Positions 1-64,000 of a stretch of 64,000 bases of DNA are shown here, in pieces (positions within the stretch are counted from its first letter, which is position 1; each line of letters starts with the position of its first letter). Made by a program: the position numbers and the translations under genes. The DNA lies in the sequence record PV764601.1. One strand, 5' to 3'. The notes under the pieces are model-generated. The model did not search any database. It had not been told where the DNA came from and was given only the letters and a program-made list of their open reading frames with translations.

Positions 1-380
1 CGAACGAACCGCTTCAAATCATCAATGTCAAACACGTCGTTTTGCTTGTACTTGAATCCGATTGCACCAATGAGGTACAGGAGGGTACGGCGGTCAATAG
101 CAGGATTCACCGAAGACGCATACGGGTCGTTCGTGCTCATCAGGCTTTCGATCTGCGTTGCAATCTCGCTGTTCATCACCTCATCGACGCTATCAGCGAA
201 GTCTCGCCACACGTCAAGATCACGGAAACCTTCTGGCAGCATGATGCCCATCGTATCCACAACAACGCCATTCCCGTCCATCTTGCCATAGACTTGATGG
301 AAGCCGTAGGTGATTAGTGGGTTGATGGATGAAGCATTAGGCAACAAGGTATTCGGATCATCGCCGTTATAGATAGTCAT
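1..380 (-). CDS. Baseplate wedge/tail protein (gp7- or P2 gpI-like), N-terminal part, runs off the window edge
   Basis: Not in the ORF track. My translation from ATG 380 (TGATG overlap with the upstream gene) gives MTIYNGDDPNTLLP...LYLIGAIGFKYKQNDVFDIDDLKRFV, open to position 1. Product inferred from position after the gp6/J-like gene. Confidence 0.55.
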   Translation of the reverse strand, partial: MTIYNGDDPNTLLPNASSINPLITYGFHQVYGKMDGNGVVVDTMGIMLPEGFRDLDVWRDFADSVDEVMNSEIATQIESLMSTNDPYASSVNPAIDRRTLLYLIGAIGFKYKQNDVFDIDDLKRFV

Positions 381-2161
381 CAGACACCTACGCGATCAGT
401 GAACGCCACCTGCAAGTTCGTATTGTTGAGGGTAACGTAAGAGATACCCGCAGTGTTGATCTTGTTGACAGCAGCGCCAGTAGTAACAGAACCCGTGTCC
501 AAGAATTCAAGCGCAGAAGATGCGCTGACCGTGGCAAGCAGGAACATTTCTTGGGAAGCAGTGCGCCCGTACACCTTGTATTGCACAGCACCTGCCACTG
601 CATTCCACTTGATACGTGCGGCGTTGTTCGTTCCCGTCAGCGTCACCGCACCATTCACCGAAGCGAACGTTTCTTGCACAGGGCTGAGATTGGAGACAGC
701 AGACACCGAATAGATGTACGTACCGTTGGGGAGCGTACCGCCAGTAGCCGGAGTAACAGTAGGGGCCTGCGGTGCGTTGATCTTACAGATAACGTCAGCG
801 GTGGGTGAAGTCAGGGTAACGTGGTCAACGTAAGGGTCCGAAGTACGGATGGAGTCAATAAGGTCGTCCACGTACAGATCGCGACCCAAGTAACCTTGGC
901 GTGCAGTGAACAGTTTGGCAACTGCTGCGCGCGCCTTGGCCAAGATGGAATCCGGATCGCCCTGACCAGTGATGTAGATGGTGCCCGCAACGTCTACTGC
1001 AATTTGCTTGGCGGTTTGGCGGACGTACTCAAGGGGCATCGAGCGAGGCTGCCACCACTTGAGGAAGTCCGTGTACTGCGTAGCAGAAATCTGAGAACCC
1101 GTATCCATCAGAACGTAGGTGTAGACAACGTTCATGAATTCCTTGAGATTCGGAGCAATGTCCTTCTGACCAAGGAAGATGGCATCGACAACGCCGGGAT
1201 ACTTCGTAGCAATAGCAGGCATGTCTGGAATAGCAACCGCGCGCTCGTAGGACGCGTAGATCAACGGACTATCGCGGTACTGCTCTGCGTCAAGTTCGTC
1301 AGTACCTCCGGTGAGTGGAGTAAGCGCGCTGCCAGTGAACTCAACACCGTTGGCCGAGTACGTGATGCGCTGATTCTCAAACTGTACGTTGTTGCCGGAG
1401 GTACCATTGGTCACAGCATAGGACACAAGAATCTGCGCACCACGCTGAGGGATCATGCCGAACTGAGTGTTACCGAACTCAAGCAGAAGCTCGCCCGTAG
1501 GCAGCGTGTTGTCCGATACCACGTAGTTAGGATCGCCACTGTTCGTGATGGGGTAGTGCCAGATGCCATCAGTCACCACTTGCAGCGGACGGCCACTGAC
1601 AGTGACCCGCACGTCCATGTTGCTGATGGTGAAGCCGGGGACAGATACAACGATCATCTGACTGTCAGCACCTTGACCCGTGTACGAAACCTGAGTGATA
1701 AAGCCTTCGTACAAGTCGAATTCAGCGGAGAGGGTACCGACGGGGAACAGTATGGCAGAGCGGTTGAACAGAGACACACCCGGCGCTTGGAAGGCCGAGA
1801 ACTCAGGGATCAGGACGGACGTGGCTGCGGTGGCTCGCGTGAGCCGTACCCGAGTCTGTGCAGGGGACTTGCGCGTCAGACGGACACCGAGCCGACGCGC
1901 AGACGCCCGCAGGCTCGAAGGCATACGGGCGGTCTGAGGGAACGTTTCTTCAAAGCTGTTCTGCACACCGGTTTGCAGGAACGCAGTGGCGGCGGCCACG
2001 CCTTCAATCAAGAGGCTTGCAGTCTGAGTAGGAAGCAGCGGAGCCCAGTTCGCCTTGCGCGTCAGACTCGATCCCAGCTGTGCTGCAATGTCATCGAAGT
2101 CAGGGCGGATATTGGACAACGCGGTTACAGTTGTCATGGTTGAATTCCGGTCAGTGGCCAT
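380..2161 (-). CDS. Baseplate wedge protein (T4 gp6 / baseplate J-like) with C-terminal FN3/Ig-like insertion
   Basis: FPQTARMPSSLRASARRLGVRL N-terminal motif, GGTDELDAEQYR...RAVAIPD motif and final wedge domain typical of gp6/J. Start uncertain (2161 or 2137). Confidence 0.8.
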   Translation of the reverse strand: MATDRNSTMTTVTALSNIRPDFDDIAAQLGSSLTRKANWAPLLPTQTASLLIEGVAAATAFLQTGVQNSFEETFPQTARMPSSLRASARRLGVRLTRKSPAQTRVRLTRATAATSVLIPEFSAFQAPGVSLFNRSAILFPVGTLSAEFDLYEGFITQVSYTGQGADSQMIVVSVPGFTISNMDVRVTVSGRPLQVVTDGIWHYPITNSGDPNYVVSDNTLPTGELLLEFGNTQFGMIPQRGAQILVSYAVTNGTSGNNVQFENQRITYSANGVEFTGSALTPLTGGTDELDAEQYRDSPLIYASYERAVAIPDMPAIATKYPGVVDAIFLGQKDIAPNLKEFMNVVYTYVLMDTGSQISATQYTDFLKWWQPRSMPLEYVRQTAKQIAVDVAGTIYITGQGDPDSILAKARAAVAKLFTARQGYLGRDLYVDDLIDSIRTSDPYVDHVTLTSPTADVICKINAPQAPTVTPATGGTLPNGTYIYSVSAVSNLSPVQETFASVNGAVTLTGTNNAARIKWNAVAGAVQYKVYGRTASQEMFLLATVSASSALEFLDTGSVTTGAAVNKINTAGISYVTLNNTNLQVAFTDRVGV

Positions 2162-2199
2162 AGGAAAATGAGGGTTGGGGAGTGGAAAATGTAGCCAAA

Positions 2200-2247
2200 A
2201 TCTACGCCCCAACTATGCGTTTTGACGCAAGGATTGGGGTCGTAGAT
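2200..2247 (-). terminator. Extended imperfect stem-loop followed by T-run on minus strand (terminator or processing site)
   Basis: atctacg-ccccaa...tgcgt tttg acgca...ttgggg-t-cgtagat in the intergenic gap between the gp25-like and gp6-like genes. Confidence 0.35.
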
Positions 2248-2320
2248 GGAAGCTGGAGCCTCTAAATTTGGCGCCCTGTGGGTAGGGTGCTGTGGGCCTA
2301 TTTTGGCCCTATTTTCGGTA

Positions 2321-2725
2321 TTAGCGTGCCACCGAGGTGGACGGCAGCTGGACTGAAACCTGATTGTAGTAACCCGAAAGGTTGGACTTGTACAGGATGA
2401 CCACTCCGTAACCGTCGTAATTCTGGAGAGGCTTCACTTGGATGCCCGCCATATCAAACTTGGCTACAGACCCGGCCCATTTGGTCAGGTCTTGGTAGAG
2501 GGTCATCCTGTACTTCTCCGCGTTCTCAGCAGTCACCTGCTTTTGCAGGAAGAAGTGACTTGATGCTCCATACCCAATCCGAAACTTACGGCTGCGCTTC
2601 TGGATCAGAACAATGTTGAGCACCACATTGGCAACTGCATCATCATTGATGACGATGGCTTGCTTGTTATTCAACCCGACTAGCGTGTTGAAGTCACTAA
2701 ACAGGATGTTGTTGGTGGTTGCCAT
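2321..2725 (-). CDS. Baseplate wedge subunit, gp25/gpW-like
   Basis: 134 aa; AVANVVLNIVLIQKRSRKFRIGYG resembles the gp25 motif; located directly upstream of the gp6/J gene. Confidence 0.7.
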   Translation of the reverse strand: MATTNNILFSDFNTLVGLNNKQAIVINDDAVANVVLNIVLIQKRSRKFRIGYGASSHFFLQKQVTAENAEKYRMTLYQDLTKWAGSVAKFDMAGIQVKPLQNYDGYGVVILYKSNLSGYYNQVSVQLPSTSVAR

Positions 2726-2751
2726 GTTGGTTCCGAATTAGATGTGGGCAC

Positions 2752-3429
2752 TTACTGGAAGCGAGGTCCGTACAACGTGACTAGCAGGAGGTAGGCTTCG
2801 CCGTCCTCGACGGGACTGAACCTACACAACCGCCACGCAGGCCATGACAACGTGATGCCTGTCCAGTCAGCCCGTGCGTTAGTGATGGTGGGCGACACGT
2901 CTTTCCATTCCTGCAAGTTCGGATCGAAGAAGGGGAAGAACACGTCGTTACCTTCGTAAGCAGAGAGCGGGATCATCATATGAATCTTCTGATGAGCCTG
3001 ACTATGCGTATTCAGATCAATGCGATTCGTGGCGCCGGGAGCAACCGCCGTACCAGCGTGGGGCGGATTAAGCTTCGCACCCATAGCGAGTCGCACCAAG
3101 CGTACCGAAGCAGGTTGCGGTGCAGGAACAACAAAGGCCGCATCCTTGAAATACAAATCGAATGGATAGAAGCCCGATAGGCGATGGACGCATTCTGCGA
3201 TGAGCGTTCGGGTATCGTGAATCAACACAGCTTCTGGCGACGCGTCACTGGCCGTCGGTGCAGTCAGGTCCAGTGGAACGCCACTATCCCATCCACAACC
3301 GTAAGGGTTAACCGGATACTCATCTGCCTTCGCCTTGAGGCGCGCGATCAGCGAAGAGTTAATCAAGTTGACCTGTTCGTGGCAGAGGGGATTCCATTTG
3401 GCTGTAGTTTGGTCCCTTTCTTGGAACAT
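2752..3429 (-). CDS. Hypothetical virion/tail-associated protein
   Basis: Likely start ATG 3429 (MFQERD) after GGGAG RBS; located in the tail operon; no recognised domain. Confidence 0.55.
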   Translation of the reverse strand: MFQERDQTTAKWNPLCHEQVNLINSSLIARLKAKADEYPVNPYGCGWDSGVPLDLTAPTASDASPEAVLIHDTRTLIAECVHRLSGFYPFDLYFKDAAFVVPAPQPASVRLVRLAMGAKLNPPHAGTAVAPGATNRIDLNTHSQAHQKIHMMIPLSAYEGNDVFFPFFDPNLQEWKDVSPTITNARADWTGITLSWPAWRLCRFSPVEDGEAYLLLVTLYGPRFQ

Positions 3430-3484
3430 GTTTCTTCTCCCTTGTTGTGTCAAACGTTTTGGTTGTTACTAGAAGATGGAGTTG

Positions 3485-4072
3485 CTATCCGATGCTACCA
3501 TCTGAGGCGGCGGCATAAATACTGAAATTCGCTGTAGCGATAACGTTACCAGTACCCGCTTGGTAGATTCGGCAGCCAAATGACATGGAAGAATCAACAA
3601 AACCAAATCGGGTTGCAGCGGAACATGACCATCGGGGAGAACCACCCAAATTCTGACGATTCATCGTGCCCGAGGTTTGACCGTTACCTGCGATCTGCTG
3701 ATTAAATCCTTCTACGTCAAAATCACTTGCATTACCGCCAGCCAACCATCGGTACGTCTGCAAAGCTCCCATACCCCATGTGTAGTAGATGTTGCCATCG
3801 GTACTAAACTGGATGGTGGCAGAAGCAGTGTTGTCTTGACCCGATTGTCTGTAGTAGGACTGCTGCGCATAAATGTCGGTCAACTGTGCAGTGATTTTAG
3901 TTGCTCCTGCAAATTGACTAAGCCGCAAACCGTCCGGAGTTTTGCTGATGTTCGCATTCTGCGCAGGCCCATCTGGAACAAGGCCACCGCCTCGTGTGTA
4001 GGCACGGAGATTTCCGTTGCCACCGAATTCGTTACGCACGCTCACCAGTGTTGGTGGGTTTGATACGGCCAT
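3485..4072 (-). CDS. Putative tail-fibre tip/adhesin-like protein
   Basis: Start ATG 4072 after GGGAGG RBS. N-terminus MAVSNPPTLVSVRNEFGG...YTRGGGLVP...NANIS...LRLSQFAGA is paralogous to 4685-5626; beta-rich Gly/Ser/Thr C-terminus. Confidence 0.55.
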   Translation of the reverse strand: MAVSNPPTLVSVRNEFGGNGNLRAYTRGGGLVPDGPAQNANISKTPDGLRLSQFAGATKITAQLTDIYAQQSYYRQSGQDNTASATIQFSTDGNIYYTWGMGALQTYRWLAGGNASDFDVEGFNQQIAGNGQTSGTMNRQNLGGSPRWSCSAATRFGFVDSSMSFGCRIYQAGTGNVIATANFSIYAAASDGSIG

Positions 4073-4082
4073 GAGTACCTCC

Positions 4083-4688
4083 CTATCTAAATTTAGGGCC
4101 TCGCAACCAAACCACAAGAACGTACCTAGTCCCGTAGTCAACAGGTCTTACTTCGTGCGGCATCCATGCGGGGAATACCACTGCGTCGCCAGCCTGCTTG
4201 CTATTGGTCAGAGGTTTCTCGGGGTAAGAGTTGTAGAGGACTAATTCACCGCCCTCGTAATCCGGATTCAACTGGACGATGAGGCTGAGCTTCCGGTTGC
4301 ACATTTCCTCGTAACCGGCGAGGTCCAAATGTTCACCGTGGAAATTACCTTCCACGTACTTCAGGATATGGATTTCCTTGAAGACTTCATCTGCGCCGAA
4401 CAGTTCAAACTGATAGCAGGAGTTTAGGTCAGGCAGCCGTTCCAGTATCCGTTGGCGCATCATTTCGTACAGCGTACCTCCAGCCAGTCGGATAATGGCC
4501 ACCTGACGGCCTTGCTCTGTTACAGTCACGTTATTGTCGCCAATGGTGCGGCCTTGCACAAACAGTCCGGAGTCCTCTGACTCCTTGATGATGGTGGCGC
4601 ACTCTTCTGCGTTAAACATCCGACTGAGGTAGTACGTAGGCAACCAATTCATCGGAGTAGCGGTGCGTGGTTCTTTGTTGACGATCAT
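4083..4688 (-). CDS. 2OG-Fe(II) oxygenase (prolyl-4-hydroxylase/PKHD-like)
   Basis: HxD (HLD), RKLSLIVQLN..YEGGEL, VFPAWMPHEVRPV..GTRYVLVVW: complete facial triad and 2OG-binding Arg. Confidence 0.9.
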   Translation of the reverse strand: MIVNKEPRTATPMNWLPTYYLSRMFNAEECATIIKESEDSGLFVQGRTIGDNNVTVTEQGRQVAIIRLAGGTLYEMMRQRILERLPDLNSCYQFELFGADEVFKEIHILKYVEGNFHGEHLDLAGYEEMCNRKLSLIVQLNPDYEGGELVLYNSYPEKPLTNSKQAGDAVVFPAWMPHEVRPVDYGTRYVLVVWLRGPKFR

Positions 4689-5626
4689 ATGATCTGCTTA
4701 CCAGTCGTGTTGTGATGGAGGATGAACGAACGATTGTCATCCGAAGCCCAGAAGCACTTGTCGTAGATGTAGATATTGCGGACAGCACGCTCACCAGCAG
4801 GCAGCACACGCACTACCTTATCCCAAGTGACCGATGGGATCACGTCGTTAGGGCGTGTGGTAGTAGCAACGTGGTGGCCTAGAGCATCCACCGCACGAAC
4901 CAGCGTTTCCGAGTCGGCTTTGACTGGAATAGGTGCAGTGGTGGAGCACGTTAGGCGTGAGCCATTGGCAGTAACCAAGGTCACACACTCTCGGGTGAAG
5001 GTCTGCGCATCTACGATGTTCAGCGTCTCCGAAGTCCTTGCGTATGGATCGACCAACAGCAGAGGATCGTTGGAGTTGTACATGCCTGCCTGCTTTCCAT
5101 CGTGCAGGTATGCTTCCATGACAACACAGGTGGGTGGGCGTTCATACGTCCAGCTTAGGTAGAACGTAAAGCTAGGGATCGCATTCTGACCAGTGACGTT
5201 ATCGGTAACCACGCAGTTACCGTTGCCAGAAATGTTCTGACCATTGTTGAGATCAGCGTACAGCTGGAACGTACTACTGGTATTTCCGCTAACAGGGACG
5301 CCTGCGGTGTAGTTCCAGTAGTAGCTGTAGTTGCCGCTGCCGTTAACGGGGTAAACAATCAGCTGTGGAGTTAGGACACGTCCCGACTGGCTGTTGCCAC
5401 TACCACTGGTGTTGGCGGTCGTGCGATTCAGGGACGCACTGAGATTGTACTTGACCGCACCCGCAAACTGACTGAGACGAAGACCGCCCGGCGTATCACT
5501 GATGTTGGCATTCTGCGGAGGACCGTCAGGTACGTATGGACATTTGCGGTAATAGGCCCCAAGATTGTTAGGGCCTCCGAACTCTGCAATGACACTCAAC
5601 AAGGTAGGTGGATTAGATACAGGCAT
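4685..5626 (-). CDS. Putative tail-fibre tip protein with C-terminal Hint (intein-like) domain
   Basis: Start ATG 5626; N-terminus paralogous to 3485-4072. Hint-like segment 5128-4709 starts with Cys (PT|CVV), has LTCSTTAPI and VRNI blocks and ends HHN|T. Confidence 0.7.
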   Translation of the reverse strand: MPVSNPPTLLSVIAEFGGPNNLGAYYRKCPYVPDGPPQNANISDTPGGLRLSQFAGAVKYNLSASLNRTTANTSGSGNSQSGRVLTPQLIVYPVNGSGNYSYYWNYTAGVPVSGNTSSTFQLYADLNNGQNISGNGNCVVTDNVTGQNAIPSFTFYLSWTYERPPTCVVMEAYLHDGKQAGMYNSNDPLLLVDPYARTSETLNIVDAQTFTRECVTLVTANGSRLTCSTTAPIPVKADSETLVRAVDALGHHVATTTRPNDVIPSVTWDKVVRVLPAGERAVRNIYIYDKCFWASDDNRSFILHHNTTGKQII

Positions 5627-5627
5627 T

Positions 5628-6560
5628 TCAAGGGCCTCGAATGGTGAGCGGAGGCAGGTCCGGGATGCTAGGCAGTGGCGGGATAACAGGGATGGGGATT
5701 TCCGGAATGGGGATTTCAATAGTGGGAATGACCAAAACCAGCGTAGGCAGCTGGAGGGAAATCACACTACTTAGTTTGTCCATGATGAAGTCCTGCATTG
5801 TCTTCATCGGCATCATGACGATGCTATTGTACAGCCCCGAAATCATTTCGTTGAAATCAATCTCAGGCATCGAAATGTTGGGGATAAAAGGCGATGGCAA
5901 CGAGAAATCGAAGGGGATGCCTGGGATGCTGATGTTGGCCAACAGCGCGTTGAGGTCAACGTTGCGAAGGTCATTGATCGGAGGAGGAATCTGATCTATC
6001 AGCATTTGCTTCACGTCCTCCATCGTGGGGATGGTAGGCAACGTGGGCATGCCCGGAATTTTGATCTTGTCTGTCACCTGCTTGATGATGTTTTGCAAGT
6101 ATCCAGCTAGCGACATTAGATAGCTAGACTTCAGCTGCGTCAGCCACTGCACGATGTTGATGTCCGGTATGTCGAGAGAGAAATAGAGATTGGGTAGCGA
6201 AGGCATTGCGCCTTTTACTGCCGCGATCAAATCGTCACCCGACATAGTTAGCAGCTGGTCTACGCCAATGTTCAGGATGGGAATCTTGGGAATGGCAGAC
6301 ATTGCCAAGCCTAGGAATTCCGAGATAGGCTTAATCATCATGAACGCAGACGTAAGCAGCTGTTCGGTCATCAGCTGGCCCATTGCCATGACGCCACTCA
6401 TGTTAGGGCAGCTGATAGAAGGGAACATGGTAGGGATGCCGGGGAGGGCGGGAGGCCACTGGAACCCGGTTGGCGGGAACGTCAGATTCGGGAGCATTGC
6501 CTGATACAGACTGTCGAACGTAGGCAAAGGCTCTGTCACTGAAATGGTGATCGTTCCCAT
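5628..6560 (-). CDS. Proline-rich virion/baseplate-associated protein
   Basis: 310 aa, very Pro/Ile/Leu/Met-rich; tightly packed between the spike and fibre-tip genes. Confidence 0.6.
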   Translation of the reverse strand: MGTITISVTEPLPTFDSLYQAMLPNLTFPPTGFQWPPALPGIPTMFPSISCPNMSGVMAMGQLMTEQLLTSAFMMIKPISEFLGLAMSAIPKIPILNIGVDQLLTMSGDDLIAAVKGAMPSLPNLYFSLDIPDINIVQWLTQLKSSYLMSLAGYLQNIIKQVTDKIKIPGMPTLPTIPTMEDVKQMLIDQIPPPINDLRNVDLNALLANISIPGIPFDFSLPSPFIPNISMPEIDFNEMISGLYNSIVMMPMKTMQDFIMDKLSSVISLQLPTLVLVIPTIEIPIPEIPIPVIPPLPSIPDLPPLTIRGP

Positions 6561-6561
6561 C

Positions 6562-7299
6562 TTATGCTCCGTTGATACTTACCGTTGGTGCGTTGAGCGA
6601 AATCTTGACTGCTGAATTGATAGTTGCAGGACCAGTAACCTGGGCAGTGGCACTACCACCCACAGTAGCTTGGAGGTTCTGACCGATGTTAGCCTTCATA
6701 GCCCCATCGACCTTCATTTCCGCATTGCCGTTCACGGTGACGTTGACGTTACCTTTCACCTGCACTGTAGCGTTGCCCTTGATTTCGGTCTCTTGATTCT
6801 GTTCAACCGTGATCGTTTGATTGGCTACCGAAGTGATGTGCAGGTTGCCGTTAGGCTCGATGCGAACACGGGTATCAGAGAAGTGGCCAATCTCCACGTC
6901 GCCTGTCAGCTTGTCAACGATGATCCAGTTACCCTTGGAATCGTCAAGGCCGTAGCGGTGGGGATAGTTGACTAGCTCAGTCTGCTTCCGAAGGTCGGCG
7001 CGCAAGGCTACGCCAATCACCATAGGGAAGTGGGGATCGCCTTGCTGGAACTCCACCCATACTTCGCTGTCTACGTCCAACACACCGTAGCTACCGAAGG
7101 TGCTACTTTGGCCAGTGCCGCTAGGAGGACATTTGGGGAAGGCCCACGGCAATTCCTCGGGAGGGGTATCACCGTAGACCTCGGGGATATGGACACGTAC
7201 ACGCCGTAGCTGTTCGGGGTCATTGTTGTCCACTACCTTGCCATAGAAAATAATGCCCTTGTAGCTGTCCGATTCACGGACGCCCATACCGATACTCAT
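6562..7299 (-). CDS. Baseplate central spike (gp5 N-terminal OB / gpV / VgrG-like), no lysozyme domain
   Basis: YGKVVDNNDPEQLRRVRVHIP..LPWA..VWVEFQQGDPHFP OB-fold motif plus C-terminal beta-helix repeats (VKGNVNVTVNGNA). Confidence 0.85.
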   Translation of the reverse strand: MSIGMGVRESDSYKGIIFYGKVVDNNDPEQLRRVRVHIPEVYGDTPPEELPWAFPKCPPSGTGQSSTFGSYGVLDVDSEVWVEFQQGDPHFPMVIGVALRADLRKQTELVNYPHRYGLDDSKGNWIIVDKLTGDVEIGHFSDTRVRIEPNGNLHITSVANQTITVEQNQETEIKGNATVQVKGNVNVTVNGNAEMKVDGAMKANIGQNLQATVGGSATAQVTGPATINSAVKISLNAPTVSINGA

Positions 7300-8423
7300 T
7301 GACTCTCTCCGTTCATACCGCCGCGCATCAGTTTGATCTTCTCGCCGTAGTTGCGACCGACAAGCATGATTTCCTTGCCTGCCACGATGTACTGACCTTC
7401 CCGGCTGTTGTTCTGGCCGTCACCGATAGTGTTGTCTCGGATCGACAAGCTACTGTCGATCTTGACGCTATCAAACAGGTCCAGATTAGATTGGTTAGTG
7501 GTCAGCGCAACGCAGATCGAGTTGTTGAGGTAGCGACCGCGCAGGTTTTGGTGGCGGGCCTTGGCCCAGTTATCGTGCACCTGACCCGGAGCGTACAGCG
7601 GTGAGAACTCGACCTTGCCTCGCTGAATCTGCGATTGTAGGTCCAGGTTCATGCTCACGGTAGAAGCACGGGGATTGATGGTGGTGTCGTTGTAGTTGGT
7701 GTCAGGAGTGTTGACCTTCTGATCTACCGTGCGACTCCTGTATCCCCTAATCAAATTATTCCCACCCATAGGATCGTTAAATCGGTGGTCAACGATTGTA
7801 ACGACGTTTTGGTCCATCTTTGTGTAACTCAGCCACATATCTCGCGGCTCGATGGCGTTCAGGTCCATGTATCGCAAGGAGCGGTCGAAGCGCACACCCG
7901 TACACATGAGGGAATCATCTGACTTGTATCCATGCTGGGCCATGTAGCGAACGAACTCAGCATTGCGGCGGTTGGCCTGCCACCATCGTTGGTTGTCGGT
8001 GGTATCCTCAACCTGTGGCGTGAGGCCGCTACGTTCACCGATTTGACTGATGATTTCAGAGCTAGTACCCGTGTAGCCAATGTTCTGAGACTCAGCTAGG
8101 TACTTGGGGGCATCTAGATACCCGCTCATTTTGTAGATGGTCAGGTTGCCGCTGGTGACTTGCTCAGGACGGTGGAGGCGGAACTCGTAGTTCCTTTTCT
8201 GATCGCCAGTGCCCAAGCTAATGACAATGGGTACGGCGTCAAACAGGGTAACGCCAGCCTTCCGAAGAATGTCGCCTTGGTCAGCGAACTGCATGAACAT
8301 CATCGGCAAGAAATACCGAGTGTCACTGACTAGGGACAGGTGGTGAAACGAGAACTCATTGTCAGGAAGCTGGACGCCACCAATGGTAACGTCCAATTCC
8401 AGCCCGTTGTCATACTTGAGCAT
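7296..8423 (-). CDS. Baseplate hub / tail protein (gp27, Mu gp44, P2 gpD-like)
   Basis: 375 aa; YTGTSSEIISQI..GL and WWQANRRNAEFVRYMA pattern; immediately upstream of the spike gene. Confidence 0.65.
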   Translation of the reverse strand: MLKYDNGLELDVTIGGVQLPDNEFSFHHLSLVSDTRYFLPMMFMQFADQGDILRKAGVTLFDAVPIVISLGTGDQKRNYEFRLHRPEQVTSGNLTIYKMSGYLDAPKYLAESQNIGYTGTSSEIISQIGERSGLTPQVEDTTDNQRWWQANRRNAEFVRYMAQHGYKSDDSLMCTGVRFDRSLRYMDLNAIEPRDMWLSYTKMDQNVVTIVDHRFNDPMGGNNLIRGYRSRTVDQKVNTPDTNYNDTTINPRASTVSMNLDLQSQIQRGKVEFSPLYAPGQVHDNWAKARHQNLRGRYLNNSICVALTTNQSNLDLFDSVKIDSSLSIRDNTIGDGQNNSREGQYIVAGKEIMLVGRNYGEKIKLMRGGMNGESQ

Positions 8424-8424
8424 G

Positions 8425-8814
8425 TTAGACCCTTACTAGACGGGAAATTTGTTGCTGGTCAAGACCGATGTTCTTGAGCCACTGCGTAACGTCAGCAGCG
8501 CTAGGAACGTTGACCCAATTACCAGCGACGAAGCCGAGGATGGGGTGGAGGGGATGGATGATGCCGTTGTACCTGCATAGCACCCACCACAGATACTCAG
8601 TACCGTACTTGTCATAGCTCATGATCTCCGGCGAAAACTCGTATTTCGGAGTAATCATTTCAGGAGTGCTGACAGGAATCTGTTTCGACAATCGGAACTG
8701 AGGATTGTTCATCGAGCTTGCCAGATAATCCAGCAGCTGCTCAGTCTCGCTACCCTTCACGTCCACAGGAACAGTCGTCACCGGGATATAGGTACGCTGC
8801 TTGTACTGGTTCAT
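8425..8814 (-). CDS. Baseplate protein gp53/LysM-like
   Basis: PEIMSYDKYGTEYLWWVLCRYNGIIHP matches the gp53/LysM-like pattern. Confidence 0.75.
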   Translation of the reverse strand: MNQYKQRTYIPVTTVPVDVKGSETEQLLDYLASSMNNPQFRLSKQIPVSTPEMITPKYEFSPEIMSYDKYGTEYLWWVLCRYNGIIHPLHPILGFVAGNWVNVPSAADVTQWLKNIGLDQQQISRLVRV

Positions 8815-8817
8815 GCG

Positions 8818-9882
8818 TTACCCTCCGATGAAATCTTGCATGTTGTTGCCAAACAGGTCAATCGAACCGAAGTTCTGAGACTGCTGGTTCTGCGCACGGC
8901 TAGGAGTGGGAGCACTGAGCATGAGGATGTTGGTCATTTCCTCTGCCGTAGGAATCTTGAACGTACTCACGTGAATGTTGATGGTTGCGAACATGGGCTT
9001 GCCACGTCCGTCCAACTGCCATTCGATAGTCGGACTAATGCTCTCAACCACCACACTCTCTAGGTGCAGGATGTTACCGATCTTCAACGCAATGTTGCCC
9101 TCCACTTCACGCACGGGCGAGCCAATGAATTCAGCACTCGCACCAAGCAGACTATTGGGACCGCCGGAAAGAACCTGCGTCAGGGACTGCTTATTGAGTC
9201 CACCCGAAGCAGCTTCCTTAGCGAAGTCCTTGAAGCCAGTGGAAATGTTGTTGAAGGTGTCACCAATGTTGTCAACTGCCCGATTCAGATTTGGGCGAGG
9301 ACCCGGGGCGCGGAGGAAGCCACTTTCAGTTTCAGAGGGGAGTGCCATACGGGCCAAGCTGTTGATGGTCTGCATGATTTCCTGCTCGCCATCGTACTGT
9401 GCTGCGATCACCAACGGAATGTCCACGGCGATACGGGTAGCGCCTTGCCAAATCTGTGCAGTCATATCTTTGGTAACCGACTGCACGCCGTTCAGACGTG
9501 CAATGGTTTCCAGAGTTGGACCGCCCATCATGCTCAGGAGGCCCTGAGCAAATGGTGCATCATAGCTACCACCAAAACTGAAGTTGAGCGTCTCCGCTCC
9601 ATACCAGCCGGAGACGATTAGGGGCTCGCCGTTATCCGTGTCCGCGCTCAAGATAACTTGATACGCGGCGTTCGGGGTGTAGGCTTGCTGCAATTCACTG
9701 CTCGCATTCTGATCTGCCAACTTGCGCTGCTCAAGTGGGCTACCACCAATACCGATGGATCGGTTGAGTGCTTCAGTAACAGACCCGTAAGCTTTGTTGA
9801 TCGCTCCCTTTGCAGTGTTGGTGGCGTAGTTGGCCACAGAAGTCGAGGCCGACTTTACAAAACCGCCGATAGAAAATCCCAT
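8818..9882 (-). CDS. Baseplate-tail tube junction protein (gp48-like)
   Basis: TAQIWQGATRIAVDIPL..LARMALP..LRAPGP and LKIGNILHLESVVVESI pattern; position after the tape measure. Confidence 0.55.
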   Translation of the reverse strand: MGFSIGGFVKSASTSVANYATNTAKGAINKAYGSVTEALNRSIGIGGSPLEQRKLADQNASSELQQAYTPNAAYQVILSADTDNGEPLIVSGWYGAETLNFSFGGSYDAPFAQGLLSMMGGPTLETIARLNGVQSVTKDMTAQIWQGATRIAVDIPLVIAAQYDGEQEIMQTINSLARMALPSETESGFLRAPGPRPNLNRAVDNIGDTFNNISTGFKDFAKEAASGGLNKQSLTQVLSGGPNSLLGASAEFIGSPVREVEGNIALKIGNILHLESVVVESISPTIEWQLDGRGKPMFATINIHVSTFKIPTAEEMTNILMLSAPTPSRAQNQQSQNFGSIDLFGNNMQDFIGG

Positions 9883-9890
9883 GTGTTACC

Positions 9891-12656
9891 TCAAGTGATG
9901 AGACCGCCATTGATGCCAACAAGCAGCATGTCATCAATGTAGCTGGAACTAAGACTAGGCATTTCGCCACGGTTGGAGGGGAACGGCGTTGCACTGAGGC
10001 CCATATCACGCTTCATCTGATTCCAGTCTTGCTGGGGCTGCACCGATTCCTTGGACTGGAACGGAGTAACCTCGTTAGGAATCTGCTGCATGGTGCCCTG
10101 ACCCATGAGCTTACTGGCTTCGTTGTAGTAGCCAGTACGATTACGGATACCCGAAGCACGGTACTTAGGATCGTTGATGCGCCACTTGATGTGATTCTCG
10201 CCAAGCATATCCATCGCCCGGTTAGAGCTGATGTTGTCACGCTTCAGGTACTCAAGAGTTGCCTGCTGATCCTTGGAGCCATTCGCCATTTCATCAACGG
10301 AGAACTGTGCCATTTCATCCAACGCTGCCTGACTTGGGATGATGCTGCCGTCGGAGTTGAGCATTCCCTTAGACTGCAAGCGAGCCATAAGTGCCTTGCC
10401 TCGGGAGCCCTGCCAACTCATGAAGCCAACGTTGGTTGCGCCATTAGCAGGATCGACGTGACTACCGAACACGTTCTTGCCAAGGAAGGCACCTTCGCGT
10501 CCAATCTCAGCCGTGTGGGCAAGTGCACCCTCATGAGAGAGGCCCGCTTTGCGGAAAGCTTGATACGTACCACTCATGAGATCACGCTGACCCTGCGAGA
10601 TAGAGAAGTTACCTGCACCGCTAGAAGCACGTGCAGAGTTCCACCCCGAAGTGTCATCGCCTCGCAAGAGCGCCCTTACTTCTGCGTCAAACGCGTCCTT
10701 GTCTACGGTGTACGTCCGATTTTTGTCATCCCAATACTTCTGCGCAACACGCACACGCGCAGCATATTCACGACGCTTAGGATCGGTGCTGTTGAAGTCG
10801 GCTTCTAGCTGCTGCGGAGTACGCATTGGCATAGCGAGCGGCATTTCATCGGAGCGAGTACCATCAGCACGTTCAGGACCACCGAGGTCTTCGGTATGGA
10901 ACATGGCCATAGCACCAGCCACCCAAGGGTTAGCACGTGCCAGAGTAGCGGCACGGCCTAGAAGACTACCACCTGCGCGCCAGCTGCCACGCATCAGCTT
11001 ACCTGCAAGCCAGCGTCCCGGACGCGTAAACAATGAAGCACCTGCGACAGTACCACCAACGACAGCAGCGTCCTTACCCGAAGCAAGGTCTTTGTCTTGA
11101 ATCGCGTCAGCTTCTGCACGGAGGGCGTCTGCTTCATCGTGCATACCTACCAAGTCGTAAGCGCTCGCCATCAATCCCTTAAAACCCTTGGTGATAGAGT
11201 TCATCACTCGGGGAGCGCGGTCGAAGTTCTCACGCACAGCCCACAGAGTTCCGAGGATACCACCAACACCAACGAGGCTCTTGAGCACGTTACCGACTTC
11301 GCTCAGAAGCTGCTTGGGGCCTGCGGCAGCGATAGCAGCGGCATTGCGGAATCCCGAGGGCATGCCGAAGTCATCGTCCCGGCTAGCCTTACGCTTACGA
11401 TCTAGTTCAGCGCGTCGGCGGTTACGCTCCTCTTGCTTGAACTGTTCGGACATGGTGTCTGCCAAGTCCTGACCAACGTTACCGATGTTGTCCAGACCGT
11501 TGAACAATTCCTTGTTGTCCTTCGGTTCAATGATGACGTGTTCTGGATCGTCAGGGGCTTCTGCGTCTTCGACCTTACGCTTAGAGCGCTTGGTTTCGAT
11601 GACTTCCTCGATCTTGTCGCCAATGACTTCGGAAATCTTTTCAGCCGCTTCGATTTCGCTCTGCGTGATCTTCTCATCGCGCTGGCGTGGGTTGGTAGTG
11701 GGAGAGTCCGGCGGAACGCCAGCGTCTTCCATCAACGCAACCTGCTCAGGGTCTTCCCAAGGCTTCGGGTAACCACGTGCTTGCCAGCTGCTAGGACGCC
11801 AGCCTCGCTTACTACGACGTCGGGGTGCAGAAGACGGTGCAGAGGGATGCTCAATGTCGGCAAGACTCTGGACAATAGGACCCGTCCAATTATCGAGAGC
11901 GGTGGCAGTGTCTGCTACTTCCGTCTCGTAGTCCGAGGCTGCGTAGTTATCCCCTCGATTGATGCGCCATTCTTCCACACGTTCACGCATAGACTGCGCT
12001 GTGTTTTCCATCTGAGCTTGTTCGGCCAACTGCTGTTGCTTCTCAGCGGCCTTTCGAGCACGTACTCGGATGTTGAACTTGGCCATGCGCATACGATCAC
12101 GCAGTTCCATCTGTCGAAGTCGATGCTGCTCTTCCGGGTCAAGGTCGCCTGCCAGCTGTTGTTGAATGGAAGCAGCTGCGGCCACACCGATAGGATCGGT
12201 CTCTTCCTGAGGTGCAGTGATTTTCAGATTGCGAATTGCGTGCTCACGTGCAGCGGCGTACTCCCGATCCTTCTTCATCTGCCACATGCGAAGGGCGTTA
12301 CCTGCTAGAGGACGCCCGTTCTTATCAAGCGGCGGAGATTCAGGAGGGCGTGCGCCAGTAGCCCTGATCTTGTCAAGGCGCATCTTGAGTGCAGCACCGA
12401 CAAGCGGGCGCCCGTTCTTACCTAGCAGTCGTGGGTCGATAGGGTGTGGAACCGGCTTGACGATTGCCTTCTTGTTCGCCTTGGCAGCACGCTTTGCGGC
12501 TTCGGTAGGCTTCTTCAACTGCGCCGATACCTTGATCTTGTCGTTGTTCAAGGCCCTACCGGCAGTCTTCGGGATGGCCTTTCGTACAGGCGGCTGATCC
12601 AGCAGCTTGGTTTTGACTTTGCCCTTGATGGGCTTGCTAGGAGGGCGCTTTGCCAT
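9891..12656 (-). CDS. Tape measure protein with C-terminal phage tail lysozyme domain
   Basis: 921 aa; coiled-coil and Ala/Gly-rich middle. C-terminal FRKAGLS..ALAHTAEIGRE..GFMSWQGSRGKAL resembles Phage_lysozyme2. Downstream of the chaperone gene. Confidence 0.75.
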   Translation of the reverse strand: MAKRPPSKPIKGKVKTKLLDQPPVRKAIPKTAGRALNNDKIKVSAQLKKPTEAAKRAAKANKKAIVKPVPHPIDPRLLGKNGRPLVGAALKMRLDKIRATGARPPESPPLDKNGRPLAGNALRMWQMKKDREYAAAREHAIRNLKITAPQEETDPIGVAAAASIQQQLAGDLDPEEQHRLRQMELRDRMRMAKFNIRVRARKAAEKQQQLAEQAQMENTAQSMRERVEEWRINRGDNYAASDYETEVADTATALDNWTGPIVQSLADIEHPSAPSSAPRRRSKRGWRPSSWQARGYPKPWEDPEQVALMEDAGVPPDSPTTNPRQRDEKITQSEIEAAEKISEVIGDKIEEVIETKRSKRKVEDAEAPDDPEHVIIEPKDNKELFNGLDNIGNVGQDLADTMSEQFKQEERNRRRAELDRKRKASRDDDFGMPSGFRNAAAIAAAGPKQLLSEVGNVLKSLVGVGGILGTLWAVRENFDRAPRVMNSITKGFKGLMASAYDLVGMHDEADALRAEADAIQDKDLASGKDAAVVGGTVAGASLFTRPGRWLAGKLMRGSWRAGGSLLGRAATLARANPWVAGAMAMFHTEDLGGPERADGTRSDEMPLAMPMRTPQQLEADFNSTDPKRREYAARVRVAQKYWDDKNRTYTVDKDAFDAEVRALLRGDDTSGWNSARASSGAGNFSISQGQRDLMSGTYQAFRKAGLSHEGALAHTAEIGREGAFLGKNVFGSHVDPANGATNVGFMSWQGSRGKALMARLQSKGMLNSDGSIIPSQAALDEMAQFSVDEMANGSKDQQATLEYLKRDNISSNRAMDMLGENHIKWRINDPKYRASGIRNRTGYYNEASKLMGQGTMQQIPNEVTPFQSKESVQPQQDWNQMKRDMGLSATPFPSNRGEMPSLSSSYIDDMLLVGINGGLIT

Positions 12657-12658
12657 GA

Positions 12659-12811
12659 TTACCGTTGTCCTCTAGATTGCTGGCGGCGCTTATTTTCTTC
12701 CTCTTGCTTCCGCAGTTCTTCTTTCACCTTGGCGTAGCGATAGTACAAGGCTCGGAACTCCATATCCTTGTCAATCGTCACGTTTAGGTAAGCTTCGATC
12801 TGCATCTGCAT
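12659..12811 (-). CDS. Small tail/baseplate assembly protein (gp51- or lambda gpT-like partner), possibly a frameshift extension of the upstream chaperone
   Basis: MQMQIEAYLNVTIDKDMEFRALYYRYAKVKEE; ATG 1 nt after the chaperone TGA; fills the gap before the tape measure. Confidence 0.55.
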   Translation of the reverse strand: MQMQIEAYLNVTIDKDMEFRALYYRYAKVKEELRKQEEENKRRQQSRGQR

Positions 12812-12812
12812 T

Positions 12813-13886
12813 TCAAGCAAGCTTTGCTCGCTGTAGATCGGGAAGAAACATGGCGGCCGAGAGGGAGGTCGGAACCATCCTCTCAGCCGCACACACCGTA
12901 CATTTAGTTTTGACAGTTTCCACAATGCCGTGCTGGGACAGCTTCTTGAAGCGGTCGATGTAATCGAACAGTTCAAGCATGTCGTTGTCCAGCGAATCAA
13001 GGAACTCCCTGCGCTGCTTGATGGAAGTGCCGTGGATAGCTGGGTGCAGGTAGGAAGCGTACTCGTTGATCCATTCAAGATCGGCGTATGCGCTCTTGTT
13101 GCGCACGAAGTCTAGAGCCGAAGTAGCAAGCTTGTCCGAAGATGAGGCATTCAGGGCCTTCTCATCGAGCGCTTCCATTTCCTCGACCATTTCAATCGTA
13201 TCCTGCACCGTCGGAGGATACAGAGTTACGTTGAAGCGTTCGCGCACTTCGCTAATCAGTTCAGCAAGCTGATAACCGATTTCCTCGTTGATGGAGTGCT
13301 CCTTCAATTCCTTGTAGCGCACTTCCATCTTCTGACGGAGGGTTTCGGGCTCAAGCTCGCCGTTCTTGACCTTCTCCAGATGCTCCTTGCCCATACACTC
13401 AAACGACATGGTAGCAGGAGACTTCGGGTAGCTGTTGCTCTGATGGAAGTACATCAGGTACCAGAAATCGCCGATAGTAAGCGAATAGGCGTCCCGGTCG
13501 ATGCTAGGAGTTAGAATCTGTACGAAGGTTCGGAAGCTCTTGGTCATGTGCGCCTGATACGCCTTGCGCACCTCAGGTACGCCGAGACGGCGAATGCTCA
13601 GACGCTCGAAGGGATAGAACACGCCGCCACTAGGCAGGTGGTCGATTTCGATATAACGAGAGTCCGAATCGGCGAGGGTGGCTTCGCGTTCTTCCTCTGC
13701 TACAGTAGGCAGTGCTACTTTCATACGGCCGCCCGACTGACCGCCCATCGGCGGTGGAGCAGCTGCGGGCTTCGGAGGGTCTTGGCGGGGACGGCTTTCA
13801 GCGATAGTCTCACCTTCCGCCGTCTTGGTGGTAACAGTGAACGCAAGTTTGCGCTTGCGTGCAGGCAGTTCGTTCTTGGAGGTCAT
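12813..13886 (-). CDS. Tail/baseplate hub assembly chaperone (gp26-like)
   Basis: LPSGGVFYP motif, LTIGDFWYL, C-terminal CxxC (KCTVCAA) then MFLP; lies between the tube and tape measure genes. Confidence 0.7.
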   Translation of the reverse strand: MTSKNELPARKRKLAFTVTTKTAEGETIAESRPRQDPPKPAAAPPPMGGQSGGRMKVALPTVAEEEREATLADSDSRYIEIDHLPSGGVFYPFERLSIRRLGVPEVRKAYQAHMTKSFRTFVQILTPSIDRDAYSLTIGDFWYLMYFHQSNSYPKSPATMSFECMGKEHLEKVKNGELEPETLRQKMEVRYKELKEHSINEEIGYQLAELISEVRERFNVTLYPPTVQDTIEMVEEMEALDEKALNASSSDKLATSALDFVRNKSAYADLEWINEYASYLHPAIHGTSIKQRREFLDSLDNDMLELFDYIDRFKKLSQHGIVETVKTKCTVCAAERMVPTSLSAAMFLPDLQRAKLA

Positions 13887-13915
13887 GGGTTGTAGTCCAG
13901 GAAATCAAGTGGTTG

Positions 13916-14296
13916 TTACTTCAGTAGATCGTCGGCCAGCTTCTTGTAGAGCTTTTCGTGCCGTTCCTTCCATTTGAGACGCAGGGATGCCTGCTCCAGC
14001 AAATCATGGTAGGCAGGGGTGTGAGCCCGGTGCTTCTTTGCCTGTTCCTTGATGTGCTCCGCTGCGATGGCATGTGCCTTCGCGTGACGGCGATGGTGAT
14101 CCGGGTCTGGATAGCGTGCGTGCTCAGCCCAGTTTGTACCAAGCTTAGGAGTGGTCGCAGGGAGCTTGACGCCCTTGCGCTCAATCAGTTCATGGTAATG
14201 GAACTTGCTGTTCGGGTGAGCCTTGAGATAGGCTTCCCGACGCTCGATGGGCCAGTTACGAAAAGTCTCTTTGCTGAGTGCTGCAATCTCACGCAT
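13916..14296 (-). CDS. Hypothetical basic, His-rich protein
   Basis: 126 aa; W...REAYLKAHPNSKF motif; AAGGT RBS. Confidence 0.6.
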   Translation of the reverse strand: MREIAALSKETFRNWPIERREAYLKAHPNSKFHYHELIERKGVKLPATTPKLGTNWAEHARYPDPDHHRRHAKAHAIAAEHIKEQAKKHRAHTPAYHDLLEQASLRLKWKERHEKLYKKLADDLLK

Positions 14297-14347
14297 AATC
14301 GTTACCTTTCTTGGTTCCTTATGTGGTGGTTATTTGCTTGAGGATGC

Positions 14348-15202
14348 TCAGGTACTGGGAATCGTCTGTGCATTACCTACACTCACCGTACCCGAGTTGG
14401 GGTACGAGAAGGCAACGTGGTCGCATGCGAACGACTGATGCAACCGGAGGTATTCAGATGTGCCCGAGGCATACGGATAAGACAAGGGACCGTCGGGGTA
14501 ACAACCGAGCAAGGTCATCATCGCTGCGACCTTGCCATCTGGAGTTAGAGCTAGGACGTTGATGTCCGCTTTGTACGACTGCGGATAGGAGTAAGTGCCG
14601 TCAACGTCACGAATACACGACCGCCACCAATTAAGGTACTGCGATACAGTGTGGTCAGTGTCTTCCGCAAAGACAATGTTGATTGGTGAATTTTCCTTAT
14701 ACCCAGGATAGTTCACATGGGTGGTGCCCAACTGGATGCGGCGTGTGCCATAGCTAGGCGCACTAAAGTCAATCGACTCCACCAAGGAATCCGACAGACC
14801 GTTCGCACCCTTGAGGCTAGGCATGATGATGGACCAGTCAATGAGAAGGTGTGGATCACCTCGGGCTACAAGCTCCTTCAACTGACCAGTGCCATAACCA
14901 GTAGACAGCACGTTGGAGAACAACGCACCTGCAAGCTGCTTGCCTACCTTACTACCGATCTTGTTAACCAAGTCTCCAGTTACTTCACGATACTTGTTCT
15001 TGGCTGCGTTACTAAGCAGGCCACCAACGTAGTCACCGATCTGGCCGCCCGAAGGAACCTTTGAGTAACCACCATTGCCGGAAGTAAGGTTAGCGATTGG
15101 AGCGAGAAGATTGCCACCGATCTGCTTGGCGACACCACCAGCGAAGCCAGCAACTTGTTTGCCGAGTGCTTCCACACCCGGTAGCTTTAGAGAGAACGCC
15201 AT
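14348..15202 (-). CDS. Tail tube-like/initiator protein (gp19/gp54 family) with Gly-rich N-terminus
   Basis: C-terminal half LVESIDF..HVNYPG..INIVFAED..YLNWW..YP resembles the gp19 fold. Confidence 0.65.
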   Translation of the reverse strand: MAFSLKLPGVEALGKQVAGFAGGVAKQIGGNLLAPIANLTSGNGGYSKVPSGGQIGDYVGGLLSNAAKNKYREVTGDLVNKIGSKVGKQLAGALFSNVLSTGYGTGQLKELVARGDPHLLIDWSIIMPSLKGANGLSDSLVESIDFSAPSYGTRRIQLGTTHVNYPGYKENSPINIVFAEDTDHTVSQYLNWWRSCIRDVDGTYSYPQSYKADINVLALTPDGKVAAMMTLLGCYPDGPLSYPYASGTSEYLRLHQSFACDHVAFSYPNSGTVSVGNAQTIPST

Positions 15203-15237
15203 GCTGTTACCTCAGTGGTTTGGAGTGCCTGAATCAG

Positions 15238-15264
15238 AAAAAGGCCGTAGTGTTACCTACGGCC
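15238..15264 (-). terminator. Rho-independent terminator after tail tube gene
   Basis: ggccgtag-gtaaca-ctacggcc stem followed by TTTTT on the minus strand. Confidence 0.75.
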
Positions 15265-15284
15265 CCTTCGACGTGCCTGATTGG

Positions 15285-15800
15285 TTACAGGTCTTCAAAC
15301 CAATCGTAACGGAACGAAGCGCCGAGCATCACCGGGCCGCTACCCTGCGATTCAAGCTGCGCTTCCTGCAAGCTCTGACACCACAGACCGTGGAGTCGGA
15401 TGCGACGAATTTCCTTACCAATGTCATCATAGATGATGAGGTCGCCAATGGTCTTGTAGTTCGTCATGTACGCACCGTCGGTCGGACTGGTGCGGTTGTC
15501 ACGTGCGTACAGAATCCAGTTCAGCAGCGACTGGCGAGAAACCATATCGCGGTGCTCAGAGAACGTGGGGTTGAACGCGTGTTCCCACAGCGGGCGACCA
15601 GCGTAGGTGATTTCCGAACCGCGCAGCGGCAGGATGCCATCCTCGTTAGCGTGACCCGGCAGGGTGGCGGACGCGCAGCGCAGCATCAACTGGTAACCGT
15701 TACCACCACCCGGCACGTTGGGGATGGACAGGTCGAAGTTGTACGGCTGAAGCGGATCCGGCAATCCGGCGAGGTCTTGAAGTACCCAAGTACGGGCCAT
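15285..15800 (-). CDS. Tail tube protein (gp19-like)
   Basis: DPLQPYNFDL..RCASATLPG..ITYAGRP..YDDIG..IRLHGLW..ASFRYDWF; directly after the sheath gene. Confidence 0.9.
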   Translation of the reverse strand: MARTWVLQDLAGLPDPLQPYNFDLSIPNVPGGGNGYQLMLRCASATLPGHANEDGILPLRGSEITYAGRPLWEHAFNPTFSEHRDMVSRQSLLNWILYARDNRTSPTDGAYMTNYKTIGDLIIYDDIGKEIRRIRLHGLWCQSLQEAQLESQGSGPVMLGASFRYDWFEDL

Positions 15801-15829
15801 GTAGAATTACCTCTTGATGGTGAAAGGGA

Positions 15830-15847
15830 ATGGGGCCGAAGCCCCAT
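15830..15847 (-). terminator. UUCG-tetraloop hairpin between sheath and tube genes (terminator or stabiliser)
   Basis: atggggc-ttcg-gccccat on the minus strand; weak U-tract. Confidence 0.5.
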
Positions 15848-15851
15848 CCAT

Positions 15852-17849
15852 TTAGGTTGCAGAGACGGTTGCGCCCGGAGCCACGTTGCCGAGGATTTCC
15901 TCGAAGTTGGCGCCCTGCGGAGTGATGATGGTCAGCAGACCGATCTTGTCGATGGGCAGGATCGGTTCGATGGCCGCATACACTTGCAGGTTGCCCTGAG
16001 CACGCACTGCCGGAGAGTTGTCCACTCGCACGCTGAAGCCGTTGATGCGCTGTGCCGAAACCAGTCCGTTGAGGTACTGAGTCAGCATGCTCGCAATCTG
16101 CTGCGCGGTGAACTGCGTGTTCGGAGCTTGCAGCGAGTAGGTCAGGGCCAGTTCAATCGACTGCTCCATCACGTCGAAGATACGACGCACAGAGTAGTAG
16201 GTGACGGCCGAAATGGGCGTCGAGCAAGTCTTCTGCTCGGCGAGGTACGTACCGATGCCGGTACGGCTACGCCAGTAGTTAACCTGCGAACCAGCCAGCA
16301 TGTTACGCTGTGCCTTGGTGTAGTTGTGGCGCAGCTTGACCGCAGTGGTGATCGCACCATAGGTCGGGCCTGCGATGGAGCCACCCGAACCAATCTGACT
16401 GTCCACAGCCGCCGCCGAACCTGCCGCTGCACCGGAGCCCGGCACCCAAACCAGCGAGTTGGTGTCAGGATCGATTTCCTGAATGTCCGAAGTGAACAGC
16501 ATGATACGATCACTGTTTTCATTCAGAGTCAGGGTGCGGTAAGCCACCGCGTCAATCGCGTTCTGCTGATCGGACGGAACGTCACCGAACACCACGCAGT
16601 CCTGACGATCCTTGGCAATCGACAGCATAGCCTTCTGGACCGACGGGATAGCGTAGCCGCCGTCGATCAGCTGGGCAACCTGCACGGTGTCCTTGTCAGC
16701 GAAAGCCTGCCAACCGTTGATGAGGTCCGCCGAGGTCACAGCTGCGCCGTTAGCGCCGCCGTTCATCGTGACAGCCTGCAACGTGAAGATGGTCGGAGGA
16801 GCCACAGTCATGTTCGGGTAGTTACTCACCACGCGAATGTACTGCGACTGCGTGTTGATGACCGTCTCGATTTCCTGCTGCTGCTGCATACCGTTGACAC
16901 TTGGGGCAAGCGTGACAGCATGAGTCTCGACCGGGGCATTGACGCTGGAAGCCAGATCGTACACGTTGATTGCAAACACGTCAGTGAACGTGAAGCGGTT
17001 ACTGTTCGAGTTGACCGGAGTCGGCGGAACAGTGGTGGGAACAGTGCGGCCGGTATCCACGAACTGCACGATGCCCTGACCAACCGAACCAATCAGGCCC
17101 AGCGACACAGTGCCAGTGCCAGTCGAACCAGTCGAACGACCGTAGATGCGATAGCCGATGGCACCGGGGACCGGGTCCCACGAAATGACGACGGAACCAC
17201 TGGTGGTCTGCTCCAGCGTGATGTTCAGCTGGGTGGAGGTCAGAGTTTCACCCAAGGCACTCATGGCCGAGACACCGTAGGTGTACTGCGTGCCACCCTG
17301 CAAGATGCCGCCGGTAAGGGCAGGCGTCAGGCTCAGGTTGCCCGGAGGCATGATGTTGTTGGAGGTGATGCTGATCGCGTACTGGTTGTAACGAGTACCC
17401 GGACCAATACCGTAGATGTAGCACAGGTTCTGATTCGAGTCCGACACGCCACCGGCGCTGCGGAAGTCGATGGTGTCAGCCGGATTCTCACCGCCGATGC
17501 CATACGGCGTCAGCTTGAGGGTCTGATTACCAGTCGACCCGGTGTATTGCAGGAGGACACCTGCATACTTGTAACCGGCACCACAGACGCGCTTGAAGAT
17601 GATACCTTCGCCACCCTTGGTGAAGTAATCACGTACCGCCATGTGCACGCGAGACTGCGACGGGTTGCTCGGACCGTACTGCGTCTTGAACGAGGCGTAG
17701 TCGCTGACCAACTGGCGGCCCAGCTTGCCTTGCGTAGTAGCACCCACCATAGCGCCAACCGAAGTTGCTACCGTAGTGATGATGGTGCTGAGGTTAAGCT
17801 CACTGACATAAACGTCAGAAGCTTGATTGTTACCAATCGGGTTTGCCAT
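15852..17849 (-). CDS. Tail sheath protein (gp18-like)
   Basis: SDVYVSELNLS N-terminus, ..WVPGSG..GSIAG.., SVRRIFDVMEQSI and C-terminal sheath domain; 665 aa. Confidence 0.95.
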   Translation of the reverse strand: MANPIGNNQASDVYVSELNLSTIITTVATSVGAMVGATTQGKLGRQLVSDYASFKTQYGPSNPSQSRVHMAVRDYFTKGGEGIIFKRVCGAGYKYAGVLLQYTGSTGNQTLKLTPYGIGGENPADTIDFRSAGGVSDSNQNLCYIYGIGPGTRYNQYAISITSNNIMPPGNLSLTPALTGGILQGGTQYTYGVSAMSALGETLTSTQLNITLEQTTSGSVVISWDPVPGAIGYRIYGRSTGSTGTGTVSLGLIGSVGQGIVQFVDTGRTVPTTVPPTPVNSNSNRFTFTDVFAINVYDLASSVNAPVETHAVTLAPSVNGMQQQQEIETVINTQSQYIRVVSNYPNMTVAPPTIFTLQAVTMNGGANGAAVTSADLINGWQAFADKDTVQVAQLIDGGYAIPSVQKAMLSIAKDRQDCVVFGDVPSDQQNAIDAVAYRTLTLNENSDRIMLFTSDIQEIDPDTNSLVWVPGSGAAAGSAAAVDSQIGSGGSIAGPTYGAITTAVKLRHNYTKAQRNMLAGSQVNYWRSRTGIGTYLAEQKTCSTPISAVTYYSVRRIFDVMEQSIELALTYSLQAPNTQFTAQQIASMLTQYLNGLVSAQRINGFSVRVDNSPAVRAQGNLQVYAAIEPILPIDKIGLLTIITPQGANFEEILGNVAPGATVSAT

Positions 17850-17860
17850 TGGAAGTTACC

Positions 17861-18127
17861 TTAGTTGTCGTCAGCGTCGTTAGTGGGCACCGCAATCGGC
17901 GTGTCAGGGATCGACTGAACCCCAGCCAGCGGAATCACCTTTCCTTCAACATCAATCTGCGAAAGGAACGGGGAATACAGGGCAAGGTCAGCGGCAGCGA
18001 TACTGTAACCTTCCGACAGTTCGTACTGACCACGCTGTACCTGAATTTCCTGCACGTCGCCGGTGGTCGGATTCAGGATGCGGACGGCGCGGCTGATGGT
18101 AGAAGTGCTAAGGATACGATTACTCAT
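17861..18127 (-). CDS. Hypothetical virion protein
   Basis: Start ATG 18127 after AAGGAG RBS; 88 aa; in the structural operon. Confidence 0.6.
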   Translation of the reverse strand: MSNRILSTSTISRAVRILNPTTGDVQEIQVQRGQYELSEGYSIAAADLALYSPFLSQIDVEGKVIPLAGVQSIPDTPIAVPTNDADDN

Positions 18128-18128
18128 G

Positions 18129-18473
18129 TCATGCTCCTTGAAGGATGAAAACATTCACCGGATCAACATTCAAGGAGGTGACCACGATATTGGTAACCTT
18201 GCCCGGGAGAATGAGAGGCGTGATGCTCTCAGGGAACTCCACAGGGGTATTACCGATACGTGCCGTAACCTTGACCGGCTTGGCGGGAGAAATGATCGTA
18301 ACGACTGAATCATCCCTTCCCGTTATGGTGACGGGAACATTGTTGTTCAATGCCAACGTCTGAGAGACGACGATTTCCTTGGGGAGAGGCACTCCGATGA
18401 TTGTGCGAAGTGCCGTCTTCTTGATGTAGTCATCTGCCGTCTGAATGTTCAACCCAGCGATCAGAGTCTTCAC
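18129..18473 (-). CDS. Hypothetical virion protein
   Basis: 114 aa, beta-rich; overlaps the upstream stop codon. Confidence 0.6.
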   Translation of the reverse strand: MKTLIAGLNIQTADDYIKKTALRTIIGVPLPKEIVVSQTLALNNNVPVTITGRDDSVVTIISPAKPVKVTARIGNTPVEFPESITPLILPGKVTNIVVTSLNVDPVNVFILQGA

Positions 18474-18928
18474 TGGATGGGATCAATCTGATAGATGCCG
18501 TTCGGCGAAATGTCCAGAGCAAAGGTACTGTTGGCGGACTGCACCGCTTCCGTACCACCACTGTTCAGATCGACGTAGAACATCAGTTGCTGGGCGTTGG
18601 TACCAGTCGGGGTAGCGTTGAACAGAACAAGGTAACGCGCTCGAATGGTTACGTTCTCACCGAACAGGATGTTATCTGCGGTGATCTTGGTGAAGCCAGA
18701 TGGAGACAGCAGTTCCACTTTCTTGTTGCTCAGAACCTGTCGTGCGTAACCGCCCGTAGCAGGAACCTCGTAGGTTACAACGTCCGACAGGAACTTGTGC
18801 GAGGACCGGTCCGGAACGTAGTTGTTACCAAGCAGCATTGCTTGGATGTTATCAGTGGAGTAGTTCAGCGCGCCGCTGAACACTTCCTTGATGAAATTAT
18901 CGTATGGGATAAAATTGCCAGATGCCAT
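18470..18928 (-). CDS. Virion structural protein
   Basis: YDNFIKEVFSGALNYSTDNIQAMLL..Y.PD..H..FLSDV..EV..GGY pattern, recurrent in phage tail modules. Confidence 0.65.
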   Translation of the reverse strand: MASGNFIPYDNFIKEVFSGALNYSTDNIQAMLLGNNYVPDRSSHKFLSDVVTYEVPATGGYARQVLSNKKVELLSPSGFTKITADNILFGENVTIRARYLVLFNATPTGTNAQQLMFYVDLNSGGTEAVQSANSTFALDISPNGIYQIDPIQ

Positions 18929-19611
18929 TATCGGTCTCTCACAGTGGTTTTAGGACCAACCTTTGCGTAGGTCGTGAAGCGTTCGGGGTCAGCCGTGGCC
19001 GTTGTGGTGGAAAAACTAAGCTTCGGGGACACCGTGCCGATTTCCTCAGTGGGTCGGCCGGGCATTTCTACGTAACCGTGGAGGGTCAAGGTAGTAGTGC
19101 CCACTATTTGATTTATGTCCTCACCTTGGTCGATTTCGGGGATTTCAATCTGATCGGCCAACTCAACGAAGACGCCCATCTTGATGCCGTTGTACTTGAA
19201 GTCAAAGTCTATCCTACCCGAAGCCGCCAGCGCGATCCAATTAGCCGCCCATACCTCGTATTCAAGACTGTCGTTAGTCACATACCCAACTTCAATAGTG
19301 ACCAACGTTGGAACCAACCTCATCTGAATGAAGGTACCATCATCCAAGCGCCCGAGTTGAGACGCTAGAGGACTCTTTGCCATCCGATGTGGATTGTAGC
19401 TTTGGCGATTCAGATTGAACGCACGTGGCTTCAAGTAGAAGAAGGGATACTGAGTTTCCGGAGTATCCTTCTGGCCGTTAGCCCTACGCAGGAATTCCTG
19501 CACGGGGTTATTACCTGTAGTAACAACAGGAGCCGGAAGGTGGAACGCCATAGAGAGCTTAGTACCGACCGAGTGAATCAACTGCGTAATCAGTGCTCGC
19601 TGGGGTTTCAT
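18928..19611 (-). CDS. Putative tail completion/terminator or neck protein
   Basis: YPFFYLKP..LVPTLVTIEVGYVTND pattern; position between the head and sheath genes. Confidence 0.5.
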   Translation of the reverse strand: MKPQRALITQLIHSVGTKLSMAFHLPAPVVTTGNNPVQEFLRRANGQKDTPETQYPFFYLKPRAFNLNRQSYNPHRMAKSPLASQLGRLDDGTFIQMRLVPTLVTIEVGYVTNDSLEYEVWAANWIALAASGRIDFDFKYNGIKMGVFVELADQIEIPEIDQGEDINQIVGTTTLTLHGYVEMPGRPTEEIGTVSPKLSFSTTTATADPERFTTYAKVGPKTTVRDR

Positions 19612-19653
19612 AGATCACCTGTAGGGGCGCAGGAATCCTGCGCTCCTTCTCTG

Positions 19654-21279
19654 TTACGACAGGCCGTGGGGTTCCGGCAGCGGCTTGCGTCGTACAGCAG
19701 GCAGCCTCAGAAGTTCCTGAGCGCGGGTGCCGTGCAGACCCGCCCAGCGCTTTGCGTGCTCAAACTGCTTATGGAAGTTGCGGGCGTCTTCAGTGTTGCC
19801 TGTGCGCTTCGCATCCATGTGCAGGGTGGTGAATGCCGATGCGGCCTTCTCGAAACGATCCTGCTCCTGCAAGTGGTAGGCAGCGTCTTCTACAGCCCGA
19901 TGCTTGTACCAATACTCACCCGGAACCAGTCCTTCGATGGTGATGGTGCAATTAACGTCCGGCGGGTAAATGTCAAGTTGATCCTCCTCACCGTTGGTGT
20001 CGGTGTCTGCCAACTGCACTTGATTCAGGCGCACGTCATCGTCGCCATCATTCTCCACGTCCGATACCTGCTCACCACGATCCCAAATCTTTACCGGCAT
20101 GTCCTCAGCGGATTGCACAGGGTACTGGCTGGCGTTAGGCAGATCAACCGATGCTGGAACATAGTCCCCATCGTTGTGATCTTCGTCATCGTCATCCTGC
20201 TCGTTCTCTTCATCCTCATCGTCATCGTTCGGATCATACAGCGGATCGTCATCAAAGATGGTGAAATCCTCATTGTCGGTATCGAGAATATCGTCATCTT
20301 CATCGTCTACGTCATCATCGTCATCGGCGGACGAATGTTCGTAGCTGGTACCGTAGCCAGCACCATTGTCTTCCGAGTCATGTCGATACTTGAGGTGATC
20401 GCCAAGGCTCTTGACGACCGAATCGAGATGCTTAACAACCAAGCACGAATCGTCCACGTCGGCCAGCTGCGGGTTCACCATTTCATCGTCGTCCCGACCT
20501 TCGAGGTCAGTCCAAGAGGGGTTCTTTTGCTTTTCCAAGGTGGGATCATCCGATGCATCGCCGTCATCGTCGGCGGAAGAATTCTGCTCTGATTCCGTAT
20601 CTACGTCTTCACCGTCATCATCAAACGGAATGTCTTGCAGCTGCGGATCAGCTTCGTTGCTTTCATCATCCAGAACGTCGTCGATGCCACGCACAGTGTC
20701 TTGATCGTTCGGATCATTGTTGGCGCGAGTGAAATCACTCACGTCAAAGTTGTTGTTGTGCTCACCATCCAGCGCGTAATTGAACTCACCCGGCGCAGTG
20801 GAAACGATAGGATCACCGTCACCAATAATGTCGTCAAGCTCAACGTCTTCGGGATTGGACTGTCGAACAGTTTCTGCGTCCTGCATGTTAGAGAGCGCAG
20901 GGTCGTTCGGGCTATCACCCGAGTTGCCAATCTTGCCGTCCATAAGGAAGGTTACCTTTGTACCTGGGTACTGGTCGAGGCCGTTGCCCTTCAGAATGTC
21001 GTCAGGGTTTGCGCGGCCGTTAGAACTGTGATCGTACTTGCCCGGCATGTGTGGGTAGTTGCCGTCAGTACCATCGGCGTTGTCGGTACGGCCTGCGTAC
21101 ACCGTATCGAACTCACTTTCCAGCGCTGCGTATTCTGCCGCGCTAGTAGCTTCTAGTTCATGATGCAGTGACTCAAAGCCTTGAGCCGAACGGGCACTAA
21201 GGAGGGCTGCGAGTGCCTCCCCAGTGTCCGGATGAGTCATGGCGACCAACAGAAGGTCGCGTGCCTTGTTGTATTGCAT
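19654..21279 (-). CDS. Extremely acidic (Asp/Glu-rich) head-associated protein
   Basis: 541 aa with long poly-D/E tracts; GGAGG RBS. Confidence 0.7.
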   Translation of the reverse strand: MQYNKARDLLLVAMTHPDTGEALAALLSARSAQGFESLHHELEATSAAEYAALESEFDTVYAGRTDNADGTDGNYPHMPGKYDHSSNGRANPDDILKGNGLDQYPGTKVTFLMDGKIGNSGDSPNDPALSNMQDAETVRQSNPEDVELDDIIGDGDPIVSTAPGEFNYALDGEHNNNFDVSDFTRANNDPNDQDTVRGIDDVLDDESNEADPQLQDIPFDDDGEDVDTESEQNSSADDDGDASDDPTLEKQKNPSWTDLEGRDDDEMVNPQLADVDDSCLVVKHLDSVVKSLGDHLKYRHDSEDNGAGYGTSYEHSSADDDDDVDDEDDDILDTDNEDFTIFDDDPLYDPNDDDEDEENEQDDDDEDHNDGDYVPASVDLPNASQYPVQSAEDMPVKIWDRGEQVSDVENDGDDDVRLNQVQLADTDTNGEEDQLDIYPPDVNCTITIEGLVPGEYWYKHRAVEDAAYHLQEQDRFEKAASAFTTLHMDAKRTGNTEDARNFHKQFEHAKRWAGLHGTRAQELLRLPAVRRKPLPEPHGLS

Positions 21280-21291
21280 GAATGCCTCCAG

Positions 21292-21747
21292 TTATTGTTT
21301 CAGCGCAAGCCGCTGATGCTCCATGTGACGATTGTAGAAATCGTCGCGTGCTCGCAGCAGGGTCGGACTTTTGTTGCGGGTGTGGCCTGCGTTGGCCCAA
21401 TAGTGCAAGTGTTTGTATTGTTCGGCAAGCTGCGTGTGCAACTCCTTGCCCTTGTCGGCGCGGCCACTTTCTTTTAGGAAGGCCACCTTTTCCTTGAGTC
21501 GATGAGTGAGCTTCTGTGCTGCTTCTCTATGATCTTGGGATTCAACTGAATTGATGCGAATGTGGGGGCTCAGACTCTCGGCCTGCATGGAGCGCCCTGC
21601 GTGTCTCAATCTATTTTGATGCGCTTGAAGCAATTCAACCTCTCGGCCCTTCTGAGCACCAAGGCGTTCGTGCTTAATGATTTCCGTCACGTCCTTATGC
21701 AGTTTTTGCTCTTCCTTCTTTTTCTTGTCACTCGCCGTCTCCAGCAT
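21292..21747 (-). CDS. Hypothetical basic helical protein
   Basis: Start ATG 21747 (MLETASD) after GAGGA RBS. Confidence 0.6.
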   Translation of the reverse strand: MLETASDKKKKEEQKLHKDVTEIIKHERLGAQKGREVELLQAHQNRLRHAGRSMQAESLSPHIRINSVESQDHREAAQKLTHRLKEKVAFLKESGRADKGKELHTQLAEQYKHLHYWANAGHTRNKSPTLLRARDDFYNRHMEHQRLALKQ

Positions 21748-21773
21748 AGCGTTGTCCTCGGAGTGCAGAAATG

Positions 21774-21802
21774 AAAAAGGGCCACCCCTTTCGAGGTAGC
21801 CC
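21774..21802 (-). terminator. Rho-independent terminator downstream of tRNA
   Basis: gggctacctcgaaaggggtggccc followed by TTTTT on the minus strand. Confidence 0.7.
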
Positions 21803-21849
21803 GAGGATTTGCCAGTGGCGACGTCGGGCGCGCACACCAGTGCAGATTT

Positions 21850-21925
21850 TGGCGGACAAGGCAGGGGTCGAACCTGCGACGGCCGGATTAACAGTCCGGT
21901 GCTCTACCAGCTGAGCTACATGTCC
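21850..21925 (-). tRNA. trnN: tRNA-Asn (GTT), 76 nt, encoded CCA
   Basis: GGACATG TAGCTCAGCTGGTAGAGC A CCGGA CTGTTAA TCCGG CCGTC GCAGG TTCGACC CCTGC CTTGTCC G CCA: full cloverleaf with one U-U mismatch in the acceptor stem. Confidence 0.95.
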
Positions 21926-22039
21926 AAGTAAATGTACTAAAGGGACGAAACACCAACAGCCTTACGCCATCCTTGATAGCCTAATCGGCCCATCTTTTGG
22001 TTCATACAAGGACTGGTGAATCGTCTCGTTAGTACATTC

Positions 22040-22071
22040 AAAAGGGAGGGGAGCCGAAGCTCCCACTCCCT
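22040..22071 (-). terminator. Rho-independent terminator after major capsid gene
   Basis: agggagtgggagc-ttcg-gctcccctccc followed by TTTT on the minus strand. Confidence 0.8.
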
Positions 22072-22087
22072 ATCCCTGTCGGGGGAA

Positions 22088-23185
22088 TTACGAACCGACG
22101 CGACGCGCCAGAGCAATCGAAGCGGCGTTGGCGATGACCATCGAAACGGTCTCGAACATCGCCCAACCACGGCCCGGGACGCCCTCGGTAGCGATACCGA
22201 TCGGCTCGGCGACGACGCCACCGCGATCAGTGAAGTTACCGTGGTAGTTCGGATCCGACACCACCCAGAACTCGCCCTTCGGCAGAACGTGGTGGTACGG
22301 GTGACGGTAGGCGTCAGTGGTGATGGTCATGCCCAGCAGGCGACCGATTTCACCAGTCAGAACGATTTCGTGACGGGTGACCGGATCGACGCCGCTCATA
22401 AACTGCTGCGAGCCGATAATGTCGTTCCACAGGTCAGCGGCCATGACCAGGTTGGTCGCGCCGATGCGGTTCGAGATCAGCTGGGTGCGAACCTGGGCCA
22501 GACCCTGCGGGGTCAGGTCGCCCACGATGGTGGTGGACGGGTTCACGATACCGACCGACTGGAGGGCCATCGCACGCCAAGTGCGATCTTCCTGCACCAT
22601 GATGCCTTCCAGAGCTTCCAGGTACTTGTCCTGAAGGATGTCCGTGTTGGTCTGATCGATTTCGCGCTGCTCGATGTACGGGCGAGCCTCGATGAAGAAC
22701 TCCTGCGGCCAGAAGCGACGGTTGCGGATCAGCTGAGTTTCACACTTGACCGGACCGGTAGCCACTACGCCCATGACGTTCTGGAACGGCAGCAGGGTCT
22801 GGGGGTACTGGCCCTGCTGGAGTTCCTGACGCTTCAGAAGCTTACGAGCGAAGCCCTGCTTGTTGGCGGCGAAGTTGATTTCGTCGGTCAGCACGGCGCC
22901 CAGAGCTTCGTGTTCCTTCGGATCATCGAAAGCGGCCTGCACCATTTCGCGGTGGGCCTTGGCCATAGTCTCCGCAGTCGCGGCGGCCTCTTCGGTCACC
23001 ACGTGGGTGCCGCTGGCAACTTCCTGGGCCAGAGCGGCCAGGGTCTTCAGTGCGTCCGCCTTGGAGCTTGCGTTGATGTGGCCGTCCTGACCGACAAGGC
23101 GTTCACTGCGACCGGACAAGCGGAAGTCAGTAGCGACAGCCGAGCGCACCGGGCGGCGCTGCGAAGAAAACTGAATGTTCGACAT
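22088..23185 (-). CDS. Major capsid protein (HK97-fold)
   Basis: 365 aa with strongly biased codons, followed by a strong terminator. GFARKLL, IEARPYIE..EI, LTGEIGRLLGMTITTD and GWAMFE motifs are typical of large-myophage capsid proteins. Confidence 0.85.
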   Translation of the reverse strand: MSNIQFSSQRRPVRSAVATDFRLSGRSERLVGQDGHINASSKADALKTLAALAQEVASGTHVVTEEAAATAETMAKAHREMVQAAFDDPKEHEALGAVLTDEINFAANKQGFARKLLKRQELQQGQYPQTLLPFQNVMGVVATGPVKCETQLIRNRRFWPQEFFIEARPYIEQREIDQTNTDILQDKYLEALEGIMVQEDRTWRAMALQSVGIVNPSTTIVGDLTPQGLAQVRTQLISNRIGATNLVMAADLWNDIIGSQQFMSGVDPVTRHEIVLTGEIGRLLGMTITTDAYRHPYHHVLPKGEFWVVSDPNYHGNFTDRGGVVAEPIGIATEGVPGRGWAMFETVSMVIANAASIALARRVGS

Positions 23186-23215
23186 TTGAATGTTCCTCAG
23201 AGGTGTGTCAATGAA

Positions 23216-23929
23216 TTAACCGTTGAAGCCGACGCTCAGGCCCAGCCAAGCCGAACCAGTGGACGGACGGCTCAGGACGCGAACGCCCGGAATGGCTTCA
23301 GCGATGTTGGTGGTGGCAGTGAACAGGCCGTTCGGACCCAGCTTCACGTACAGGGCGGCGGCAGTCCAGTCAGCGCCGGTATCGAAGCAGGAGGTACGGA
23401 TATCACCACTGGTGAACACGCCGACGGTGTTCAGGGTAGCGGCGACGTTGTGGCCCGGCAGCTGGTCACCCTGAATCCAACGGACCAGTTCGACAGTGGC
23501 AGCGACGCGGTAGGCGACGAGGATGGTGTTGCCAGCCGAAGCAGTGGCGGTGGCGAAGACCTGAGCGTCAGCGGTCGGAGCGTACTGAGCGGCGGTCGGG
23601 GTAGCACCAACGGCCACAGCGGTCAGGGCTTCGTTGCTGGTCTGATTCTTGACGAACAGAGCAGCGCCGGTGTACGGCACGGCCGGCAGCTTGAACTGAC
23701 CGTTGGCACCGACCACGACTTCCACAACCTGCGGAACCGAAACCGGATCCAGCTGAGTGGTGATCGACAGGCCGACGAACTGTTCACCGGCAGCGCCGGT
23801 CGAAACGGTCACGCCGTCCTGAACGTTGGTGTCAGCGACGAGGGCCAGGCCTTCTTCATTGACGAGGAACGGGGTACCGGTCTTGCGAGAGGTGCTCGAA
23901 CGGAGACGGGTCTGCGAAAAGTCCAACAT
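23216..23929 (-). CDS. Head decoration/structural protein
   Basis: 237 aa Ala/Val/Gly/Thr-rich; immediately upstream of the capsid gene; biased codon usage. Confidence 0.65.
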   Translation of the reverse strand: MLDFSQTRLRSSTSRKTGTPFLVNEEGLALVADTNVQDGVTVSTGAAGEQFVGLSITTQLDPVSVPQVVEVVVGANGQFKLPAVPYTGAALFVKNQTSNEALTAVAVGATPTAAQYAPTADAQVFATATASAGNTILVAYRVAATVELVRWIQGDQLPGHNVAATLNTVGVFTSGDIRTSCFDTGADWTAAALYVKLGPNGLFTATTNIAEAIPGVRVLSRPSTGSAWLGLSVGFNG

Positions 23930-23969
23930 GGGATTTTACCTCAGTAGTGAAATGATTGATTGAAGAGGA

Positions 23970-25820
23970 TCAGCCGCCGAACAGGCGACCCTTACCCACT
24001 TCCGACCTCAATTGCGTAACAGTGCGGTGAACGGCATTGCCGCGCGCATTGCTACCGACTCCGCTCTGGCGCGGAACACTAGCAGTCACTTCTTCGTTGA
24101 CGCCGACCATAGGCTGACGCAGCGAAGCAACGACGGTGCTGGTGGTTTCGTGGACGCCCGCGTTGGCACGTTCGTAAACGTGACGCGAACCGACGACGGT
24201 CTTGGCAATGGCGTTGCGCGCCTCGACCGGCATAGACAGCAGGTTGAACGCCTCAGCGATCAGAGCCTTGTTGTACCCGTCCTGCGAAGAAGCCAGAGCC
24301 TCATCGACAATACGGTGGGGATTGCGCAGGCCCGCATTCTCCAGAGAAGCAACCAGCGCGTCTCGGATGGGGTTGCCCGCATCGAAGAACTGCTTGGTGA
24401 TGCCGGTGCTGGCGATAGCGAGGCACGCCTGCACTTCGTCCAGCGAAGCCTGATTCTTGGCAGAAGCCAGTTCGGCAGCGCGAGCTTCGACACGATCATT
24501 AGCAAGGGCGGCGATGGCCGTATCGTTGCTCTTGATGGTCAGGTGCTCGAAGCCGAAGGAGGCCAGAGTCTCATCGAAGCCGGAAATCTCAACGCTGTTG
24601 GCGATGGCTTCCAGATACGCCTGAGTCTTGAAGTGCTCACGCACGTTGGCGTTGACGTTCGCCTCTTCCAGCACAGCGACGGTGTACGGACCGACGTATG
24701 CAACGATGGAGGCTTCGACACGGCCAAAGCGAATCGGCGGATTTCCCGGCTGCGAGGTACGCACAATGTCCAGCAGCGGGACTGCCTTGAACTGCTCGCC
24801 CTTGAAGGCGTCTTCGTTCACGCAGTTGTCCGTGCCGTCCGGCTGCACGCTCTTCTGATCCAGCTTATCCTTAGCCACGCTGTTCTTGTAGACCTCCTCT
24901 TCCGAGGGGAACTTGAACTCAGGCAGACGGCCATCAGCGCCCGGAACCGAACTCAGTTCAGAGCGATCAACCTTGTCCAGATCGGTGGTGCGACCCTTAC
25001 GGGCAGCAATGGTTTCGATAGGGGCATCGCCCTTAGTTGCCTTCACTTCTTCGTTCTCGTTGTTCCTATGGGCGTCAGCCGGATTGGAATCACGATGGCC
25101 TTCCGGTTCGTGGTTGTTCACGAACGTCTGCGGATCACCGACCTTGAATTCGTCGCAGCCCGCGTCCTCTTCCTTTTCCTTCTTCAGCATGCCGTGGCGT
25201 TCACGCTCATGAGCAAGACCCGGGTCTTCCTTCTTGGCTTCTTCCTTGTCATCCTTATCGGATGCACACTTGGCAGCGGCCTTTTCTTCGTTGTTCTTGT
25301 CGCGCTTCGCAGCGGCCGGGTTCGACTCGCGGTAGTGCGGCGGTTCGTTGGCATCCACGAACGTCTGCGGATCAGCGACCTTGTCCGCTTCCAGTTCGAC
25401 TTCAGTACGGCCTTGGCTTTCCCGACCAATCTTGACGCAAGCGTCCTCTTCGTCCTCGTCCTCATCATCGTCATCAGAAGCAGCTTCCGAAACGAAATGA
25501 TTGTCAGTGCCGCAGACCGAACAGAAAACAACGCCGTTGTCTTCGACCGCGGAACTCATGACGAGGTGCTGATTGCAGCAGGAGCATTCTACTACTGCGC
25601 AATTGGCTTCTTCAGTGATCGGATCCAGAGCGGAGGCAGTAACGCTGTCCTGCAATCGAGTGGTATTGTCGCAACCACACAGAACGCAGAACGGAGTGCT
25701 CATGCTGGCCTGCACCGAGAAGTGGTTGCCGCAGCCTTCGCAGCCAAAGGAAGCGAAAGCAACCTCAGCGCTGGGAAGGGACGGCTTCTGTGAAGCAAAA
25801 ACAGTTGGAATGAGATTCAC
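23970..25820 (-). CDS. Prohead scaffold-like protein with N-terminal Zn-ribbons
   Basis: GTG start 25820 after GAGGA RBS; four CxxC-type pairs (CEGC, CVLC, CSCC, CSVC), charged middle, helical C-terminus; upstream of the decoration and capsid genes. Confidence 0.6.
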   Translation of the reverse strand: MNLIPTVFASQKPSLPSAEVAFASFGCEGCGNHFSVQASMSTPFCVLCGCDNTTRLQDSVTASALDPITEEANCAVVECSCCNQHLVMSSAVEDNGVVFCSVCGTDNHFVSEAASDDDDEDEDEEDACVKIGRESQGRTEVELEADKVADPQTFVDANEPPHYRESNPAAAKRDKNNEEKAAAKCASDKDDKEEAKKEDPGLAHERERHGMLKKEKEEDAGCDEFKVGDPQTFVNNHEPEGHRDSNPADAHRNNENEEVKATKGDAPIETIAARKGRTTDLDKVDRSELSSVPGADGRLPEFKFPSEEEVYKNSVAKDKLDQKSVQPDGTDNCVNEDAFKGEQFKAVPLLDIVRTSQPGNPPIRFGRVEASIVAYVGPYTVAVLEEANVNANVREHFKTQAYLEAIANSVEISGFDETLASFGFEHLTIKSNDTAIAALANDRVEARAAELASAKNQASLDEVQACLAIASTGITKQFFDAGNPIRDALVASLENAGLRNPHRIVDEALASSQDGYNKALIAEAFNLLSMPVEARNAIAKTVVGSRHVYERANAGVHETTSTVVASLRQPMVGVNEEVTASVPRQSGVGSNARGNAVHRTVTQLRSEVGKGRLFGG

Positions 25821-26227
25821 AACGTGTTCCTCAGTTGAAGTTGTCCGTAAGTTGTTATGACACAATTTCCACCCCAACCCGGACAACGCCAGAGCAGGTG
25901 ATGGTAGGCTGAGGGGTTCTATCGCCCTCGTACACTCAAATTGCGAGAAAACAACGTGCATCCAGCGTAGATATGCTCGATCCTAGGCGATTTTGGCCTT
26001 CTGGACCCATTCTGACCCTCCTGGGTCGATCCTGACCCGTGCGGGGTGGTTCCGTAAGGGCAGAACTGCCGGAAACGTATTTCCGCAAATGAGGCAGTTC
26101 GGACCCTTATTTTGCCAGTTTAGGCCCTCCCAAGAGGCTGGGACGGTAATAGACCGAAGATTAAGCCCAGAACTGCGAAATAAGGGCGATTTTACTGTAA
26201 CGCTGGCGTGTCTAGGGGGATCGCATG

Positions 26228-26706
26228 TAGAAATCGAACTCCTAAAGGGTGTTAGAAATCGGAAGGGATTTCTACAGCCGCAGCAGGGTGGTTGTTAGAA
26301 ATCGAACTCCTAAAGGAATTGCAAAGTGAGGTGTTTTACACAGGATTGAACGGGAGGCCCTGTAGAGTCGGTTCCCGGCTACACAGATGCAACTTTTCAG
26401 GAATTTTGTTAGAAATCGTACTCCTATAAAGTAAGAGTAGTATTTCTAACAACTCTAGAGGGAAATTTCTCTCCCTAGGGATATTCAAGGGAGGCGCGTA
26501 AGCGACGACCGCGAAACGCCAGCGATCCTTTAGGATCGCTGGCTTACCGAGAAGTGCACCTTTAGGTGGTAGGCTGCGCCTACCTAGGGATTCGACGCTA
26601 CGCGTCTCACCCTACCGAGATTCAAATGAGCATGTAGGTATCCTGACACAAAAATCCCAGGTTTTAGGAAGGCCATAACTGGGCCTGATTTCTACAGTTA
26701 GAAATC
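26228..26706. repeat. Iteron-like TAGAAAT(C) repeat cluster with palindromes; candidate replication origin
   Basis: Direct copies at 26228, 26253, 26296, 26410, 26699; inverted copies at 26267, 26441, 26687; non-coding strand-switch region. Confidence 0.6.
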
Positions 26707-26764
26707 CTGTAAATATCAGGCAGCAGCGCCGCCCACGGCAGGCGCTTTTCTAGGACAGAGAAAC

Positions 26765-28669
26765 ATGACTGTATCTATCAACTACGTGTCAGCACCGCCC
26801 GGAACAGGCAAGACCTCCGCAGCAATTGCGTTCATGAGACGCCACATCATTCTCGGTGCCAAGTCTCAGAAGAAATCCAAGAAACATCATAGGGGTTACG
26901 TCTTCTATGTGGCCCCGACCATCAATCTTTTCGAGCAGACGATGGAAGGTCTGCGTGCTGTACTACCCAAGAAGTACCACGACAGAATCATCAGCATCAG
27001 TAGTGGTAAGGGGACTCGGAATGCGGGCGGGCAGAAGGTCAAGGACAAGATCAACAATGTCCTACTCGGGAGGGGTGTGTCCTCTCTCGACGCGGTAGAC
27101 TTCCTGCCGGGTTCAGTTCTTTTCATCACCCACCACGCATTCATCAGCCTGCGCAAATCCCCTGCATTCAAGAAGACCACTGTGCTCTTTGACGAAAGCC
27201 GGAAGTGGGCTGATATGCTGGACTCAGTTCAGATGGATGCAGGCGTAGAAGAGTTATTCCACAGTCTCTTCAAGACCAAGGAGGTTGGGGCAAGTGGCAT
27301 CAGCCAGATCACTGCTAGGCGCACAGTAAAGGCGGAGATTCTCGCACAGCTGCGCACCAAAGGAGCGGCCCGTTCTTACAAGCAGCTAGACCAACTCTAC
27401 CTGAGCATTGTGCCGGAGCCGTCACAGCCTACACGCTTGAAAGTGTATGGCATGTTTGAAGGCACCCAATCAAAACGACGCCTAGTGAGGATCACCCTGC
27501 CGTCCAACCCGTTCACGGGGTTCAAAGCTGTCTACATTCTGTCAGCAGATTTTGAAACATCCCAGATGTATCATCTGTTGAAGATGGAGGGATGTAGCGT
27601 CCGCAATGCCACCGCAGAATTCTTGGAGAAATATGCAGAGGGTGGACTAGGTAAGGCGCTGAATACGATCATGCACAGATGCAAGCATCTGATCCTGATC
27701 CCACTACTCGACACTCCGCAGATGCCAAGCAAGTACCTGCTAGATGGCGGAATGATTCTCCCGAAGAGCAAATTGACTTCATTCAAGGAGAAGAAAGATG
27801 AGCTCGGTATCTCTACAAGCACCTTGCGCGACCTAAGCGAGTATATGAACTCCGCAGGAGCCTACCCTGCCAAGCTACGCAAGTCGCAACGCGCTATGGT
27901 CAAGTACATGGATGAAGCTGGGTGCCACCTGAATGTCTTGGAATGGCAAATGCGGTGCGTGCAAAAGATCGCGCAGCTGTGGTGGAAGAAGCATCCCCCT
28001 ACTACCGTCAACCCGATCATCGTCAACAAGGGATACGACAAGCACAAACTCAACCCGGATCATTTTCAGTATCTAGACCTTGGACGCGTTGAGGGTACGA
28101 ATGCGTACCGAGACAGTAACGTGGTAGCTTTCTTGGCCGCAGTGAATCCGGACAAGCCACTTGAGCGTTTGCTGCAAGCCCTGCTCCCCAAGTATGATGC
28201 CCGACAGGATTTCGTGGTGGACAAGGCCATTCAATCAATTGGTCGGGGTTGTATCAGAAACCATCTGAGCGAGGAACCTATGATAGCGGTGGTTCCAACT
28301 CTTGGACTGGCAGAATTGATCTGTGCGCGCATGAGTCACCTACCCATTGTGGATCGCAATTGGATGGAGAAGTTGGGCAGCTATACGCCGTGGAGTGTTC
28401 AGCACCTACGATCCGAAGAGGCGCAGCAGCGCGTATCGACAAAGGGACTAGGCAAAAAAGCCGCGCTGAAAAAGCGACGTAGCGTAGCCTTGACGGATTT
28501 CCGAAAGCGCTGGCCTCAGTACAATTCCCTGTCGGTGCAAATGTACCGTTTGCGTAAGCAGCTAAAAACGGTCGAGTCGCCTGAACTCATGGCCCGGCTG
28601 GAGGAAGTGCAGGAGGCACTGGATAAGGTAAAGGCGGAAATGAAGGAAGCGAGGGCGCAGGAAGCGTAG
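26765..28669 (+). CDS. Superfamily 2 helicase / origin-binding-protein-like ATPase
   Basis: Walker A APPGTGKT, motif II LFDES, motif III LSADF, motif VI QSIGRGCIR; basic C-terminal helical tail. Confidence 0.8.
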   Translation: MTVSINYVSAPPGTGKTSAAIAFMRRHIILGAKSQKKSKKHHRGYVFYVAPTINLFEQTMEGLRAVLPKKYHDRIISISSGKGTRNAGGQKVKDKINNVLLGRGVSSLDAVDFLPGSVLFITHHAFISLRKSPAFKKTTVLFDESRKWADMLDSVQMDAGVEELFHSLFKTKEVGASGISQITARRTVKAEILAQLRTKGAARSYKQLDQLYLSIVPEPSQPTRLKVYGMFEGTQSKRRLVRITLPSNPFTGFKAVYILSADFETSQMYHLLKMEGCSVRNATAEFLEKYAEGGLGKALNTIMHRCKHLILIPLLDTPQMPSKYLLDGGMILPKSKLTSFKEKKDELGISTSTLRDLSEYMNSAGAYPAKLRKSQRAMVKYMDEAGCHLNVLEWQMRCVQKIAQLWWKKHPPTTVNPIIVNKGYDKHKLNPDHFQYLDLGRVEGTNAYRDSNVVAFLAAVNPDKPLERLLQALLPKYDARQDFVVDKAIQSIGRGCIRNHLSEEPMIAVVPTLGLAELICARMSHLPIVDRNWMEKLGSYTPWSVQHLRSEEAQQRVSTKGLGKKAALKKRRSVALTDFRKRWPQYNSLSVQMYRLRKQLKTVESPELMARLEEVQEALDKVKAEMKEARAQEA

Positions 28670-28696
28670 GCCCTGAAACGAGGGTGTTCCGACCCC

Positions 28697-28859
28697 TCGA
28701 TTTTTCAAAGGGTGCTCGAACTGAACCTGAACGGCAGCTTAACGGGAATCAGGGGTGGCGTGCACCCCGATTTACTTGTGCTATAATGTACGTGTGGAGT
28801 AGTGTGCCTGTCGTATGCAGCACGCCAAACACACTTTGAAAATAACGCACTCATCGGAG
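28697..28859 (+). promoter_or_regulatory. Promoter-leader cassette copy 1 (extended -10 TGcTATAAT at 28779-28787)
   Basis: Near-identical to 63051-63214 over the first ~63 bp, identical over the last 36 bp; ends in the GGAG RBS of the next gene. Confidence 0.8.
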
Positions 28860-28864
28860 ACAAC

Positions 28865-29056
28865 ATGAGGAAGCTCGTACAGTACACCTCGCGCATCCCT
28901 GCAAAGAGACGGGCCATCGCTTCACACAATCTTGACCAACGCGCAGAAGACGGGGCGCAACGAATCGAGAACATGATAAACGGGATTGAGAACGATCCCT
29001 TGCCGCTCTACTTTGACGAACGCGACGAAGCAGTCCGCCTTCGCAATCGCCGCTAA
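28865..29056 (+). CDS. Hypothetical early protein (63 aa)
   Basis: ATG after GGAG RBS at the end of the promoter cassette. Confidence 0.65.
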   Translation: MRKLVQYTSRIPAKRRAIASHNLDQRAEDGAQRIENMINGIENDPLPLYFDERDEAVRLRNRR

Positions 29057-29062
29057 TGAAAT

Positions 29063-29087
29063 GGGCACGCCAAACTTTGGCGTGCCC
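29063..29087. repeat. Perfect 12-bp-arm palindrome
   Basis: gggcacgccaaa-c-tttggcgtgccc. Confidence 0.8.
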
Positions 29088-29115
29088 TTTAACGCACTCC
29101 ATAGGAGACAACGCA

Positions 29116-29544
29116 ATGAACACTGCCCCGACCACCAACGAATTCATCGCCGCCGCTGCCAAGGTTGTTTGCGGGATGCTCGCACTCGCCGCCTTTGTCC
29201 ACGTCAATCCGGGCAAGCTCTTCTCGGAAGAGACGAGCAAGCTGCCCGCGCGCATCGTCAATAGCGTCAAGGCTGTGATGGGATCGGAGCCCACCCTGAA
29301 CGATGCAGCCTTGGCTGATATGCGCCAGTGCCGGAGTGTAGTTGCTCCGCTGCTGGGCTACTCTTCGGGCTACGACGTTAGCGCTGACGTGCTGTGCGGT
29401 TGCGTGGTTGACGTTCGGGCCAAGTGGAAGTTGCAAGGTCACCGCCCGACGGAAGACGACAAGGCTTCGGTCATGCTTGTGTGTGATGAAGTCGCGCAGC
29501 GCAACATCGTTGATCGCATTTCGGTCAACGTCGCTTCCTACTGA
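29116..29544 (+). CDS. Hypothetical membrane-anchored/exported protein
   Basis: AGGAG RBS; hydrophobic N-terminal segment; several Cys in the C-terminal half. Confidence 0.6.
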   Translation: MNTAPTTNEFIAAAAKVVCGMLALAAFVHVNPGKLFSEETSKLPARIVNSVKAVMGSEPTLNDAALADMRQCRSVVAPLLGYSSGYDVSADVLCGCVVDVRAKWKLQGHRPTEDDKASVMLVCDEVAQRNIVDRISVNVASY

Positions 29545-29554
29545 GGATCGGATC

Positions 29555-29815
29555 ATGGCACGTCTGACCTACAAGAAAGTAAACGCCGCTATCGCAGCGG
29601 AGGGCATGAAGCTGGAACTGGTGAAGGGTGAAGGCTACCACTACTTCATCGGGGAGGATCAGGATCACGCTATCGAGTCCAGCGTCCCAATCCTGCACCT
29701 CAATTGGTGCACTCTTGAAGAGTGGTTGCATCAAGCGCGCATGGTCAAGAACGACAACGATGCGCGCAAGCCGGAAGAGTGGGACCACGCCACTGTCATC
29801 AAGCTCAAACTCTAA
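29555..29815 (+). CDS. Hypothetical protein
   Basis: GAGGA RBS, MARLTYKKVN start. Confidence 0.65.
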   Translation: MARLTYKKVNAAIAAEGMKLELVKGEGYHYFIGEDQDHAIESSVPILHLNWCTLEEWLHQARMVKNDNDARKPEEWDHATVIKLKL

Positions 29816-29834
29816 CGCATCCGAGGACGGATCA

Positions 29835-30380
29835 ATGAAGAACCTCATCTTTGTTCGTGACAACCGCCGCAACAATTTCTCCACCCGAGTGGGCAATCAG
29901 ATTCTTGTGCTCGCCCGTGCCGCCGAGGGCATGGCCCTTGACGAGGATACGGAGTTCATGATCGTTGGCAAGCTTGGCACCCATCCACGCGGTTGGATCG
30001 TGGAACCAGTCACTGACGAGGTACGCCTGATAAACCACTCGGGTTTCGAGTGCACGGGCAGCATGTGCCGCACGCTGGCATATGATCTTGCAACGAAACA
30101 GTGGTTGACGCCGGGCCGTCTGAACGGCTTAATCACGACAGTGGATAACGTCAACCACGACTGGCGTTTCCCGGTGTGGGACCAAGCGGAACTCGATGCC
30201 ATCAAGGCATCGCCGCACTTCAAGCCGGAGAACCTCATCATGAAGACCGAAGGGGAAGGCGCTCTGGCCAGCTACGCATGGGGGTATCGCCCCACGGTGC
30301 CGGGCAAGGCTTACGTAAAGCGCGGCGAGTCTCGGGTACATGGCGTGCCTTCGTTCGATGAACTGGAGATTCTGCCATGA
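29835..30380 (+). CDS. Hypothetical protein
   Basis: GAGGA RBS, MKNLIFVRD start. Confidence 0.65.
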   Translation: MKNLIFVRDNRRNNFSTRVGNQILVLARAAEGMALDEDTEFMIVGKLGTHPRGWIVEPVTDEVRLINHSGFECTGSMCRTLAYDLATKQWLTPGRLNGLITTVDNVNHDWRFPVWDQAELDAIKASPHFKPENLIMKTEGEGALASYAWGYRPTVPGKAYVKRGESRVHGVPSFDELEILP

Positions 30381-30634
30381 GCCGCACTTACTCGGACGTG
30401 ATCGCAGACTTGGGCAGGTGCAGGGATGCGATCCAGAAACACACGACGATCATGTACCTCGTACTGATCGTCGGGATCGCTCTGGCGGTCTTCATCCACT
30501 GGACGATCGGGTTGATCGCAGTGGTTGCTTACATTGTCCTCATGTGGCGTCGGGCCACGTTCTTCCACCGCAAGGCCGAACTGAAACAGGAGCAAGCGGC
30601 CTTCTACTCTTCCTCGCAGGTAGGTACTGAATGA
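30377..30634 (+). CDS. Small membrane protein (2 TM)
   Basis: ATGA overlap; hydrophobic hairpin. Confidence 0.65.
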   Translation: MSRTYSDVIADLGRCRDAIQKHTTIMYLVLIVGIALAVFIHWTIGLIAVVAYIVLMWRRATFFHRKAELKQEQAAFYSSSQVGTE

Positions 30635-31026
30635 TTACGGATAATTGGCGGAACAAGATGCGGATACAGGTGCTCACGGACGCCAAGGATGATTTGGTGT
30701 CGCACATCGGGCACCTGTACGCGATGCGACGCATCAAGTTCGAGGCGATCAAGAAACTGCGCCGCGTGCGTATGTTCGGGTTGCTGGGTGCAGCAGTGAT
30801 GCTGGTGGCGCTTATTGTACTGTCCATCGTTGCGAACAACATCCCGATGATAGCAATTCCCATCGTGGCGCTGATCTTCGGGTGTGTCGTGGTTGCGCAT
30901 CAAGTGCTGTGGTCGCTACCCTCGGATATTCGGCGGCTCCATGTCGAAGCCAATGAGTTTACGGAGCAGGCGCGTAAACTTGAAATCAATCTCAACCTGA
31001 TCGAGCAAGAGCTCGGGGAGCTTTAA
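30631..31026 (+). CDS. Small membrane protein (2 TM)
   Basis: ATGA overlap; two hydrophobic segments and a coiled-coil tail. Confidence 0.65.
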   Translation: MITDNWRNKMRIQVLTDAKDDLVSHIGHLYAMRRIKFEAIKKLRRVRMFGLLGAAVMLVALIVLSIVANNIPMIAIPIVALIFGCVVVAHQVLWSLPSDIRRLHVEANEFTEQARKLEINLNLIEQELGEL

Positions 31027-31535
31027 TGCGTATCGTAATCGCGGAAGGGGATACCCTTGTCATTGACGTTGACGGCGGCGAGCAAGAGGTTTTCGTTGTT
31101 CGCTACTGCAACGGAGCACTCTCGGTCACTGCGTCACTTCCTGACGACCTCAGCCGCATGGGTGAACTGTACCGTGAGTCCTATGGCAAAGTCGCCACGG
31201 ATTCTTCGGACGATTATGTCGATGATGAAGAAGAGGTTATGGAGCCTCGACTTCCCAACAACAAGTACCGTCTCTACTACACCTTCAAGGAAGATCACGA
31301 AAAAGAACAGAACGACATTTTCATCTACGATAAGTCGGTGATGGCGCCGACCCTCAAGGAGGCAATTGCACGCCTCATGGCACATAACAACGACGTGCCA
31401 ATTGTAATGGAACCGGATGAATGCCTCATGCTGCCGTTCGGCAAGTTGGATTGGGAATCCAACTACATCGAGATTCCCGAAGCAGAAGTGCTCGCTGCTG
31501 TCCAAGAAATCGAGCAAGAACCCACCACTCCGTAA
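31026..31535 (+). CDS. Hypothetical acidic protein
   Basis: TAATG coupling; 169 aa. Confidence 0.65.
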   Translation: MRIVIAEGDTLVIDVDGGEQEVFVVRYCNGALSVTASLPDDLSRMGELYRESYGKVATDSSDDYVDDEEEVMEPRLPNNKYRLYYTFKEDHEKEQNDIFIYDKSVMAPTLKEAIARLMAHNNDVPIVMEPDECLMLPFGKLDWESNYIEIPEAEVLAAVQEIEQEPTTP

Positions 31536-31574
31536 CACCCACTCGCAACATCACTCAAAGAAGGAAGTAGCATC

Positions 31575-32213
31575 ATGGCAAAGAAAGTCGCTCGCTGGAT
31601 CGCCGATGGCACCAACACCTTGTTCCAGTCGGAAGAGGCCGTCTGCCTCGCACAGATGCGTGGTCTGATCCAGACTGCACTGGAAGGCGCGCAGGATCGC
31701 AAGGCCAACATGTTCCGTGAACTGATCGAAGGGGAAATCGGCGGCCTGATCGCAGACTACCGCAACGCGATCAAGGCACACGCTGACGGCAGCTTCACGG
31801 TTGAAGCCGGTTCCACTGGCGCGGTCAAGGTGACGCGTTACAAGGCGAAGGACGGGAAGCTGTTCACCAGCAAGGAACTGGCCGAGAACTACGAGGTCAA
31901 CGTCATGCCGCACATCAAGGTTCTCAAGAAGAAGGCTGCGGCCCTTCTGGCGAACAAGGATGCGACGGCCGAAGGCGAACTGAGCGCTGACAAGCTGCTG
32001 GAAGAACTGCTGGACGGCGCGCTGGGTGAGTCGATGGAACAAGTGTTCCAGGCACGTCAGGCCGTCGCCGATGCAGAGCGTGCTGCACGCGAAGCGGAGG
32101 AAGAGGCAGCCCAGGAACGCAAGCGTGCGGAAAAGAAGGCAGCACGCGCCGCGCAGGAAGCCATCACGGAAGACCCGGATGACAACGGCGACGACGAGGA
32201 AGACGAAGAGTAA
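31575..32213 (+). CDS. Hypothetical protein with coiled-coil and acidic tail
   Basis: AAGGA RBS, biased codon usage, followed by a terminator. Confidence 0.7.
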   Translation: MAKKVARWIADGTNTLFQSEEAVCLAQMRGLIQTALEGAQDRKANMFRELIEGEIGGLIADYRNAIKAHADGSFTVEAGSTGAVKVTRYKAKDGKLFTSKELAENYEVNVMPHIKVLKKKAAALLANKDATAEGELSADKLLEELLDGALGESMEQVFQARQAVADAERAAREAEEEAAQERKRAEKKAARAAQEAITEDPDDNGDDEEDEE

Positions 32214-32227
32214 TCTTCGGTAGTAGA

Positions 32228-32252
32228 GCAGGGATACATGGTGTATCCCTGC
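32228..32252 (+). terminator. Terminator hairpin
   Basis: gcagggataca-tgg-tgtatccctgc. Confidence 0.6.
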
Positions 32253-32321
32253 TTCACATTAGCGCGGTAACCCGAGGCGCAGGGTTACGATTAAAGCGAA
32301 GGCGTCCCTAAAAAGGAATCT

Positions 32322-33695
32322 ATGAACAAGCTCATTCTTGCATTGGCACTGTCCCTGTCGTTCTCCGCACTGGCGCAGAACCCGCCGTGCCCCGAAGGTA
32401 CGGTCAACTGCTCCAATCAGAACATGGGTGACACGTCCACCACGGCGGACAACACCAATTCCAACTCCACGCAGATCGGCAACTCGACTGCATCGAACCA
32501 ATCGGGCAACAGCAACACTGGTGAGAACAACCTCCAGCAGAGCGGCAACACGGTTGACCAAAGTGGCAACACGGTGCAGGGTGGTCATGCTCAGGGTGGC
32601 GCAGGTGGTTCGGCCACGGGCAACCTGAGCAACAACGACAATGACAACCGTTCCTCGGTTGGCAACACGTCGAGCAGCAGCGGTGGCAACACCCTGTCGA
32701 ATGGTGGCAACCGCACGGGCGATATGACGGGTGGCAACTCCTCCAACGCCAACGCCATCAACGGCGGCAACAGTTCCAACAGCAACATGGGCAATGGCAA
32801 CGGGTCGAACAACACGACCACTGCCAACGGCGGCGCTGGTGGTGCAGGTGGTGCGGGCGGTCAGGGCGGTTCCGCATGGCAGGGTCAAGGCCAGTCGAGC
32901 AGCAATACCAATGGCAACGCGAACGCGCTGACCGGAGGTAACAACTCGGCAACCACGGGCAACAATACCAACGCGCTGGGCCAGAGCAGCATCAACGGCC
33001 TGTCGAATGACGGCAGTGGCAACAGCAGCAACAAGAATGCGAACTCGGCCTCGCAGGGCCAGAGCAGCGCCAACACCAACGCGGTGGGTCAGTCCACCAA
33101 CGTCGGTGGCCAATCGACCAGCACCAAGGTTGGTGGGCAGTCGAGTAGCATGTCGAATGACGGCAGTGGCAACAGCAGCACGCACGTTGACGCTTCCAAC
33201 AATTCGAGCTACCGCGCACTGGCACTGAGCATCCCGGCTGTCGTGCCGCTGACTCCTTCCTCGTATGTCGCCACTGGCAACATCATCAAGGAAACGTCGG
33301 CCTGTGGTCCGCTGCAAAAGGTTGTGACTGAGCGAGTCAACGGAACCTTCCACGGCCTGTTCATCAAGTCGAGCATCGACCAAGGCATCACCCAGGAACT
33401 GGTGCCCTACACCGATGCCAATGGTAACTTGGTGCCGTACCTGACCTTTGAAGGTCCGACTGGCCCGCGCTACTACGGGCATCAGGTCACCATGTTCACC
33501 ACGGTGGTTGGCGTTTCGGGTAACCGCAACGTTGCGCTGGGCGGCGGTGGTCGCAGTCAGGAATGGGGTCAGGCTGGCATGGGCACGTCGAGCGCCAATC
33601 AGCGCATGGTCACTACCATCCAGCTTCGCCTGTGCGAACTGCCGCAGGAAGTGAAGCCGGTGCAGTACATCATCCGCAGCAAGATCGAAGGTTGA
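32322..33695 (+). CDS. Secreted Gly/Asn/Ser-rich low-complexity repeat protein
   Basis: Sec signal peptide (MNKLILALALSLSFSALA|Q), ~270 aa G/N/S/T/Q-rich region, globular C-terminus; exact 30-bp internal repeat at 33001 and 33151. Confidence 0.8.
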   Translation: MNKLILALALSLSFSALAQNPPCPEGTVNCSNQNMGDTSTTADNTNSNSTQIGNSTASNQSGNSNTGENNLQQSGNTVDQSGNTVQGGHAQGGAGGSATGNLSNNDNDNRSSVGNTSSSSGGNTLSNGGNRTGDMTGGNSSNANAINGGNSSNSNMGNGNGSNNTTTANGGAGGAGGAGGQGGSAWQGQGQSSSNTNGNANALTGGNNSATTGNNTNALGQSSINGLSNDGSGNSSNKNANSASQGQSSANTNAVGQSTNVGGQSTSTKVGGQSSSMSNDGSGNSSTHVDASNNSSYRALALSIPAVVPLTPSSYVATGNIIKETSACGPLQKVVTERVNGTFHGLFIKSSIDQGITQELVPYTDANGNLVPYLTFEGPTGPRYYGHQVTMFTTVVGVSGNRNVALGGGGRSQEWGQAGMGTSSANQRMVTTIQLRLCELPQEVKPVQYIIRSKIEG

Positions 33696-33701
33696 TTCAC
33701 C

Positions 33702-33730
33702 GGAGGGGTGGCTTAGGCTGCCCCTCCTTT
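33702..33730 (+). terminator. Rho-independent terminator
   Basis: ggaggggtggc-ttag-gctgcccctcc followed by TTT. Confidence 0.7.
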
Positions 33731-33743
33731 CAAGGAAAGGATC

Positions 33744-34088
33744 ATGGTAATCGTAGACGTGACGTTGGCGCTGATTTGCTTTGCGGGTCAGTGCCATCCT
33801 GCTTTAGTAGGAACCGATACTCCGCGCGGCGAGTTTCAGATGACGCACGCTGAGACGGACTGGCCGGGATACGGCGGCGACGTTCTCATGTTCAGGCACA
33901 CTGCCAAGGGCGTGTCTGCTATCCACCGCACCTACACACTTGGCAACGCACAGCATCGGGAACGTCGCATCCAGTCAGACAACCCTGCTGACCGCCGAGG
34001 CATTACCGCTGGCTGTGTCAACGTAACACCGGAAGTGTACGAGCAATTGTTGGACTGCTGCTCCAATCAAAAGCTCATCATCAAGTAA
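33744..34088 (+). CDS. L,D-transpeptidase (YkuD-like) catalytic-domain protein
   Basis: PALVG..TP.GEF, AIHRT and TAGCVNV (His...Cys catalytic motif). Confidence 0.75.
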   Translation: MVIVDVTLALICFAGQCHPALVGTDTPRGEFQMTHAETDWPGYGGDVLMFRHTAKGVSAIHRTYTLGNAQHRERRIQSDNPADRRGITAGCVNVTPEVYEQLLDCCSNQKLIIK

Positions 34089-34130
34089 CGCACGGGCATC
34101 GCCTGACTATTCACCACAAGGGGTAACGCA

Positions 34131-34364
34131 ATGATCCAGTCTTGGGACAAGTTCTGCCGCGTCGAAGGCCGCGATGGCATTCACAAAGTCATCGAGTATG
34201 GCGCACTGGAAAGCAAGGTACGTAGCGAGCGTACCGGAGAGACGTTCAACATCTACACGGCCAAGTGCCACGCCGACGCTGCACTCAAGATCAAATCATC
34301 CAAGGATCGCCGGGCTGCTTCAAGCGCCATCGGCATGCCAAAGACCAAGCCGGGGAAGCGCTAA
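34131..34364 (+). CDS. Hypothetical protein
   Basis: 77 aa, co-oriented, RBS present. Confidence 0.55.
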   Translation: MIQSWDKFCRVEGRDGIHKVIEYGALESKVRSERTGETFNIYTAKCHADAALKIKSSKDRRAASSAIGMPKTKPGKR

Positions 34365-34579
34365 TGGATATGCGATTCATTCCGTGGTTCAAGCGCCATA
34401 AGGGCAAGAACCTCATTGTGGGCACCCTCATCGGCAGCATCATGTGCGCGCTGCCAGCCTTCTTCAAATCGTTAGGGCTTGCGTTCTCGATCATCGGATC
34501 AATCAACCTGCTGGTCGCCCTGATCGTCTTCGCCACATGGCGGTTGGACATTGCTTTCTACAAGGAGTTGGGTAAATGA
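34364..34579 (+). CDS. Small membrane protein
   Basis: TAATG coupling; two hydrophobic segments. Confidence 0.55.
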   Translation: MDMRFIPWFKRHKGKNLIVGTLIGSIMCALPAFFKSLGLAFSIIGSINLLVALIVFATWRLDIAFYKELGK

Positions 34580-34860
34580 ACCAAGTTCAATCTAAGCATC
34601 TTTCGGTGCGCGTGCAGGTCAAGACCTCTTACCTGTGCGACGATTGCACGCCTGACAGTACACCCGCGCATCACGTGCGCAGGGCGAGTTACAGGGACTT
34701 CTGCGCCGTGTGTGAGAAGCACACTCGGGGTAACCTTGTTACCAACCGCACCCCTTTGAAAGCGGAACACTTCATCGAGCAGGTGCGCGCCAACATCAAC
34801 AACCTGAGCGATCAAGACTTCCGCGAATTCGTTCGCACTGCACTTGATGCGATGGAGTGA
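34576..34860 (+). CDS. Small Zn-finger-like protein
   Basis: CDDC...CAVC pairs; AAGGAG RBS. Confidence 0.6.
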   Translation: MNQVQSKHLSVRVQVKTSYLCDDCTPDSTPAHHVRRASYRDFCAVCEKHTRGNLVTNRTPLKAEHFIEQVRANINNLSDQDFREFVRTALDAME

Positions 34861-34864
34861 TCGC

Positions 34865-35143
34865 ATGTATATCCACGGTGACCGGGCGTACATCTTCTAC
34901 AACATGTGGGACGTTCTGCTTTACTTTGGCTGGTGCTACCAACGAGATAGGGTGGAGATAAATCTCAATATCGTAACCGTGTTGACCTATGCGTGCTGGT
35001 GTGTGGCGTTGGCCGGCAAGGGCAAGCTTTTGTTAGCCCTGTGTTTCCTCGTTGCTGCGTGCGTCGCTGCTTGTTTCCAGTTCGTTCACATCAACGAATA
35101 CGTATTCAAGGCCCTAAAGGGGAAGCACTATGTCGCTGGATAA
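34865..35143 (+). CDS. Small membrane protein
   Basis: Hydrophobic; start uncertain. Confidence 0.45.
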   Translation: MYIHGDRAYIFYNMWDVLLYFGWCYQRDRVEINLNIVTVLTYACWCVALAGKGKLLLALCFLVAACVAACFQFVHINEYVFKALKGKHYVAG

Positions 35144-35513
35144 TCAGTTCGGTCACCGCACCCTCGTCTTCGTGGATGGTCAGTTCCAAGAGCTTACCGA
35201 TGAATTCGGTGGCCGTGTTCAATTCCAGAATCACGTGGACGTTTTGGAAACCCACCTCAACAGCGGCGCATATAGTGACCGCATGTTCTCGTGGGATAGC
35301 AGCAAGTTCGACCGTTGCGCTAAGAAAGTGTGGGGCAACTCGGGTCAGTATTTCTATAGCCCGCAGCGCACTCCGGCCCAAATCGAAGAGTTCCTGCGGT
35401 TGTATTTCGATCAGCCCGAACTCGTACTGACCAAGATCACTCACTACACCAACCAGTCCAATGGCTACCCGGTGTGGTTCTTCGGTTACCACTATCCGAG
35501 GGATACAAAATGA
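35130..35513 (+). CDS. Hypothetical protein
   Basis: 127 aa; ends in NGYPVWFFGY motif. Confidence 0.65.
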   Translation: MSLDNQFGHRTLVFVDGQFQELTDEFGGRVQFQNHVDVLETHLNSGAYSDRMFSWDSSKFDRCAKKVWGNSGQYFYSPQRTPAQIEEFLRLYFDQPELVLTKITHYTNQSNGYPVWFFGYHYPRDTK

Positions 35514-35734
35514 TCCTCCCCATCGTTGCAATCACCAACACCAACGCCACACAATCCCTGCTGCGATCCCTGAGCGTGAAAGGTGGGTTGCGTGCGGCGG
35601 GCGATTGGCAGCTGACGGTGAAAGACAAAGCGAAGCAACTCATCCGGCAGGATCGGGATGCTATGCGAACGCACAAGTTGAAACAGCAGTATCCGAACCC
35701 ACGCGATTTGATGAAAAGGAGTTTCACAGGATGA
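35510..35734 (+). CDS. Hypothetical protein
   Basis: ATGA overlaps at both ends. Confidence 0.55.
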   Translation: MILPIVAITNTNATQSLLRSLSVKGGLRAAGDWQLTVKDKAKQLIRQDRDAMRTHKLKQQYPNPRDLMKRSFTG

Positions 35735-36300
35735 GCCGTCGCCCGACCTTCACCTACTGCAAGCCGTTCGCTGACAAGAATTGGGGCGTCGTCGTTGAGA
35801 ACGGCACGCCGGAGCAAATGGTTGCCCTTCGTTCCAGTGTCACGGACAACTGGATTGAGAGCCCTCACTACAAGGCGCACCGAAAGTCGCACGCCTTCCT
35901 GCAAGGCTATGATGAGAAGGGCGGGTGGTGCTTCATTGAGTTTTGGTCGCCGCAGGAGCATCACGGCGATTCGGTCGCGCTGTTGAAAGCAGCGTTCAAG
36001 GAAGCAGTATCGTTCAGCCGAAACCGTCCGAAGTACAAGCGCCGTCGCGTGTATGAAGTCTTCGGTGAAATCCTCATCGACCGCAAGGTTCGCACGTTGC
36101 GTCAAGTGCGCCAGATCGTGCGCGAGGCATTGATGGACGATCAACGTGTGTATGTGGACCGCGTAACGAAAACCACTTCGACACACGAAACGACGCGCAT
36201 CTATCGCCATAGTTCCGGCTACGAGTTGGACACCATCCATCCGTTCGGCCACAACGCATTCCCCCACAAGGGGCATCGCTACTACGCCAAGAGGAAGTGA
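35731..36300 (+). CDS. Hypothetical protein
   Basis: Start MSRRPTF after AAGGAG RBS. Confidence 0.6.
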   Translation: MSRRPTFTYCKPFADKNWGVVVENGTPEQMVALRSSVTDNWIESPHYKAHRKSHAFLQGYDEKGGWCFIEFWSPQEHHGDSVALLKAAFKEAVSFSRNRPKYKRRRVYEVFGEILIDRKVRTLRQVRQIVREALMDDQRVYVDRVTKTTSTHETTRIYRHSSGYELDTIHPFGHNAFPHKGHRYYAKRK

Positions 36301-36301
36301 C

Positions 36302-36613
36302 GTGGGCTATCGAGGAAGTGAAGAACGCCTGTGCGAAAACGGGCACCACATGATTTGGGACACGCACAACGCGAGCTATCCCAACAAGTGCAACGTGTGC
36401 GGTGGCAAGTTTGCCCACTGGCACAGCATCGACAACACCAACGGTTACTACGAGGACGATCCGGACACCTACCAAGCAGCGGTTCGTGAAATCGGGTTCA
36501 CCGATGAGTGGAAGACGGATCACTACGGAAACCGTTACGCCGTCAAGCATCTGCGTTACGCACCCGCCCGCGAAAGCGCATGGCGCACCTACAGCACTGA
36601 GGATGAAACATGA
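36302..36613 (+). CDS. Cys/His-containing hypothetical protein
   Basis: LCENGH..CNVCG motif; GAGGA RBS. Confidence 0.65.
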   Translation: MGYRGSEERLCENGHHMIWDTHNASYPNKCNVCGGKFAHWHSIDNTNGYYEDDPDTYQAAVREIGFTDEWKTDHYGNRYAVKHLRYAPARESAWRTYSTEDET

Positions 36614-37398
36614 GCAAGCATGCACCCATCGGTTTCTGCTACACCATCCACCACGGCACCGGCTGCACCTGCTGCAACTACGAGGACTACTGCTCGGGCC
36701 TGTACCGCACGGCCAAGGCTGCGGAAGAACAAGCCGATCGTGGGCGAAAGGGTGCAAGCACTGTCCGATCGCAATACGCTGAGAATGGTGTGCACACTGT
36801 CCTCAAACTCAAGTACGAACTGGTCGGTCGCTTCATCATCCTCAACGATGACCATGCGCGCGAGTTCGGGGGCTTCATGGATGACCATGATTACTCCACG
36901 TTCTACGAACTGCCGAAGGAACTGAGCAACACGTTCGACACCGAAGCCACGATTGCTGAGGCGTTGAAGGAGCACTACCCGGACTACGAACCGCCCATCA
37001 CTGCATATGCCACCGTGACCCACGGCATTCGGGGCTTCTTCGCCGTCATCATCATTGTAAATGAAGAGGGACTGCATGAACCGTTCAACACCGGGTTCGG
37101 CAGTTACGCCACCGCTAAGGAAGCGGTCGAAGAAGCGAAGGGCATGGCCGAAGCTGAGGGTATACCCTTCATCGAACCTACGCGCTGGTGCATCATCCGT
37201 CGTGTCGCACTGGAGAATGGGGAGCCGGGTCGATACGCGGGCACCTATGGCCAGATCGAACACTTCGGTAAGGACTTCGGCGATGTTGAGCCGTGGTTGT
37301 TCGACTTGCACGAAACTGCCCTCAACGTCGCCACTGAAAAGACGTGGCCGGGCTACGTCACGCAAGTCATGACCTACGAGGAATGGAAAAAGCTGTGA
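36610..37398 (+). CDS. Hypothetical protein with N-terminal Cys cluster
   Basis: GCTCCNY motif; 262 aa. Confidence 0.65.
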   Translation: MSKHAPIGFCYTIHHGTGCTCCNYEDYCSGLYRTAKAAEEQADRGRKGASTVRSQYAENGVHTVLKLKYELVGRFIILNDDHAREFGGFMDDHDYSTFYELPKELSNTFDTEATIAEALKEHYPDYEPPITAYATVTHGIRGFFAVIIIVNEEGLHEPFNTGFGSYATAKEAVEEAKGMAEAEGIPFIEPTRWCIIRRVALENGEPGRYAGTYGQIEHFGKDFGDVEPWLFDLHETALNVATEKTWPGYVTQVMTYEEWKKL

Positions 37399-37715
37399 GT
37401 CACCTCATCAAACGGGGATCATACGATCCCCTTAGCAAACCCGACAAAGCACCTACGATGCAAGGCTTCCACATTGCAACGCAGCGTGACTTTGCCAAGA
37501 AGCGCCCGGTCAAGATTGATCGTTACTTGATCGAGGGCGAGAACGTCAGCTACGCCGATATGGCTCAACGCCTCGACTGCGAAGACCGATTCGTGCGTAC
37601 TGCTTTCAAGAAAGCGAAGGGCATGGCTGGACCGATCACGTGGGAGCGTCTTCGCTCCCTCACTGGCGAACTCAAGAGCAAGCAAACCAAACGCCCTACC
37701 ATCTACTCCGAGTGA
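37395..37715 (+). CDS. Possible HTH DNA-binding protein
   Basis: GTG start overlapping the upstream stop; VSYADMAQRLDC..FVRTAF is HTH-like. Confidence 0.45.
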   Translation: MSHLIKRGSYDPLSKPDKAPTMQGFHIATQRDFAKKRPVKIDRYLIEGENVSYADMAQRLDCEDRFVRTAFKKAKGMAGPITWERLRSLTGELKSKQTKRPTIYSE

Positions 37716-37757
37716 GTAGCGCCTGTATCTCAATATCTTCAACCAAGGAAGCTGGAA

Positions 37758-38153
37758 ATGAATCGTCGCACTGCCGCAGAATCCACCGCCGCCATCACCG
37801 CTGTGCTGTCTTCCATCATGGTCAACACTGCGCAACGCATCCTGTTCCCGCAGCTGGAACGCAACGAGGTGATCGGTCACACCAAGGGCGGCTGGCCCAT
37901 TGAACGTCCGATCTACAGCTACCGCATCGGCATGCTGGAAGATGGCCGGCCCACACGTATCCTCAACGTTGGCGACGCGATCAACACCGACACGATGGCA
38001 TGGGCACTTCGTCAGGGCCTGTTCCGTTCGGTGCTGATCGAGACTCGTCGTGGTACCGACGTGTACTACAAGCTGACTGCCAAGGGCCTTCGCTTCTACG
38101 AGGAAGAAATCGGTGACTGCGCTCACGACGACAACTTCGCTCTGAGGGCCTAA
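37758..38153 (+). CDS. Hypothetical protein (possible winged-helix C-terminus)
   Basis: LRQGLF...YYKLTAKG wing-like motif. Confidence 0.55.
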   Translation: MNRRTAAESTAAITAVLSSIMVNTAQRILFPQLERNEVIGHTKGGWPIERPIYSYRIGMLEDGRPTRILNVGDAINTDTMAWALRQGLFRSVLIETRRGTDVYYKLTAKGLRFYEEEIGDCAHDDNFALRA

Positions 38154-38154
38154 C

Positions 38155-38556
38155 ATGAAAATTCTTGACCGCCTCGGTATCTCTGCATCGGCTCTGTGCG
38201 CTGTGCACTGCGCCGCTGTTCCTGTCCTCGCGTTCCTCGGCGTTTCCTTCTTTGGATTCGTCCAAGGCGAAGAAATCATCCACACCTACCTGCTGCTCGG
38301 TACGTTTGCGTTCGCTGCCGCCACGCTAGCGATTGGCACATGGCGTCATCGTGATCCGCATTCGTGGAAGTGGATGTTCCTCGCTGCGGTTGCCATGAGT
38401 GCCTCAATCATCTGGCACGACTGGTTTGACCAGTCCGAATGGCTGCACGCGATCCCAATGGTGGTGTTCGGTGTAGCACTCATCATTGCGCACATCGTCA
38501 ACATGCGTGCGTGGCACGTGCACCGGCACAACAACTCCTGTTCCTGCAAGCACTAA
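38155..38556 (+). CDS. MerC-domain membrane protein
   Basis: LDRLGISASALCAVHC signature, four TM helices, His/Cys-rich C-terminus (HVHRHNNSCSCKH). Confidence 0.8.
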   Translation: MKILDRLGISASALCAVHCAAVPVLAFLGVSFFGFVQGEEIIHTYLLLGTFAFAAATLAIGTWRHRDPHSWKWMFLAAVAMSASIIWHDWFDQSEWLHAIPMVVFGVALIIAHIVNMRAWHVHRHNNSCSCKH

Positions 38557-38579
38557 CTCAACCGTCAAGGAAGTTCACC

Positions 38580-39065
38580 ATGCACAAGTATCTGAGCGCT
38601 TCGTTCCGTGCCATCGTCATCGCCACCCTGACCGCACTGTTCGCGGCGTGTTCGGGGAACGGCCAAGTCGCTTCCAATGACAACGAGGTCAACACCATCA
38701 TCAGCAGGGCCGAGTGGAATGCCAAGGGGTTCAAGGAAACCCTGCCTCTTGGCATCTACCAAGCTCGGGTGTATGAACCCCACCGCCTCGGCGAATTCGA
38801 GAACCAGCAGCTGTTGATCGCAGGCGTGCTGGATCGCGTCACCGATAACAAGGACGGCAGCACTACGTTCTACATTTCCGACCTGTCTTCCTCCGCCCGT
38901 TCGGACTACAAGAACGGTGTCGTTGGTGTCCTGTATCTCGCTGAACAGAAGGCATACGCTCGGTCCAAGATGGTGCCGCTAGGCTCTTTCGTCCGACTGG
39001 AGTGTGCAGGCGGTAAATTCATCGGTGAGTTGACCTTCGCTTGCCTTGGCCTCGAAATCACGTAA
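38580..39065 (+). CDS. Lipoprotein, possible tRNA_anti-like OB-fold
   Basis: Lipobox LFAA|C; LLIAGVLDRV..GSFVRLEC pattern. Confidence 0.55.
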   Translation: MHKYLSASFRAIVIATLTALFAACSGNGQVASNDNEVNTIISRAEWNAKGFKETLPLGIYQARVYEPHRLGEFENQQLLIAGVLDRVTDNKDGSTTFYISDLSSSARSDYKNGVVGVLYLAEQKAYARSKMVPLGSFVRLECAGGKFIGELTFACLGLEIT

Positions 39066-39105
39066 TGACCTAATTTCATAGGTCGCCAACCAAAAGGAAT
39101 CTGTC

Positions 39106-39621
39106 ATGGAAAAGAAGTCCAAGTTCCAGCCGCCGGGCTGGCTCGTTTACCCTCTCCTGATCGCTGTCATCGTGCTGGCTGCCCTGTACTTCTTCGGGCC
39201 GCAGCCTCCGTCCGCCAGCGCCATCCCTTCCGCCCCTCCGACCATCGAGTCCAAGCCGCCGCAAGGGGTCACGGAGAAGACGACCTCCGAAGTCCTCATG
39301 GAGGACATTGAGAAATCCATCCAAGAAGGTACGCCGCGCAAGCCGCTGCCCGAGTTCGTGGCACCGTCGAAAGACGAACGTCGGGCGCACTTCATTGCAC
39401 AGTGCGTCCCTGACTTGAAGGCGTCGGAAGGCATGGGCTTCGATGATGAGGAAGTGCTGGTAGAAGCTCGCACGATGCCGAACATCTTCTGCGGCTGCAT
39501 CTTCGACATTATGTGGAACGGTCAGACGACTGGTGAGCAGATGTCCGATCCTGACTACATGAACACGCGTGCAATCATGTGCGCATACAAGACCAAAGAA
39601 CGCGACCTCGCGCTCAACTAA
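39106..39621 (+). CDS. Membrane-anchored periplasmic protein
   Basis: N-terminal TM, Pro-rich linker, FIAQC..FCGC..C helical domain. Confidence 0.65.
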   Translation: MEKKSKFQPPGWLVYPLLIAVIVLAALYFFGPQPPSASAIPSAPPTIESKPPQGVTEKTTSEVLMEDIEKSIQEGTPRKPLPEFVAPSKDERRAHFIAQCVPDLKASEGMGFDDEEVLVEARTMPNIFCGCIFDIMWNGQTTGEQMSDPDYMNTRAIMCAYKTKERDLALN

Positions 39622-39638
39622 CCGGAGTAGTTCGACGA

Positions 39639-39914
39639 ATGAGCAAGACCGTCAACGCGGTGGGTATCAATCCCCTGCACAAAGCCAACGCCCTCAGTCT
39701 GCAACGTGCAGCCATCGCGTTGCGTGACGATCCGAAGTATGGCCTGAGTCACCATTTCCAGTCGCCGGAAATGACTAAGCTGCTGGCAGCTACCAAGCTG
39801 ACCCCGGCAGAAGCGGGACGCATCAGCGTTGTCCTCAAGAGTATTGGCGTCACTGGCGTCAGTAATTTCCCGGTGCGTGGTCGCCACTACGGCGAGGCCA
39901 CCATTCAAATGTAA
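39639..39914 (+). CDS. Hypothetical protein
   Basis: GGAG RBS, MSKTVNA start. Confidence 0.6.
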   Translation: MSKTVNAVGINPLHKANALSLQRAAIALRDDPKYGLSHHFQSPEMTKLLAATKLTPAEAGRISVVLKSIGVTGVSNFPVRGRHYGEATIQM

Positions 39915-39923
39915 GGAGCGGTT

Positions 39924-40178
39924 ATGTTCCTGCGATTCCTGTTGTTGCATGAAGCACGCGGGGTTAACAGCCTCGTCACGTTGTACGCCTTCCTTGGTAT
40001 TGGGTTGGTAGGAATGTGGATCGCCACTGGCATGAAGGGCCACATCACGGTCCTAGGTGTTGCCCTCCTGCTGCTTCTGGCGGGAGGCTTCATTGTCGCA
40101 ATACCCTTTGTTTTGATTCCGGGTTATCAGCACTATAGGAATGCCCGGCTAGCACGGAGGCGCAGACGCGCAAAGTGA
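39924..40178 (+). CDS. Small membrane protein
   Basis: AAGGAG RBS; hydrophobic with basic tail. Confidence 0.6.
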   Translation: MFLRFLLLHEARGVNSLVTLYAFLGIGLVGMWIATGMKGHITVLGVALLLLLAGGFIVAIPFVLIPGYQHYRNARLARRRRRAK

Positions 40179-40438
40179 ATAAGAAAACGCGGGAACACGT
40201 TGGTCGAGTTGCACGTGAGTGTAACGCGGCGCTCTGGAAGAAGCGGATCGAGTTGTCCGCTCTTTCTCCCACCGAGCAGAAACGTGAGCAGCAAAGCATC
40301 ATTCAACAACACATGGCCGCGCTGGCCAATCTACTGACTCAGGAATTGTCGGGTCATGCGCCCGATCAAGGAGAACCGAATGAAACTGATCGCCACCCTT
40401 CGCTCCCTTCCCATCATCGGCCGTGCTGTGCCCACTGA
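40175..40438 (+). CDS. Hypothetical protein
   Basis: GTG start overlapping the stop; tail overlaps the next gene by ~58 nt. Confidence 0.45.
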   Translation: MNKKTREHVGRVARECNAALWKKRIELSALSPTEQKREQQSIIQQHMAALANLLTQELSGHAPDQGEPNETDRHPSLPSHHRPCCAH

Positions 40439-40742
40439 GACTGGCTTCGAGGCAGCCGAGCGTTTCGTCTCGCTGGTTGCCGAAGCTGCACAGCAGGATC
40501 GCGTGGTACGCTTCTATCGCCTGCCCCGTCGCAATACGGACCTAGGTGGGTGGGAGTGGATGGCAAATGAAGACTGGCGCAACGAAGTGCTCCGCTATCT
40601 GGAAAGCAAGGGAGTTCAGGTCAAGGACGCGCATTTCGTACCGCCTGATCCGATGGGTGATTGGGAGTTCATCGCAATGTCCACGGTTGCGGTCCCCTAT
40701 GTCGCAACCCTGACCCTCGCCGATGCTATGGAGGCAAAGTGA
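40380..40742 (+). CDS. Hypothetical protein
   Basis: AAGGAG RBS, MKLIATL start. Confidence 0.65.
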   Translation: MKLIATLRSLPIIGRAVPTETGFEAAERFVSLVAEAAQQDRVVRFYRLPRRNTDLGGWEWMANEDWRNEVLRYLESKGVQVKDAHFVPPDPMGDWEFIAMSTVAVPYVATLTLADAMEAK

Positions 40743-40945
40743 TTTCCGCAAACGCACTGGTCGCTTTCGACAAGAAGTTCTTCGGCACCAAGCCGCAGCA
40801 TCAGCGCTATGGTCAGGCGTTGATGAACGAGTTCAACCATGACCCCGACGTGGCCAAGCATCGGACCGATTCGATCCTGTGGGAAGCCAACACGAAACAC
40901 GTGGCTCTTCTTCGGGCCCAAGAACTTGGGATGATCGAGCAATGA
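40739..40945 (+). CDS. Hypothetical protein
   Basis: GGAGG RBS, GTGA overlap; QRYGQALMN motif. Confidence 0.6.
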   Translation: MISANALVAFDKKFFGTKPQHQRYGQALMNEFNHDPDVAKHRTDSILWEANTKHVALLRAQELGMIEQ

Positions 40946-41301
40946 ACAAGCAACAGCTTACCATCAAGACGGACTTCTCTGAACTGGAAGAGAAAATCCA
41001 ATCCCACATGCGCCCCGTGCAGGAAGCGTGGAAGCCGTGCCAGCATCCTGAGCATGAACCGCCGATGATGCTGTATGTGCCTCACGGGCAGGAGTACGTT
41101 CACATATGTCCCGGTTGCCTGCGCTCTTGTGCGGTGCGGTCGAACGACGTGACCATGCTGACCATCACGGGGAGGACGGTCAAGGACCATGACCCCTTCT
41201 ATCACAGCCTGCCCCTTGATCCAGAAAAGCAGGCACGCATGGATAGTTGGCGTTCCGCTTTCGCTCAAATGGGTAGCTCGGATACTGTAAATAAGGTATA
41301 G
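40942..41301 (+). CDS. Hypothetical protein with Zn-binding-like motif
   Basis: C.HPEHEPP..Y.H.CP.C motif. Confidence 0.6.
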   Translation: MNKQQLTIKTDFSELEEKIQSHMRPVQEAWKPCQHPEHEPPMMLYVPHGQEYVHICPGCLRSCAVRSNDVTMLTITGRTVKDHDPFYHSLPLDPEKQARMDSWRSAFAQMGSSDTVNKV

Positions 41302-41559
41302 CAGCACCTTGATTGAATCACGCGCAAGCAACCACTCAAACACGTAAGGATTAACGATCTACACGCATCCGATTGGAGCCCTCTGACGCTCGCAGCTTGT
41401 TGGATATGCGCTCTGACAAGCTGCGCCCTATGCGCAGCACCACCTAGGGACACAGCAATCGAATGCGTGGTTAGGTCTAACACGGAACGTCTCATTCGTT
41501 TTTCAATTCACTAGGGCTGACCAAGAAAGTCGCCCACTACTTTCACGGAGAAACAAAAA

Positions 41560-41796
41560 ATGTTGCTTCTTACTCGCCGCATTGGTGAAGCAGTCATGAT
41601 TGGCACCGGCTCGAATATGTCTACGGTGCGTATCCTTGGTGTCAAGGGCAATCAAGTGAAAATCGGTATTGACGCACCGAAGGAAACCCCGGTCAATCGT
41701 CAGGAAGTCCACGAACGCATCCAGCGCGGCGTGCCGTTTGCCAAGTCAACTAGCCCAACCGAAGTCACTTCGGGTGCGGAAAGCGAAGCAACCTGA
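41560..41796 (+). CDS. csrA: Carbon storage regulator CsrA/RsmA homolog
   Basis: [48 protein letters not shown] closely matches CsrA, including the RNA-binding Arg. Confidence 0.95.
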
Positions 41797-41805
41797 TACA
41801 CCGAT

Positions 41806-41833
41806 AGGGCCACGGAGGGCCCTTTCAGTTTTT
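41806..41833 (+). terminator. Terminator after csrA
   Basis: agggcc-acggag-ggccct followed by a T-rich tract. Confidence 0.55.
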
Positions 41834-41846
41834 CTTGGAGGATCAA

Positions 41847-42119
41847 ATGGCAGCAAACACGAACAAGACCTTTGAGGCCGATCTTGAGATTGTACGCAGC
41901 AAGCTCGCCACTACCCTTGGCGTGGACGCAGCGGCCATCCCGGTTACGAACAACATGCTCACTCTGAGTAACGGATGGTTTGTGCGCTCAGACGTGATTG
42001 CACAGCGTTACACGCTGCTGCGCGAAGTCAGCGGCATGATTGAAGATTCGGCAGAATACGGAAACGTTGCAGACCTACGTAGGGCACTGCGGCGTCGGAA
42101 AGAACTAGGGACTTTGTAA
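41847..42119 (+). CDS. Hypothetical protein
   Basis: GGAGG RBS, MAANTNK start. Confidence 0.65.
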   Translation: MAANTNKTFEADLEIVRSKLATTLGVDAAAIPVTNNMLTLSNGWFVRSDVIAQRYTLLREVSGMIEDSAEYGNVADLRRALRRRKELGTL

Positions 42120-42127
42120 GGTGCGAT

Positions 42128-42670
42128 ATGGAAGCAACGGAAGTTGAAGCAGCTATCAGGACATACAACAAGGAAGTGAATGGTTCGCCTAATCCCATCT
42201 TCATTACGGGATGGACGGTGACCGATGACTACGTGGAGGTGGTCCTATTCTCACCGCAGGCCCTAGTGGGCTGGCCTAATGGCTCAGTGATGCGCGTGAG
42301 TGTTACCAACATCGTAGACTTCCGATCGTATCTCAGCATGATGCGTTCGGCAGCTGGACCGTCTTCGCGCGAAGCAATCCTCGCCAGCGAAGTCAAGTGG
42401 GTAGTAAACGACAATGCCGAGCTCGGTGTTCGCATTGGCGATCAATGCTTCTTCTTTTACCAAGGCCGTTCGCTTTGCTACCCTACCGGCAAACACGATA
42501 CCGGCCTCCCGCGCAAATGGCGGTACGTTGCTTCCAAGGAATTCGGAGATACTGTGGCACCCTCCCTGCATGATGATGTTGGCGGTGTGGTCGGAGTGGC
42601 TCCGCTCTACGAGGGGCATGAATGGTACGACATGACGCCGGACCCAGCCAATCAGGAGGTTGTTGAGTGA
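42128..42670 (+). CDS. Hypothetical protein
   Basis: 180 aa; WVVND..ELGV.IG..FFFY.G pattern. Confidence 0.65.
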   Translation: MEATEVEAAIRTYNKEVNGSPNPIFITGWTVTDDYVEVVLFSPQALVGWPNGSVMRVSVTNIVDFRSYLSMMRSAAGPSSREAILASEVKWVVNDNAELGVRIGDQCFFFYQGRSLCYPTGKHDTGLPRKWRYVASKEFGDTVAPSLHDDVGGVVGVAPLYEGHEWYDMTPDPANQEVVE

Positions 42671-43092
42671 GCTATATGAAAACGTTGTTCTTCGGAACAG
42701 GTGTGTTGGTATGGAGCCTACTTGGCATCCTGCTTTTGTTGTTCCTGTTTGAGCTTCTTGTGATCGGAGTGGCCAACGCCTTCTCCCATTTGCGCTGGCA
42801 GATGAAGGTCTACAAGGTGCAGAAGCCCGAAGCCAAGATGGGTGAGTTCTACCTTACCTATTGGTGGCCGATGCTGTGTGCTTTCTTTAGCTACGTGTTG
42901 GAGTTCATGGGCTACCGCAAGAATTCGGGAACTAGCTACACTGGTCAGGGTGGCAGCTTCTGGCGGGGCATTGGCGATTGGTACGAAGGTAAGTTGCTTA
43001 CCGCGTTGCCTACCCAAGTCAAGAACGCCGACGGAACCTTCTCGGAGCTTCATCCGGACGATGAAGACGAAGAAATCGAGGACAACGATTGA
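42667..43092 (+). CDS. Membrane protein
   Basis: N-terminal TM, acidic tail. Confidence 0.6.
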   Translation: MSYMKTLFFGTGVLVWSLLGILLLLFLFELLVIGVANAFSHLRWQMKVYKVQKPEAKMGEFYLTYWWPMLCAFFSYVLEFMGYRKNSGTSYTGQGGSFWRGIGDWYEGKLLTALPTQVKNADGTFSELHPDDEDEEIEDND

Positions 43093-43421
43093 CCGAGTTC
43101 CTATCCATTCTGTTCTTCCTGATAGTTGGTCATGCCTTGGCCGACTATCCATTACAGGGACCATTCATCGCAGCAAACAAGTGTAGACGTACTGGAGACA
43201 AGCACGTGCCTTGGTGGCATGCGCTGACTGCACACGCCATGATTCATGGTGGTGCGGTTGCTCTCATAACAGGCTCCGCACTGCTGGGTGTACTGGAAAC
43301 TGCGTGTCACTTCGCAATTGATTTTCTCAAGAGCGAACGCTTAATCGGAATCAACGTGGATCAAGGTTTGCATGTGTTGTGTAAAGTCATGTGGGCCGTT
43401 CTTGCTGTAACCATCTTCTAA
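43089..43421 (+). CDS. DUF3307-family membrane protein
   Basis: GHALADYPLQ..LTAHAMIH..HFAID.LK..DQGLH signature. Confidence 0.8.
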   Translation: MTEFLSILFFLIVGHALADYPLQGPFIAANKCRRTGDKHVPWWHALTAHAMIHGGAVALITGSALLGVLETACHFAIDFLKSERLIGINVDQGLHVLCKVMWAVLAVTIF

Positions 43422-43524
43422 CCCTTCCCATTAATCCTCTACAGCCGTACACCGGCGGAGCTTGAGTAGACAATGTGACCCGGACATAAAGGACAGTCAG
43501 GGCCACCGCACCCATGAGGTTAAC

Positions 43525-44208
43525 ATGCGCTTCATTCTCGCTATGCTTCTTATGTTTGTGCCGTTCGCGTCAGAGGCGATGGCACTAAAGCTTACCCCGA
43601 AACAGCAAACCGTACTGCACCTGTCTGCACAGATTGGCGCGGAGTATGGAGTTTCGGACATGCTGCCCGGACTCGTCTTCCGAGAGTCCTCGCTGGGCAG
43701 GGTAACGACAGACGCAGGAGGCAAGCACTTCGGCGTCGGGCACGTAAACCTTGCTACGGCAAAGTATGTCGCTACGCGGCATCCAGAACTCGGGACGATA
43801 ACGCCAGCCCGTCTACGCAACGACACTGAATTGGGGTTGCGAGTAGCTGCTCTTTATCTACGTGAGTGTGTCGATACCTTCGGTCACAGCCAGAGAGCAC
43901 TTGTGTGCTACAACGGTGGGCCCGGACACGCACAACGTTTCACAAGTACCAGGTACTCACGGTTGGTGGCTCAACACAATCGTGACCTCGCTGTATACGC
44001 TCGCTCTTCGGGCGTACCGCTCCAACCAACCTTGACCATCAAGCGTGAACGGTTTGAGGTTGCTTTCTCCAAGCCGGTAGTTGATGTTGACTGCTGGATT
44101 GCTGTCCCTCAGCTTGACCGTACTTTCTGGACCCGTACCTACTACGTCAATGGGTACGACCTGCAACCGTGCAACCCAACCTCGGCTTACATAGCCATCA
44201 ACGCATAA
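43525..44208 (+). CDS. Secreted lytic transglycosylase (SLT domain)
   Basis: Signal peptide; catalytic RESSLG, GVGHV, ALVCYNGGPG motifs. Confidence 0.85.
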   Translation: MRFILAMLLMFVPFASEAMALKLTPKQQTVLHLSAQIGAEYGVSDMLPGLVFRESSLGRVTTDAGGKHFGVGHVNLATAKYVATRHPELGTITPARLRNDTELGLRVAALYLRECVDTFGHSQRALVCYNGGPGHAQRFTSTRYSRLVAQHNRDLAVYARSSGVPLQPTLTIKRERFEVAFSKPVVDVDCWIAVPQLDRTFWTRTYYVNGYDLQPCNPTSAYIAINA

Positions 44209-44220
44209 GGAAGTCCTAGC

Positions 44221-44787
44221 ATGACTGCTCTCATCATTACTGCCCCGCAACTCAACCTGCCTGACGTTCAGATGCGCGCGTTCCCTTCGGACTCAGTGGT
44301 GCTGCACCCTGATCGTCCTCGCGTCTACAACCTGTCTGGCGGTCTGTTCGCAGTGGGTACTCGGGGCACTGTCTACAGCAGTCAGTTTGACCACCACCGA
44401 AGGAACATTGGCAGGAACGAGAACATCCTCCTGCTGTCTCCTCGCAAGCACACCTCCAATGCTCGGTACCTCACGCCGGAAGTGACTGAGGCGCTGCTGA
44501 CGGTAGGCGCATGGCCCACCAACGCAGAGACTGTTCGGTTCGCGCTGGAAGTCAAGTGGGTGGAGCAGTTCCAGCGTCACTACTCCGGTTCGGATGCAGA
44601 CTCCCTCTTCCGCAAGGGCCTGCTGACTCCGGTACAGCGCCGCAAGATGGAAAAGGGCCTGCATGCAGAAGCAATCTCCAGCATGTTGAAGCAGTACGCC
44701 AATCTGGCGACCATCAAGAAGCTGGCTGATCTGAAATACGTGAAGCCGAAACTCTCCAAGGTAATTGAGGGAACCAATGACGACTGA
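44221..44787 (+). CDS. Hypothetical protein
   Basis: AAGGA RBS; 188 aa. Confidence 0.65.
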   Translation: MTALIITAPQLNLPDVQMRAFPSDSVVLHPDRPRVYNLSGGLFAVGTRGTVYSSQFDHHRRNIGRNENILLLSPRKHTSNARYLTPEVTEALLTVGAWPTNAETVRFALEVKWVEQFQRHYSGSDADSLFRKGLLTPVQRRKMEKGLHAEAISSMLKQYANLATIKKLADLKYVKPKLSKVIEGTNDD

Positions 44788-44956
44788 GCAATTCAATCAA
44801 CTTCGGCCTACGCTGACTGCCAATCTGGCGGCGGCGTTTGAGCAGCAAATGACCACGATGGGCCCGGACAAGATGAAGGGTGTATCGTGGTTTAGCTCCA
44901 CTGCGGCACAGCATCCCGAGAACGCAGTGAAGCGTGACGACTACCACGGCTTCTAA
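44777..44956 (+). CDS. Hypothetical small protein
   Basis: GAGG RBS, MTTEQF start. Confidence 0.5.
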   Translation: MTTEQFNQLRPTLTANLAAAFEQQMTTMGPDKMKGVSWFSSTAAQHPENAVKRDDYHGF

Positions 44957-44968
44957 GTAGGTGACAAG

Positions 44969-45226
44969 ATGGCAGTAGGTTTCGGACCAGCAGATGGCGT
45001 GCAGGATACGATTGACGCAACGGTTAACAACGCGATTGATCGAGCGCGCCTGATGCTACAAGGAACGGGCACTGAGGATTGTGTGGATTGCGACAACCCC
45101 ATTCCCCTCGCACGCCGTAAGGCGATGCCCAACGCAACTCGGTGTGTATGCTGTCAAAGCAAGTACGCCGTTACTGGCGAAACGTATTACAACCGTCGCG
45201 GATCGAAAGACTCCCAGCTGAGGTGA
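44969..45226 (+). CDS. DksA/TraR C4-type zinc-finger protein (YbiI-like)
   Basis: MAVGFGPADGVQD..CVDCDNPIPLARRKAMP.ATRCVCCQ. Confidence 0.9.
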   Translation: MAVGFGPADGVQDTIDATVNNAIDRARLMLQGTGTEDCVDCDNPIPLARRKAMPNATRCVCCQSKYAVTGETYYNRRGSKDSQLR

Positions 45227-45310
45227 GCATGAACGTCAAGAGCGAATCGCTGATTTCCGTCATAGGCAGCCCCTGTCCGCCGTGGGCAGGGGGCCTTATG
45301 GAGACCAGCA

Positions 45311-45619
45311 ATGAACCGTGCAATTCGTCGTCACCACCGTGAACGCATCTTTGCAAAGCGTTTGAAGCAGAACACCCTTCGCACTGAAAAGATGGGTGAT
45401 CCCTCTCGGTCCAACTACGTGGAGTCCTACTTCAATCAGAAGGAGTGGGCTGTCAACAATGCTCGGCGTAGGATCAATACCACGAAGCCGCATTGCAAGT
45501 GCCATTCGTGCCGTCTGCATCGTGCGTACAAATCCAGCTACGGCAATAGTTGGACCGGGCGTGGACTTTCTCGCGTCAGCGCTGACAACGATATGCGTGA
45601 CCAGTTGAACGACCTCTAA
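45311..45619 (+). CDS. Basic protein with Arg-rich N-terminus and CxCxxC
   Basis: MNRAIRRHHRERIFAKR..HCKCHSC. Confidence 0.65.
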   Translation: MNRAIRRHHRERIFAKRLKQNTLRTEKMGDPSRSNYVESYFNQKEWAVNNARRRINTTKPHCKCHSCRLHRAYKSSYGNSWTGRGLSRVSADNDMRDQLNDL

Positions 45620-45624
45620 CCTAC

Positions 45625-45644
45625 AGGTGCCCTTCGGGGCACCT
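45625..45644 (+). terminator. UUCG-loop terminator
   Basis: aggtgccc-ttcg-gggcacct followed by TT. Confidence 0.65.
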
Positions 45645-45659
45645 TTCTCGGTACTAGCC

Positions 45660-45977
45660 ATGTCCATTCAGCAGTGCGATGATGCGTCCGCCATTGATGA
45701 AGAGTCTGCACAGGTTCTTCGGAGGATGATTGTCGAGATTGTTTCGATCAAGCAAGGATGCAAGGCGATGGAACTCATTCCAGAGCTAATGTCACGCTTG
45801 CACACTGCGGGCGTTACGGTACGCTTTAGCACCCACGGAATTTGCAACTTCATTGATGCGATGATTCACACCGGCGCACTCCGCGCTGTAGAGTACACCC
45901 TCCCTGCCGTGGATTACAGGATCAAGCGGTTCCTGATTCCGGGCGGGTCACACGTCGAAGTCTTACACTCCAAGTAG
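45660..45977 (+). CDS. Hypothetical protein
   Basis: A.R.VEYTLP..DYRIKRFL.P pattern; weak RBS. Confidence 0.5.
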   Translation: MSIQQCDDASAIDEESAQVLRRMIVEIVSIKQGCKAMELIPELMSRLHTAGVTVRFSTHGICNFIDAMIHTGALRAVEYTLPAVDYRIKRFLIPGGSHVEVLHSK

Positions 45978-45985
45978 AGGAACAC

Positions 45986-46288
45986 ATGAGCAAGACCAAA
46001 GGAAAGCGCGAAGAGAAGCCCGCCAAGACGTTCGCCCCTGAAAAGGTTCGCAACATCGGCATCTTCGCTGAGACTGACACCACGGAACTCCGCGTCACCA
46101 TCAACACGTTTGAGGACGGTCGCAGCTTGGTCGATACTCGCACGTGGTACAAGAAAAAGAACGACAAGGAATTCAATCCCGGCAAGGGCATGAGCATTCC
46201 CGTGGCGCAGCTGCCTGAGTACATCAAGATGCTCAAGAAGGCTGAGAAGCGTGCGATCAAGGCGGGCCTGCTGGAGACGGACAAGTGA
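45986..46288 (+). CDS. PC4/YdbC-like ssDNA-binding protein
   Basis: LRVTINTF..VDTRTWY...PGKGMSI matches the PC4 fold signature. Confidence 0.8.
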   Translation: MSKTKGKREEKPAKTFAPEKVRNIGIFAETDTTELRVTINTFEDGRSLVDTRTWYKKKNDKEFNPGKGMSIPVAQLPEYIKMLKKAEKRAIKAGLLETDK

Positions 46289-46620
46289 AGATTCCTTTCC
46301 TGTTCATCCGTCACATCTTCTGTCAGGGCTTTCCGGACGTAGTGCCGAATCGTGGGGAGGGTGAACGGGCTGAGCGTGTCATCTTCATCATCAAGCTCGC
46401 CCGCTGCACTGATGAGGTCATGTATAACGCATCGTGGATGGCTGACCCTATCATGGGTGCCAACACCCAGCACTATGGCAAAGGTGACTACGTTACGGTG
46501 CCGGGTGTGGACCTCTGTGAAGAAACGTTCGTGTTCGATTACGACGACTTTGAGGAAGCACGGTATCAGGCGTTGCGCAAGCTGCGTGAACTGTGGATTC
46601 AGGTGGAGGTTACTGAGTGA
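46285..46620 (+). CDS. Hypothetical protein
   Basis: GTGA overlap. Confidence 0.55.
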   Translation: MKIPFLFIRHIFCQGFPDVVPNRGEGERAERVIFIIKLARCTDEVMYNASWMADPIMGANTQHYGKGDYVTVPGVDLCEETFVFDYDDFEEARYQALRKLRELWIQVEVTE

Positions 46621-47171
46621 ACGACATTCCCTACATCGTGGTGTGTGACACCAACAAGAGCGTTGAGATTGAAGGCTTCTCGGTCAATCTTCCGTACAAG
46701 GGCTACCTGCCGTCCTACGTGACGATGGCCGTCTTTGAAAGTGATCCCTCTTTCATCCCGTGGAAGTCCGAGCAGCGAACCATCTACGCTGCGAAGGTCA
46801 AGTGCGCCGATGACCGTGTTCTCAAGTGCGTCGATCTTGCTTTCCTGATTGACCACGTTGGCGACATTAGCCGTCCGCTGGATCTCATCAACAAGTACCT
46901 GCGCCAGATTTTCGATTCTGCTGAATTCAAGGCTGCGCCCATCCACGCTGCCACTCGGGGCGTCTACTACGACTACCCCAAGATGGAGAACATCCAGTTG
47001 GTGCTTGCGCGCTTCTATCGCAACGCTGACTTTGAATGCCACGAGCATCCCGAACTCCTGATGGGCATGCCTATTGGCATGTACCACTGTCCTATCTGCA
47101 TGGAAATGCTGATGGCGGGATGCAGGCACCTTACCGCTGCGGAAATGGCAGCGGTGCACGAAGGAGCATAA
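46617..47171 (+). CDS. Hypothetical protein with C-terminal Zn-ribbon
   Basis: PIGMYHCPIC.EM..AG..H motif. Confidence 0.65.
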   Translation: MNDIPYIVVCDTNKSVEIEGFSVNLPYKGYLPSYVTMAVFESDPSFIPWKSEQRTIYAAKVKCADDRVLKCVDLAFLIDHVGDISRPLDLINKYLRQIFDSAEFKAAPIHAATRGVYYDYPKMENIQLVLARFYRNADFECHEHPELLMGMPIGMYHCPICMEMLMAGCRHLTAAEMAAVHEGA

Positions 47172-47211
47172 CGCTCCGCACCATCCACCGACACAACTAT
47201 GGAGAATCCTA

Positions 47212-47652
47212 ATGTCGGCTTACAATGAAACCATCACCATTGCTTTCAACCCGCTGATCGTCAACGTTGACGATGCCACTGCTGTCGCTGGCCATCTGGA
47301 AGATGCCCTGCGTGCTCAGGGTTCGGGCGGTAGCGTTGTTGTTTCTGCTACCCCGGCTGGTTACCAGCGTGGTTACATGTTCGACCTGTCGGGTGTTGTT
47401 ACCTACCCGCAGTTCGGCAACACTGGCAGCAATCACACCATCCACCTGAACGCTCACATCGAAACCCCGGATGCGGTTGCTGATATGGGCCTCCAGCAGC
47501 TGCTGGCCGAGCGCAGCAATCAGCTGGTGCTGGCGTACCGCAACGCTGTGCGCAGCATTGCCAACGACACTGCCAACATGGCCACCATTGACGGGGCCGA
47601 TATGCACGCGCACATCGACACCATCATGAACGCTTTCCCGAACACCAACTGA
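47212..47652 (+). CDS. Hypothetical protein
   Basis: GGAG RBS; strongly biased codons. Confidence 0.7.
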   Translation: MSAYNETITIAFNPLIVNVDDATAVAGHLEDALRAQGSGGSVVVSATPAGYQRGYMFDLSGVVTYPQFGNTGSNHTIHLNAHIETPDAVADMGLQQLLAERSNQLVLAYRNAVRSIANDTANMATIDGADMHAHIDTIMNAFPNTN

Positions 47653-47660
47653 GGAACAGC

Positions 47661-47762
47661 ATGAGCAAGAGCTACTGGTACTGGATTCGTGATACCCGAT
47701 CGTTAACTACAACGAGAGGGCATCACCATGAGTCGCACCATCCGTCGTCGAAACCACTATGA
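47661..47762 (+). CDS. Possible 33-aa peptide (MSKSYWYWIRD...)
   Basis: Good GAGGA RBS; overlaps the start of the next gene; not in the ORF track. Confidence 0.3.
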   Translation: MSKSYWYWIRDTRSLTTTRGHHHESHHPSSKPL

Positions 47763-48108
47763 CCTGAACTGGCACGTTCACGACAATTTCAACCCCGGGC
47801 GTCAATACAAGTCTGAGTATTGGACTGGTGAAGAACTTGTACTGAACCACTGTCAGCGAGTCTATGGTCACACCGACATTGAGAAAGCCCACAAGGCCGC
47901 TATCGCGTACTTCCATTCGGATGGTTATCGCTCCTATCTGATGGGAAGTGTTCCGCGAAGCTACCGTAACATCGCAGAGCACAAGCTGCGCGCTGCCACC
48001 CGTCGATGCACTGACAAGATTCGCAAGCTCGCGGACCTTGACGACGTTGGCGACGTGGAGCGTCCTAGCAAGCGCATCCTGAGTTGGGCTGATCGCTGGT
48101 ACTGGTAA
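47728..48108 (+). CDS. Basic protein with Arg-rich N-terminus
   Basis: MSRTIRRRNH..AYFHSDGY..VPRSYRN pattern. Confidence 0.65.
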   Translation: MSRTIRRRNHYDLNWHVHDNFNPGRQYKSEYWTGEELVLNHCQRVYGHTDIEKAHKAAIAYFHSDGYRSYLMGSVPRSYRNIAEHKLRAATRRCTDKIRKLADLDDVGDVERPSKRILSWADRWYW

Positions 48109-48114
48109 CTATTC

Positions 48115-48139
48115 GTGGGGAGGTTTCCCTCCCCACTTT
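48115..48139 (+). terminator. Terminator hairpin
   Basis: gtggggagg-tttc-cctccccac followed by TTT. Confidence 0.65.
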
Positions 48140-48165
48140 GGAAAGACAAACAACGAGGATAAGGA

Positions 48166-49116
48166 ATGAAAGGTCCGCGCAAAACAATCAACATGAAGCT
48201 GCATCACCTGTACGATTTCAGCGAGCTATACCAAGCTATCTACAATCGGAATGAAGGCTACAAGATGCAGGAGGCAAACGCCTTCGCGCACATTGCATTC
48301 CAAATGCACCCGCGCGCCACCTCCTTGCTGGAACTTCTCTCTGGCGCACACAGCAAGCATGCCGATTACTTCAAGAAAGCATGGCCTGCGCAGGGCCTCA
48401 AGTATTCGGGTACTGATGGCACTTTGTCCGCAGGCAACCCCAGTATCATCCAAGTGCGCGACATTACGCAGCACATTTTCAAACAGCAGTGGGACATTGT
48501 GACCGCCCACTACTACTCGCCGAGTTCCGTATGTGATATGGACAAGGGAGGCATCGTCACTCGCGCTGGCGTACAAGGCTTCATCAACGCGGCGTTCTCG
48601 GCCACCAAGAAAGGTGGTATCTTCATCATGGATTTCTGCTCGGATGGCTACGCCACCGCAATCTCCCCTGATGAGCGCATGAGCGGTAAGCCTTCCACCC
48701 AAGAATTCCATGTGGACTGCTATACTCCGCTGTACCGATGGCTGGTCAGCAAGAACCTCGCCAGCAACACTCGGTACTCTAGTGTGGTCGTAGTTGCACG
48801 CGTTACCTCGTACTACGATCGGACCACCTCCAACAACGTTGACGAATTCAGCAGCATTTCCATCAAGGTTGATGGGCGTGTGGTTGTATCCGTCAAGATC
48901 AAGAACCCCTTCTGTCAGCGCTACTTCTCTGAGCCAGAGTTGACGGACATGATGCACGATGCAGGCTTCGCACAGGTCGATGCGTGGCACTGCGACTATG
49001 ATGCCAACGATTTCGAGAATCTCGATCCCGTGCTCACATGGGACGCAGACGAAACGGACGATGAGGATTTGCTCGAAAGCATCAAGGCCAACGTACTCGT
49101 AGGTATCCGCAAATGA
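48166..49116 (+). CDS. Class I SAM-dependent methyltransferase
   Basis: SLLELLSG motif I, WDIVTAHY, KGGIFIMD and RYFSEPEL.DMM..AGF motifs. Confidence 0.8.
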   Translation: MKGPRKTINMKLHHLYDFSELYQAIYNRNEGYKMQEANAFAHIAFQMHPRATSLLELLSGAHSKHADYFKKAWPAQGLKYSGTDGTLSAGNPSIIQVRDITQHIFKQQWDIVTAHYYSPSSVCDMDKGGIVTRAGVQGFINAAFSATKKGGIFIMDFCSDGYATAISPDERMSGKPSTQEFHVDCYTPLYRWLVSKNLASNTRYSSVVVVARVTSYYDRTTSNNVDEFSSISIKVDGRVVVSVKIKNPFCQRYFSEPELTDMMHDAGFAQVDAWHCDYDANDFENLDPVLTWDADETDDEDLLESIKANVLVGIRK

Positions 49117-49286
49117 GTGAAGGCCCTCAGTCCCACCTGTTTGACAGGAACATGGGAACTCCACGTCGCATCAAGGCGGTTGAGAAGTTGATTGAACTCG
49201 GCTACCTGTGGCACAACGGCGAGTGGATCACCCGCCAACAATTCTACGAATCCCAACATGAAACTACAGGTGCAGATACCCCATGA
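49113..49286 (+). CDS. Hypothetical small protein (57 aa)
   Basis: ATGA overlap; my translation MSEGPQSHLFDRN...; not in the ORF track. Confidence 0.45.
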   Translation: MSEGPQSHLFDRNMGTPRRIKAVEKLIELGYLWHNGEWITRQQFYESQHETTGADTP

Positions 49287-49605
49287 CCATCCCGACTACT
49301 CCATCTGGCTCCTCGCTAGAGCAACCGAAGAAGGCGTCTGTAGGGCTCTATCCTTGGCAGAGAGCGGCGGTGGAACGGATGTGCTCGGAGAGTTCGATGA
49401 CCTCGATTCTGAGCATGCCGACGAAGGGGACGACCTCACGCCAGCCGAGCAATCCACTCGACGATGGCGCGCAATAGCCAACACCCTTGAACAGAAGTTC
49501 AAGACTAAGCACGGCTGTCACTACACGGAAATGATTACTCGCCTGTGCGACAAGTGGGGAATGGAAGCTCCCTATCGCTATCTCGGATTTGTAGGCATCA
49601 AGTGA
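49258..49605 (+). CDS. Hypothetical protein
   Basis: Start MKLQVQIPHD; overlaps neighbours. Confidence 0.5.
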   Translation: MKLQVQIPHDHPDYSIWLLARATEEGVCRALSLAESGGGTDVLGEFDDLDSEHADEGDDLTPAEQSTRRWRAIANTLEQKFKTKHGCHYTEMITRLCDKWGMEAPYRYLGFVGIK

Positions 49606-49916
49606 AGAAGCTCTTTGACGTTCCTTCGGGACCAAGGGTATACAACAAGCGACGGGGAAACGCACCCGAAGGTGCTGTCTACATAGGTAGGCCGTCTGAG
49701 TGGGGCAATCCCTTCGGCAGTAAAGATGGCACACAAGCTAAGTTCCGTGTGTCCTCGCGTCATGAGGCGATTCAGGCATTCAAGGAATGGGTGCTCGCTG
49801 ATCCGAACATGGTGCGCAAAATCAAGCAGCGATTGAAAGGCAAGGACTTGGTATGCTGGTGCGCACCTGCTCCTTGCCACGGTCACGTATTACTCAAGAT
49901 AGCCAACGAGGACTAA
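49602..49916 (+). CDS. DUF4326-domain protein
   Basis: VYIGRPSEWGNPF..LKGKDLVCWCAPAPCHGHVL signature. Confidence 0.9.
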   Translation: MKKLFDVPSGPRVYNKRRGNAPEGAVYIGRPSEWGNPFGSKDGTQAKFRVSSRHEAIQAFKEWVLADPNMVRKIKQRLKGKDLVCWCAPAPCHGHVLLKIANED

Positions 49917-49917
49917 G

Positions 49918-50223
49918 ATGGAAGTGCCATTGTTTGACGTAGAGAATAAAGGCGCGTCTACGGATCGCGTCAAAGAAAAGCTCCAGTCTATGGGTGTGGC
50001 ACGCTTCCACGCCACGGCAGTGCATGGCGCTGATCCTGTAAAGGTAGAGCGTGAACTGCTAATGTCGTTTGATCGCATGGAGCATCGTGCGGTTTATCGG
50101 CATTTGAGCAAGCACGATCCACTGGTCCATCGTCTGTGGTGGCCTGTGGTTGATTTCTTCCGAAATCTCAAGTACGACCTTTTCCGTCGCCGCAAGTTCC
50201 TGAGAACTCTGGACCAGCAATGA
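49918..50223 (+). CDS. Hypothetical protein
   Basis: Co-oriented, tightly packed. Confidence 0.55.
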   Translation: MEVPLFDVENKGASTDRVKEKLQSMGVARFHATAVHGADPVKVERELLMSFDRMEHRAVYRHLSKHDPLVHRLWWPVVDFFRNLKYDLFRRRKFLRTLDQQ

Positions 50224-50519
50224 AGAAGCAATCGGGCTTTACTCTGATCGAACTCATCATCGTAGTCGCAGTGATCGCCCTCTTGGCGATCTTCTTCCTA
50301 GGAGGTCCGCTGAAAACGCGAGCCTTCGGGCAGGGCAAGATGGTGGAGGCTCTGCACGCGCAGGGCTACACTGACGTTGAATACCTCGGTTATTCATGGC
50401 TAGGTTGCTCTGATGGCGACACCTTCCGCGCCAAGTTCCGCGCTACGTCCCCTCAAGGTGCCAAGGTAGAAGGCATAGCGTGTTCCGGTTTCATCAAAGG
50501 CACCACAATCCGCTGGTAA
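50220..50519 (+). CDS. Prepilin-type N-terminal cleavage/methylation protein (type IV pilin-like)
   Basis: MKKQSG|FTLIELIIVVAVIALLA class III signal with Glu5; two C-terminal Cys. Confidence 0.9.
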   Translation: MKKQSGFTLIELIIVVAVIALLAIFFLGGPLKTRAFGQGKMVEALHAQGYTDVEYLGYSWLGCSDGDTFRAKFRATSPQGAKVEGIACSGFIKGTTIRW

Positions 50520-50550
50520 CAGCTACTAACCACAAGGAAACGTTTCATCT

Positions 50551-52017
50551 ATGGGAATCATCGTCATCGGTATCGCAGTGCTCGTCATCCTTGCACTGCT
50601 TGCGATCATTTGCCTTTGGGCATTCGGTCGCCGCACTGTTGTCCCCACCAACGAAGTACACATTGTCCAGCAAGCCAAGGCTACCGTCAGCTACGGCAAG
50701 GACAAGGATGCAGGTAACGTCTATTACAAGTGGCCGGAATGGTTCCCGCGCATCGGTATGACTCGCCGCATCCTGCCGACTACCATGTTCAGCGTTCGCC
50801 TGAACGACTACGAGGCATACGATAAGGATCGGACTCCGTTCCGCATCGAAGTGGAAGCCTTCTTCCAGATCGCTGATTCGGACGTGGCGGCACAGAGCGT
50901 TGAGAACTTTGAGGAACTGACCTCCCAGCTGGAATCCATTGTCAAGGGTGCAGCGCGTTCGATGCTGGCGACCTACGACATTAACGAAATCATGACCGAG
51001 CGCAGCACGTTCGGTAAGGCTTTCACTGAGGACGTGCAACAGCAGCTTCCGGCGTGGGGTGTCAAGAGCGTCAAGTCCATCGAGTTGATGGATATTAAGG
51101 ACGCGCCGGGTCAGGAAGTCATTGCCAACATCATGGCAAAGAAGATTTCTCAGATCGAATCCGAAAGCCGTACTGAGGTCGCACGCAACCTGCGCACTGC
51201 TTCGCTGGTGGAAATCGAAGCCCAGCAGGAAGTGGAAATGCGTCGTCAGGAATCGGAAGAGACGATTGGTAAGCGCACCGCTGAGAAGGAAAAGACTGTT
51301 GGTATCGCTCGGGAGCGCACCCAGCAGGAAGTCTCGCAGGAAGCTGCGATCACCAAGACCCGCGAAATGGAAGTACGCAAGGTTGAGGAAGTGCGTGGCG
51401 CTGACATTCGCCGTGAAGTGAGTGTGGTCAAGGCAGAGGAAGATCGTCAGACCTCGGTCATCAACGCCGAAGCACAGCAGAAGACGGCCCTGATCGCCGC
51501 AACTGCGCAGAAGGAGTCGCAGGTTATTCGGGCAGAAGGTAACAAGCGTCAGATCGAGCTTGAGGCCGATGCAGCACTGACTCAGGCGCAGCGTGAGGCT
51601 GAGGGTATTCAGGCCCGAGGTGAAGCTGAGGCGGCGGCCGAGACTGCACGCTTGCGTGCCCCGGTCACCACTCAGATCGAACTGGCCAAGGAAATCGGTG
51701 AGAACCAAGGCTATCAGACGTACCTCCTGAGCGTGGAAAGCATCAACGCCACCAAGGAAGTCGGTATCGCTCAGGCCAAGGCTCTGGAAGGCGCAAGCGT
51801 CAAGGTCATCGCCAACACTGGAACCCCGACCGAAGGCATCAACAAGGTCTCCGGTCTGTTCGGCGCTGCGGGTGGCCTGAACATGGGCGCGATGGTTGAA
51901 AGCTTTGCCAACACCCCAGCGGGTGCTGCTGTCCTGAACCGTCTCGGTGTCAAGACGGAGGACGACACTACCCCGCCGTCCTCAAAGTCTCCGGATATTA
52001 TCCCTGACGAATACTAA
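50551..52017 (+). CDS. SPFH/flotillin-family membrane scaffold protein
   Basis: N-terminal TM, band-7 domain, AEA-rich flotillin coiled-coil. Confidence 0.9.
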   Translation: MGIIVIGIAVLVILALLAIICLWAFGRRTVVPTNEVHIVQQAKATVSYGKDKDAGNVYYKWPEWFPRIGMTRRILPTTMFSVRLNDYEAYDKDRTPFRIEVEAFFQIADSDVAAQSVENFEELTSQLESIVKGAARSMLATYDINEIMTERSTFGKAFTEDVQQQLPAWGVKSVKSIELMDIKDAPGQEVIANIMAKKISQIESESRTEVARNLRTASLVEIEAQQEVEMRRQESEETIGKRTAEKEKTVGIARERTQQEVSQEAAITKTREMEVRKVEEVRGADIRREVSVVKAEEDRQTSVINAEAQQKTALIAATAQKESQVIRAEGNKRQIELEADAALTQAQREAEGIQARGEAEAAAETARLRAPVTTQIELAKEIGENQGYQTYLLSVESINATKEVGIAQAKALEGASVKVIANTGTPTEGINKVSGLFGAAGGLNMGAMVESFANTPAGAAVLNRLGVKTEDDTTPPSSKSPDIIPDEY

Positions 52018-52057
52018 GTAACCCATAGGGCGCAGCAATGCGCCCTCACCATTCGGA

Positions 52058-52666
52058 GTGTTTGTGTCGTCCCCTACCTCGACCAAGAAAGTATTTAACG
52101 GGGTTGAAGCAACGTGCCTCAACTGTGAGAAGGCTACAGTGGATTGTTCTCCGATCCCTGCAAACGGAATCATGGAATGGAGTTGCCCTGTGTGTGGCCA
52201 TGACTACACCTTGCGTCTCTCCAACAACAAGGCGCAAATCGTAGCAACCGGAATACAGCGGATCAATGTGTTGGTCATGTTCAAGATCGACCGTGGCTCC
52301 GAAGACCCCATGTATATCGTCACTCGAAATCAGCTGGCTGCACGCACTGGCCATGAGCGCGACGAAATGCTGGAAGAGATTCGCAAGCTGCATTCCCTCC
52401 ACTACGGCCCCGAGAGTTGTATCAGTCAGGCCGCTGGCTTGGTAACGCTGGTCGGGGACGACACTCATCCGCACCACCTGTTTACCTACGTTGATTCCAT
52501 CATCGAGCCTACCCGAGAAGAGTATGCTGCGCTAATGGGCATGACGCAGGAAGACATGGACGAGATTGATCCAGAATACTTTGACCCATTCATTCTGGAT
52601 GGCCCTGTTCTACGCCGCCTATTCAAGCTAGACGGTAACACCACAAGCAAGAAGCATCTACACTAA
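52058..52666 (+). CDS. Zn-ribbon-containing hypothetical protein
   Basis: CLNC...CPVC; start uncertain. Confidence 0.55.
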   Translation: MFVSSPTSTKKVFNGVEATCLNCEKATVDCSPIPANGIMEWSCPVCGHDYTLRLSNNKAQIVATGIQRINVLVMFKIDRGSEDPMYIVTRNQLAARTGHERDEMLEEIRKLHSLHYGPESCISQAAGLVTLVGDDTHPHHLFTYVDSIIEPTREEYAALMGMTQEDMDEIDPEYFDPFILDGPVLRRLFKLDGNTTSKKHLH

Positions 52667-52676
52667 AGGAGTAAGC

Positions 52677-52952
52677 GTGAATCTGTATCCGTTCAAGTTC
52701 AAGTTGGGTGACGAGGTTGAAGTGATTACGACCCCGGTGCCTGCGTGTCTTCGTGAGGGCTGGGAGGAAGGCGCAGAGTCGATGATTTCCACCCGGAGCG
52801 GAAAAGTGGTGGCGCTGGAACTGTCGGCCAAGGGCACGACCGCAAGCATTGAATCCAACAAGAACGGGGAGCGCAAGCTCTTCCGCGAATTGGAAGGCAA
52901 CCTGCGCCCCAAGGGTTCGGGCCGACGCCTTGTGTTCGCGGGTCGTTCCTGA
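52677..52952 (+). CDS. Hypothetical protein
   Basis: AAGGAG RBS, GTG start; FKLGDEVEV SH3-like start. Confidence 0.6.
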   Translation: MNLYPFKFKLGDEVEVITTPVPACLREGWEEGAESMISTRSGKVVALELSAKGTTASIESNKNGERKLFRELEGNLRPKGSGRRLVFAGRS

Positions 52953-52961
52953 GAACACACG

Positions 52962-52990
52962 AAAGGGGTGGCCTAACGGCTGCCCCTTTT
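52962..52990 (+). terminator. Rho-independent terminator upstream of the modification operon
   Basis: aaaggggtggcc-taac-ggctgcccc followed by TTTT. Confidence 0.8.
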
Positions 52991-53038
52991 GCGTTTCCCG
53001 ATCCTGTAAATATAGACTGTATCCTCAAGGAGATTCCA

Positions 53039-53761
53039 ATGTCGGAACAAACTGTGATTGTGTTCAAGCCTGCCCACCTAGTCTATGCAGCTATTGAGGC
53101 TGGCCTCGGACCGATGCACTACATGCAGGCCCTCGTAAAGATTGAGCCCATGCTGAAAAGTATCGGTGTGGAAATCAAGATGGAGGAGGTGGACGGCGGT
53201 GCACAGGGAGACCGTGAGGTCAATCAACTTGTAGACGCCATCAATGAGTACAAGGCAGATCAGCTGGCTAGGGCCGAGGCTGCCAAGGTTCCCTTTACCT
53301 GCGAGGAAATCTACGCCATCGAAAACTTCGATAAGGTTGAGCCGGCCATTTACGCTCTGCGTGGCTTCTACTTCAACCATCTAAAGGGTGGCCTAGACGT
53401 AGAACTCAGCGACTTCGATATGGAGGCGCTTCACAAAGACACCGAGATTGAAGTGCGCGTCATCAAGGAATTCTTCTTCGATCCGCGCCGCTTCTGGAGG
53501 CTGGCTTCCGTGTGGTTCAAGGGCGAGCCTGTCATGGTCATTCAGAACGCCGGGCGCGAAGGTGACGACCACGCCAAGCGGTTCATCACGAATCGGGAAG
53601 CATTCGATGCTCTCTGCAAGCACCTGAACAGTTTCATTCAGCGCACGCCTTGGGACTCTGCTTCCATCGAAACAGACACCGTTGACGAAACTGCACACCT
53701 CGGTATGACCCTCACTGAATTCTATGGAAATGAACTGAATGGACACTTCGAGCGATACTAA
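53039..53761 (+). CDS. Hypothetical phage protein
   Basis: AAGGAG RBS; WRLASVWFKGEPVMVIQNAGREGDDH motif. Confidence 0.7.
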   Translation: MSEQTVIVFKPAHLVYAAIEAGLGPMHYMQALVKIEPMLKSIGVEIKMEEVDGGAQGDREVNQLVDAINEYKADQLARAEAAKVPFTCEEIYAIENFDKVEPAIYALRGFYFNHLKGGLDVELSDFDMEALHKDTEIEVRVIKEFFFDPRRFWRLASVWFKGEPVMVIQNAGREGDDHAKRFITNREAFDALCKHLNSFIQRTPWDSASIETDTVDETAHLGMTLTEFYGNELNGHFERY

Positions 53762-54572
53762 GATTCCGTTCAAGCTGTACGACTTGAACGACGTTCGCCA
53801 CATCAATGCGGAGCACTTCCCGCTGGATGATGACGACTACTGCTGGACAGTAGAAATGACGCCGCACCTTCTGTACGGTTTGGCCGACAGGGCACAGGCG
53901 CACCCTATGGGGTTCGTTGGCACGGAGGACGAACCCGAATGGATTTGGGAAGTCAGCGGTCGCCGCGCCGTGCTGCCTGTTGGTGGCCTGCACGTTTCCA
54001 AGACTACCGAGCAGTTCATTCGCAAGCAGGGTTGGGGCTACCAACTGAACGTCGGCTTCGACAAGGTGATCCACCACTGCGCTACGATTGAGCGCCCGGA
54101 AGACAAGGAAGAAGATGCAGACGAATACACGCAATGGCTCGACACTCCTACCCAGCGTTCGTACAAGGCCCTGCACTATGGCAAGGAGCGCAAGGCATAC
54201 TCGGTCACCGTGCTTAATACACAAGGCGAAATCGTAGGCGGTCTGTTCGGTCTGAACTTCCCCACCTACATTAGCGTCGATAGCATGTTCTCCCTAACTC
54301 CGAACGCATCCAAGGCTGCAATGGTTGCGCTGGACTTGTGGGCCGGTCAGGCTGGTAAGCGCCTTGTCGATATGGAAACGTTTGCCCCACACCTCGGTGC
54401 CCTTGGCGCTATGGATATGGATGGCCTGCACTTCCGCGATTGGGTTGAGCGCATCAAGAAGGACGCCGCTGCGAATGCCTCTGGGTTCAACCTCCCTTTG
54501 TTTGATGGCATTCAGGCCCTTGACGCCACGCAAGTATTCAACCACGCACGTTACCTGAGAACGAAGAAATGA
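53739..54572 (+). CDS. aat: Leucyl/phenylalanyl-tRNA-protein transferase homolog
   Basis: RRAVL..LHVSK, FDKVIHHCA, EIVGGLFG, SMFS..NASKAA, LVD..HL.ALGA align with the Aat motifs. Confidence 0.9.
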   Translation: MDTSSDTKIPFKLYDLNDVRHINAEHFPLDDDDYCWTVEMTPHLLYGLADRAQAHPMGFVGTEDEPEWIWEVSGRRAVLPVGGLHVSKTTEQFIRKQGWGYQLNVGFDKVIHHCATIERPEDKEEDADEYTQWLDTPTQRSYKALHYGKERKAYSVTVLNTQGEIVGGLFGLNFPTYISVDSMFSLTPNASKAAMVALDLWAGQAGKRLVDMETFAPHLGALGAMDMDGLHFRDWVERIKKDAAANASGFNLPLFDGIQALDATQVFNHARYLRTKK

Positions 54573-56206
54573 ATTACGGACTGCGCGAGTTTCGCACTGA
54601 TCGGGTGTTCGGCGAGCAGCATGTTGTCGCACCCACCGCTGACGTTGTGAAGCTCATCCCGAAGGCAAAGTTTGAGCAGTATCTGCATCGGGTCAAAGCA
54701 CTTGATGGTGTGGGCATCTTTGGTGACTTGCTGCCCACCTACGATGAATACATTTCGGTACTGCTGGCAAACTTTGTGCATCAAAGCGTGCTGGTGGTTA
54801 CGAATGTGTATGACCTGAACACCGGGCAGATGGTAGGCCACACGATCCTGCACGATCTGTGGAACACCCGCGATCCTCTCAAGCAGGCCAAGTTTGACCT
54901 GTTCGGTGCGAGCTACTTTGAAGTCAGCGTCCCACCGGCGCTGCCAGAGTTTCTGGATGACGTGTTTGAGCAGCTGCCGCCGTGCATGATCGTCAACTAC
55001 TTCCCGATCTACCCGCGTGAGTATGGTTATCAGGATGACAAATCCTATGGACTCTACATCCCCGAGTCGATGGAAAGCTACGTTGCCTCCCTGTCGAAGA
55101 AGAATCGGGAGAACTATCGTGCGGTGATGCGACTGAACGAAGGCATTCGGGTGGAGCAGGTTAGCCTGCGCGACGTGATGAAGTCTGCTGACTTCCACAA
55201 GAACTACACCGCCAACCTTGAGCGGTGGACCTACACCTCGGATGATAACGTCACCAACATCATCCACATCAACAACATGCTGCATAACCTTGAGGACCGT
55301 AATGCACTGGTCCTCAATATCTATGACGCAGACAACCGCCTCATCTGCACCAACATCGGTGAAGTGCGTGGCGCTGTGTACGTGGACAAGCTGGCTGTGC
55401 CGGGTGTAAGCTACGAAGAGTACAAGAAGCGGCGCATCGGCTTCCTCGCCATCTACGAGGCGATCCGATTCATCGTGGAAGAACTGCCGTTCGACGTGAA
55501 GTATTACCACCTCGACACCGAGGGTACGTACAAGGAAAAGTTCATCCCGGTAGGCTTTGAACTGCCCATCGTTCCCCTCGACTACGCCGTGGTGGACTCG
55601 GACTTCTGCGCAGGCAACTACTGCGCTGAGTACGGCTTTGAACCTCCGGTATACATCCGTGGTAAGGGATGGGAGTTGAAGAAGCTGGACAGCAAGTGGA
55701 ACGATCAGATCGACGTGTCGGAGATCAAGCTGGCTGAATTCCTCAAGCTGACTTCTGAACTGTTCGGGGAAGATGACCTCAACACCTTCGACCTTGAGAC
55801 GATCAATCAGCTGTCGCATATCCTGATGACGGCGCGTGAGGGCGGAAGTGTTCGGATTCTTGTCGCAAGGTGGCGTTATCGGAACCCCATCGGCTACATT
55901 GTTTTCAACCAATTTAATCCGAACGCCTATATCGACCTTGTGTACGTCACTGAGCAGATGCGTGGCCACGGTGTCGGTAGGCAGATGATGCAAAAGGCGT
56001 TCGCGCTGCTGTCGAATGAATTTGACGGCGTTGCCCTGCACACTTCGGTTACCAACGACCCTGCCAAGCGCCTGTATCGTGCCCTCGGGTTTGAGCAGAG
56101 CCTGCCTGTCGTAGGCTACTACGATGACAAGACAGATTCGTTTGGTAATGACCTTGATAGCACGGACGCATTCTACTACTACAAGAGGTTGAAGCATGAA
56201 GATTGA
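54569..56206 (+). CDS. Two-domain GNAT protein (FemABX/Acetyltransf_6-like plus C-terminal classical GNAT)
   Basis: SMESYVASLSKKNRENYR; C-terminal LVYVTEQMRGHGVGRQMM..NDPAKRLYRALGF. Confidence 0.8.
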   Translation: MNYGLREFRTDRVFGEQHVVAPTADVVKLIPKAKFEQYLHRVKALDGVGIFGDLLPTYDEYISVLLANFVHQSVLVVTNVYDLNTGQMVGHTILHDLWNTRDPLKQAKFDLFGASYFEVSVPPALPEFLDDVFEQLPPCMIVNYFPIYPREYGYQDDKSYGLYIPESMESYVASLSKKNRENYRAVMRLNEGIRVEQVSLRDVMKSADFHKNYTANLERWTYTSDDNVTNIIHINNMLHNLEDRNALVLNIYDADNRLICTNIGEVRGAVYVDKLAVPGVSYEEYKKRRIGFLAIYEAIRFIVEELPFDVKYYHLDTEGTYKEKFIPVGFELPIVPLDYAVVDSDFCAGNYCAEYGFEPPVYIRGKGWELKKLDSKWNDQIDVSEIKLAEFLKLTSELFGEDDLNTFDLETINQLSHILMTAREGGSVRILVARWRYRNPIGYIVFNQFNPNAYIDLVYVTEQMRGHGVGRQMMQKAFALLSNEFDGVALHTSVTNDPAKRLYRALGFEQSLPVVGYYDDKTDSFGNDLDSTDAFYYYKRLKHED

Positions 56207-57071
56207 GATTCATTCCCAAACTGAGAACGACGCATCCTCGCAACTGAGTCCGAATTCCAAGAGCCTGCCTGAACTGGTCAACGCGCTGTCCTATCTGGCA
56301 TCGCTGGACGGCAACTACACGCTGCAAGGTGTGCCGAGTTCGTGGGCTCCACTGCTGACCTACCTGCGCTTCGCTATCGGCAGCACCACGGTCGAACTGC
56401 AAGGCGATGAGATTGTTGGTCCTGCATGGCAGGCAGCAGACTACGGCCGCAACATGACCGAAGTTGTGTTGGAAGCCATGTGTGCCATCCGCCCTGAAAC
56501 CTCCATCGTGCTGCGTCTGCTGGATTCGGAAACGCCCATCCCGCAGTCGCGCAGGGGCTACGAGTTCGCCGAGCCCGAGCACGATTTCGTGTCTAACCCT
56601 GTGATGGCAGAGCGTCGTGCCAAGGTCATCGGTATCGAAGCTGCTAGGGAACTGTACGCTCCCACGCGACCGCACGTGCTGGTTGTTCCAAATAATCCTG
56701 AAATCATCGAGTTGACTCAGAACCTCCTGACCCAACTCGGTATTCGTGACAAGTGGTATCTGCTGATCCTCGACGGCGCTGCTGGTATCGTGCCGGAAGA
56801 CCTGAGTAATCTGCTACCGGACCAGCATTACTCTGTGTGGGATGACACCTATAAACAAATGTGGAACATCCGAGACTACTTCTCGCGTACCTTCCACACT
56901 GCGGTGGTGTCTTACGTCAAGGGCGCACAGGTTACGGCAGTGGAATACGGCGTCAGCTACAGCACGTTCAGAGGCTCCCTGTTCCATGCGCGTACTGACC
57001 GCGACCTGACTCACCCCGAAAGTATTCTCAAGCTGCGCCATGCACTGCTAAATAACACCGCAAAGGAATAA
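56196..57071 (+). CDS. Hypothetical protein, possible DUF5591/ArcS-like C-terminal domain
   Basis: VLVVP...LLILDGAAGIVPEDL..LLP.QHY resembles the DUF5591 G-V-V-P-x-E-L...P...H-Y pattern (by-eye match only). Confidence 0.45.
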   Translation: MKIEIHSQTENDASSQLSPNSKSLPELVNALSYLASLDGNYTLQGVPSSWAPLLTYLRFAIGSTTVELQGDEIVGPAWQAADYGRNMTEVVLEAMCAIRPETSIVLRLLDSETPIPQSRRGYEFAEPEHDFVSNPVMAERRAKVIGIEAARELYAPTRPHVLVVPNNPEIIELTQNLLTQLGIRDKWYLLILDGAAGIVPEDLSNLLPDQHYSVWDDTYKQMWNIRDYFSRTFHTAVVSYVKGAQVTAVEYGVSYSTFRGSLFHARTDRDLTHPESILKLRHALLNNTAKE

Positions 57072-57073
57072 CC

Positions 57074-58117
57074 ATGCACGTAATGACTGCCGAGCATTAC
57101 ATTGAACGTTTCGGATGTTCAAATTCGATCTACCCTGAGCTAGATAAGGACGTGCAAGCACAGTGGGTAAAGCTCCGCAGAAAGCTTGCACCTTCCTATG
57201 CGGACAAGCCGCTGTACGTGAGCACGGACGGCTCAATCGCTGTTGAGTCTTACCCGGACGGAACCCTGTACGCAGGGTTCACCAACATGGGGATGGCAAC
57301 CGGCTTCATGTTAGGTACGGTCGATCAAATCAAGAACACCTTGATCGACCTGTCTCAATCCATCCCAACCTTTGAGCAGGATAATGCAGTTGTCGCACCT
57401 CCTGCCCTTGACTGCCCACATAGATACGGCGAAGACTTCCCCCGGGAAATCTACTCGCTCAAGTCAGACGTGGTGTATCTCGGGTATCGTGATCGCGCCG
57501 GAGTCATGACGTGGGATGAATATCTCACGTCCCTGTCCACTAAGCGTAGGGCACAAGTACGGCAGAAGCTGCGCGTATCCGAGCACCTCACGTTTGAGGT
57601 CGAGCCCTTGTTCGACTATGAGATTCCAGTCATCGCCGAGTGGATGCAGGAACATTGGAGTGCGCAGACAGCGGAGACGTGCTCGACGTGGCATCCGCTG
57701 GTAGTGGAAGGTTCGCTGTTACCGCTGGCAATGTCGGTGGCTGCTGGTTCAGGGTGCGATACCATCAAGGTTTACGATGGCTTGCGCCTTGTGGCAGTCG
57801 GTACGTTCGTGAAGCGCGTCAATCGTCGCGTCTTCGTTGGCTTCTTCAAGGACTCGACCTACGATGCTCCGAATGGGTTGGGTACTGCGGTGCTGGCGCA
57901 TGCTGTGCAGTATTACCTACAGCGGCCGGAGACGGGGACCGCCATCATTGATACCACATTGGCTGCTGACTTTGTGGAAGGGCACACCTACAGTCAGTAC
58001 AAGCGTCCCGTGTGTAATGACACGATGACGTATGCAGGTATCGCAATCTGTTCGGCCACCCCCAAAGAGAAAATGTGGCCTCCCTACTACCAAGCAGGAG
58101 CATGGGTTTATGAGTAA
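57074..58117 (+). CDS. FemABX/Acetyltransf_6-like GNAT protein
   Basis: TWDEYLTSLSTKRRAQVRQKLR, GLGTAVLAHAV, YSQYKR. Confidence 0.7.
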   Translation: MHVMTAEHYIERFGCSNSIYPELDKDVQAQWVKLRRKLAPSYADKPLYVSTDGSIAVESYPDGTLYAGFTNMGMATGFMLGTVDQIKNTLIDLSQSIPTFEQDNAVVAPPALDCPHRYGEDFPREIYSLKSDVVYLGYRDRAGVMTWDEYLTSLSTKRRAQVRQKLRVSEHLTFEVEPLFDYEIPVIAEWMQEHWSAQTAETCSTWHPLVVEGSLLPLAMSVAAGSGCDTIKVYDGLRLVAVGTFVKRVNRRVFVGFFKDSTYDAPNGLGTAVLAHAVQYYLQRPETGTAIIDTTLAADFVEGHTYSQYKRPVCNDTMTYAGIAICSATPKEKMWPPYYQAGAWVYE

Positions 58118-58904
58118 CGTTCGCGCAGCCTTCGAGAAGTACCGTGTATACCGCGAGGTTCTGGCGCGCAATAAGGGCCTACCCTTCAAGCCGGTCGCTG
58201 CACCGAATGGCTTTACCGTTGAGGAGGTCCATACCGAGGACGCAGGGGCCATCCTTGTTCCTATGGGCGACACTGAGTTCCCTGCCTTCTACGATGAGGT
58301 TCTGAACTTGTCGGACAATCTGGCGCACACGATGCGTCCAGAGGTTCGTGTTATTGCAAGCCGTCCCAGCTTTGAGGCGCACCTGCAATCGCTGTCGCAG
58401 TTGAAGCGCAGCTGGAAGAACACGGCCCACCTCATGTTCCATCCCGCGCGTGGTGGAGAGTTTGACCAGTTCAAGGCTGGACTCATCCACATCATCGTCT
58501 CGAACCTGCAACACTTCAATCCGGGCATGACGTTTGAAGGTGCGACAGAAACGGCGGTGGCATACCTTGAGTACATCGCTGCATGGTCGCTGATTCCCAA
58601 CAGTGACGTGGTGCTGGTTTTCCGTCCTAGCGAGGATGGCAAGTTCACCCCATGCGGCATTGGCATGTTCCAAATGTGCCCAGAGAACGATGAGTATCAC
58701 TGGGTCAACACGTTGCTCCTGCGTGACCAATACGCCAAGGAGTACACCATCGGGAACGTAATGCTCCTGCAAGCCCTGCGCCTGTGCTACAAGGCGAACG
58801 TGCTGTATCTCAACCTCGGCCTCGCCGTCTTCGACTACAAGAAGACGTGGAAGCCCATTCCTTTTGAGCGCAAGGTTCCGGTCTTGCTCGACCCCACGGA
58901 GTAA
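58110..58904 (+). CDS. FemABX/Acetyltransf_6-like GNAT protein
   Basis: ATG 58110 after AGGAG; SFEAHLQSLSQLKR, IGNVMLLQAL..YLNLGLAVFDYKKTW. Confidence 0.75.
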   Translation: MSNVRAAFEKYRVYREVLARNKGLPFKPVAAPNGFTVEEVHTEDAGAILVPMGDTEFPAFYDEVLNLSDNLAHTMRPEVRVIASRPSFEAHLQSLSQLKRSWKNTAHLMFHPARGGEFDQFKAGLIHIIVSNLQHFNPGMTFEGATETAVAYLEYIAAWSLIPNSDVVLVFRPSEDGKFTPCGIGMFQMCPENDEYHWVNTLLLRDQYAKEYTIGNVMLLQALRLCYKANVLYLNLGLAVFDYKKTWKPIPFERKVPVLLDPTE

Positions 58905-58909
58905 CCCAC

Positions 58910-60433
58910 ATGTGTTCCATTTTCGGTGTCCATAACCTGCGTTGGTCTGACGCACAGCAGAAGCGCGTCGTCTTCAACGCACTGATGACGCTGGCTGTTG
59001 AAAGTTGCGAGCGTGGCCGTGATGCAATGGGCTACGCTGCCTTCATCACGTCGCTTGATGGCACCACGCATCGCGTGTTCCAGCGTCAGTCTTTCCGTTC
59101 GATTCGGGATACTCATCCTGACCTCAATGCACGTGCACTGGCTGTAATCAGTCAGGTGCAGATCATGATGCGCAACCTCGACGCCATGACTCCGAACGAG
59201 GTGAGAAGTTTCACCCTGATCGCAAACTGCCGAGCCGAGCCGACTACTGAATGGCTACAGGACCAGCGCGAGGATGACATTCAGCCCTACGCCAACTGGC
59301 CCTCTGAACGCTATTTCGCTGTGCATAACGGCGTCATCGCCAACGATGCGCAATTCATCCCGGAACATTCCCGCACCAAGGTGGATAGCGCTGCGATTCC
59401 CTACGCGATTGAGCGTGGTGAGTTTGAAAGCCTGATCGGTTCTGTTGCGTCAGCGGTCTACGACGTGGAGACTGATACGCTGTGGCTCGCCCGCAACTAT
59501 CGGCCCCTCTCCGCTGTGTGCCCTAGCTTTGGCTTCCATGAAAACGGCGCTGCGGTAGTATTCGCCAGTGAGCGGCAGGCCATTACGCGTGCACTGTTTC
59601 GTGACGGCATGTATACCGATTACCCAATCGCCGCCAACTCGACTTGGAAGTTCAACGGCCACATCGACCGGAACTCTTTCTTCGTAGGCAAGGCGGCAAC
59701 CACTCGCTTCGACAAGGACCCGAACGGCGGCAACCCTGAGAGCGCCATCGTGATCCTGTCCGGTGGTATGGACAGCACGGTTAGTGCAGAAATCGCATGC
59801 CGGGATCACACCAACATCGTGCTCGCTCACTTCCATTATGGTTGCCGGGCACAGACGCGCGAGACGGAGGCAGTGACGGCTATTCATGCTGCACTGGTTG
59901 AGCGTCATCCTCGGAAGACGATCACCCTCAAGTTCTTCGACCTCGACTTCCTCAAGCAGCTGGGTGGCAACCCGCTGGTGGACGACACGATGGAAGTGGC
60001 AACCGGCAAGGACGGCATCGAGTACGCGAATGAATGGGTGCCGTTCCGTAATGGCCTGATGGTCGCCATGATGGCAGCGTATGCTGATCGGTGGAGCTTC
60101 GGTGCAATCTACACCGGCGCCAATCTTGAAGAAGCAGGTGCTTTCGGGGACAATGAAAAGGAATTCTTCGACCTGATGGAGAAGGCAATCGCCATTGGCT
60201 CCAAGGCCGCTCCGAAGTTGGTCAACCCTCTGGACAAGCTGATGAAGCATGAGGTGGCACAGACGGGTCTGATGCTGGAAGCGCCAATTCACCTTAGCTG
60301 GAGTTGCTACCACGGCGGTGAGCTTCATTGCGGAAACTGTGGGCCATGCCAGCTGAGGCGAACCGCGTTTGCCATGATTGGTAAGGACGATCCTGTAAAG
60401 TATATGCAGGACGCGCCGCTAGTAGGACTGTGA
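58910..60433 (+). CDS. queC: Gat-QueC: class II glutamine amidotransferase fused to 7-cyano-7-deazaguanine synthase-like domain
   Basis: N-terminal MCSIFG, RGRD, NCRAEPT, VHNGVIAN, VDS; PP-loop SGGMDS, VPFRN, SWSCY..HCGNCGPCQLR Zn motif. Confidence 0.9.
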   Translation: MCSIFGVHNLRWSDAQQKRVVFNALMTLAVESCERGRDAMGYAAFITSLDGTTHRVFQRQSFRSIRDTHPDLNARALAVISQVQIMMRNLDAMTPNEVRSFTLIANCRAEPTTEWLQDQREDDIQPYANWPSERYFAVHNGVIANDAQFIPEHSRTKVDSAAIPYAIERGEFESLIGSVASAVYDVETDTLWLARNYRPLSAVCPSFGFHENGAAVVFASERQAITRALFRDGMYTDYPIAANSTWKFNGHIDRNSFFVGKAATTRFDKDPNGGNPESAIVILSGGMDSTVSAEIACRDHTNIVLAHFHYGCRAQTRETEAVTAIHAALVERHPRKTITLKFFDLDFLKQLGGNPLVDDTMEVATGKDGIEYANEWVPFRNGLMVAMMAAYADRWSFGAIYTGANLEEAGAFGDNEKEFFDLMEKAIAIGSKAAPKLVNPLDKLMKHEVAQTGLMLEAPIHLSWSCYHGGELHCGNCGPCQLRRTAFAMIGKDDPVKYMQDAPLVGL

Positions 60434-61038
60434 TGAAAGCACTGATTGTAATGGCCCACCCGGATGACAGTTTCATTTTCGGCCACAACATCCGGCAGGC
60501 CACGCCTCATATCGAGTGGCACGATCTATGTGCCACTTACGGTCATCGCACTGCACGCGGCAAGGAATTCCTTGCCGCCTGTAAGGTGTTGAAATCGAGG
60601 GGTATCCAGCTTGCGTTGGACGACGATTACCAAGGCACGCTGACCGAGGACACTGCGCTGCTGGTGGAGAACATCTATCAGCAGTTGCACAATGGGTACA
60701 ACTACCTCGTAACGCACAACCCGAACGGTGAGTATGGCCACCGCCATCATCGGGAACTACACAAGCACACCATGCTCGCGTGGTCGATGCTGCCAGTCAA
60801 GGAGCGCCCATCCGTGCTGGTGCCTGCATTCAACTACAAGGTGCCGGACTTCACGCTCTACAGCGAAACCAAAGCCAAGAGCAAGTGCCTGCAAATCTAC
60901 GAGCGCGAAATGTATATGATCGGCAACTTCGATCTGATTGCAGAGTCGTTCGTGTTGCATGAAAAGGGAGAGCGCGGACCGTCGCTTCATGTTGAGGTAA
61001 CTCGCAGCCTCCACCACCGAAAGTTCAAAGAGGATTGA
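60433..61038 (+). CDS. PIG-L/LmbE-family deacetylase
   Basis: AHPDD and THNPNGEYGHRHH motifs; TGATG coupling. Confidence 0.9.
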   Translation: MKALIVMAHPDDSFIFGHNIRQATPHIEWHDLCATYGHRTARGKEFLAACKVLKSRGIQLALDDDYQGTLTEDTALLVENIYQQLHNGYNYLVTHNPNGEYGHRHHRELHKHTMLAWSMLPVKERPSVLVPAFNYKVPDFTLYSETKAKSKCLQIYEREMYMIGNFDLIAESFVLHEKGERGPSLHVEVTRSLHHRKFKED

Positions 61039-61040
61039 AA

Positions 61041-62144
61041 GTGAAGAAGATCATTGTAGTTCGCAGTCCTGAGTCGGACTTCCGCCCTGAGAAGTGGATC
61101 ACTAACAAGGTGATCGCCGCCCTCCGCCAAACCGCAGCAGACAAGACTCGGACCCTCAACGGTCATGAGTTTGAAGTCGTTGAGGTGAACAGCGGCGAAG
61201 AATTCAACAGCATGTCGTCGCAGTCCATGTTCTATTCCGACGAGACGATGACCAAATCGTTCTGCAAGGGTGTGCTGGGTGTGCTGGATCACATCGCTGA
61301 TGGCGACGTGGTTTACTTTGCCGATGGTTGGTCGCCTGCCGTTCCGGTGCTCAAGTTCCACATGCACTGCGCAGGCATCAAGGCCCACCTGACCGGCTTC
61401 TTCCATAGCAGCGTTGAGACTCCGGGTGACTTCCTGTATTCGGCAGGCTCGTGGGTACGCAGCCTCGAAGAAACCCTGCTGGATTGTTTCACCGAAACCT
61501 ACGTAGCTACCGATTATGGAGTGGACCTACTAAACTCCACCAACGTCAACGTCATTGGCCTGCCGGTCATTAGCCCACAAGATACCAACCCTGCGCAGCT
61601 GCGCCGTTCGCTGACTGCGCGTGCTGAAGAGGCAAAGCCTGTCGTGGGCTGGAGCCATCGTTGGGCAGAGGATAAGCGCCCCGAAGACTTCATCGAACTG
61701 GCCCATCGTCTTGGCGACACCCGCACCTTCCGCGTTCTGCACCCGGTTCCCCTCGACACCGCACCGCTGTATCAGGAAGCGGTGGATGCAGGTATTGAGT
61801 TCGTCCTATGTGATACCAAGGACAAGTATTGGACCGAGGTGGCGAAACTGAGTTTCCTGTTTAGCTCTGCAACGCTGGAGACTTTCGGTTACAGCGTTAT
61901 TGATGCAGTGGTCCTAGGCGCGATTCCGGTAGTGCCCAACCGCGCGTGCTACCCATACATGTACCGCGACGAGCACCTGTACTACACGCTGGAAGATGCA
62001 GCCCAACTCCTGAGTAAGGATTGGGTACGCCACACTCTGTTCGACGTGTTGAGGGCCCCAGTGTTCGTGCAGGTCAACGCATTTGAGCACACGATTACCA
62101 CTCGCCTGACTAAGTTGCTCGACAACGACCGCTACCCGAACTAA
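61041..62144 (+). CDS. GT-B glycosyltransferase (GT4-like)
   Basis: HRWAEDKRP and ETFGYSVIDAV..GAIPVVP..YP donor-binding motifs; GTG start after GAGGA (alternative TTG 61035). Confidence 0.9.
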   Translation: MKKIIVVRSPESDFRPEKWITNKVIAALRQTAADKTRTLNGHEFEVVEVNSGEEFNSMSSQSMFYSDETMTKSFCKGVLGVLDHIADGDVVYFADGWSPAVPVLKFHMHCAGIKAHLTGFFHSSVETPGDFLYSAGSWVRSLEETLLDCFTETYVATDYGVDLLNSTNVNVIGLPVISPQDTNPAQLRRSLTARAEEAKPVVGWSHRWAEDKRPEDFIELAHRLGDTRTFRVLHPVPLDTAPLYQEAVDAGIEFVLCDTKDKYWTEVAKLSFLFSSATLETFGYSVIDAVVLGAIPVVPNRACYPYMYRDEHLYYTLEDAAQLLSKDWVRHTLFDVLRAPVFVQVNAFEHTITTRLTKLLDNDRYPN

Positions 62145-62147
62145 GCA

Positions 62148-62996
62148 ATGGCTCGCATTGGAATTGTAGGGGGCCTTGGCGTGGGTAAAGCTCACGCCAT
62201 CGCTGCCTTGAATCTCGGACATACGCTGTCCTTTGTCGTAGACGTGGACCCCAAGGCTAGTGAAGTCTACAGCAGATCGGTGCTGGTTAATCAATGGGGT
62301 TCGTTCTATGAAGAAGCTGTGCTGGAGCGTCAGGTTCCAGTATACAAAACACTGACTGGCGCAATGATGAGTACGTGGAATGCTCCGGACCTCATTATCA
62401 TCGCCACGCCAGATAGCACTCATGACCTGTTAGTGAGGCAAGCGGTACAATGCTTCCCTGAGTCTCGCGTGCTGTGTGAGAAGCCGTATAAGTCAGACGT
62501 GATTGATGATCGTGTGCTTGTTTCCGCCGAATGGATTTACCATTCCAAGCTGGCAGGCGTGCACGACCCCATCACGGCGCTGGCTATGTACCACAACAAC
62601 ATGCCTACCGATGGTTCTCCGTGGAACCACGTAATCAAGTACGACCTAGGCTTCCACCTGATGAGCATCATCGGATGGCAGCGTGGCTTCGACGTGGCTG
62701 CAAAGGTAGATCATGCTGCAACCACTCCAGTAAATTGGGGTGGTGAAGTTCAAGTGCTAGGGTTCGATGATGTGATCGAAGTAGCCGCAATGTACAATCC
62801 GAATGCAGCAGGCGTAACAGAGTTGATAGGTGCGCCCCTGATAGAGGATGCGGAAATAATCGTCCGTCATGGCGATACCACTACGTACTTGGATTGGGAA
62901 GCCCCGTTGTTTGAACGGCAGATTTCCTCAGTCCTACGTGGCGTGCACCCGGTCACTAGCAAGGTGGCTGTGGGCATCGACTTCAAACTAGGCTGA
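62148..62996 (+). CDS. Gfo/Idh/MocA-family NAD(P)-dependent oxidoreductase
   Basis: RIGIVGGLGVGKAH, IATPDSTH, VLCEKP. Confidence 0.85.
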   Translation: MARIGIVGGLGVGKAHAIAALNLGHTLSFVVDVDPKASEVYSRSVLVNQWGSFYEEAVLERQVPVYKTLTGAMMSTWNAPDLIIIATPDSTHDLLVRQAVQCFPESRVLCEKPYKSDVIDDRVLVSAEWIYHSKLAGVHDPITALAMYHNNMPTDGSPWNHVIKYDLGFHLMSIIGWQRGFDVAAKVDHAATTPVNWGGEVQVLGFDDVIEVAAMYNPNAAGVTELIGAPLIEDAEIIVRHGDTTTYLDWEAPLFERQISSVLRGVHPVTSKVAVGIDFKLG

Positions 62997-63000
62997 ATTT

Positions 63001-63035
63001 AGGGGCTGCCGGGAGCGATCTTGGTGGCCCCTTTT
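63001..63035 (+). terminator. Terminator closing the operon
   Basis: aggggctgcc...ggtggcccc followed by TTTT. Confidence 0.7.
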
Positions 63036-63050
63036 CGTTTCCCGAATGGG

Positions 63051-63214
63051 TCGATTTTTTCAAAGGGTGCTCGAACTGAACCTGAACGGCAGCTGAACGG
63101 GAATCAGGGGTGGCCGCACACCGAGAAGATTTGTGCTATACTGTAGTTGTGAGAAAGTCTGCCTGTCGTCTAGAGCAGGCCAAACACACTTTGAAAATAA
63201 CGCACTCATCGGAG
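63051..63214 (+). promoter_or_regulatory. Promoter-leader cassette copy 2 (extended -10 TGcTATACT at 63134-63142)
   Basis: Direct repeat of 28697-28859. Confidence 0.8.
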
Positions 63215-63219
63215 CTAGC

Positions 63220-63618
63220 ATGTCCCTTAGCAATATTGTCATTCGCACCACCCGAGTCCTCGCTGAACCAACTGGCAAGAGCCGCACGGAAAAGCTGGCC
63301 GGCAAGCTTGGCAAGGTGCGCAAGCATAAGCGCGCATGGGTGGAACCGAGCGACGCAACCATGATCCTGCCGATGCACTTCAACGTGGTATCTCCCAAGC
63401 ACGGGATTCACTACGCAGAAATGTCGTTGGAGATTCCAATGGCGGGTGGGTTCGACTACTACACTGTGGTTCGGGGCGGTAAGACGCGACACGATGCGTT
63501 GCTCCTTGTCATCAAGGAGATTGAGAACTCGGAGTGGTTCCATATCTTCAAGAAGCAAGGCGTCTATTTCTATGTTACGGGCGGCGAAATGGAAAACCTG
63601 TACCGGGGTTACCTGTGA
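63220..63618 (+). CDS. Hypothetical early protein (132 aa)
   Basis: ATG after GGAG at the end of the cassette. Confidence 0.65.
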   Translation: MSLSNIVIRTTRVLAEPTGKSRTEKLAGKLGKVRKHKRAWVEPSDATMILPMHFNVVSPKHGIHYAEMSLEIPMAGGFDYYTVVRGGKTRHDALLLVIKEIENSEWFHIFKKQGVYFYVTGGEMENLYRGYL

Positions 63619-63857
63619 AGCGACTGACAACTGCGCTTGCATACTTGCAAGGCATCCACAAATTCGGAGCGGGTGGCTTTTGGTCCACTGAAAACCCCAA
63701 GTCACCCGCAAGCAATTCGGAGTTGAGGCGATGGATGAACAATGGCGCTGTGCATATCAACGGCGCAGCGGTTGAACCAACGGACCTGATCGACCTCAAC
63801 AACCTCCACTCGGTAGTGCTGCACCCCAAGGGCAAGCGGCGCACCACCATCCTCTAA
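63615..63857 (+). CDS. Small S4-like RNA-binding domain protein
   Basis: GTGA overlap; SNSELRRWMNNGAVHINGAAV matches the S4 helix-turn motif. Confidence 0.6.
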   Translation: MKRLTTALAYLQGIHKFGAGGFWSTENPKSPASNSELRRWMNNGAVHINGAAVEPTDLIDLNNLHSVVLHPKGKRRTTIL

Positions 63858-63867
63858 GGAAAGAAAC

Positions 63868-64000
63868 ATGAACTACGTTCTGTATTGGCGTTCGGGCACG
63901 CATGAACTGGTCGAGGGTGAAACGATTGAAGACGCCTTCACCAACGCAGGTTACGGAGCAGGTGCGGTGCGGGCGCTCGACTTCTACATGATCCACTATC
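63868..64000 (+). CDS. Small phage protein, truncated by the window edge
   Basis: AAGGA RBS; MNYVLYWRSG..AGYGAGAVRALDFY. Confidence 0.6.
   Translation, partial: MNYVLYWRSGTHELVEGETIEDAFTNAGYGAGAVRALDFYMIHY

Follow-up and report, generated by a model that had tools for sequence, protein, structure and literature searches.

Phages are known to hypermodify thymidine and cytosine in their DNA after replication, attaching amino acids or sugars to 5-hydroxymethylpyrimidines and thereby countering restriction. To our knowledge, aminoacyl-tRNA-type transferases are not used in these pathways. In mycothiol and bacillithiol biosynthesis (MshA/MshB/MshC/MshD and BshA/BshB/BshC), a GT-B enzyme adds GlcNAc, from which a PIG-L enzyme removes the acetyl group; the resulting amine receives an amino acid, and a GNAT acetylates the product. 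Guanine is the modified base in phage 9g, where Gat-QueC and DpdA lead to 2'-deoxyarchaeosine (dG+) (Hutinet et al. 2019, PMC6884629); the complete dG+ pathway of 9g and other Queuovirinae consists of FolE, QueD, QueE, Gat-QueC and DpdA (PMC6884629). Both archaeal ArcS and ArcS2, a stand-alone DUF5591 protein of Vibrio phage nt-1, convert preQ0 to the amidine (Cui et al. 2023, PMC10516641). Aminoacylation of an amino sugar from Gly-tRNA by a FemX-like enzyme has also been described (PMC12945691), and FemX-like amino-sugar transferases include Orf11 of the BD-12 pathway and Sbb17/Sba18 (PMC12945691; PDB 9wqx, 9wqw, 9wqy).

The locus analyzed here is part of the genome of Xanthomonas phage PhiXhv-12 (PV764601.1), a jumbo phage of 227.6 kb. 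The window, a stretch of 64,000 nucleotides, corresponds to record positions 62001-126000, and window coordinates equal record coordinates minus 62000. The region of interest is 100% identical to PV764601.1 positions 115039-125035. It contains ten closely packed + strand ORFs (g1-g10, 53039-62996) flanked by two strong terminator hairpins. The relevant features, in window coordinates, are:

48166-49116, + strand: gX, 316 aa, unknown family, about 4 kb upstream of the operon
52960-52991, + strand: terminator-like hairpin with U-rich tail (-24.4 kcal/mol, z = -4.5), ending the preceding unit
53004-53012, + strand: CTGTAAATA motif, located 27 nt ahead of g1
53039-53761, + strand: g1, 240 aa, function unknown (matching only phrog_8664, itself of unknown function, 2.5e-21)
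53739-54572, + strand: g2, 277 aa, Leu/Phe-tRNA-protein transferase (Aat) family (PF03588, 2.2e-29)
54569-56206, + strand: g3, 545 aa, fusion of a FemX-like Acetyltransf_6 domain (N-terminal) and an acetyl-CoA-type GNAT (C-terminal)
56196-57071, + strand: g4, 291 aa, degenerate stand-alone ArcS2/DUF5591 family member, by family profile
57074-58117, + strand: g5, 347 aa, FemX-like tandem-GNAT transferase, by predicted fold
58110-58904, + strand: g6, 264 aa, FemX/MprF-like GNAT-fold protein, by predicted fold (GenBank start; the longest ORF begins at 58032)
58910-60433, + strand: g7, 507 aa, Gat-QueC, a class II glutamine amidotransferase-QueC fusion (QueC 2.3e-49, GATase_7 1.5e-8)
60430-61038, + strand: g8, 202 aa, PIG-L family de-N-acetylase (PF02585, 3.5e-7; 31.2 bits, cut-off 28.2)
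61041-62144, + strand: g9, 367 aa, probable GT-B (GT4-like) glycosyltransferase with weak profile support (GenBank start; alternative TTG at 61035)
62148-62996, + strand: g10, 282 aa, Gfo/Idh/MocA-family NAD(P)-dependent oxidoreductase (PF01408, 3.2e-9; 38 bits, cut-off 24)
63001-63032, + strand: intrinsic terminator ending the operon (by scan: 14-bp stem, 8 GC pairs, T-rich tail)

Neighboring genes either overlap (g1/g2 by 23 nt, g2/g3 by 4 nt, g3/g4 by 11 nt, g5/g6 by 8 nt and g7/g8 by 4 nt) or are separated by 2 nt (g4/g5 and g8/g9), 3 nt (g9/g10) or 5 nt (g6/g7). The downstream terminator folds at -25.0 kcal/mol (z = -3.6). The upstream hairpin was not detected by the terminator scan and was recovered by folding; its U-rich tail closely resembles that of the downstream terminator. 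As the + strand carries nearly all annotated genes between record positions 88765 and 160704, the shared orientation of g1-g10 is not special, and the unit is delimited by its tight junctions and two terminators, not by co-orientation. ORF calls and the GenBank CDS table reproduce the gene positions of the initial annotation and, together with the junctions and hairpin folds, confirm its ten-gene co-oriented operon between terminators. The motif it had placed ahead of the operon, CTGTAAATA, is indeed found at 53004 and occurs three times in the window, always on the + strand, against 0.17 expected copies. The copy at 26707 precedes the opening gene of the + strand block by about 50 nt, and the motif is a candidate phage promoter element on sequence grounds.

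The Gat-QueC encoded by g7 is full-length, sharing 32-33% identity with Nonagvirus Gat-QueC over 99% of its length, and the 9g-type enzyme aligns with it at the N-terminal Met-Cys, the PP-loop and the C-terminal Cys cluster, in line with the original call. A search of the remaining genome for folE, queD, queE and dpdA had been proposed; the first three are present (FolE, PF01227 1.3e-27; QueD, PTPS 1.9e-16; QueE, 6e-9 to Nonagvirus QueE), along with a distant TGT-superfamily gene. In PhiXhv-12 as in Vibrio phage GR11A, FolE and QueE lie between the genes for the clamp and for DNA polymerase. The TGT-superfamily protein (about 570 aa, record 216554-218260, outside the window) is not annotated as a TGT, was not picked up by a Pfam scan at 0.01 and reached only E = 2 with a 6-seed DpdA HMM. 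It shares 38% identity (E 9e-110) with GR11A_00148, a 'TGT domain-containing protein', and its gene is syntenic with the counterpart in the Vibrio relatives; Pfam TGT matches the same region of both proteins, at 0.07 in PhiXhv-12 and 2.6e-5 in the Vibrio protein. Further support comes from a 'tRNA guanine transglycosylase' of Motura (27% identity, E 5e-14) and from a two-sequence profile matching two stretches of the archaeosine tRNA-guanine transglycosylase 1iq8 at 2.3e-5. By these comparisons, the protein is very distant from the tested DpdA enzymes but could serve as the DNA transglycosylase.

Four genes of the operon resemble aminoacyl transferases or acetyltransferases. The assignment of g2 to the Aat family stands, with 102.6 bits against a PF03588 cut-off of 22.7 and a match to the E. 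coli Aat structure 2z3k (2.3e-13); in this alignment, the catalytic Asp is retained and the adjacent Gln is replaced by Glu. The protein falls under the TIGR00667 equivalog cut-off (77.5 vs 143.55). Three FemABX/Acetyltransf_6-like GNATs had also been proposed, and the FemX-like nature of the g3 N-terminal domain, g5 and g6 was upheld; g3 needed correction, being a fusion of such a domain (aa 178-305, Acetyltransf_6, 25.3 bits, cut-off 22) with an ordinary acetyl-CoA-type GNAT (aa 427-508, Acetyltransf_1, 2.4e-14). Both g5 and g6 are FemX-like by predicted fold only. For the AF2 model of g5 (pLDDT 65, pTM 0.70), the best Foldseek matches are Weissella FemX (6e-7), Sbb17/Sba18, aminoacyl-tRNA-dependent peptide synthases with streptothrisamine bound (including PDB 9wqx), A-PGS/L-PGS/MprF, FemA, ATE1 and Aat. 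The g6 model (pLDDT 67, pTM 0.71) matches FemX 4ii9 (2.5e-5) as well as ATE1, the soluble domain of MprF and GNATs of the single-domain GCN5 type. The quality of these models is moderate (pLDDT 65-67, TM 0.34-0.47), and fold similarity cannot discriminate between aminoacyl-tRNA and acyl-CoA as donor for the g3 N-terminal domain, g5 and g6.

The PIG-L (g8) and Gfo/Idh/MocA (g10) calls of the initial annotation exceed their Pfam cut-offs, and homologues of both genes occur in two metagenomic contigs, L008 and L014. Its GT-B call for g9 holds as probable with weak support: the L008 orthologue matches Glycos_transf_1 at 0.032, and the top five PDB matches of an 18-sequence profile are all glycosyltransferases (0.008-0.11). 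Among the g9 homologues, one (P0097) contains PF00534 and another (P0105) has glycosyltransferase as its name. The DUF5591-like protein, g4, matches DUF5591 only weakly by itself (0.056), and its family membership was established by a profile search recovering 82 proteins, nearly all with PF17884. It is degenerate: with a family HMM built from 77 members it reaches 77.8 bits, compared with 356-424 bits for intact members. The family's catalytic-core motif, PC-x3-KPY...H, is missing from g4 together with most of the other residues that are near-invariant in ArcS2, making ArcS chemistry unlikely here; the L008 orthologue, only 40% identical, shows the same losses. No family could be assigned to g1, for which a PDB profile search gave no match; homologues are present in L008 and a third contig, L013. 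A Pfam search likewise gave no match for gX. Its homologue in L013 (E 5e-87) is located within the cluster, flanked by g3-like and ArcS2 genes, and that of L008 lies about 4 kb upstream as in PhiXhv-12. It is possible that gX is an accessory gene of the system.

Synteny across related phages, which had been suggested as a check, is maintained. The divergent metagenomic phage contig L008 contains all ten genes in identical order with 40-83% amino acid identity (83% for g3), and sub-modules are found near QueC-type genes in three more lineages, the partial metagenomic contigs L013 (g3 homologue, E 2.5e-171) and L014 and the Vibrio phages GR7B/GR11A. A g6-like gene is coupled with a QueC-type gene in all five lineages, adjoining QueC or Gat-QueC in L008, L013, L014, GR7B and GR11A. 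Except for an end-truncated contig of 8.9 kb, every lineage also has a GNAT and a further FemX-like gene. The clusters of L014 and the Vibrio phages are located among ligase and topoisomerase genes. Intact ArcS2 is encoded in the equivalent cluster of the Vibrio and L013 relatives; in lineages with the Gat-QueC fusion, ArcS2 is degenerate or not found within the 21 kb read. The sugar trio accompanies Gat-QueC in three of five lineages. Sugar genes were found neither in the Vibrio lineage nor in the end-truncated L013 contig, implying that sugar and amino acid are not necessarily carried by one adduct.

We hypothesize that the operon encodes the late stages of a 7-deazaguanine hypermodification of DNA that bears an N-acetylated aminoacyl or peptidyl group along with an amino sugar, a proposal that we consider about evenly poised between right and wrong. 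Both chemistry and target are inferred and have not been demonstrated. FolE, QueD and QueE, encoded outside the operon, would generate 7-carboxy-7-deazaguanine, which Gat-QueC would carry to the nitrile and amidine stage (preQ0/archaeosine base) with nitrogen from glutamine, and the TGT-superfamily enzyme would then replace the guanine of phage DNA with the deazaguanine; these steps rest on family assignments. The remaining steps are inferred. GlcNAc or a similar sugar may be attached by g9 at an unknown acceptor atom, deacetylated by g8 to free an amine and oxidized by g10. Amino acids from aminoacyl-tRNA may be transferred to free amines on either the amino sugar or the side chain by g6, g5, the g3 N-terminal domain and Aat-like g2, and the last amine may be acetylated by the g3 C-terminal GNAT. 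Most likely, g4 would act as a non-catalytic or re-purposed deazaguanine-recognizing subunit. This best reading leaves g1 unexplained and g4 without the ArcS motif.

The operon could also combine at least two unrelated functions in one transcription unit, with plain dG+ or dPreQ0 in the DNA and the sugar and aminoacyl enzymes directed at precursors of host peptidoglycan or LPS, at proteins of the virion, or at those of the host through N-terminal tagging of the Aat type. We regard this as unlikely, yet not to be dismissed. Proteins and cell-wall precursors are, from knowledge of the families, the usual substrates of Aat and FemX enzymes, envelope glycan pathways typically use GT-B, PIG-L and Gfo enzymes, the C-terminal ~150 aa of g1 are found in many unrelated phages without Que genes, and the genome encodes other host-takeover proteins, e.g. 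an ADP-ribosyltransferase and CsrA. However, FemX-like and GNAT genes adjoin QueC or ArcS2 in five of five lineages, some of which differ in gene order and have no sugar genes. In addition, g5 is extremely rare, with 6 clusters among 1.84 billion proteins, and its traceable relatives are located in QueC/ArcS2-type clusters; for the g3 N-terminal domain, no relative was found among 185,579 species genomes, which argues against recent acquisition of a bacterial envelope gene. The interpretation of the initial annotation, a single line building an aminoacylated and glycosylated adduct, was supported by every computational check it had proposed; among its three candidate targets (7-deazaguanine DNA base, virion proteins, host surface receptor), the base is favored because FemX-like/GNAT genes follow QueC/ArcS2 genes even in lineages without sugar genes, and the chemistry is still inference.

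Two further explanations retain the deazaguanine and place it elsewhere. A free glycosylated, aminoacylated 7-deazapurine acting against the host or competing phages, akin to pyrrolopyrimidine or peptidyl-nucleoside antibiotics, seems improbable to us. Natural-product pathways with aminoacyl-tRNA-dependent FemX-like enzymes are known (PMC12945691), Sbb17/Sba18 from streptothricin-type pathways are among the best g5 fold matches, and deazapurine antibiotics derive from preQ0 (PMC5699537); nevertheless, we saw no gene for export or self-resistance among g1-g10, the genome also encodes the syntenic TGT-superfamily enzyme, the precursor genes are part of the replisome module, and DNA is the endpoint of all experimentally examined phage deazaguanine pathways (PMC6884629, PMC10516641). 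We give least credence to the same chemistry acting on position 34 of tRNAs with a GUN anticodon, among them the tRNA-Asn(GUU) that the phage itself encodes; the decorated deazaguanine would resemble galactosyl-, mannosyl- and glutamyl-queuosine and would serve translation tuning or anticodon nuclease evasion. The sole tRNA gene of PhiXhv-12 encodes tRNA-Asn (anticodon GTT), one of four queuosine tRNAs, and queuosines with a sugar or amino acid are generally known in tRNA. ArcS and Gat-QueC, moreover, originally act on tRNA (PMC6884629). Against this, the tRNA-Cys carried by GR11A is not a queuosine tRNA, the full phage-encoded precursor pathway implies bulk demand, and the TGT-like protein groups with jumbo-phage proteins interpreted by others as DNA transglycosylases (PMC7824862).

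If the DNA hypermodification proposed here is real, its bulky adduct would protect the DNA from restriction enzymes, CRISPR nucleases and nucleases recognizing simpler deazaguanines. The combination of genes had not been recognized as a described pathway, and a literature search agrees, finding no paper on joined Gat-QueC, sugar and aminoacyl-transferase genes; the paper describing PhiXhv-12 does not mention DNA modification, and there are no chemical data for this phage. The sugar- and amino-acid-decorated guanine substitute that the operon most likely builds for the phage DNA would be undescribed.

Like the thymidine and cytosine hypermodifications, the proposed pathway would decorate a DNA base with several enzymes, including sugars or amino-acid-derived groups, but its base would be a guanine replaced by a deazapurine. 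The four enzyme types of mycothiol and bacillithiol biosynthesis recur in one unit as g9, g8, the aminoacyl transferases and the g3 C-terminal GNAT, with the difference that the amino acid step would rely on tRNA-dependent GNAT-fold transferases instead of an ATP-dependent ligase. MshB and MshD model matches are weak, all scores being far under equivalog cut-offs, and the analogy is one of logic only and not of membership. With Orf11 and Sbb17/Sba18, the operon may share the acylation of a free sugar amine from aminoacyl-tRNA; the g5 model matches Sbb17/Sba18 and Weissella FemX best, but sequence identity is about 12%, donor and acceptor of g5 are only inferred, and an actinomycete antibiotic cluster is replaced by a phage nucleic-acid pathway as context. 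Similarly, g4 belongs to the same stand-alone family as ArcS2 of nt-1 but, like its L008 orthologue, is without the motif of that enzyme. The closest parallel is the dG+ pathway of 9g, with which PhiXhv-12 shares the precursor genes, a full-length Gat-QueC and a TGT-superfamily gene. In contrast to 9g, the transglycosylase of about 570 aa has no HMM-detectable relation to DpdA1-type enzymes, and Gat-QueC is found among nine genes absent from every described deazaguanine cluster.

Ten plus-strand open reading frames, from now on referred to as g1 to g10 in order, are found at window positions 53039-62996; neighbouring genes either overlap by 4-23 nt or are 2-5 nt apart. This bears out the ten co-oriented genes and tight junctions described in the initial annotation. 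The co-orientation itself means little because the entire 72-kb block lies on the plus strand; tight packing and terminators define the operon unit. The bounding terminators, which had also been proposed, both fold strongly:

52960-52991, upstream hairpin, fold of -24.4 kcal/mol (z = -4.5), with a U-rich tail after it
63001-63032, downstream hairpin, fold of -25.0 kcal/mol (z = -3.6), with a U-rich tail similar to the upstream one

The motif reported ahead of the operon, CTGTAAATA, could be confirmed 27 nt upstream of the g1 start and is enriched in the window (three copies, 0.17 expected), every time on the plus strand:

26707-26715 (+), CTGTAAATA
41285-41293 (+), CTGTAAATA
53004-53012 (+), CTGTAAATA

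Two of the three sites share a longer core, GATCCTGTAAATAT, and the 26707 copy is located upstream of the first gene in the long plus-strand block. CTGTAAATA is a candidate promoter element, perhaps served by the phage's own sigma factor. Going by the record's annotation, putative phage versions of two global regulators, CsrA and a DksA-like zinc-finger protein, lie upstream of the operon at 41560-41796 and 44969-45226 (+).

The 10 kb containing the operon match Xanthomonas phage PhiXhv-12 (PV764601.1, 227,648 bp; host X. hortorum pv. vitians) with 100% identity, and window coordinates correspond to record coordinates minus 62000. Four near-identical phages, PhiXhv-15, PhiXhv-16, Ep026 and Ep032, show 96.5-99.3% nucleotide identity. 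Ep026 and Ep032 (OQ603353.1 and OQ603359.1) have equal identity, 96.5%, to the 10 kb, and they are also equal in identity for each of the six proteins with which the phage collection was searched; all these values compare the two phages with PhiXhv-12, not with one another. Their recorded host genera differ ('Xanthomonas phage Ep026' and 'Erwinia phage Ep032').

The predicted Gat-QueC of the operon, g7, joins a class II amidotransferase domain to QueC in one protein and is 32-33% identical to Nonagvirus Gat-QueC across 99% of its length. The N-terminal Met-Cys carrying the nucleophilic cysteine, the PP-loop and the C-terminal zinc-binding Cys cluster align with the Nonagvirus (FritzHoffmann) enzyme as well as with the copies on two metagenomic contigs, L008 and L014. 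Domain fusion, full-length homology and catalytic motifs are all as expected for the Gat-QueC originally assigned, and g7 is complete and homologous over its full length to the tested 9g-type enzyme. The PIG-L deacetylase and Gfo/Idh/MocA oxidoreductase assignments were likewise supported by family models, with g8 scoring 31.2 bits against the PIG-L cut-off of 28.2 and the NAD-binding domain of g10 scoring 38 bits against a cut-off of 24. Evidence for g9 is consistent but sub-threshold: an orthologue matches a GT-B family model at 0.032, one homologue carries PF00534, and the best five PDB matches of a g9 profile, at 0.008-0.11, are all glycosyltransferases, while a single-sequence PDB search of g9 gave nothing useful. 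g9 is probably a GT-B glycosyltransferase of the Glycos_transf_1 or GT4-like type.

g2 scores 102.6 bits against the Aat family PF03588 (2e-29), above the curated cut-off of 22.7, and matches the E. coli Aat structure (PDB ID: 2z3k) at 2.3e-13; it remains below the NCBIfam equivalog TIGR00667 (77.5 bits, cut-off 143.55). The earlier L/F transferase assignment therefore stands at the level of family membership only: g2 is a member of the Leu/Phe-tRNA-protein transferase family and not an orthologue of housekeeping Aat. Aligned to 2z3k, it retains the catalytic Asp, and the adjoining Gln is replaced by Glu, two positions implicated in catalysis by E. coli Aat. g3 is a fusion of an Acetyltransf_6 (FemAB-like) domain, referred to as g3N and scoring 25.3 bits, just over the gathering score of 22, and an ordinary C-terminal Acetyltransf_1 GNAT (2.4e-14). 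No relatives of g3N came up when species genomes and JGI metagenome contigs were scanned with its pattern. The C-terminal ~150 amino acids of g1 (within 53039-53761) correspond to phrog_8664, which has no known function and is found in many unrelated phages, with 33-43% identity in phages of Bacillus, Lactococcus, Vibrio, Acinetobacter, Pseudomonas and Brevundimonas, where the matching proteins are annotated only as hypothetical. Given this wide spread of its domain, g1 was rejected as a pathway-specific protein; a g1 family profile found no useful match in the PDB.

No family matches were obtained for g5 and g6, and profiles of the two families did not reach any solved structure in the PDB, nor did a single-sequence PDB search of g5 give anything useful. 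Alignment of shallow g5, g6 and g3N profiles with hhalign yielded only a short local match between g5 and g3N (E 3.6e-4), with the g6 profile matching neither of the other two. The AlphaFold2 model of g5 (pLDDT 65, pTM 0.70) is most similar to Weissella FemX (6e-7), followed by Sbb17 (2e-6) and Sba18, aminoacyl-tRNA-dependent peptide synthases with streptothrisamine bound, and further by aminoacyl-phosphatidylglycerol synthases/MprF, FemA, ATE1 and Aat. The g6 model (pLDDT 67, pTM 0.71) resembles FemX (2.5e-5), the soluble domain of MprF (5.5e-5) and ATE1 over its full length, and its C-terminal half resembles single-domain GNATs. It should be noted that both models are of moderate confidence and based on shallow alignments of 6-7 sequences. 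As modeled, g5 and g6 adopt a double GNAT-like fold resembling FemX, MprF, ATE1 or Aat, and g3N may be placed in the FemABX-type tandem-GNAT group by its Acetyltransf_6 match. Of the three FemABX/Acetyltransf_6-like GNATs originally listed, the likeness in fold or family is thus retained for g3N, g5 and g6, with g3 additionally fused to an acetyltransferase GNAT. However, neither fold nor family separates tRNA from CoA donors for these proteins, and the only support for aminoacyl-tRNA donors is indirect, namely an L014 paralogue that also matches ATE_C (9e-4). g5 is rare, with 6 clusters among 1.84 billion protein representatives, and IMG/VR pattern scans seeded with the g4, g5 or g6 family gave nothing useful.

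g4 had been described as a DUF5591-like protein. Pfam alone places it at 0.056 with DUF5591 (PF17884), and a single-sequence PDB search gave nothing useful. A profile built from g4 and its first relatives, however, gathers 82 proteins of ~280-320 amino acids, nearly all PF17884/DUF5591. An HMM of 77 stand-alone ArcS2 proteins, a type known from Vibrio phage nt-1 (PMC10516641), matches g4 with 77.8 bits (E 7e-23), compared with 356-424 bits for intact members. Positions of the C1-domain motif PC-x3-KPY-x2-S-x2-H (PMC10516641) are 95-100% conserved in the other 77 family members, and the motif is intact in Vibrio phages GR7B and GR11A and on contig L013. In g4 and its L008 orthologue the motif Cys is deleted, different residues occupy the Asp, Lys, Tyr and His positions, and most other near-invariant ArcS2 positions are deleted or replaced. 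The family assignment therefore holds, but the protein is degenerate: g4 appears to be a decayed ArcS2 lacking the PC-x3-KPY...H motif. Its identity between the two full-operon lineages is 40%, level with g1 and compared with 65-83% for recognisable enzymes; few genes of the operon evolve as fast. Membership in the ArcS2 family also rules out g4 as a transglycosylase. Stand-alone ArcS2 genes are also found in QueD-ArcS2-QueC trios on two metagenomic phage contigs (L011:9570-11531 and L012:9550-11582), where the neighbouring genes encode a GT2 glycosyltransferase, a PI3/PI4-kinase-like protein and an InPase-domain protein. Both loci could represent additional decorated deazaguanine systems that have not yet been described.

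Related clusters could be identified in five lineages, although the metagenomic contigs are partly truncated:

Lineage 1, PhiXhv group: the ten-gene operon
Lineage 2, L008, a 35-kb Logan contig: ten genes in identical order
Lineage 3, L014, a 110-kb JGI contig: radical SAM, two unknowns, a 431-aa Acetyltransf_6/ATE_C protein, Gat-QueC, g6-like, PIG-L, small GNAT, g9-like GT and Gfo, then topoisomerase genes
Lineage 4, L013, an 8.9-kb Logan contig: g1-like, g3-like, a homologue of window gene 48166-49116, intact ArcS2, g5-like, two QueC paralogues, g6-like
Lineage 5, Vibrio phages GR7B and GR11A: DNA ligase, intact ArcS2, two QueC paralogues, g6-like, g5-like, a ~690-aa unknown, lysine-2,3-aminomutase-like radical SAM and small GNAT, then topoisomerase

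Synteny of the full operon extends to L008, which retains all ten genes in order at the following identities to PhiXhv-12:

g1 40%, g2 80%, g3 83%, g4 40%, g5 75%
g6 50%, g7 65%, g8 74%, g9 80%, g10 77%

A QueC-type enzyme and a g6-like protein are present in all five lineages. Each lineage also has a GNAT acetyltransferase and one more FemX-like protein, which in L013 both come from the fused g3-like gene. The PIG-L/GT/Gfo trio goes with the Gat-QueC fusion (lineages 1-3) and intact ArcS2 goes with two stand-alone QueCs (lineages 4-5). Where Gat-QueC is found, ArcS2 is degenerate (lineages 1 and 2) or was not seen in the 21 kb read (lineage 3). It seems that ArcS2 decayed after the Gat-QueC fusion had assumed its role.

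The three precursor genes, folE, queD and queE, were sought elsewhere in the genome and are all encoded outside the window:

Record 8706-9386, FolE
Record 11391-12290, QueE, annotated as 'GTP 3',8-cyclase' (6e-9 to Nonagvirus QueE)
Record 211088-211546, QueD

In PhiXhv-12 and GR11A alike, FolE is followed by a small ORF, the sliding clamp, QueE and DNA polymerase (PV764601.1 8706-15890; MT366761.1 9443-15812), except that PhiXhv-12 has two extra genes, DHFR after the clamp and another small ORF after QueE. The replisome module of this clade thus houses deazaguanine precursor genes. A 355-aa gene located between FolE and QueE was weighed as a possible transglycosylase but rejected, being the sliding clamp.

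A dpdA counterpart was more difficult to locate. PhiXhv-12 carries no DpdA annotation, phmmer with Nonagvirus DpdA found nothing, tblastn with the same query returned no PhiXhv-group record among the matches listed (60 of 248), and with an HMM built from six diverse DpdA proteins no match was better than E = 1. When 46 unassigned PhiXhv-12 proteins were scanned against Pfam at E 0.01, TGT did not appear, and the Campylobacter phage region around QueC provided no lead on a transglycosylase. Only synteny with GR11A, which encodes a 'TGT domain-containing protein' one small gene away from a sigma-factor gene, located a candidate:

Record 216554-218260 (L005:29555-31261), minus strand, TGT-like protein, 568 aa, annotated 'hypothetical', positional equivalent of the GR11A gene

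The two proteins share 38% identity across 438 amino acids (E 9e-110), with Pfam TGT values of 0.07 for PhiXhv-12 and 2.6e-5 for the Vibrio protein. A two-sequence profile matches archaeosine tRNA-guanine transglycosylase (PDB ID: 1iq8) at 2.3e-5 across an N-terminal stretch and a Cys-rich stretch. Similarity also extends to a protein of Achromobacter phage Motura named 'tRNA guanine transglycosylase' (27% identity, E 5e-14); the Motura system has been interpreted elsewhere as a DNA deazaguanine system (PMC7824862). The protein is common to GR7B/GR11A, nine Pseudomonas putida jumbo phages and phage NCTB and is also found in Burkholderia BCSR5 and Motura; it apparently represents an uncharacterised transglycosylase subfamily of jumbo phages. 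The search for dpdA thus yielded a distant TGT-superfamily gene but no member of the tested subfamilies DpdA1/2. With FolE, QueD, QueE, a QueC-type enzyme and a TGT-like protein encoded, none of the component classes of a deazaguanine DNA system is therefore missing from the phage, and its transglycosylase belongs to an uncharacterised subfamily.

Among other genes of the phage, counter-defence or host-takeover domains were identified, namely Tad3 (anti-Thoeris, 4e-27), NADAR, Acb1 (anti-CBASS, 1e-16) and an ADP-ribosyltransferase (2e-8), at PV764601.1 207275-208132 and 209437-210558 and in one of the 46-protein set. A tRNA-Asn gene with anticodon GTT lies at window 21850-21925 (minus strand); the window has no other tRNA gene, and none is annotated elsewhere in the genome. 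tRNA-Asn(GTT) is one of four tRNAs with queuosine at position 34, and its occurrence together with deazaguanine genes may be coincidence or linked.

We hypothesize that in the PhiXhv-12 clade guanine is replaced by a 7-deazaguanine that bears an amino sugar together with an N-acetylated chain, aminoacyl or short peptidyl, the chain being built on the nucleobase by aminoacyl-tRNA-dependent transferases. Without chemical or native-signal data, this is a tentative proposal that we consider somewhat more open to doubt than to belief. Going by family assignments, FolE, QueD and QueE would generate CDG, Gat-QueC would act on CDG to reach the nitrile/amidine stage, a conversion demonstrated in phage 9g (PMC6884629), and the TGT-like enzyme would swap out guanine. 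All later steps are inferred. GT-B and PIG-L deacetylase would install a hexosamine with a free amine, following recurring enzyme logic, since this pair is the usual route to such an amine in mycothiol, bacillithiol and aminoglycoside pathways. A FemX-like enzyme would then acylate the sugar amine from aminoacyl-tRNA, amine acylation of this kind being possible for FemX-like Orf11/Sbb17 (PMC12945691), and a GNAT would cap the new alpha-amine. FemX-like genes occur without sugar genes in lineage 5 and the readable part of lineage 4, and therefore at least one amino acid probably sits on the deazaguanine side chain; the universal partner g6 probably attaches it, although this chemistry is inferred. 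Archaeal ArcS is reported to add lysine to the nitrile, and such a lysine would provide the side-chain amine in lineages 4-5.

The genes could instead have independent functions and merely share a transcript; however, their linkage recurs five-fold across lineages. The product could also be a free deazapurine glyco-peptidyl metabolite, a reading against which the TGT-like gene and the replisome context speak. tRNA as the target of the decorated deazaguanine gains some weight from the sole annotated tRNA of the phage being of the queuosine type, but GR11A has tRNA-Cys instead.

The initial annotation did not recognise the gene combination as a described pathway, and a full-text literature search on it returned only known deazaguanine literature; the paper describing PhiXhv-12 discusses neither the locus nor DNA modification. 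Decoration of phage DNA as hypothesized here is directly testable by nucleoside mass spectrometry on cultured phages (PhiXhv-12/-15/-16 and Vibrio phages GR7B/GR11A) because the QueC/FemX-like pairing is conserved in five lineages. If true, it would be the first tRNA-dependent, non-ribosomal peptide-bond formation for DNA modification and the most elaborate purine modification known. A version with both sugar and amino acid would widen the chemistry of natural DNA, aminoacyl-tRNA-dependent transferases would gain a new substrate class, and a step would become apparent by which phage DNA modifications and modification-dependent nucleases escalate against each other. An overlooked transglycosylase family is also pointed out for this jumbo-phage clade. 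To our knowledge, the side chains of known phage 7-deazaguanines are all small (nitrile, amide, amidine, aminomethyl with its methyl and formyl forms, carboxyl or none). Phage 7-deazaguanine systems themselves are known, whereas tRNA-dependent decoration would, if the chemistry is confirmed, be new in kind.

Follow-up and report, generated by a model that had tools for sequence, protein, structure and literature searches.

A putative Aat-like aminoacyl-tRNA-dependent transferase of Xanthomonas jumbo phage PhiXhv-12, encoded in a conserved ten-gene operon, may act on a non-protein amine of a 7-deazaguanine hypermodification

In Escherichia coli Aat, the leucyl/phenylalanyl-tRNA-protein transferase, E156 and Q188 are the proposed anchors of the acceptor Arg/Lys side chain and would define acceptor specificity, according to a GNAT review (PMC4964394) that cites Suto 2006. 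Charged tRNAs also serve as acyl donors for enzymes of other GNAT families. Mom of phage Mu uses Gly-tRNA to modify adenine in DNA (PMC13219725), and Orf11 (BD-12), one of the natural-product FemABX-like aminoacyl-tRNA transferases together with PacB, VlmA, DhpH-C, and DhpK, uses Gly-tRNA to aminoacylate an amino sugar (PMC12945691). Phages that carry 7-deazaguanines in their DNA, such as 9g (dG+) and CAjan (dPreQ0), rely on FolE, QueD, a QueE-like enzyme, Gat-QueC, and a TGT paralogue (PMC6884629, PMC10516641), and sugar, aminoacyl, and acyl transferases are not among the enzymes of the eight described deazaguanine derivatives (PMC10516641). For the Aat family itself, however, no enzyme with a non-protein acceptor is known.

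The Aat-like gene described here belongs to PhiXhv-12, a jumbo phage of the plant bacterium Xanthomonas and the source of the 64,000-nucleotide stretch that was analyzed as a whole, referred to as the window. The 277-amino-acid product matched PF03588 (Leu_Phe_trans) in Pfam with an E value of 2.2e-29 (102.6 bits; cutoff, 22.7) over profile positions 16 to 170 of 171, and it matched the E. coli Aat structures 2z3k, 2cxa, and 2dps with an E value of 2e-13, which bears out the original prediction that a clear Aat homolog is encoded at this position. As in E. coli Aat, one GNAT domain is combined with a non-GNAT N-domain, and the two proteins share the fold family, the invariant core, and a hydrophobic aminoacyl pocket. 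However, the phage protein is only 24% identical to E. coli Aat, extends further at either end, and has an acidic insertion at approximately amino acids 119 to 131; whereas E. coli aat is found near clpS-clpA, the phage gene lies in a biosynthetic operon. The protein also falls outside the FemABX type, which combines a double GNAT with a catalytic Phe/Tyr-Lys motif, as a motif search found no [FYW]-K-x-x-[FWYP] in it. Word-indexed protein searches with the Aat-like protein, o347, and o291 matched only the PhiXhv lineage, and IMG/VR scans with the Aat-like protein and o291 found no relatives.

In residue-by-residue alignments, D186 of E. coli Aat corresponds to phage D211 and is kept, whereas Q188 is replaced by E213, E156 by D181, G155 by V180, and C187 by M212. 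The original prediction had read both changes, DCQ to DME and GESMFS to VDSMFS, correctly; its description of the active-site residues as substituted holds for Q188 but is overstated because D186 is intact. The residues S157-M158-F159 are retained, as are W58, R64, C102, W111, G142, G143, G146, K167, H193, and G198. Changes in the donor pocket are conservative and hydrophobic (M144L, F153I, L170M, F173L, and I185V, at phage L169, I178, M195, L198, and V210, respectively), and because the pocket is still hydrophobic, donors of the Leu/Phe/Met type would remain the default expectation.

We surveyed these positions among 156 family representatives, obtained by an exhaustive HMMER search and clustering of its matches at 50% identity; the "canonical" comparison sample, consisting of the 143 representatives outside the phage-like clade, is biased toward the query. 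The variants proved rare rather than common. At the Q188 column, 141 representatives have Q and 4 have E, the latter being three PhiXhv-lineage proteins and one aberrant 552-amino-acid protein, while at the E156 column E is found in 145 and D in 7. Valine at the G155 column is present in 13 representatives, among them every protein of the phage-like clade. A homolog with 80% identity (P0003) has both D181 and E213, and the E156D/Q188E substitutions are beyond chance variation. The acceptor-defining E156/Q188 pair of Aat is thus not matched by the phage protein, and because the donor pocket and invariant core are conserved and dN/dS is about 0.12, acceptor specificity has probably been altered in an enzyme that is still active. 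The loss of Q188, which Watanabe in 2007 reportedly proposed as part of a catalytic relay, and E. coli W49, which stacks on A76 and aligns with Met in a stretch where the alignment is uncertain, could suggest a relic of Aat that has lost catalysis or has a structural or regulatory role only. We consider such a relic very improbable: Glu is able to act both as a base and as a hydrogen-bonding partner in place of Q188, all columns that are invariant in a 13-sequence alignment, D186 included, are present in the phage protein (13/13), and the gene is under purifying selection, with a dN/dS of 0.116, the lowest in the operon, across a dS of approximately 1.07.

The Aat-like gene is translationally coupled on both sides within a hairpin-bounded unit of ten genes (Table 1). 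The 3' end of o240 overlaps its start by 23 nt, and the ATG of o545 overlaps its stop codon (ATGA). The left hairpin is a probable terminator of the preceding unit and would delimit the operon on the left; an AAGGAG is located 8 nt upstream of the first operon ATG (53039), and a candidate promoter word 5' of the operon does not recur. The synteny of all ten genes is intact (10/10) in a diverged relative that is 80% identical at Aat.

Table 1. Features of the PhiXhv-12 operon containing the Aat-like gene, with positions in the window
Feature	Coordinates	Strand	Basis and remarks
Hairpin, 9-bp stem with two G-U pairs, 4-nt loop, then T-run	52965..52996	+	By eye; absent from consensus scan
o240, first operon gene	53039..53761	+	C-terminal domain (aa 87-240) = phrog_8664
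Aat-like aminoacyl-tRNA-dependent transferase (putative)	53739..54572	+	ATG start, 277 aa; homology, residue alignments
o545, two-module GNAT protein	54569..56206	+	Domain matches
o291	56196..57071	+	Weak ArcS-core matches only: DUF5591 E 0.056, NF040592 E 0.03
o347, probable Acetyltransf_6 (Fem/BioF2-like) paralogue	57074..58117	+	ESM Atlas, BLAST, shared motifs
o264, possible third Acetyltransf_6-like paralogue	58110..58904	+	Motif level only
Gat-QueC, class-II glutamine amidotransferase fused to QueC	58910..60433	+	Profile and homology
PIG-L/LmbE-family de-N-acetylase	60430..61038	+	31.2 bits, cutoff 28.2
o367, probable GT-B (GT4-like) glycosyltransferase	61041..62144	+	GenBank product name; E-x7-D/E type motif, aa 280-288
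GFO/IDH/MocA-family NAD(P) oxidoreductase (sugar dehydrogenase type)	62148..62996	+	Family match
Strong terminator-like hairpin, 14 pairs (8 G-C) and T-run; right operon boundary	63001..63032	+	Hairpin scan

Downstream of the Aat-like gene, o545 combines an N-terminal Acetyltransf_6 (BioF2/Fem-like) module at amino acids 178 to 305 with a classical acetyl-CoA-type GNAT at amino acids 427 to 510. In the ESM Atlas, o347 was assigned to PF13480 at 0.95 for 22 of 30 matches, and a BLAST search aligned it with amino acids 124 to 202 of o545 (E value, 0.008); family searches with o264 returned no match. The assignments of o347, o264, and o367, as well as those of the TGT-like and QueE-like proteins described below, are based on sub-cutoff scores or motifs. 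For o367, a profile match is absent and the match in the PDB is weak. The o291 product is fast evolving, with 42% identity to its L008 orthologue, and the phrog_8664 domain of o240 is widespread among unrelated phages. PDB sequence and profile searches with o291, o347, o367, and o264 gave nothing significant, nor did hhalign among the shallow operon alignments or, for o291, the ESM Atlas. AlphaFold2 models of o347 and o291, built from alignments of 2 to 3 sequences, had a mean pLDDT of approximately 35 and were unusable. PADLOC matched the QueC domain only, and pI and charge do not discriminate among the operon proteins, all of which are acidic.

The main rival explanation is that the enzyme transfers Leu or Phe to the N termini of host or phage proteins, forming N-degrons for the host ClpS-ClpAP system or otherwise altering protein fate, with its place in the operon being incidental. 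Protein N termini are the targets in the only characterized activity of the family, and the acceptor pocket is still acidic, owing to D181 and E213, and so is compatible with an N-terminal Arg or Lys. The phage protein belongs to a well-supported clade of nine phage-like Aat proteins, in which most of its sisters stand alone among small phage ORFs, with no biosynthetic partner. Because the six other clade members have varied gene contexts, without QueC and without a common partner, the ancestral role of the clade may have been on proteins; the 305-amino-acid genes that adjoin two of them are not homologous. For the PhiXhv-12 enzyme, however, we regard a protein substrate as unlikely. Its gene is tightly coupled to both neighbors in a biosynthetic operon that has been preserved as a whole. 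The substitutions specific to the lineage hit precisely the two positions that are proposed to define the acceptor, and they accompany the gene's recruitment into the operon. The score of the protein against the NCBIfam equivalog TIGR00667 (77.5 bits) is well under the cutoff of 143.55. The suggestion that the phage redirects host proteolysis through ClpS-ClpAP found no positive support, as ClpS was not found in the phage genome and the gene is not among host-takeover genes.

The genome also carries a deazaguanine pathway. All of the preQ0-pathway genes (FolE, QueD, QueE-like, and Gat-QueC) were found in the phage genome. FolE (96 bits), QueD (60 bits), and the QueC domain (168 to 171 bits) scored above their cutoffs, and the QueE-like radical-SAM enzyme gave subthreshold matches to five QueE models. 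A 568-amino-acid ORF outside the window is TGT-like, with matches to TgtA (7.8e-7) and tgt_general (9e-4) that are both under the cutoff, and its phage homologs at 38% identity carry a TGT-domain annotation. Gat-QueC shares 33% identity, along its entire length, with that of the 9g-like dG+ phages. In contrast to the described phage pathways, however, the PhiXhv-12 Gat-QueC gene is set apart from the FolE, QueD, QueE-like, and TGT-like genes, which lie elsewhere in the genome, and is placed among sugar and aminoacyl/acyl transferases. QueF was not found in the phage genome, and the published description of the phage makes no mention of DNA modification; the sequencing data available for these phages are Illumina libraries.

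Aminoacyl transfer from tRNA to a non-protein amine could also yield a product other than a DNA base, such as a hypermodified queuosine-like tRNA base, for example in the phage tRNA-Asn(GUU), or a free 7-deazapurine/amino-sugar metabolite. The phage has exactly one tRNA gene, tRNA-Asn(GTT), which is of the queuosine type, and the best curated match of the TGT-like protein is the archaeal tRNA TgtA. Queuosines decorated with sugars or amino acids exist in tRNA (mannosyl-, galactosyl-, and glutamyl-Q). PreQ0 also occurs in glycosylated metabolites, huimycin being one example. However, wherever phage FolE/QueD/QueE/Gat-QueC genes occur with a TGT paralogue, they have so far meant DNA modification (PMC6884629, PMC10516641), and the full-length homology of Gat-QueC to its dG+ phage counterparts likewise argues for DNA, so that we consider a non-DNA product quite unlikely.

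Our best reading, which we hold with moderate confidence, is that the Aat-like enzyme moves an aminoacyl group from tRNA to a non-protein amine within a hypermodification built from 7-deazaguanine and an amino sugar. Given the substitutions in the residues that recognize the target, and given that the ten genes of the operon would serve an elaborate guanine-derived modification, the amino acid is probably added to the modification and not to proteins. The original prediction had offered, besides host proteolysis, the transfer of a different amino acid to a non-protein acceptor; the non-protein acceptor is the better supported of these two readings, given the coupled, conserved operon and the altered acceptor-specificity residues, but the hydrophobic donor pocket gives no support to a different amino acid.

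In the order of steps that we infer, FolE, QueD, the QueE-like enzyme, and Gat-QueC would produce the 7-deazaguanine base, and the TGT-like enzyme would place this base in a nucleic acid, which is probably the phage DNA. The GT4-like glycosyltransferase would attach an amino sugar to the 7-deazaguanine derivative. Enzymes of the PIG-L/LmbE family unmask the amine of GlcNAc-type sugars, and the amine freed on the amino sugar by the PIG-L deacetylase would be the most plausible acceptor. The Aat-like enzyme, a Leu/Phe-tRNA-protein transferase fold probably recruited in active form into this phage tailoring operon, would then transfer a hydrophobic aminoacyl group (Leu/Phe/Met type) from host aminoacyl-tRNA to form an amide with this primary amine. 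The attached residue would then be lengthened or capped by the Fem/BioF2-like paralogues and the acetyl-GNAT. An alternative acceptor, the aminomethyl group of preQ1, is weakened because the phage lacks QueF, although the host may supply it. It is doubtful, but conceivable, that the Aat-like enzyme acts with as many as three Fem/BioF2-like paralogues and the acetyl-GNAT to assemble a short aminoacyl or peptidyl chain, derived from tRNA, on the amino sugar of 7-deazaguanine in phage DNA, i.e., a glyco-peptidyl guanine hypermodification. As a lead and not a claim, o291 might be an ArcS-like lysine adder whose product would look like an N-terminal Lys to the Aat-like enzyme, based on two matches with E values of approximately 0.03 to 0.06.

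The proposed sequence resembles mycothiol and bacillithiol synthesis, in which a GT4 enzyme (MshA/BshA), a PIG-L deacetylase (MshB/BshB), an amino-acid ligase (MshC/BshC), and, for mycothiol, the two-domain GNAT MshD act. The likeness is one of logic only, namely the order of a GT4-like enzyme, PIG-L, addition of an amino acid to the freed amine, and GNAT acetylation; MshB and MshD were matched weakly by operon proteins. In those pathways, however, addition of the amino acid falls to an ATP-dependent CysRS paralogue and does not draw on aminoacyl-tRNA, and inositol or malate takes the place of the deazapurine as scaffold. Mom offers a functional precedent as a phage GNAT-superfamily enzyme that uses a charged tRNA as acyl donor for nucleic-acid hypermodification, but it belongs to another GNAT family and acts alone, directly on adenine N6 in double-stranded DNA, whereas the Aat-like protein is one of approximately ten operon products and its acceptor would be an appended amine rather than a base. 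The FemABX-like enzymes form aminoacyl-tRNA-dependent amides on small-molecule amines, and the acceptor of Orf11 is of the type proposed here; however, all are double-GNAT Fem-type enzymes and none is of the Aat family. Among the operon proteins, the N-terminal module of o545, o347, and o264 resemble them more than the Aat-like protein does.

If our best reading is true, the Aat/Leu-Phe-transferase family would not be limited to protein N termini, its sole known acceptor type so far, and the PhiXhv-12 enzyme would have the first non-protein acceptor of the family. It would also be the second use of a charged tRNA in phage nucleic-acid hypermodification, the first being that by Mu Mom, published in 2026, and the product would be a far more elaborate addition to the eight known 7-deazaguanine derivatives of phage DNA. 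Such a deazaguanine would be relevant to how phages escape restriction and CRISPR and to enzymes that decorate DNA at specific sites, and the E156D/Q188E pair, specific to this lineage, could be used directly to test what determines acceptor specificity in the Aat fold. As PhiXhv phages are in development for biocontrol of lettuce leaf spot, DNA hypermodification would also be relevant to the prediction of host range and resistance.

The product of the Aat-like gene matches nearly the whole Pfam Leu_Phe_trans profile (2.2e-29) and the sequences of E. coli Aat (Leu/Phe-tRNA-protein transferase) crystal structures (2e-13), bearing out the homology claimed in the original prediction. The GenBank product name is 'leucyl/phenylalanyl-tRNA--protein transferase'; no PHROG family matched the protein. 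Against the NCBIfam equivalog model TIGR00667, it scores 77.5 bits versus a cut-off of 143.55. Judged by its sequence, the protein belongs to the Aat fold family yet is not an equivalog of the characterised Aat, since it lacks the canonical acceptor residues and does not reach the curated score.

Active-site residues were mapped in an alignment of E. coli Aat, the phage protein, and related proteins (13 sequences); the N-terminal-domain part of this alignment, which pairs W49 with M57, is unreliable. The motifs had been correctly read as DME and VDSMFS, and four of the suspected active-site substitutions are present (Q188 to E213, C187 to M212, E156 to D181, and G155 to V180), but D186 is kept as D211. 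All 13 columns that are invariant across the alignment are retained. In E. coli, the Leu/Phe side chain sits in a hydrophobic pocket of M144, F153, L170, F173, and I185 (PMC4964394), which corresponds to L169, I178, M195, L198, and V210 in the phage protein. The D181 and E213 replacements are still acidic or polar, and the residue roles described in PMC4964394 (citing Suto et al.) indicate that the substitutions fall on the acceptor rather than the donor side of the active site.

Searching 1.84 billion cluster representatives exhaustively with HMMER recovered 1166 Aat family members. We counted residues in an alignment of 156 sequences, consisting of the best 150 of the 1166 matches, the phage protein, and five word-search hits, and thus sampling the representatives nearest the query. 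The Q188 column contains Q in 141/156 and E in only 4/156, namely, three proteins of the PhiXhv lineage (PhiXhv-12 and close relatives) together with an aberrant protein of 552 aa. At the E156 position, E occurs in 145/156 and D in 7/156, and V occupies the G155 column in 13/156. The concern that these acceptor-residue variants might be common in canonical Aat was therefore not borne out. In a FastTree phylogeny of 145 full-length representatives, the PhiXhv lineage falls within a nine-protein clade (support of 1.0) that shares a 'TVESMF' form and whose other members all come from phage-like metagenomic contigs. All six of these other members retain Q188, suggesting that Q188E is specific to the operon-carrying lineage; E156 is retained in five, the sixth (P0009) having D.

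An orthologue in an independent metagenome (L008) is 80% identical and retains D181 and E213. In comparison with it, the Aat-like gene has a dN/dS of 0.116 (dS of ~1.07), the lowest in the operon. From these sequences, the gene is unlikely to be decaying or only a structural relic, and we consider an inactive remnant of Aat very improbable.

The operon comprises ten same-strand genes between two hairpins, and the entire block is syntenic in a diverged relative. The upstream ORF overlaps the start of the Aat-like gene by 23 nt, and the Aat-like stop codon overlaps the ATG of the following gene.

Features of the operon, the PhiXhv-12 genome, and related metagenomic loci
Feature	Sequence	Coordinates	Strand	Description
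Type IV pilin-like protein	window	50220-50519		N-terminal methylation motif (9e-9); just upstream of operon
SPFH/Band 7 protein	window	50551-52017		488 aa (2e-19); just upstream of operon
Left hairpin + T-run	window	about 52965-52996		found by eye
o240	window	53039-53761		C-terminal domain (aa 87-240) is phrog_8664
Aat-like gene	window	53739-54572	+	ATG start, 277 aa
o545	window			Acetyltransf_6/BioF2-Fem-like module + classical GNAT
o291	window			weak ArcS-core matches only
o347	window			Acetyltransf_6-like (ESM Atlas); weak BLAST paralogy with o545
o264	window			N-terminal S-x-E-x-[YH]-[LV]-x-S-L-S motif in common with o545/o347; C-terminal Lys motif
Gat-QueC	window	58910-60433		QueC domain 2e-49
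PIG-L	window			De-N-acetylase
o367	window			GT4-like (motif + GenBank name)
o282	window			GFO/IDH/MocA oxidoreductase
Right hairpin	window	63001-63032		terminator-like, 14 pairs
tRNA-Asn(GTT)	window	21850-21925	-	sole tRNA of 227-kb phage
'GTP 3',8-cyclase'	PV764601.1	11391-12290		top matches are five QueE models
TGT-like protein	PV764601.1	216554-218260		568 aa; outside window
Aat-like gene adjoining amino-acid-ligating enzyme	L011	8772-10831
Aat-like gene adjoining amino-acid-ligating enzyme	L019	1440-3598
Aat-like gene adjoining amino-acid-ligating enzyme	L017	5323-7750
Small ORF 3' of Aat-like gene	L010	3408-3584
Small ORF 3' of Aat-like gene	L011	10993-11265

Sequence comparison supports Fem-likeness for o347 and the N-terminal module of o545, and for o264 at the motif level only. 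Gat-QueC is 33% identical over its full length to its counterpart in 9g-like dG+ phages. GenBank labels it 'L-glutamine-D-fructose-6-phosphate aminotransferase', inherited via phrog_10428; by their matches, this name and 'GTP 3',8-cyclase' both look wrong. The phrog_8664 domain is also encoded on its own, as a protein of about 140 aa with uninformative neighbourhoods, by widely differing phages (Vibrio VH-8, Acinetobacter phiAB441, Bacillus Bcp1, Xanthomonas Xoo-sp15, and the Lactococcus 949 group).

PhiXhv-12 is a jumbo myovirus of 227.6 kb whose record matches the window at 100% identity, and over the 6 kb compared (window 52000-58000) four sister genomes show 96-99% identity. Xanthomonas phage Ep026 (OQ603353.1) and Erwinia phage Ep032 (OQ603359.1) have near-identical genomes (lengths 227,420 and 227,296), each 96.4% identical to the window, but are listed with hosts from different orders, so that either the host range is very broad or the records are mislabelled. 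Outside the operon, the PhiXhv-12 genome encodes FolE, QueD, a QueE-like radical-SAM enzyme, and a TGT-like protein; neither ClpS nor QueF was found in the genome. tRNA-Asn(GTT) belongs to the four queuosine-type (GUN) tRNAs on which TGT enzymes act, and PhiXhv-12 combines this tRNA with the TGT-like protein and a full set of 7-deazaguanine pathway genes. The published explanation for the phage tRNA is codon usage, with no link to deazaguanine genes considered.

The operon contains a deazaguanine-forming enzyme alongside enzyme types for making and decorating an amino sugar. We propose that a glycosyltransferase would act first, the PIG-L deacetylase would free a primary amine, aa-tRNA-dependent transferases would supply an amino acid, and GNAT acetylation would follow. 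Mycothiol and bacillithiol synthesis use the same order, a likeness in logic, and the operon proteins give weak MshB and MshD matches. Among known enzymes, the Fem-like Orf11 aminoacylates an amino sugar from Gly-tRNA (PMC12945691), and the GNAT Mom of phage Mu modifies DNA using Gly-tRNA (PMC13219725). Given this enzyme order and these precedents, the Aat-like protein may take a hydrophobic amino acid from a host aa-tRNA and attach it to a non-protein amine of the adduct, with D181 and E213 reshaped for a cationic, non-peptide acceptor; on sequence and context, we regard this reading as about evenly poised. DNA is the expected carrier for phage FolE/QueD/QueE/Gat-QueC/TGT sets (PMC10516641, PMC6884629), and the final carrier here may be DNA, tRNA, or a free metabolite.

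A protein-directed role, producing N-degrons or other N-terminal tags, is the sole activity known for the Aat family, and the acceptor pocket is still acidic. Sister clade members also occur in varied contexts with no partner in common: some lie beside a PurA/PurZ-like adenylosuccinate synthetase or ATP-grasp enzymes, and others stand alone. We nevertheless consider this role rather unlikely. In one clade locus, the synthetase (1.7e-39) immediately precedes the Aat-like gene, in another a GARS_A-type ATP-grasp protein immediately follows it, and in a third an R2K ATP-grasp protein lies nearby; such ligases may hint at further amino-acid/nucleotide chemistries among phages. Among neighbouring genes, conservation between members of the clade is limited to a small ORF (58-90 aa, 70% identical) just 3' of the Aat-like gene in two related metagenomic phages.

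A 2026 review of aa-tRNA-dependent enzymes in natural products includes Fem-type GNAT transferases and no Aat-family enzyme (PMC12945691), the PhiXhv phage paper discusses neither the Aat-like gene nor any DNA modification, and our literature search turned up neither a described phage Aat nor an account of this operon. The suggestion that the gene contributes to a categorically new system, a glyco-aminoacyl guanine hypermodification, is tentative and somewhat improbable. Operation of the Aat-like protein on a non-protein amine would place a new acceptor within the family, and the observations fit a simple history in which a phage Aat clade with some stand-alone function gave rise to one branch that joined the operon and had its acceptor residues altered.

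Follow-up and report, generated by a model that had tools for sequence, protein, structure and literature searches.

What do three FemABX-like transferases do in a jumbo phage? The question is raised by genes A, B and C of the Xanthomonas jumbo phage PhiXhv-12 (genome 227,648 bp), which lie within the stretch of 64,000 nucleotides analysed here (the window). A sequence-only reading had proposed that they add residues stepwise from aminoacyl-tRNA (aa-tRNA) and then cap the product by acylation, as a free-standing peptide assembly line. The reading favoured here, held tentatively and a little short of even confidence, is that the enzymes aminoacylate a glycosylated 7-deazaguanine, probably in the phage DNA, in a tRNA-dependent manner and then cap it with an acetyl group, and do not make a free peptide. 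No publication describing this module was found in the literature searched.

Gene organisation

The open reading frames of A, B and C and their motifs were located where the sequence-only reading had placed them. The features of the region are as follows.

53039..53761, + strand: conserved protein, 240 aa (phrog_8664, E 2.5e-21, no known function)
53739..54572, + strand: Leu/Phe-tRNA-protein transferase homologue, 277 aa (Pfam Leu_Phe_trans, 102.6 bits, E 2e-29)
54569..56206, + strand: protein A, 545 aa (open reading frame confirmed)
54569..55738, + strand: N-terminal part of A (about aa 1-390), FemX/Acetyltransf_6-like module (Acetyltransf_6; hhalign to the B family)
55739..56206, + strand: C-terminal part of A (aa ~400-545), classical acetyl-CoA GNAT domain (Acetyltransf_1)
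56196..57071, + strand: protein X, 291 aa, ArcS-core (DUF5591)-like (weak DUF5591 match; orthologues)
57074..58117, + strand: protein B, 347 aa, double-GNAT FemX/aminoacyl-PG-synthase-like transferase (AF2 model, Foldseek)
58110..58904, + strand: protein C, 264 aa, smaller FemX-like double-GNAT transferase (AF2 model, Foldseek)
58910..60433, + strand: Gat-QueC, 507 aa, glutamine amidotransferase fused to QueC (QueC 168 bits and GATase_7)
60430..61038, + strand: PIG-L/LmbE-type de-N-acetylase, 202 aa (Pfam PIG-L 31.2 bits, cut-off 28.2)
61035..62144 (record start 61041), + strand: putative glycosyltransferase, 369 aa (GenBank label)
62148..62996, + strand: Gfo/Idh/MocA-type NAD(P) oxidoreductase, 282 aa, last gene of the operon (Pfam GFO_IDH_MocA, 38 bits)
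63001..63032, + strand: terminator-like hairpin closing the operon (14-bp stem with 8 G-C pairs, T-rich tail)

A, B and C share one packed operon with Gat-QueC, the PIG-L deacetylase, the putative glycosyltransferase and the oxidoreductase. From 53739 to 62996 every gene junction is either an overlap of 4-11 nt or a gap of 2-5 nt, and a relative with 75% identity has its genes in exactly this order. The open reading frame of C spans 58032-58904; the GenBank start at 58110 is preferred to 58032, as the 8-nt overlap with B fits better. The hairpin starts 5 nt past the oxidoreductase stop and has the longest stem among the six terminator-like sites in 49500-63600, a number below the mean for shuffled sequence (12.4). 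Upstream, the gene at 53039..53761 overlaps its neighbour by 23 nt and may belong to the operon; its orthologues lie directly upstream of the module in the related phages L006 and L007.

The arrangement is not strictly tandem: X, which is unrelated to A and B, sits between them. Both X and the upstream Leu/Phe-tRNA-protein (L/F) transferase homologue had been overlooked.

Relatedness of A, B and C

The shared helix motif and the distal YK motif were located in all three proteins. The helix motif occupies residues 167-180 of A (nt 55067-55108), 146-159 of B (nt 57509-57550) and 87-100 of C (nt 58368-58409). The YK motif lies at Y321-K322 of A (nt 55529-55534), Y309-K310 of B (nt 57998-58003) and Y243-K244 of C (nt 58836-58841). 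Across six-frame open reading frames of at least 80 aa in the whole genome, the exact pattern is found three times, once in each of these genes; the expectation from composition (~0.001) is descriptive only, because the pattern came from the same three sequences.

The motif alone is not diagnostic, since the best PDB sequence matches of the B-family profile are neuroglobins, which carry the same short string by chance. Pairwise BLASTP is also almost negative, with an A-B match (E 0.001) confined to the surroundings of the motif and no match for A-C or B-C. Both observations would suit a coincidental motif in unrelated proteins. This explanation is nevertheless very improbable. A profile comparison by hhalign relates A 161-373 to B 133-347 (95.2%, E 2.7e-8, 188 columns), B and C, modelled independently, both fall into one structural class, and neither the motif Arg nor the distal Lys varies within the B and C families. 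In a search with the B-family HMM, the orthologues of A rank next after the B proteins. C is tied to A and B only by a weak profile match (E 2e-3) and by its fold. The hhalign alignment pairs K310 of B with A340 of A and not with K322. The paralogy claimed by the sequence-only reading is supported by the A-B alignment and the FemX-class folds of B and C. On the favoured reading, all three proteins are strongly diverged paralogues within the double-GNAT aminoacyl-transferase superfamily (FemX/MprF-C/Sbb17 type).

Predicted folds and the proposed donor

The AF2 model of B (pLDDT 89.5, pTM 0.88) was compared with the PDB by Foldseek. The top matches were the MprF-type aminoacyl-PG synthase domain 4v36 (5e-8), FemX 1xf8 (9e-8) and Sbb17 9wqx (8e-7). 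All but one of the 27 best matches are aa-tRNA-dependent double-GNAT transferases or their close (DUF2156) homologues, drawn from the aminoacyl-PG synthases/MprF, FemX and Sbb17/Sba18; the exception, 2hqy, is uncharacterised and has no assigned function. Tandem GNATs that use acyl-CoA appear from rank 28 and from 5e-6. The model of C is of moderate quality (pLDDT 69.5, pTM 0.73), with a core at aa 80-240 mostly above 70. It matches FemX 1xe4 best (1.6e-6), and the first 23 entries of its PDB ranking belong without exception to FemX, DUF2156/MprF (including 5vrv), Sba18/Sbb17 or ATE1. Membership of A, B and C in the FemX/aminoacyl-PG-synthase type of the double-GNAT superfamily is thus supported, at Foldseek TM-scores of just 0.4-0.5. 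Among 21 members of the B family, 4 weakly match Acetyltransf_6 and 2 match FemAB_like.

Family alignments point the same way. The invariant residues are L154, R159, G270, Y309, K310, N315 and P337 in the B family, and R100, W198, G215, N216, N235, G237, K244 and W247 in the C family. Both families therefore keep an Arg in a basic helix and, close to the C-terminus, a Lys preceded by an aromatic residue. F304-K305 of FemX, F328-K329 of DhpH-C and the tRNA-binding helix of GNAT domain 2 have been described (PMC12945691). The arrangement in B and C, with its basic helix opening GNAT domain 2, resembles that of these enzymes and is putatively equivalent, judged from sequence.

Protein A combines two modules. 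Residues 178-305 score 25.3 bits for Acetyltransf_6, above the threshold of 22. As the sequence-only reading had noted, the C-terminal part is a classical acyl-CoA GNAT domain (Acetyltransf_1, 54 bits, residues 427-508), which has QxxGxG at aa 463. Its best PDB sequence matches are N-alpha-acetyltransferases (Naa30, E 4.5e-6), and in the modules of GR7B and L012 it is a separate gene of 159-179 aa. This domain is a candidate capping N-acetyltransferase.

The L/F-transferase homologue, directly upstream of A and outside the span 54569-58904, is a fourth member of the superfamily. It overlaps A by 4 nt (ATGA) and matches the E. coli Aat structure 2z3k (E 2e-13). In the DME triplet D186 is retained and Q188 is changed to E, and the NCBIfam equivalog score (77.5) falls below the cut-off of 143.55. 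The protein may serve another purpose, as it is absent from L007 and from the recovered flank of GR7B.

A, B and C could instead be acyl-CoA-dependent N-acyltransferases of the MshD, VipF or Acetyltransf_6 type that use no tRNA and acylate, within the same pathway to a 7-deazaguanine, the deacetylated sugar or some other amine. The family that A enters at threshold is annotated as acetyltransferase, and acyl-CoA tandem GNATs occur among the Foldseek matches of B and C (5e-6 to 4e-4), including VipF, the clavulanate tandem GNAT and MAB_4324 (E 1e-5 to 1e-4). The set of glycosyltransferase, PIG-L and GNAT also recalls mycothiol synthesis, in which the tandem GNAT MshD uses acetyl-CoA. This alternative is nevertheless unlikely, though the most serious of those considered. 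In both fold searches the aa-tRNA-dependent enzymes outrank every acyl-CoA enzyme. The Q/RxxGxG/A motif, which binds the CoA pyrophosphate, was not found in B or C, whereas the true GNAT domain of A has one. Every complete module already has a separate classical GNAT, and the L/F-transferase homologue is translationally coupled to A.

In view of the folds of B and C, the A-B homology and the lack of a CoA motif in B and C, the mechanism first proposed, stepwise aminoacylation closed by a cap (here an acetyl group), is reasonable; the free peptide product is the part that was not supported.

Association with 7-deazaguanine genes

Gat-QueC (phrog_10428, E 6e-84) shares ~33% identity along its entire length with its counterparts in Nonagvirus and Seuratvirus phages, which are annotated as dPreQ0/archaeosine synthase. 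X matches DUF5591 (E 0.056) and NCBIfam ArcS (E 0.03) weakly. Its orthologues in L007 (E 3.8e-5) and GR7B (weak) also match DUF5591, and jackhmmer unites the four X proteins of the window, L006, L007 and GR7B. The ArcS motif PC-x3-KPY is kept in L007 and GR7B and deleted in the window and L006. The PIG-L protein has a weak match to MshB. No Pfam, PHROG, NCBIfam or PDB sequence match was found for the putative glycosyltransferase, whose C-terminal segment appears by eye to resemble the GT-B EX7E region. In L010 a 46%-identical orthologue of it adjoins B-family genes, and an oxidoreductase orthologue adjoins both.

FolE, QueD and QueE are encoded elsewhere in the PhiXhv-12 genome, FolE and QueE among DNA polymerase and helicase genes. 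A distant TGT-like (DpdA-type) protein is assigned from weak scores (E 0.016-0.07) and the motifs DSGGFQL and CTCPIC...HNL; archaeosine TGT is its only credible PDB match. QueF was not seen in the phage, so the base offers no obvious primary amine.

The B family occurs in 16 of 50,697 phage records, all 16 of which carry a TGT-like gene; shared ancestry within a single clade of jumbo phages may account for part of this pattern. Relatives of B and C are confined to a few jumbo-phage groups, and wherever the recovered flank sufficed they adjoin QueC, ArcS-like (DUF5591) and GNAT genes. B-family genes of L007, GR7B, L012 and P. putida phages lie beside QueC, DUF5591, GNAT and C-family genes, and C relatives were found in L007, L009, L011 and L012. 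Because of this context in the operon and its relatives, the product is likely to be a decorated 7-deazaguanine and not a peptide as such, and the free-standing assembly line is not supported.

The closest folds, FemX, MprF and the L/F-transferase, might suggest that the enzymes do the classical jobs of their relatives during infection (remodelling of host peptidoglycan cross-bridges, aminoacylation of membrane lipids or N-terminal degradation tagging), unlinked to QueC. This is improbable given the tight coupling to Gat-QueC and the co-occurrence of B and C with QueC and ArcS-like genes across distant phages. Furthermore, A, B and C have no membrane domain, and none of them significantly matches a Pfam family of the FemAB or LPG-synthase kind. 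B itself has no Pfam, PHROG or NCBIfam match.

Comparison with known systems

FemX of Weissella viridescens, a double-GNAT enzyme among the best structural matches of B and the best of C, belongs to a group in which several paralogues could act serially. The phage proteins differ in their identity of 10-13%, in the much shorter C, and in lying in a 7-deazaguanine operon without peptidoglycan context. The MprF domain (DUF2156), high among the matches of C as well, is a tRNA-dependent aminoacyl transferase of the same fold, but the phage proteins lack its membrane/flippase domain and lipid context. The soluble FemX-like enzymes Sbb17/Sba18, Orf11 (streptothricin-type), PacB, VlmA and DhpH/DhpK transfer amino acids from aa-tRNA to the amine of a natural product. 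Sbb17/Sba18 and Orf11 aminoacylate an amino sugar, the acceptor type proposed for the phage. These enzymes come from actinomycete clusters making free antibiotics, whereas the PhiXhv-12 pathway is viral and tied to QueC and a TGT-like protein.

Mycothiol and bacillithiol synthesis suggests the same order of steps (glycosyltransferase, PIG-L, amino-acid attachment, acetyl-CoA GNAT), but ligation there is ATP-dependent (MshC/BshC) and not FemX-like, and acceptor and product are unrelated thiols. Sugar- and amino-acid-bearing queuosines are known in tRNA. Glutamyl-, mannosyl- and galactosyl-queuosine are natural 7-deazaguanines with such groups, but they are not viral, and the enzymes that build them on tRNA are an aaRS paralogue and unrelated glycosyltransferases.

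With the phage systems of 7-deazaguanine DNA modification (DpdA with FolE/QueD/QueE/QueC, Gat-QueC or ArcS2; DpdL/M/N), PhiXhv-12 has FolE, QueD, QueE and Gat-QueC in common, as well as a TGT-like enzyme and an ArcS-core-like protein. The end products known from phages are small (dPreQ0, dADG, dG+, dPreQ1 with methyl and formyl forms, dDG and dCDG), and none is made through FemX-like, L/F-transferase-like, PIG-L or glycosyltransferase genes (PMC10516641).

The operon might act away from DNA, making a free aminoacyl-glycosyl 7-deazapurine nucleoside (peptidyl-nucleoside/streptothricin-like) or a hypermodified queuosine/archaeosine-like tRNA base. Small molecules, lipids or proteins are the substrates of every FemX-type enzyme characterised, and the TGT-like protein has its best structural relative in a tRNA enzyme. 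The only tRNA of the phage, tRNA-Asn(GUU), is of the queuosine family, and the queuosines with sugars or amino acids mentioned above occur in tRNA. This possibility is rated as rather unlikely, below the acyl-CoA alternative. The phage 7-deazaguanine pathways studied so far all modify DNA via DpdA (PMC10516641), FolE and QueE keep company with replication genes, and related modules adjoin ligase and topoisomerase genes.

Proposed pathway and significance

For the favoured DNA-directed pathway, we infer donor, acceptor, order of reactions and number of residues as follows. A, B, C and the L/F-transferase homologue would be the amino-acid-adding part of an operon of 9-10 genes that elaborates a 7-deazaguanine. 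By homology, FolE, QueD, QueE and Gat-QueC would make a preQ0/ADG/G+-type base, which the TGT-like DpdA candidate may insert into the phage DNA. By analogy with mycothiol and streptothricin chemistry, the putative glycosyltransferase would add an N-acetyl-hexosamine, PIG-L would remove the acetyl group and expose an amine, and the oxidoreductase would tailor the sugar. The FemX-like enzymes, to judge from their fold, would move at least one aminoacyl group from host aa-tRNA to this amine and the growing chain. Finally, the acetyl-CoA GNAT fused to A, in keeping with its family, would cap the terminal amine.

The resulting bulky adduct in the major groove would shield the phage DNA against host nucleases. 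If this is true, the phage attaches amino acids and a sugar to a modified guanine, which probably lies in its own DNA, a mode of modification not yet described.

Gene organisation

PhiXhv-12 (PV764601.1) is a jumbo myophage of Xanthomonas hortorum pv. vitians with a genome of 227,648 bp; window coordinates equal record coordinates minus 62,000. The three FemX-like proteins, termed A, B and C, are encoded in a packed gene series. The gene for an ArcS-core-like protein, X, sits between A and B, so the tandem arrangement described in the sequence-only reading is not a strict one. That reading also overlooked an upstream homologue of Leu/Phe-tRNA-protein transferase (L/F-transferase). The operon region is found in four near-identical phages, and its A/B/C genes go unmentioned in the paper describing PhiXhv-12.

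Genes of the operon region (window coordinates, strand, product and basis)
53039-53761, +, conserved unknown protein (ORF and record)
53739-54572, +, L/F-transferase homologue (Pfam E 2e-29)
54569-56206, +, A (Acetyltransf_6 match and acetyl-CoA GNAT)
56196-57071, +, X, relative of the ArcS core (DUF5591)
57074-58117, +, B (double-GNAT fold model)
58110-58904, +, C (double-GNAT fold model)
58910-60433, +, Gat-QueC (QueC and GATase_7)
60430-61038, +, PIG-L deacetylase (packed gene series)
61035-62144, +, putative glycosyltransferase (label from the GenBank record)
62148-62996, +, Gfo/Idh/MocA oxidoreductase (packed gene series)

Within 53739-62996, neighbouring genes either overlap by 4-11 nt or stand 2-5 nt apart, and a terminator-like hairpin with a 14-bp stem lies 3′ of the series at 63001. 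Taken from 58032, where its longest ORF begins, C would share 86 nt with B (58032-58117). Starting it at 58110, as GenBank does, leaves an 8-nt overlap and agrees with the C orthologue in the related locus L006. The GenBank label of the glycosyltransferase found no support in Pfam, PHROGs, NCBIfam or PDB sequence searches.

The L/F-transferase homologue scores 102.6 bits in Pfam against a cut-off of 22.7. It does not qualify as an equivalog, its TIGR00667 score being 77.5 where the cut-off is 143.55. Of the D186/Q188 catalytic pair, the Asp is conserved and Glu stands in place of Gln.

Upstream of the series, a 99-aa phage protein (50220-50519, +) carries an N-terminal methylation motif of the type IV pilin kind (Pfam N_methyl, E 9e-9). 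It is followed by a 488-aa membrane-anchored SPFH/Band 7 (flotillin-like) protein (50551-52017, +; Pfam Band_7, E 2e-19) with a long charged coiled region, which the record calls hypothetical. The unannotated records of phages Ep032 (OQ603359.1, Erwinia) and Ep026 (OQ603353.1, Xanthomonas) are ~96.5% identical to the window. Both encode a B protein 100% identical to that of the window, though their labelled hosts belong to different genera.

Motifs and kinship of A, B and C

The helix motif (S/T)x(E/D)x(Y/H)(L/V)xSLSxxxR and the distal YK(K/R/E) motif claimed for all three proteins were both found as described. The genome-wide six-frame ORF set contains the helix pattern three times, and A, B and C account for all of them. 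The top PDB sequence matches of the B-family profile were neuroglobins, with a string nearly identical to the helix motif. As neuroglobin has this string by chance, the short motif is unsafe evidence when taken alone. Profile comparison and fold class were also considered, and chance sharing of the motifs among A, B and C appears extremely improbable.

Pairwise BLASTP detected A-B alone (E 0.001, confined to the motif surroundings), and two-sequence profiles detected no kinship among the three. Both were set aside as too weak to prove paralogy, for which deeper profiles were required. By hhalign, the N-terminal part of A aligns to the B-family profile over 188 columns with 95.2% probability (E 2.7e-8), whereas C does so weakly (E 2e-3), in a segment containing its YKK motif. 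The proposal of three paralogues is thus upheld for A and B, while C is linked weakly by profile and with the support of its fold class.

In the alignment of profile-search representatives, the B-family invariants are L154, R159, G270, Y309, K310, N315 and P337. The Y309-K310 pair is invariant in 21 B-family sequences, K244 in 7 C-family sequences and Y321-K322 in 3 A orthologues. The hhalign alignment pairs B K310 with A340 of A, not with K322.

The family label proposed earlier, FemABX/Acetyltransf_6-like, stands in part. A exceeds the gathering threshold of Acetyltransf_6 (PF13480; 25.3 vs 22 bits, aa 178-305), and B and C fall in the fold class, but none of the three matches Pfam FemAB at E up to 0.1. 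B and C themselves have no match to PF13480, which 4 of 21 B-family members match weakly (best E 0.0018); FemAB_like is touched by only two of the 21 (best E 0.044). B, C and X drew no match in Pfam, PHROGs or NCBIfam apart from a weak ArcS score for X. Nothing meaningful came from PDB sequence searches, whether the query was B, C, X, the glycosyltransferase or the B-family profile.

The classical acyl-CoA GNAT domain attributed to the first protein is confirmed: aa 427-508 of A form a clear acetyl-CoA GNAT (PF00583, 54 bits), with the Q/RxxGxG/A CoA-binding motif at aa 463. This motif is absent from B, C and residues 1-390 of A.

Predicted folds

The AF2 model of B (21 sequences) reached pLDDT 89.5 and pTM 0.88, and that of C (7 sequences) pLDDT 69.5 and pTM 0.73. 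Both proteins are predicted to adopt the double-GNAT fold, in which two GNAT domains form a cleft. A is tied to this fold only through the hhalign alignment of its second domain to B. Among the best 27 PDB matches of B in Foldseek, 26 are aminoacyl-tRNA-dependent double-GNAT enzymes or DUF2156 homologues; the remaining one, 2hqy, is a protein of unassigned function. Aminoacyl-PG synthases/MprF reach 5e-8, FemX of W. viridescens 9e-8 to 3e-7 (over 330-370 columns) and Sbb17/Sba18, which are streptothrisamine aminoacyl-tRNA peptide synthases, 8e-7; L/F-transferase, further down the list, reaches 2.5e-4. For C, FemX comes first (1.6e-6), followed by DUF2156, Sba18 and ATE1. Given the modest TM-scores (0.4-0.5), the assignment concerns superfamily and architecture rather than a close relative. 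A BFVD fold search with B gave no named relative.

A, B and C could instead be acyl-CoA-dependent tandem GNATs. For B, fold prediction and Foldseek comparison with the PDB place aminoacyl-tRNA-dependent enzymes ahead of the acyl-CoA tandem GNATs, which start at 5e-6, in line with the FemX-like nature first proposed. Considered together with the distribution of the CoA motif, this makes dependence on acyl-CoA rather unlikely.

The catalytic Lys of FemX, with its preceding aromatic residue near the C-terminus, is K305 of the F304-K305 pair. A recent review characterises the aminoacyl-tRNA-dependent family by a pair of GNAT domains, the second bearing a basic helix that binds tRNA, and by a catalytic Lys that follows a Phe (PMC12945691). 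Judged from sequence, the Arg-rich helix and the aromatic-Lys pair, both invariant in A, B and C, would agree with this pattern.

A classical role in cell wall, lipid or N-degron chemistry would accord with the fold matches to FemX and MprF and with the L/F-transferase homologue. A peptidoglycan or lipid role was rejected because neither family-level sequence matches nor membrane domains are present. Such classical roles are considered very unlikely.

Link to the 7-deazaguanine pathway

Gat-QueC is a class-II glutamine amidotransferase fused to QueC (QueC 168 bits, GATase_7 35 bits). Aligned end to end with the archaeosine/dPreQ0 synthase of Nonagvirus phages, it shows 33% identity. PhiXhv-12 also encodes FolE, a QueD-like PTPS and QueE, amid replication genes. 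A free peptide assembly line, the product first envisaged, is disfavoured by the QueC and ArcS-like neighbours and was rejected as the primary reading on that context.

For DUF5591, X reaches 13.7 bits where the cut-off is 26. Lysine is attached to preQ0 by ArcS (PMC11298593), whose signature motif is PC-x3-KPY (PMC10516641). The signature is missing from the window X through a 6-residue deletion and is also lost in the X of L006. It is kept in the orthologues of locus L007, whose protein scores 24 bits, and of Vibrio phage GR7B. X is a homologue of ArcS-core proteins but probably no active ArcS. The pattern is complementary: Gat-QueC phages carry a motif-less X and plain-QueC phages an intact one. 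This suggests that motif loss in Gat-QueC phages reflects functional replacement, with X kept for a non-catalytic or altered role. Phages whose X bears the motif have a plain QueC and a second QueC-like gene; the X genes compared lie at L007:4308-5255 and L011:6371-7378.

A DpdA1-type/9g-type DpdA query gave no match in the PhiXhv-12 genome, and a TGT-like protein was then located by a zinc-motif regular expression. This hypothetical protein of 567 aa is encoded outside the window, at PV764601.1 216554-218260 (-), or 26554-28260 of L005, a part of the same record. It has catalytic DSGGFQL and zinc CTCPIC...HNL motifs. In the PDB the sole credible match was archaeosine tRNA-guanine transglycosylase (E 0.016, two collinear segments), and Pfam gave TGT alone (E 0.07); on these features it is likely a very divergent DpdA. 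GR7B, GR11A and Motura have homologues that bear a TGT annotation. Others occur in nine P. putida jumbo phages, NCTB and BCSR5, and in Phosso over about 60 residues only. The gene is present in 16/16 GenBank phages with a B-family gene, a statistic weakened because the 16 may form one clade.

Two further genes may bear on this chemistry. The only tRNA in the window, and the only one annotated in the whole record, is tRNA-Asn(GUU) (21850-21925, -); tRNA-Asn belongs to the four species in which position 34 is normally queuosine. A 372-aa NADAR-domain protein (E 1e-13; L005:19437-20555, -) is encoded alongside the QueD-like and MmcB-like genes. ADP-ribose removal, including that from DNA guanine, has been linked to NADAR enzymes.

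Distribution and related modules

The B family is rare. An exhaustive search of 1.84 billion proteins with the B-orthologue profile gave only 22 representative clusters, and the family occurs in 16 of 50,697 phage records and in none of the bacterial genomes scanned. Scans of viral_contigs, metagenome_contigs and genome_contigs added no loci. Word-indexed protein searches, for which B, residues 1-390 of A and an alignment of C served as queries, found orthologues only; more distant relatives were obtained solely through the exhaustive representative search and contig look-ups.

The whole gene order is kept in a Logan contig whose B is 75% identical. In L007, where A is 50% identical, the order is A, a methyltransferase-like gene, X, B, QueC, a second QueC-like gene and a C-like gene. 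In GR7B it is a ligase, a DUF5591 protein, two QueC, a C-like gene, B, a 697-aa protein, a lysine-2,3-aminomutase-like radical SAM enzyme and a small GNAT. Locus L012 has QueC, a C-like gene, B and a GNAT. L009 and L010 have a C-like gene or two B copies with the aminomutase, and L010 also has orthologues of the window glycosyltransferase and oxidoreductase. P. putida jumbo phages have two QueC-like genes, a 697-family protein, B and the aminomutase. These neighbourhoods show that B and C belong to a module that recurs across jumbo phages with QueC at its centre.

The aminomutase-like enzyme is found in related modules at L009:5098-6300, L010:7472-8638, L011:13293-14441 and L015:14871-16106. 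Such modules also hold methyltransferase-like proteins and a conserved protein of 500-700 aa that matches no family; all three are lacking in PhiXhv-12. Beta-lysine may be a building block in the aminomutase-bearing modules.

Proposed mechanism

While the family and fold assignments are observed, the donor, acceptor and order of the following steps are what we infer. The base would be made by the preQ0 pathway and Gat-QueC, and inserted by the TGT-like enzyme, most likely into DNA. The glycosyltransferase, PIG-L enzyme and oxidoreductase would install and unmask an amino sugar. Aminoacyl groups from aminoacyl-tRNA would then be added by the L/F-transferase homologue, the N-terminal part of A, B and C, and the end would be acetylated by the GNAT domain of A. 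A sugar amine as acceptor is suggested by analogy with Sbb17/Sba18 and Orf11 and by the mycothiol-like gene set.

The product could alternatively be a free nucleoside-type small molecule, or the target could be tRNA, the substrate of the transglycosylase matched by the TGT-like protein. DNA is the target in all studied phages with 7-deazaguanine pathways (PMC10516641), and these alternatives are judged unlikely. The steps above make up the preferred reading, itself tentative. A bolder reading, judged less likely than not, is that a jumbo-phage clade uses host aminoacyl-tRNAs to build a sugar-borne, acetyl-capped aminoacyl or short peptidyl chain on 7-deazaguanine already in its DNA. PhiXhv-12 would then be a variant with four transferases, Gat-QueC and a sugar branch.

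Significance

The feature is real; the superfamily and the base pathway are known and their combination is new, a literature search having found no paper that describes a module of FemX-like and QueC genes. Known guanine modifications of phage DNA are small, and the known amino-acid hypermodifications are of thymidine, made by quite different enzymes. If the bolder reading is correct, the product would be the largest guanine hypermodification known and its synthesis the first tRNA-dependent, ribosome-independent formation of amide bonds on a nucleic-acid base. FemX-like decoration of a 7-deazaguanine in DNA would give functions to the B and C families, both without a match in Pfam, PHROGs or NCBIfam. 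It would also predict a new bulky DNA adduct with a bearing on restriction, CRISPR and sequencing behaviour. Since PhiXhv-12, a biocontrol candidate against lettuce leaf spot, is isolated and culturable, this prediction is directly testable by nucleoside mass spectrometry. Decoration of DNA 7-deazaguanine by FemX-like enzymes would join the non-translational use of aminoacyl-tRNA with the anti-restriction DNA chemistry of phages.
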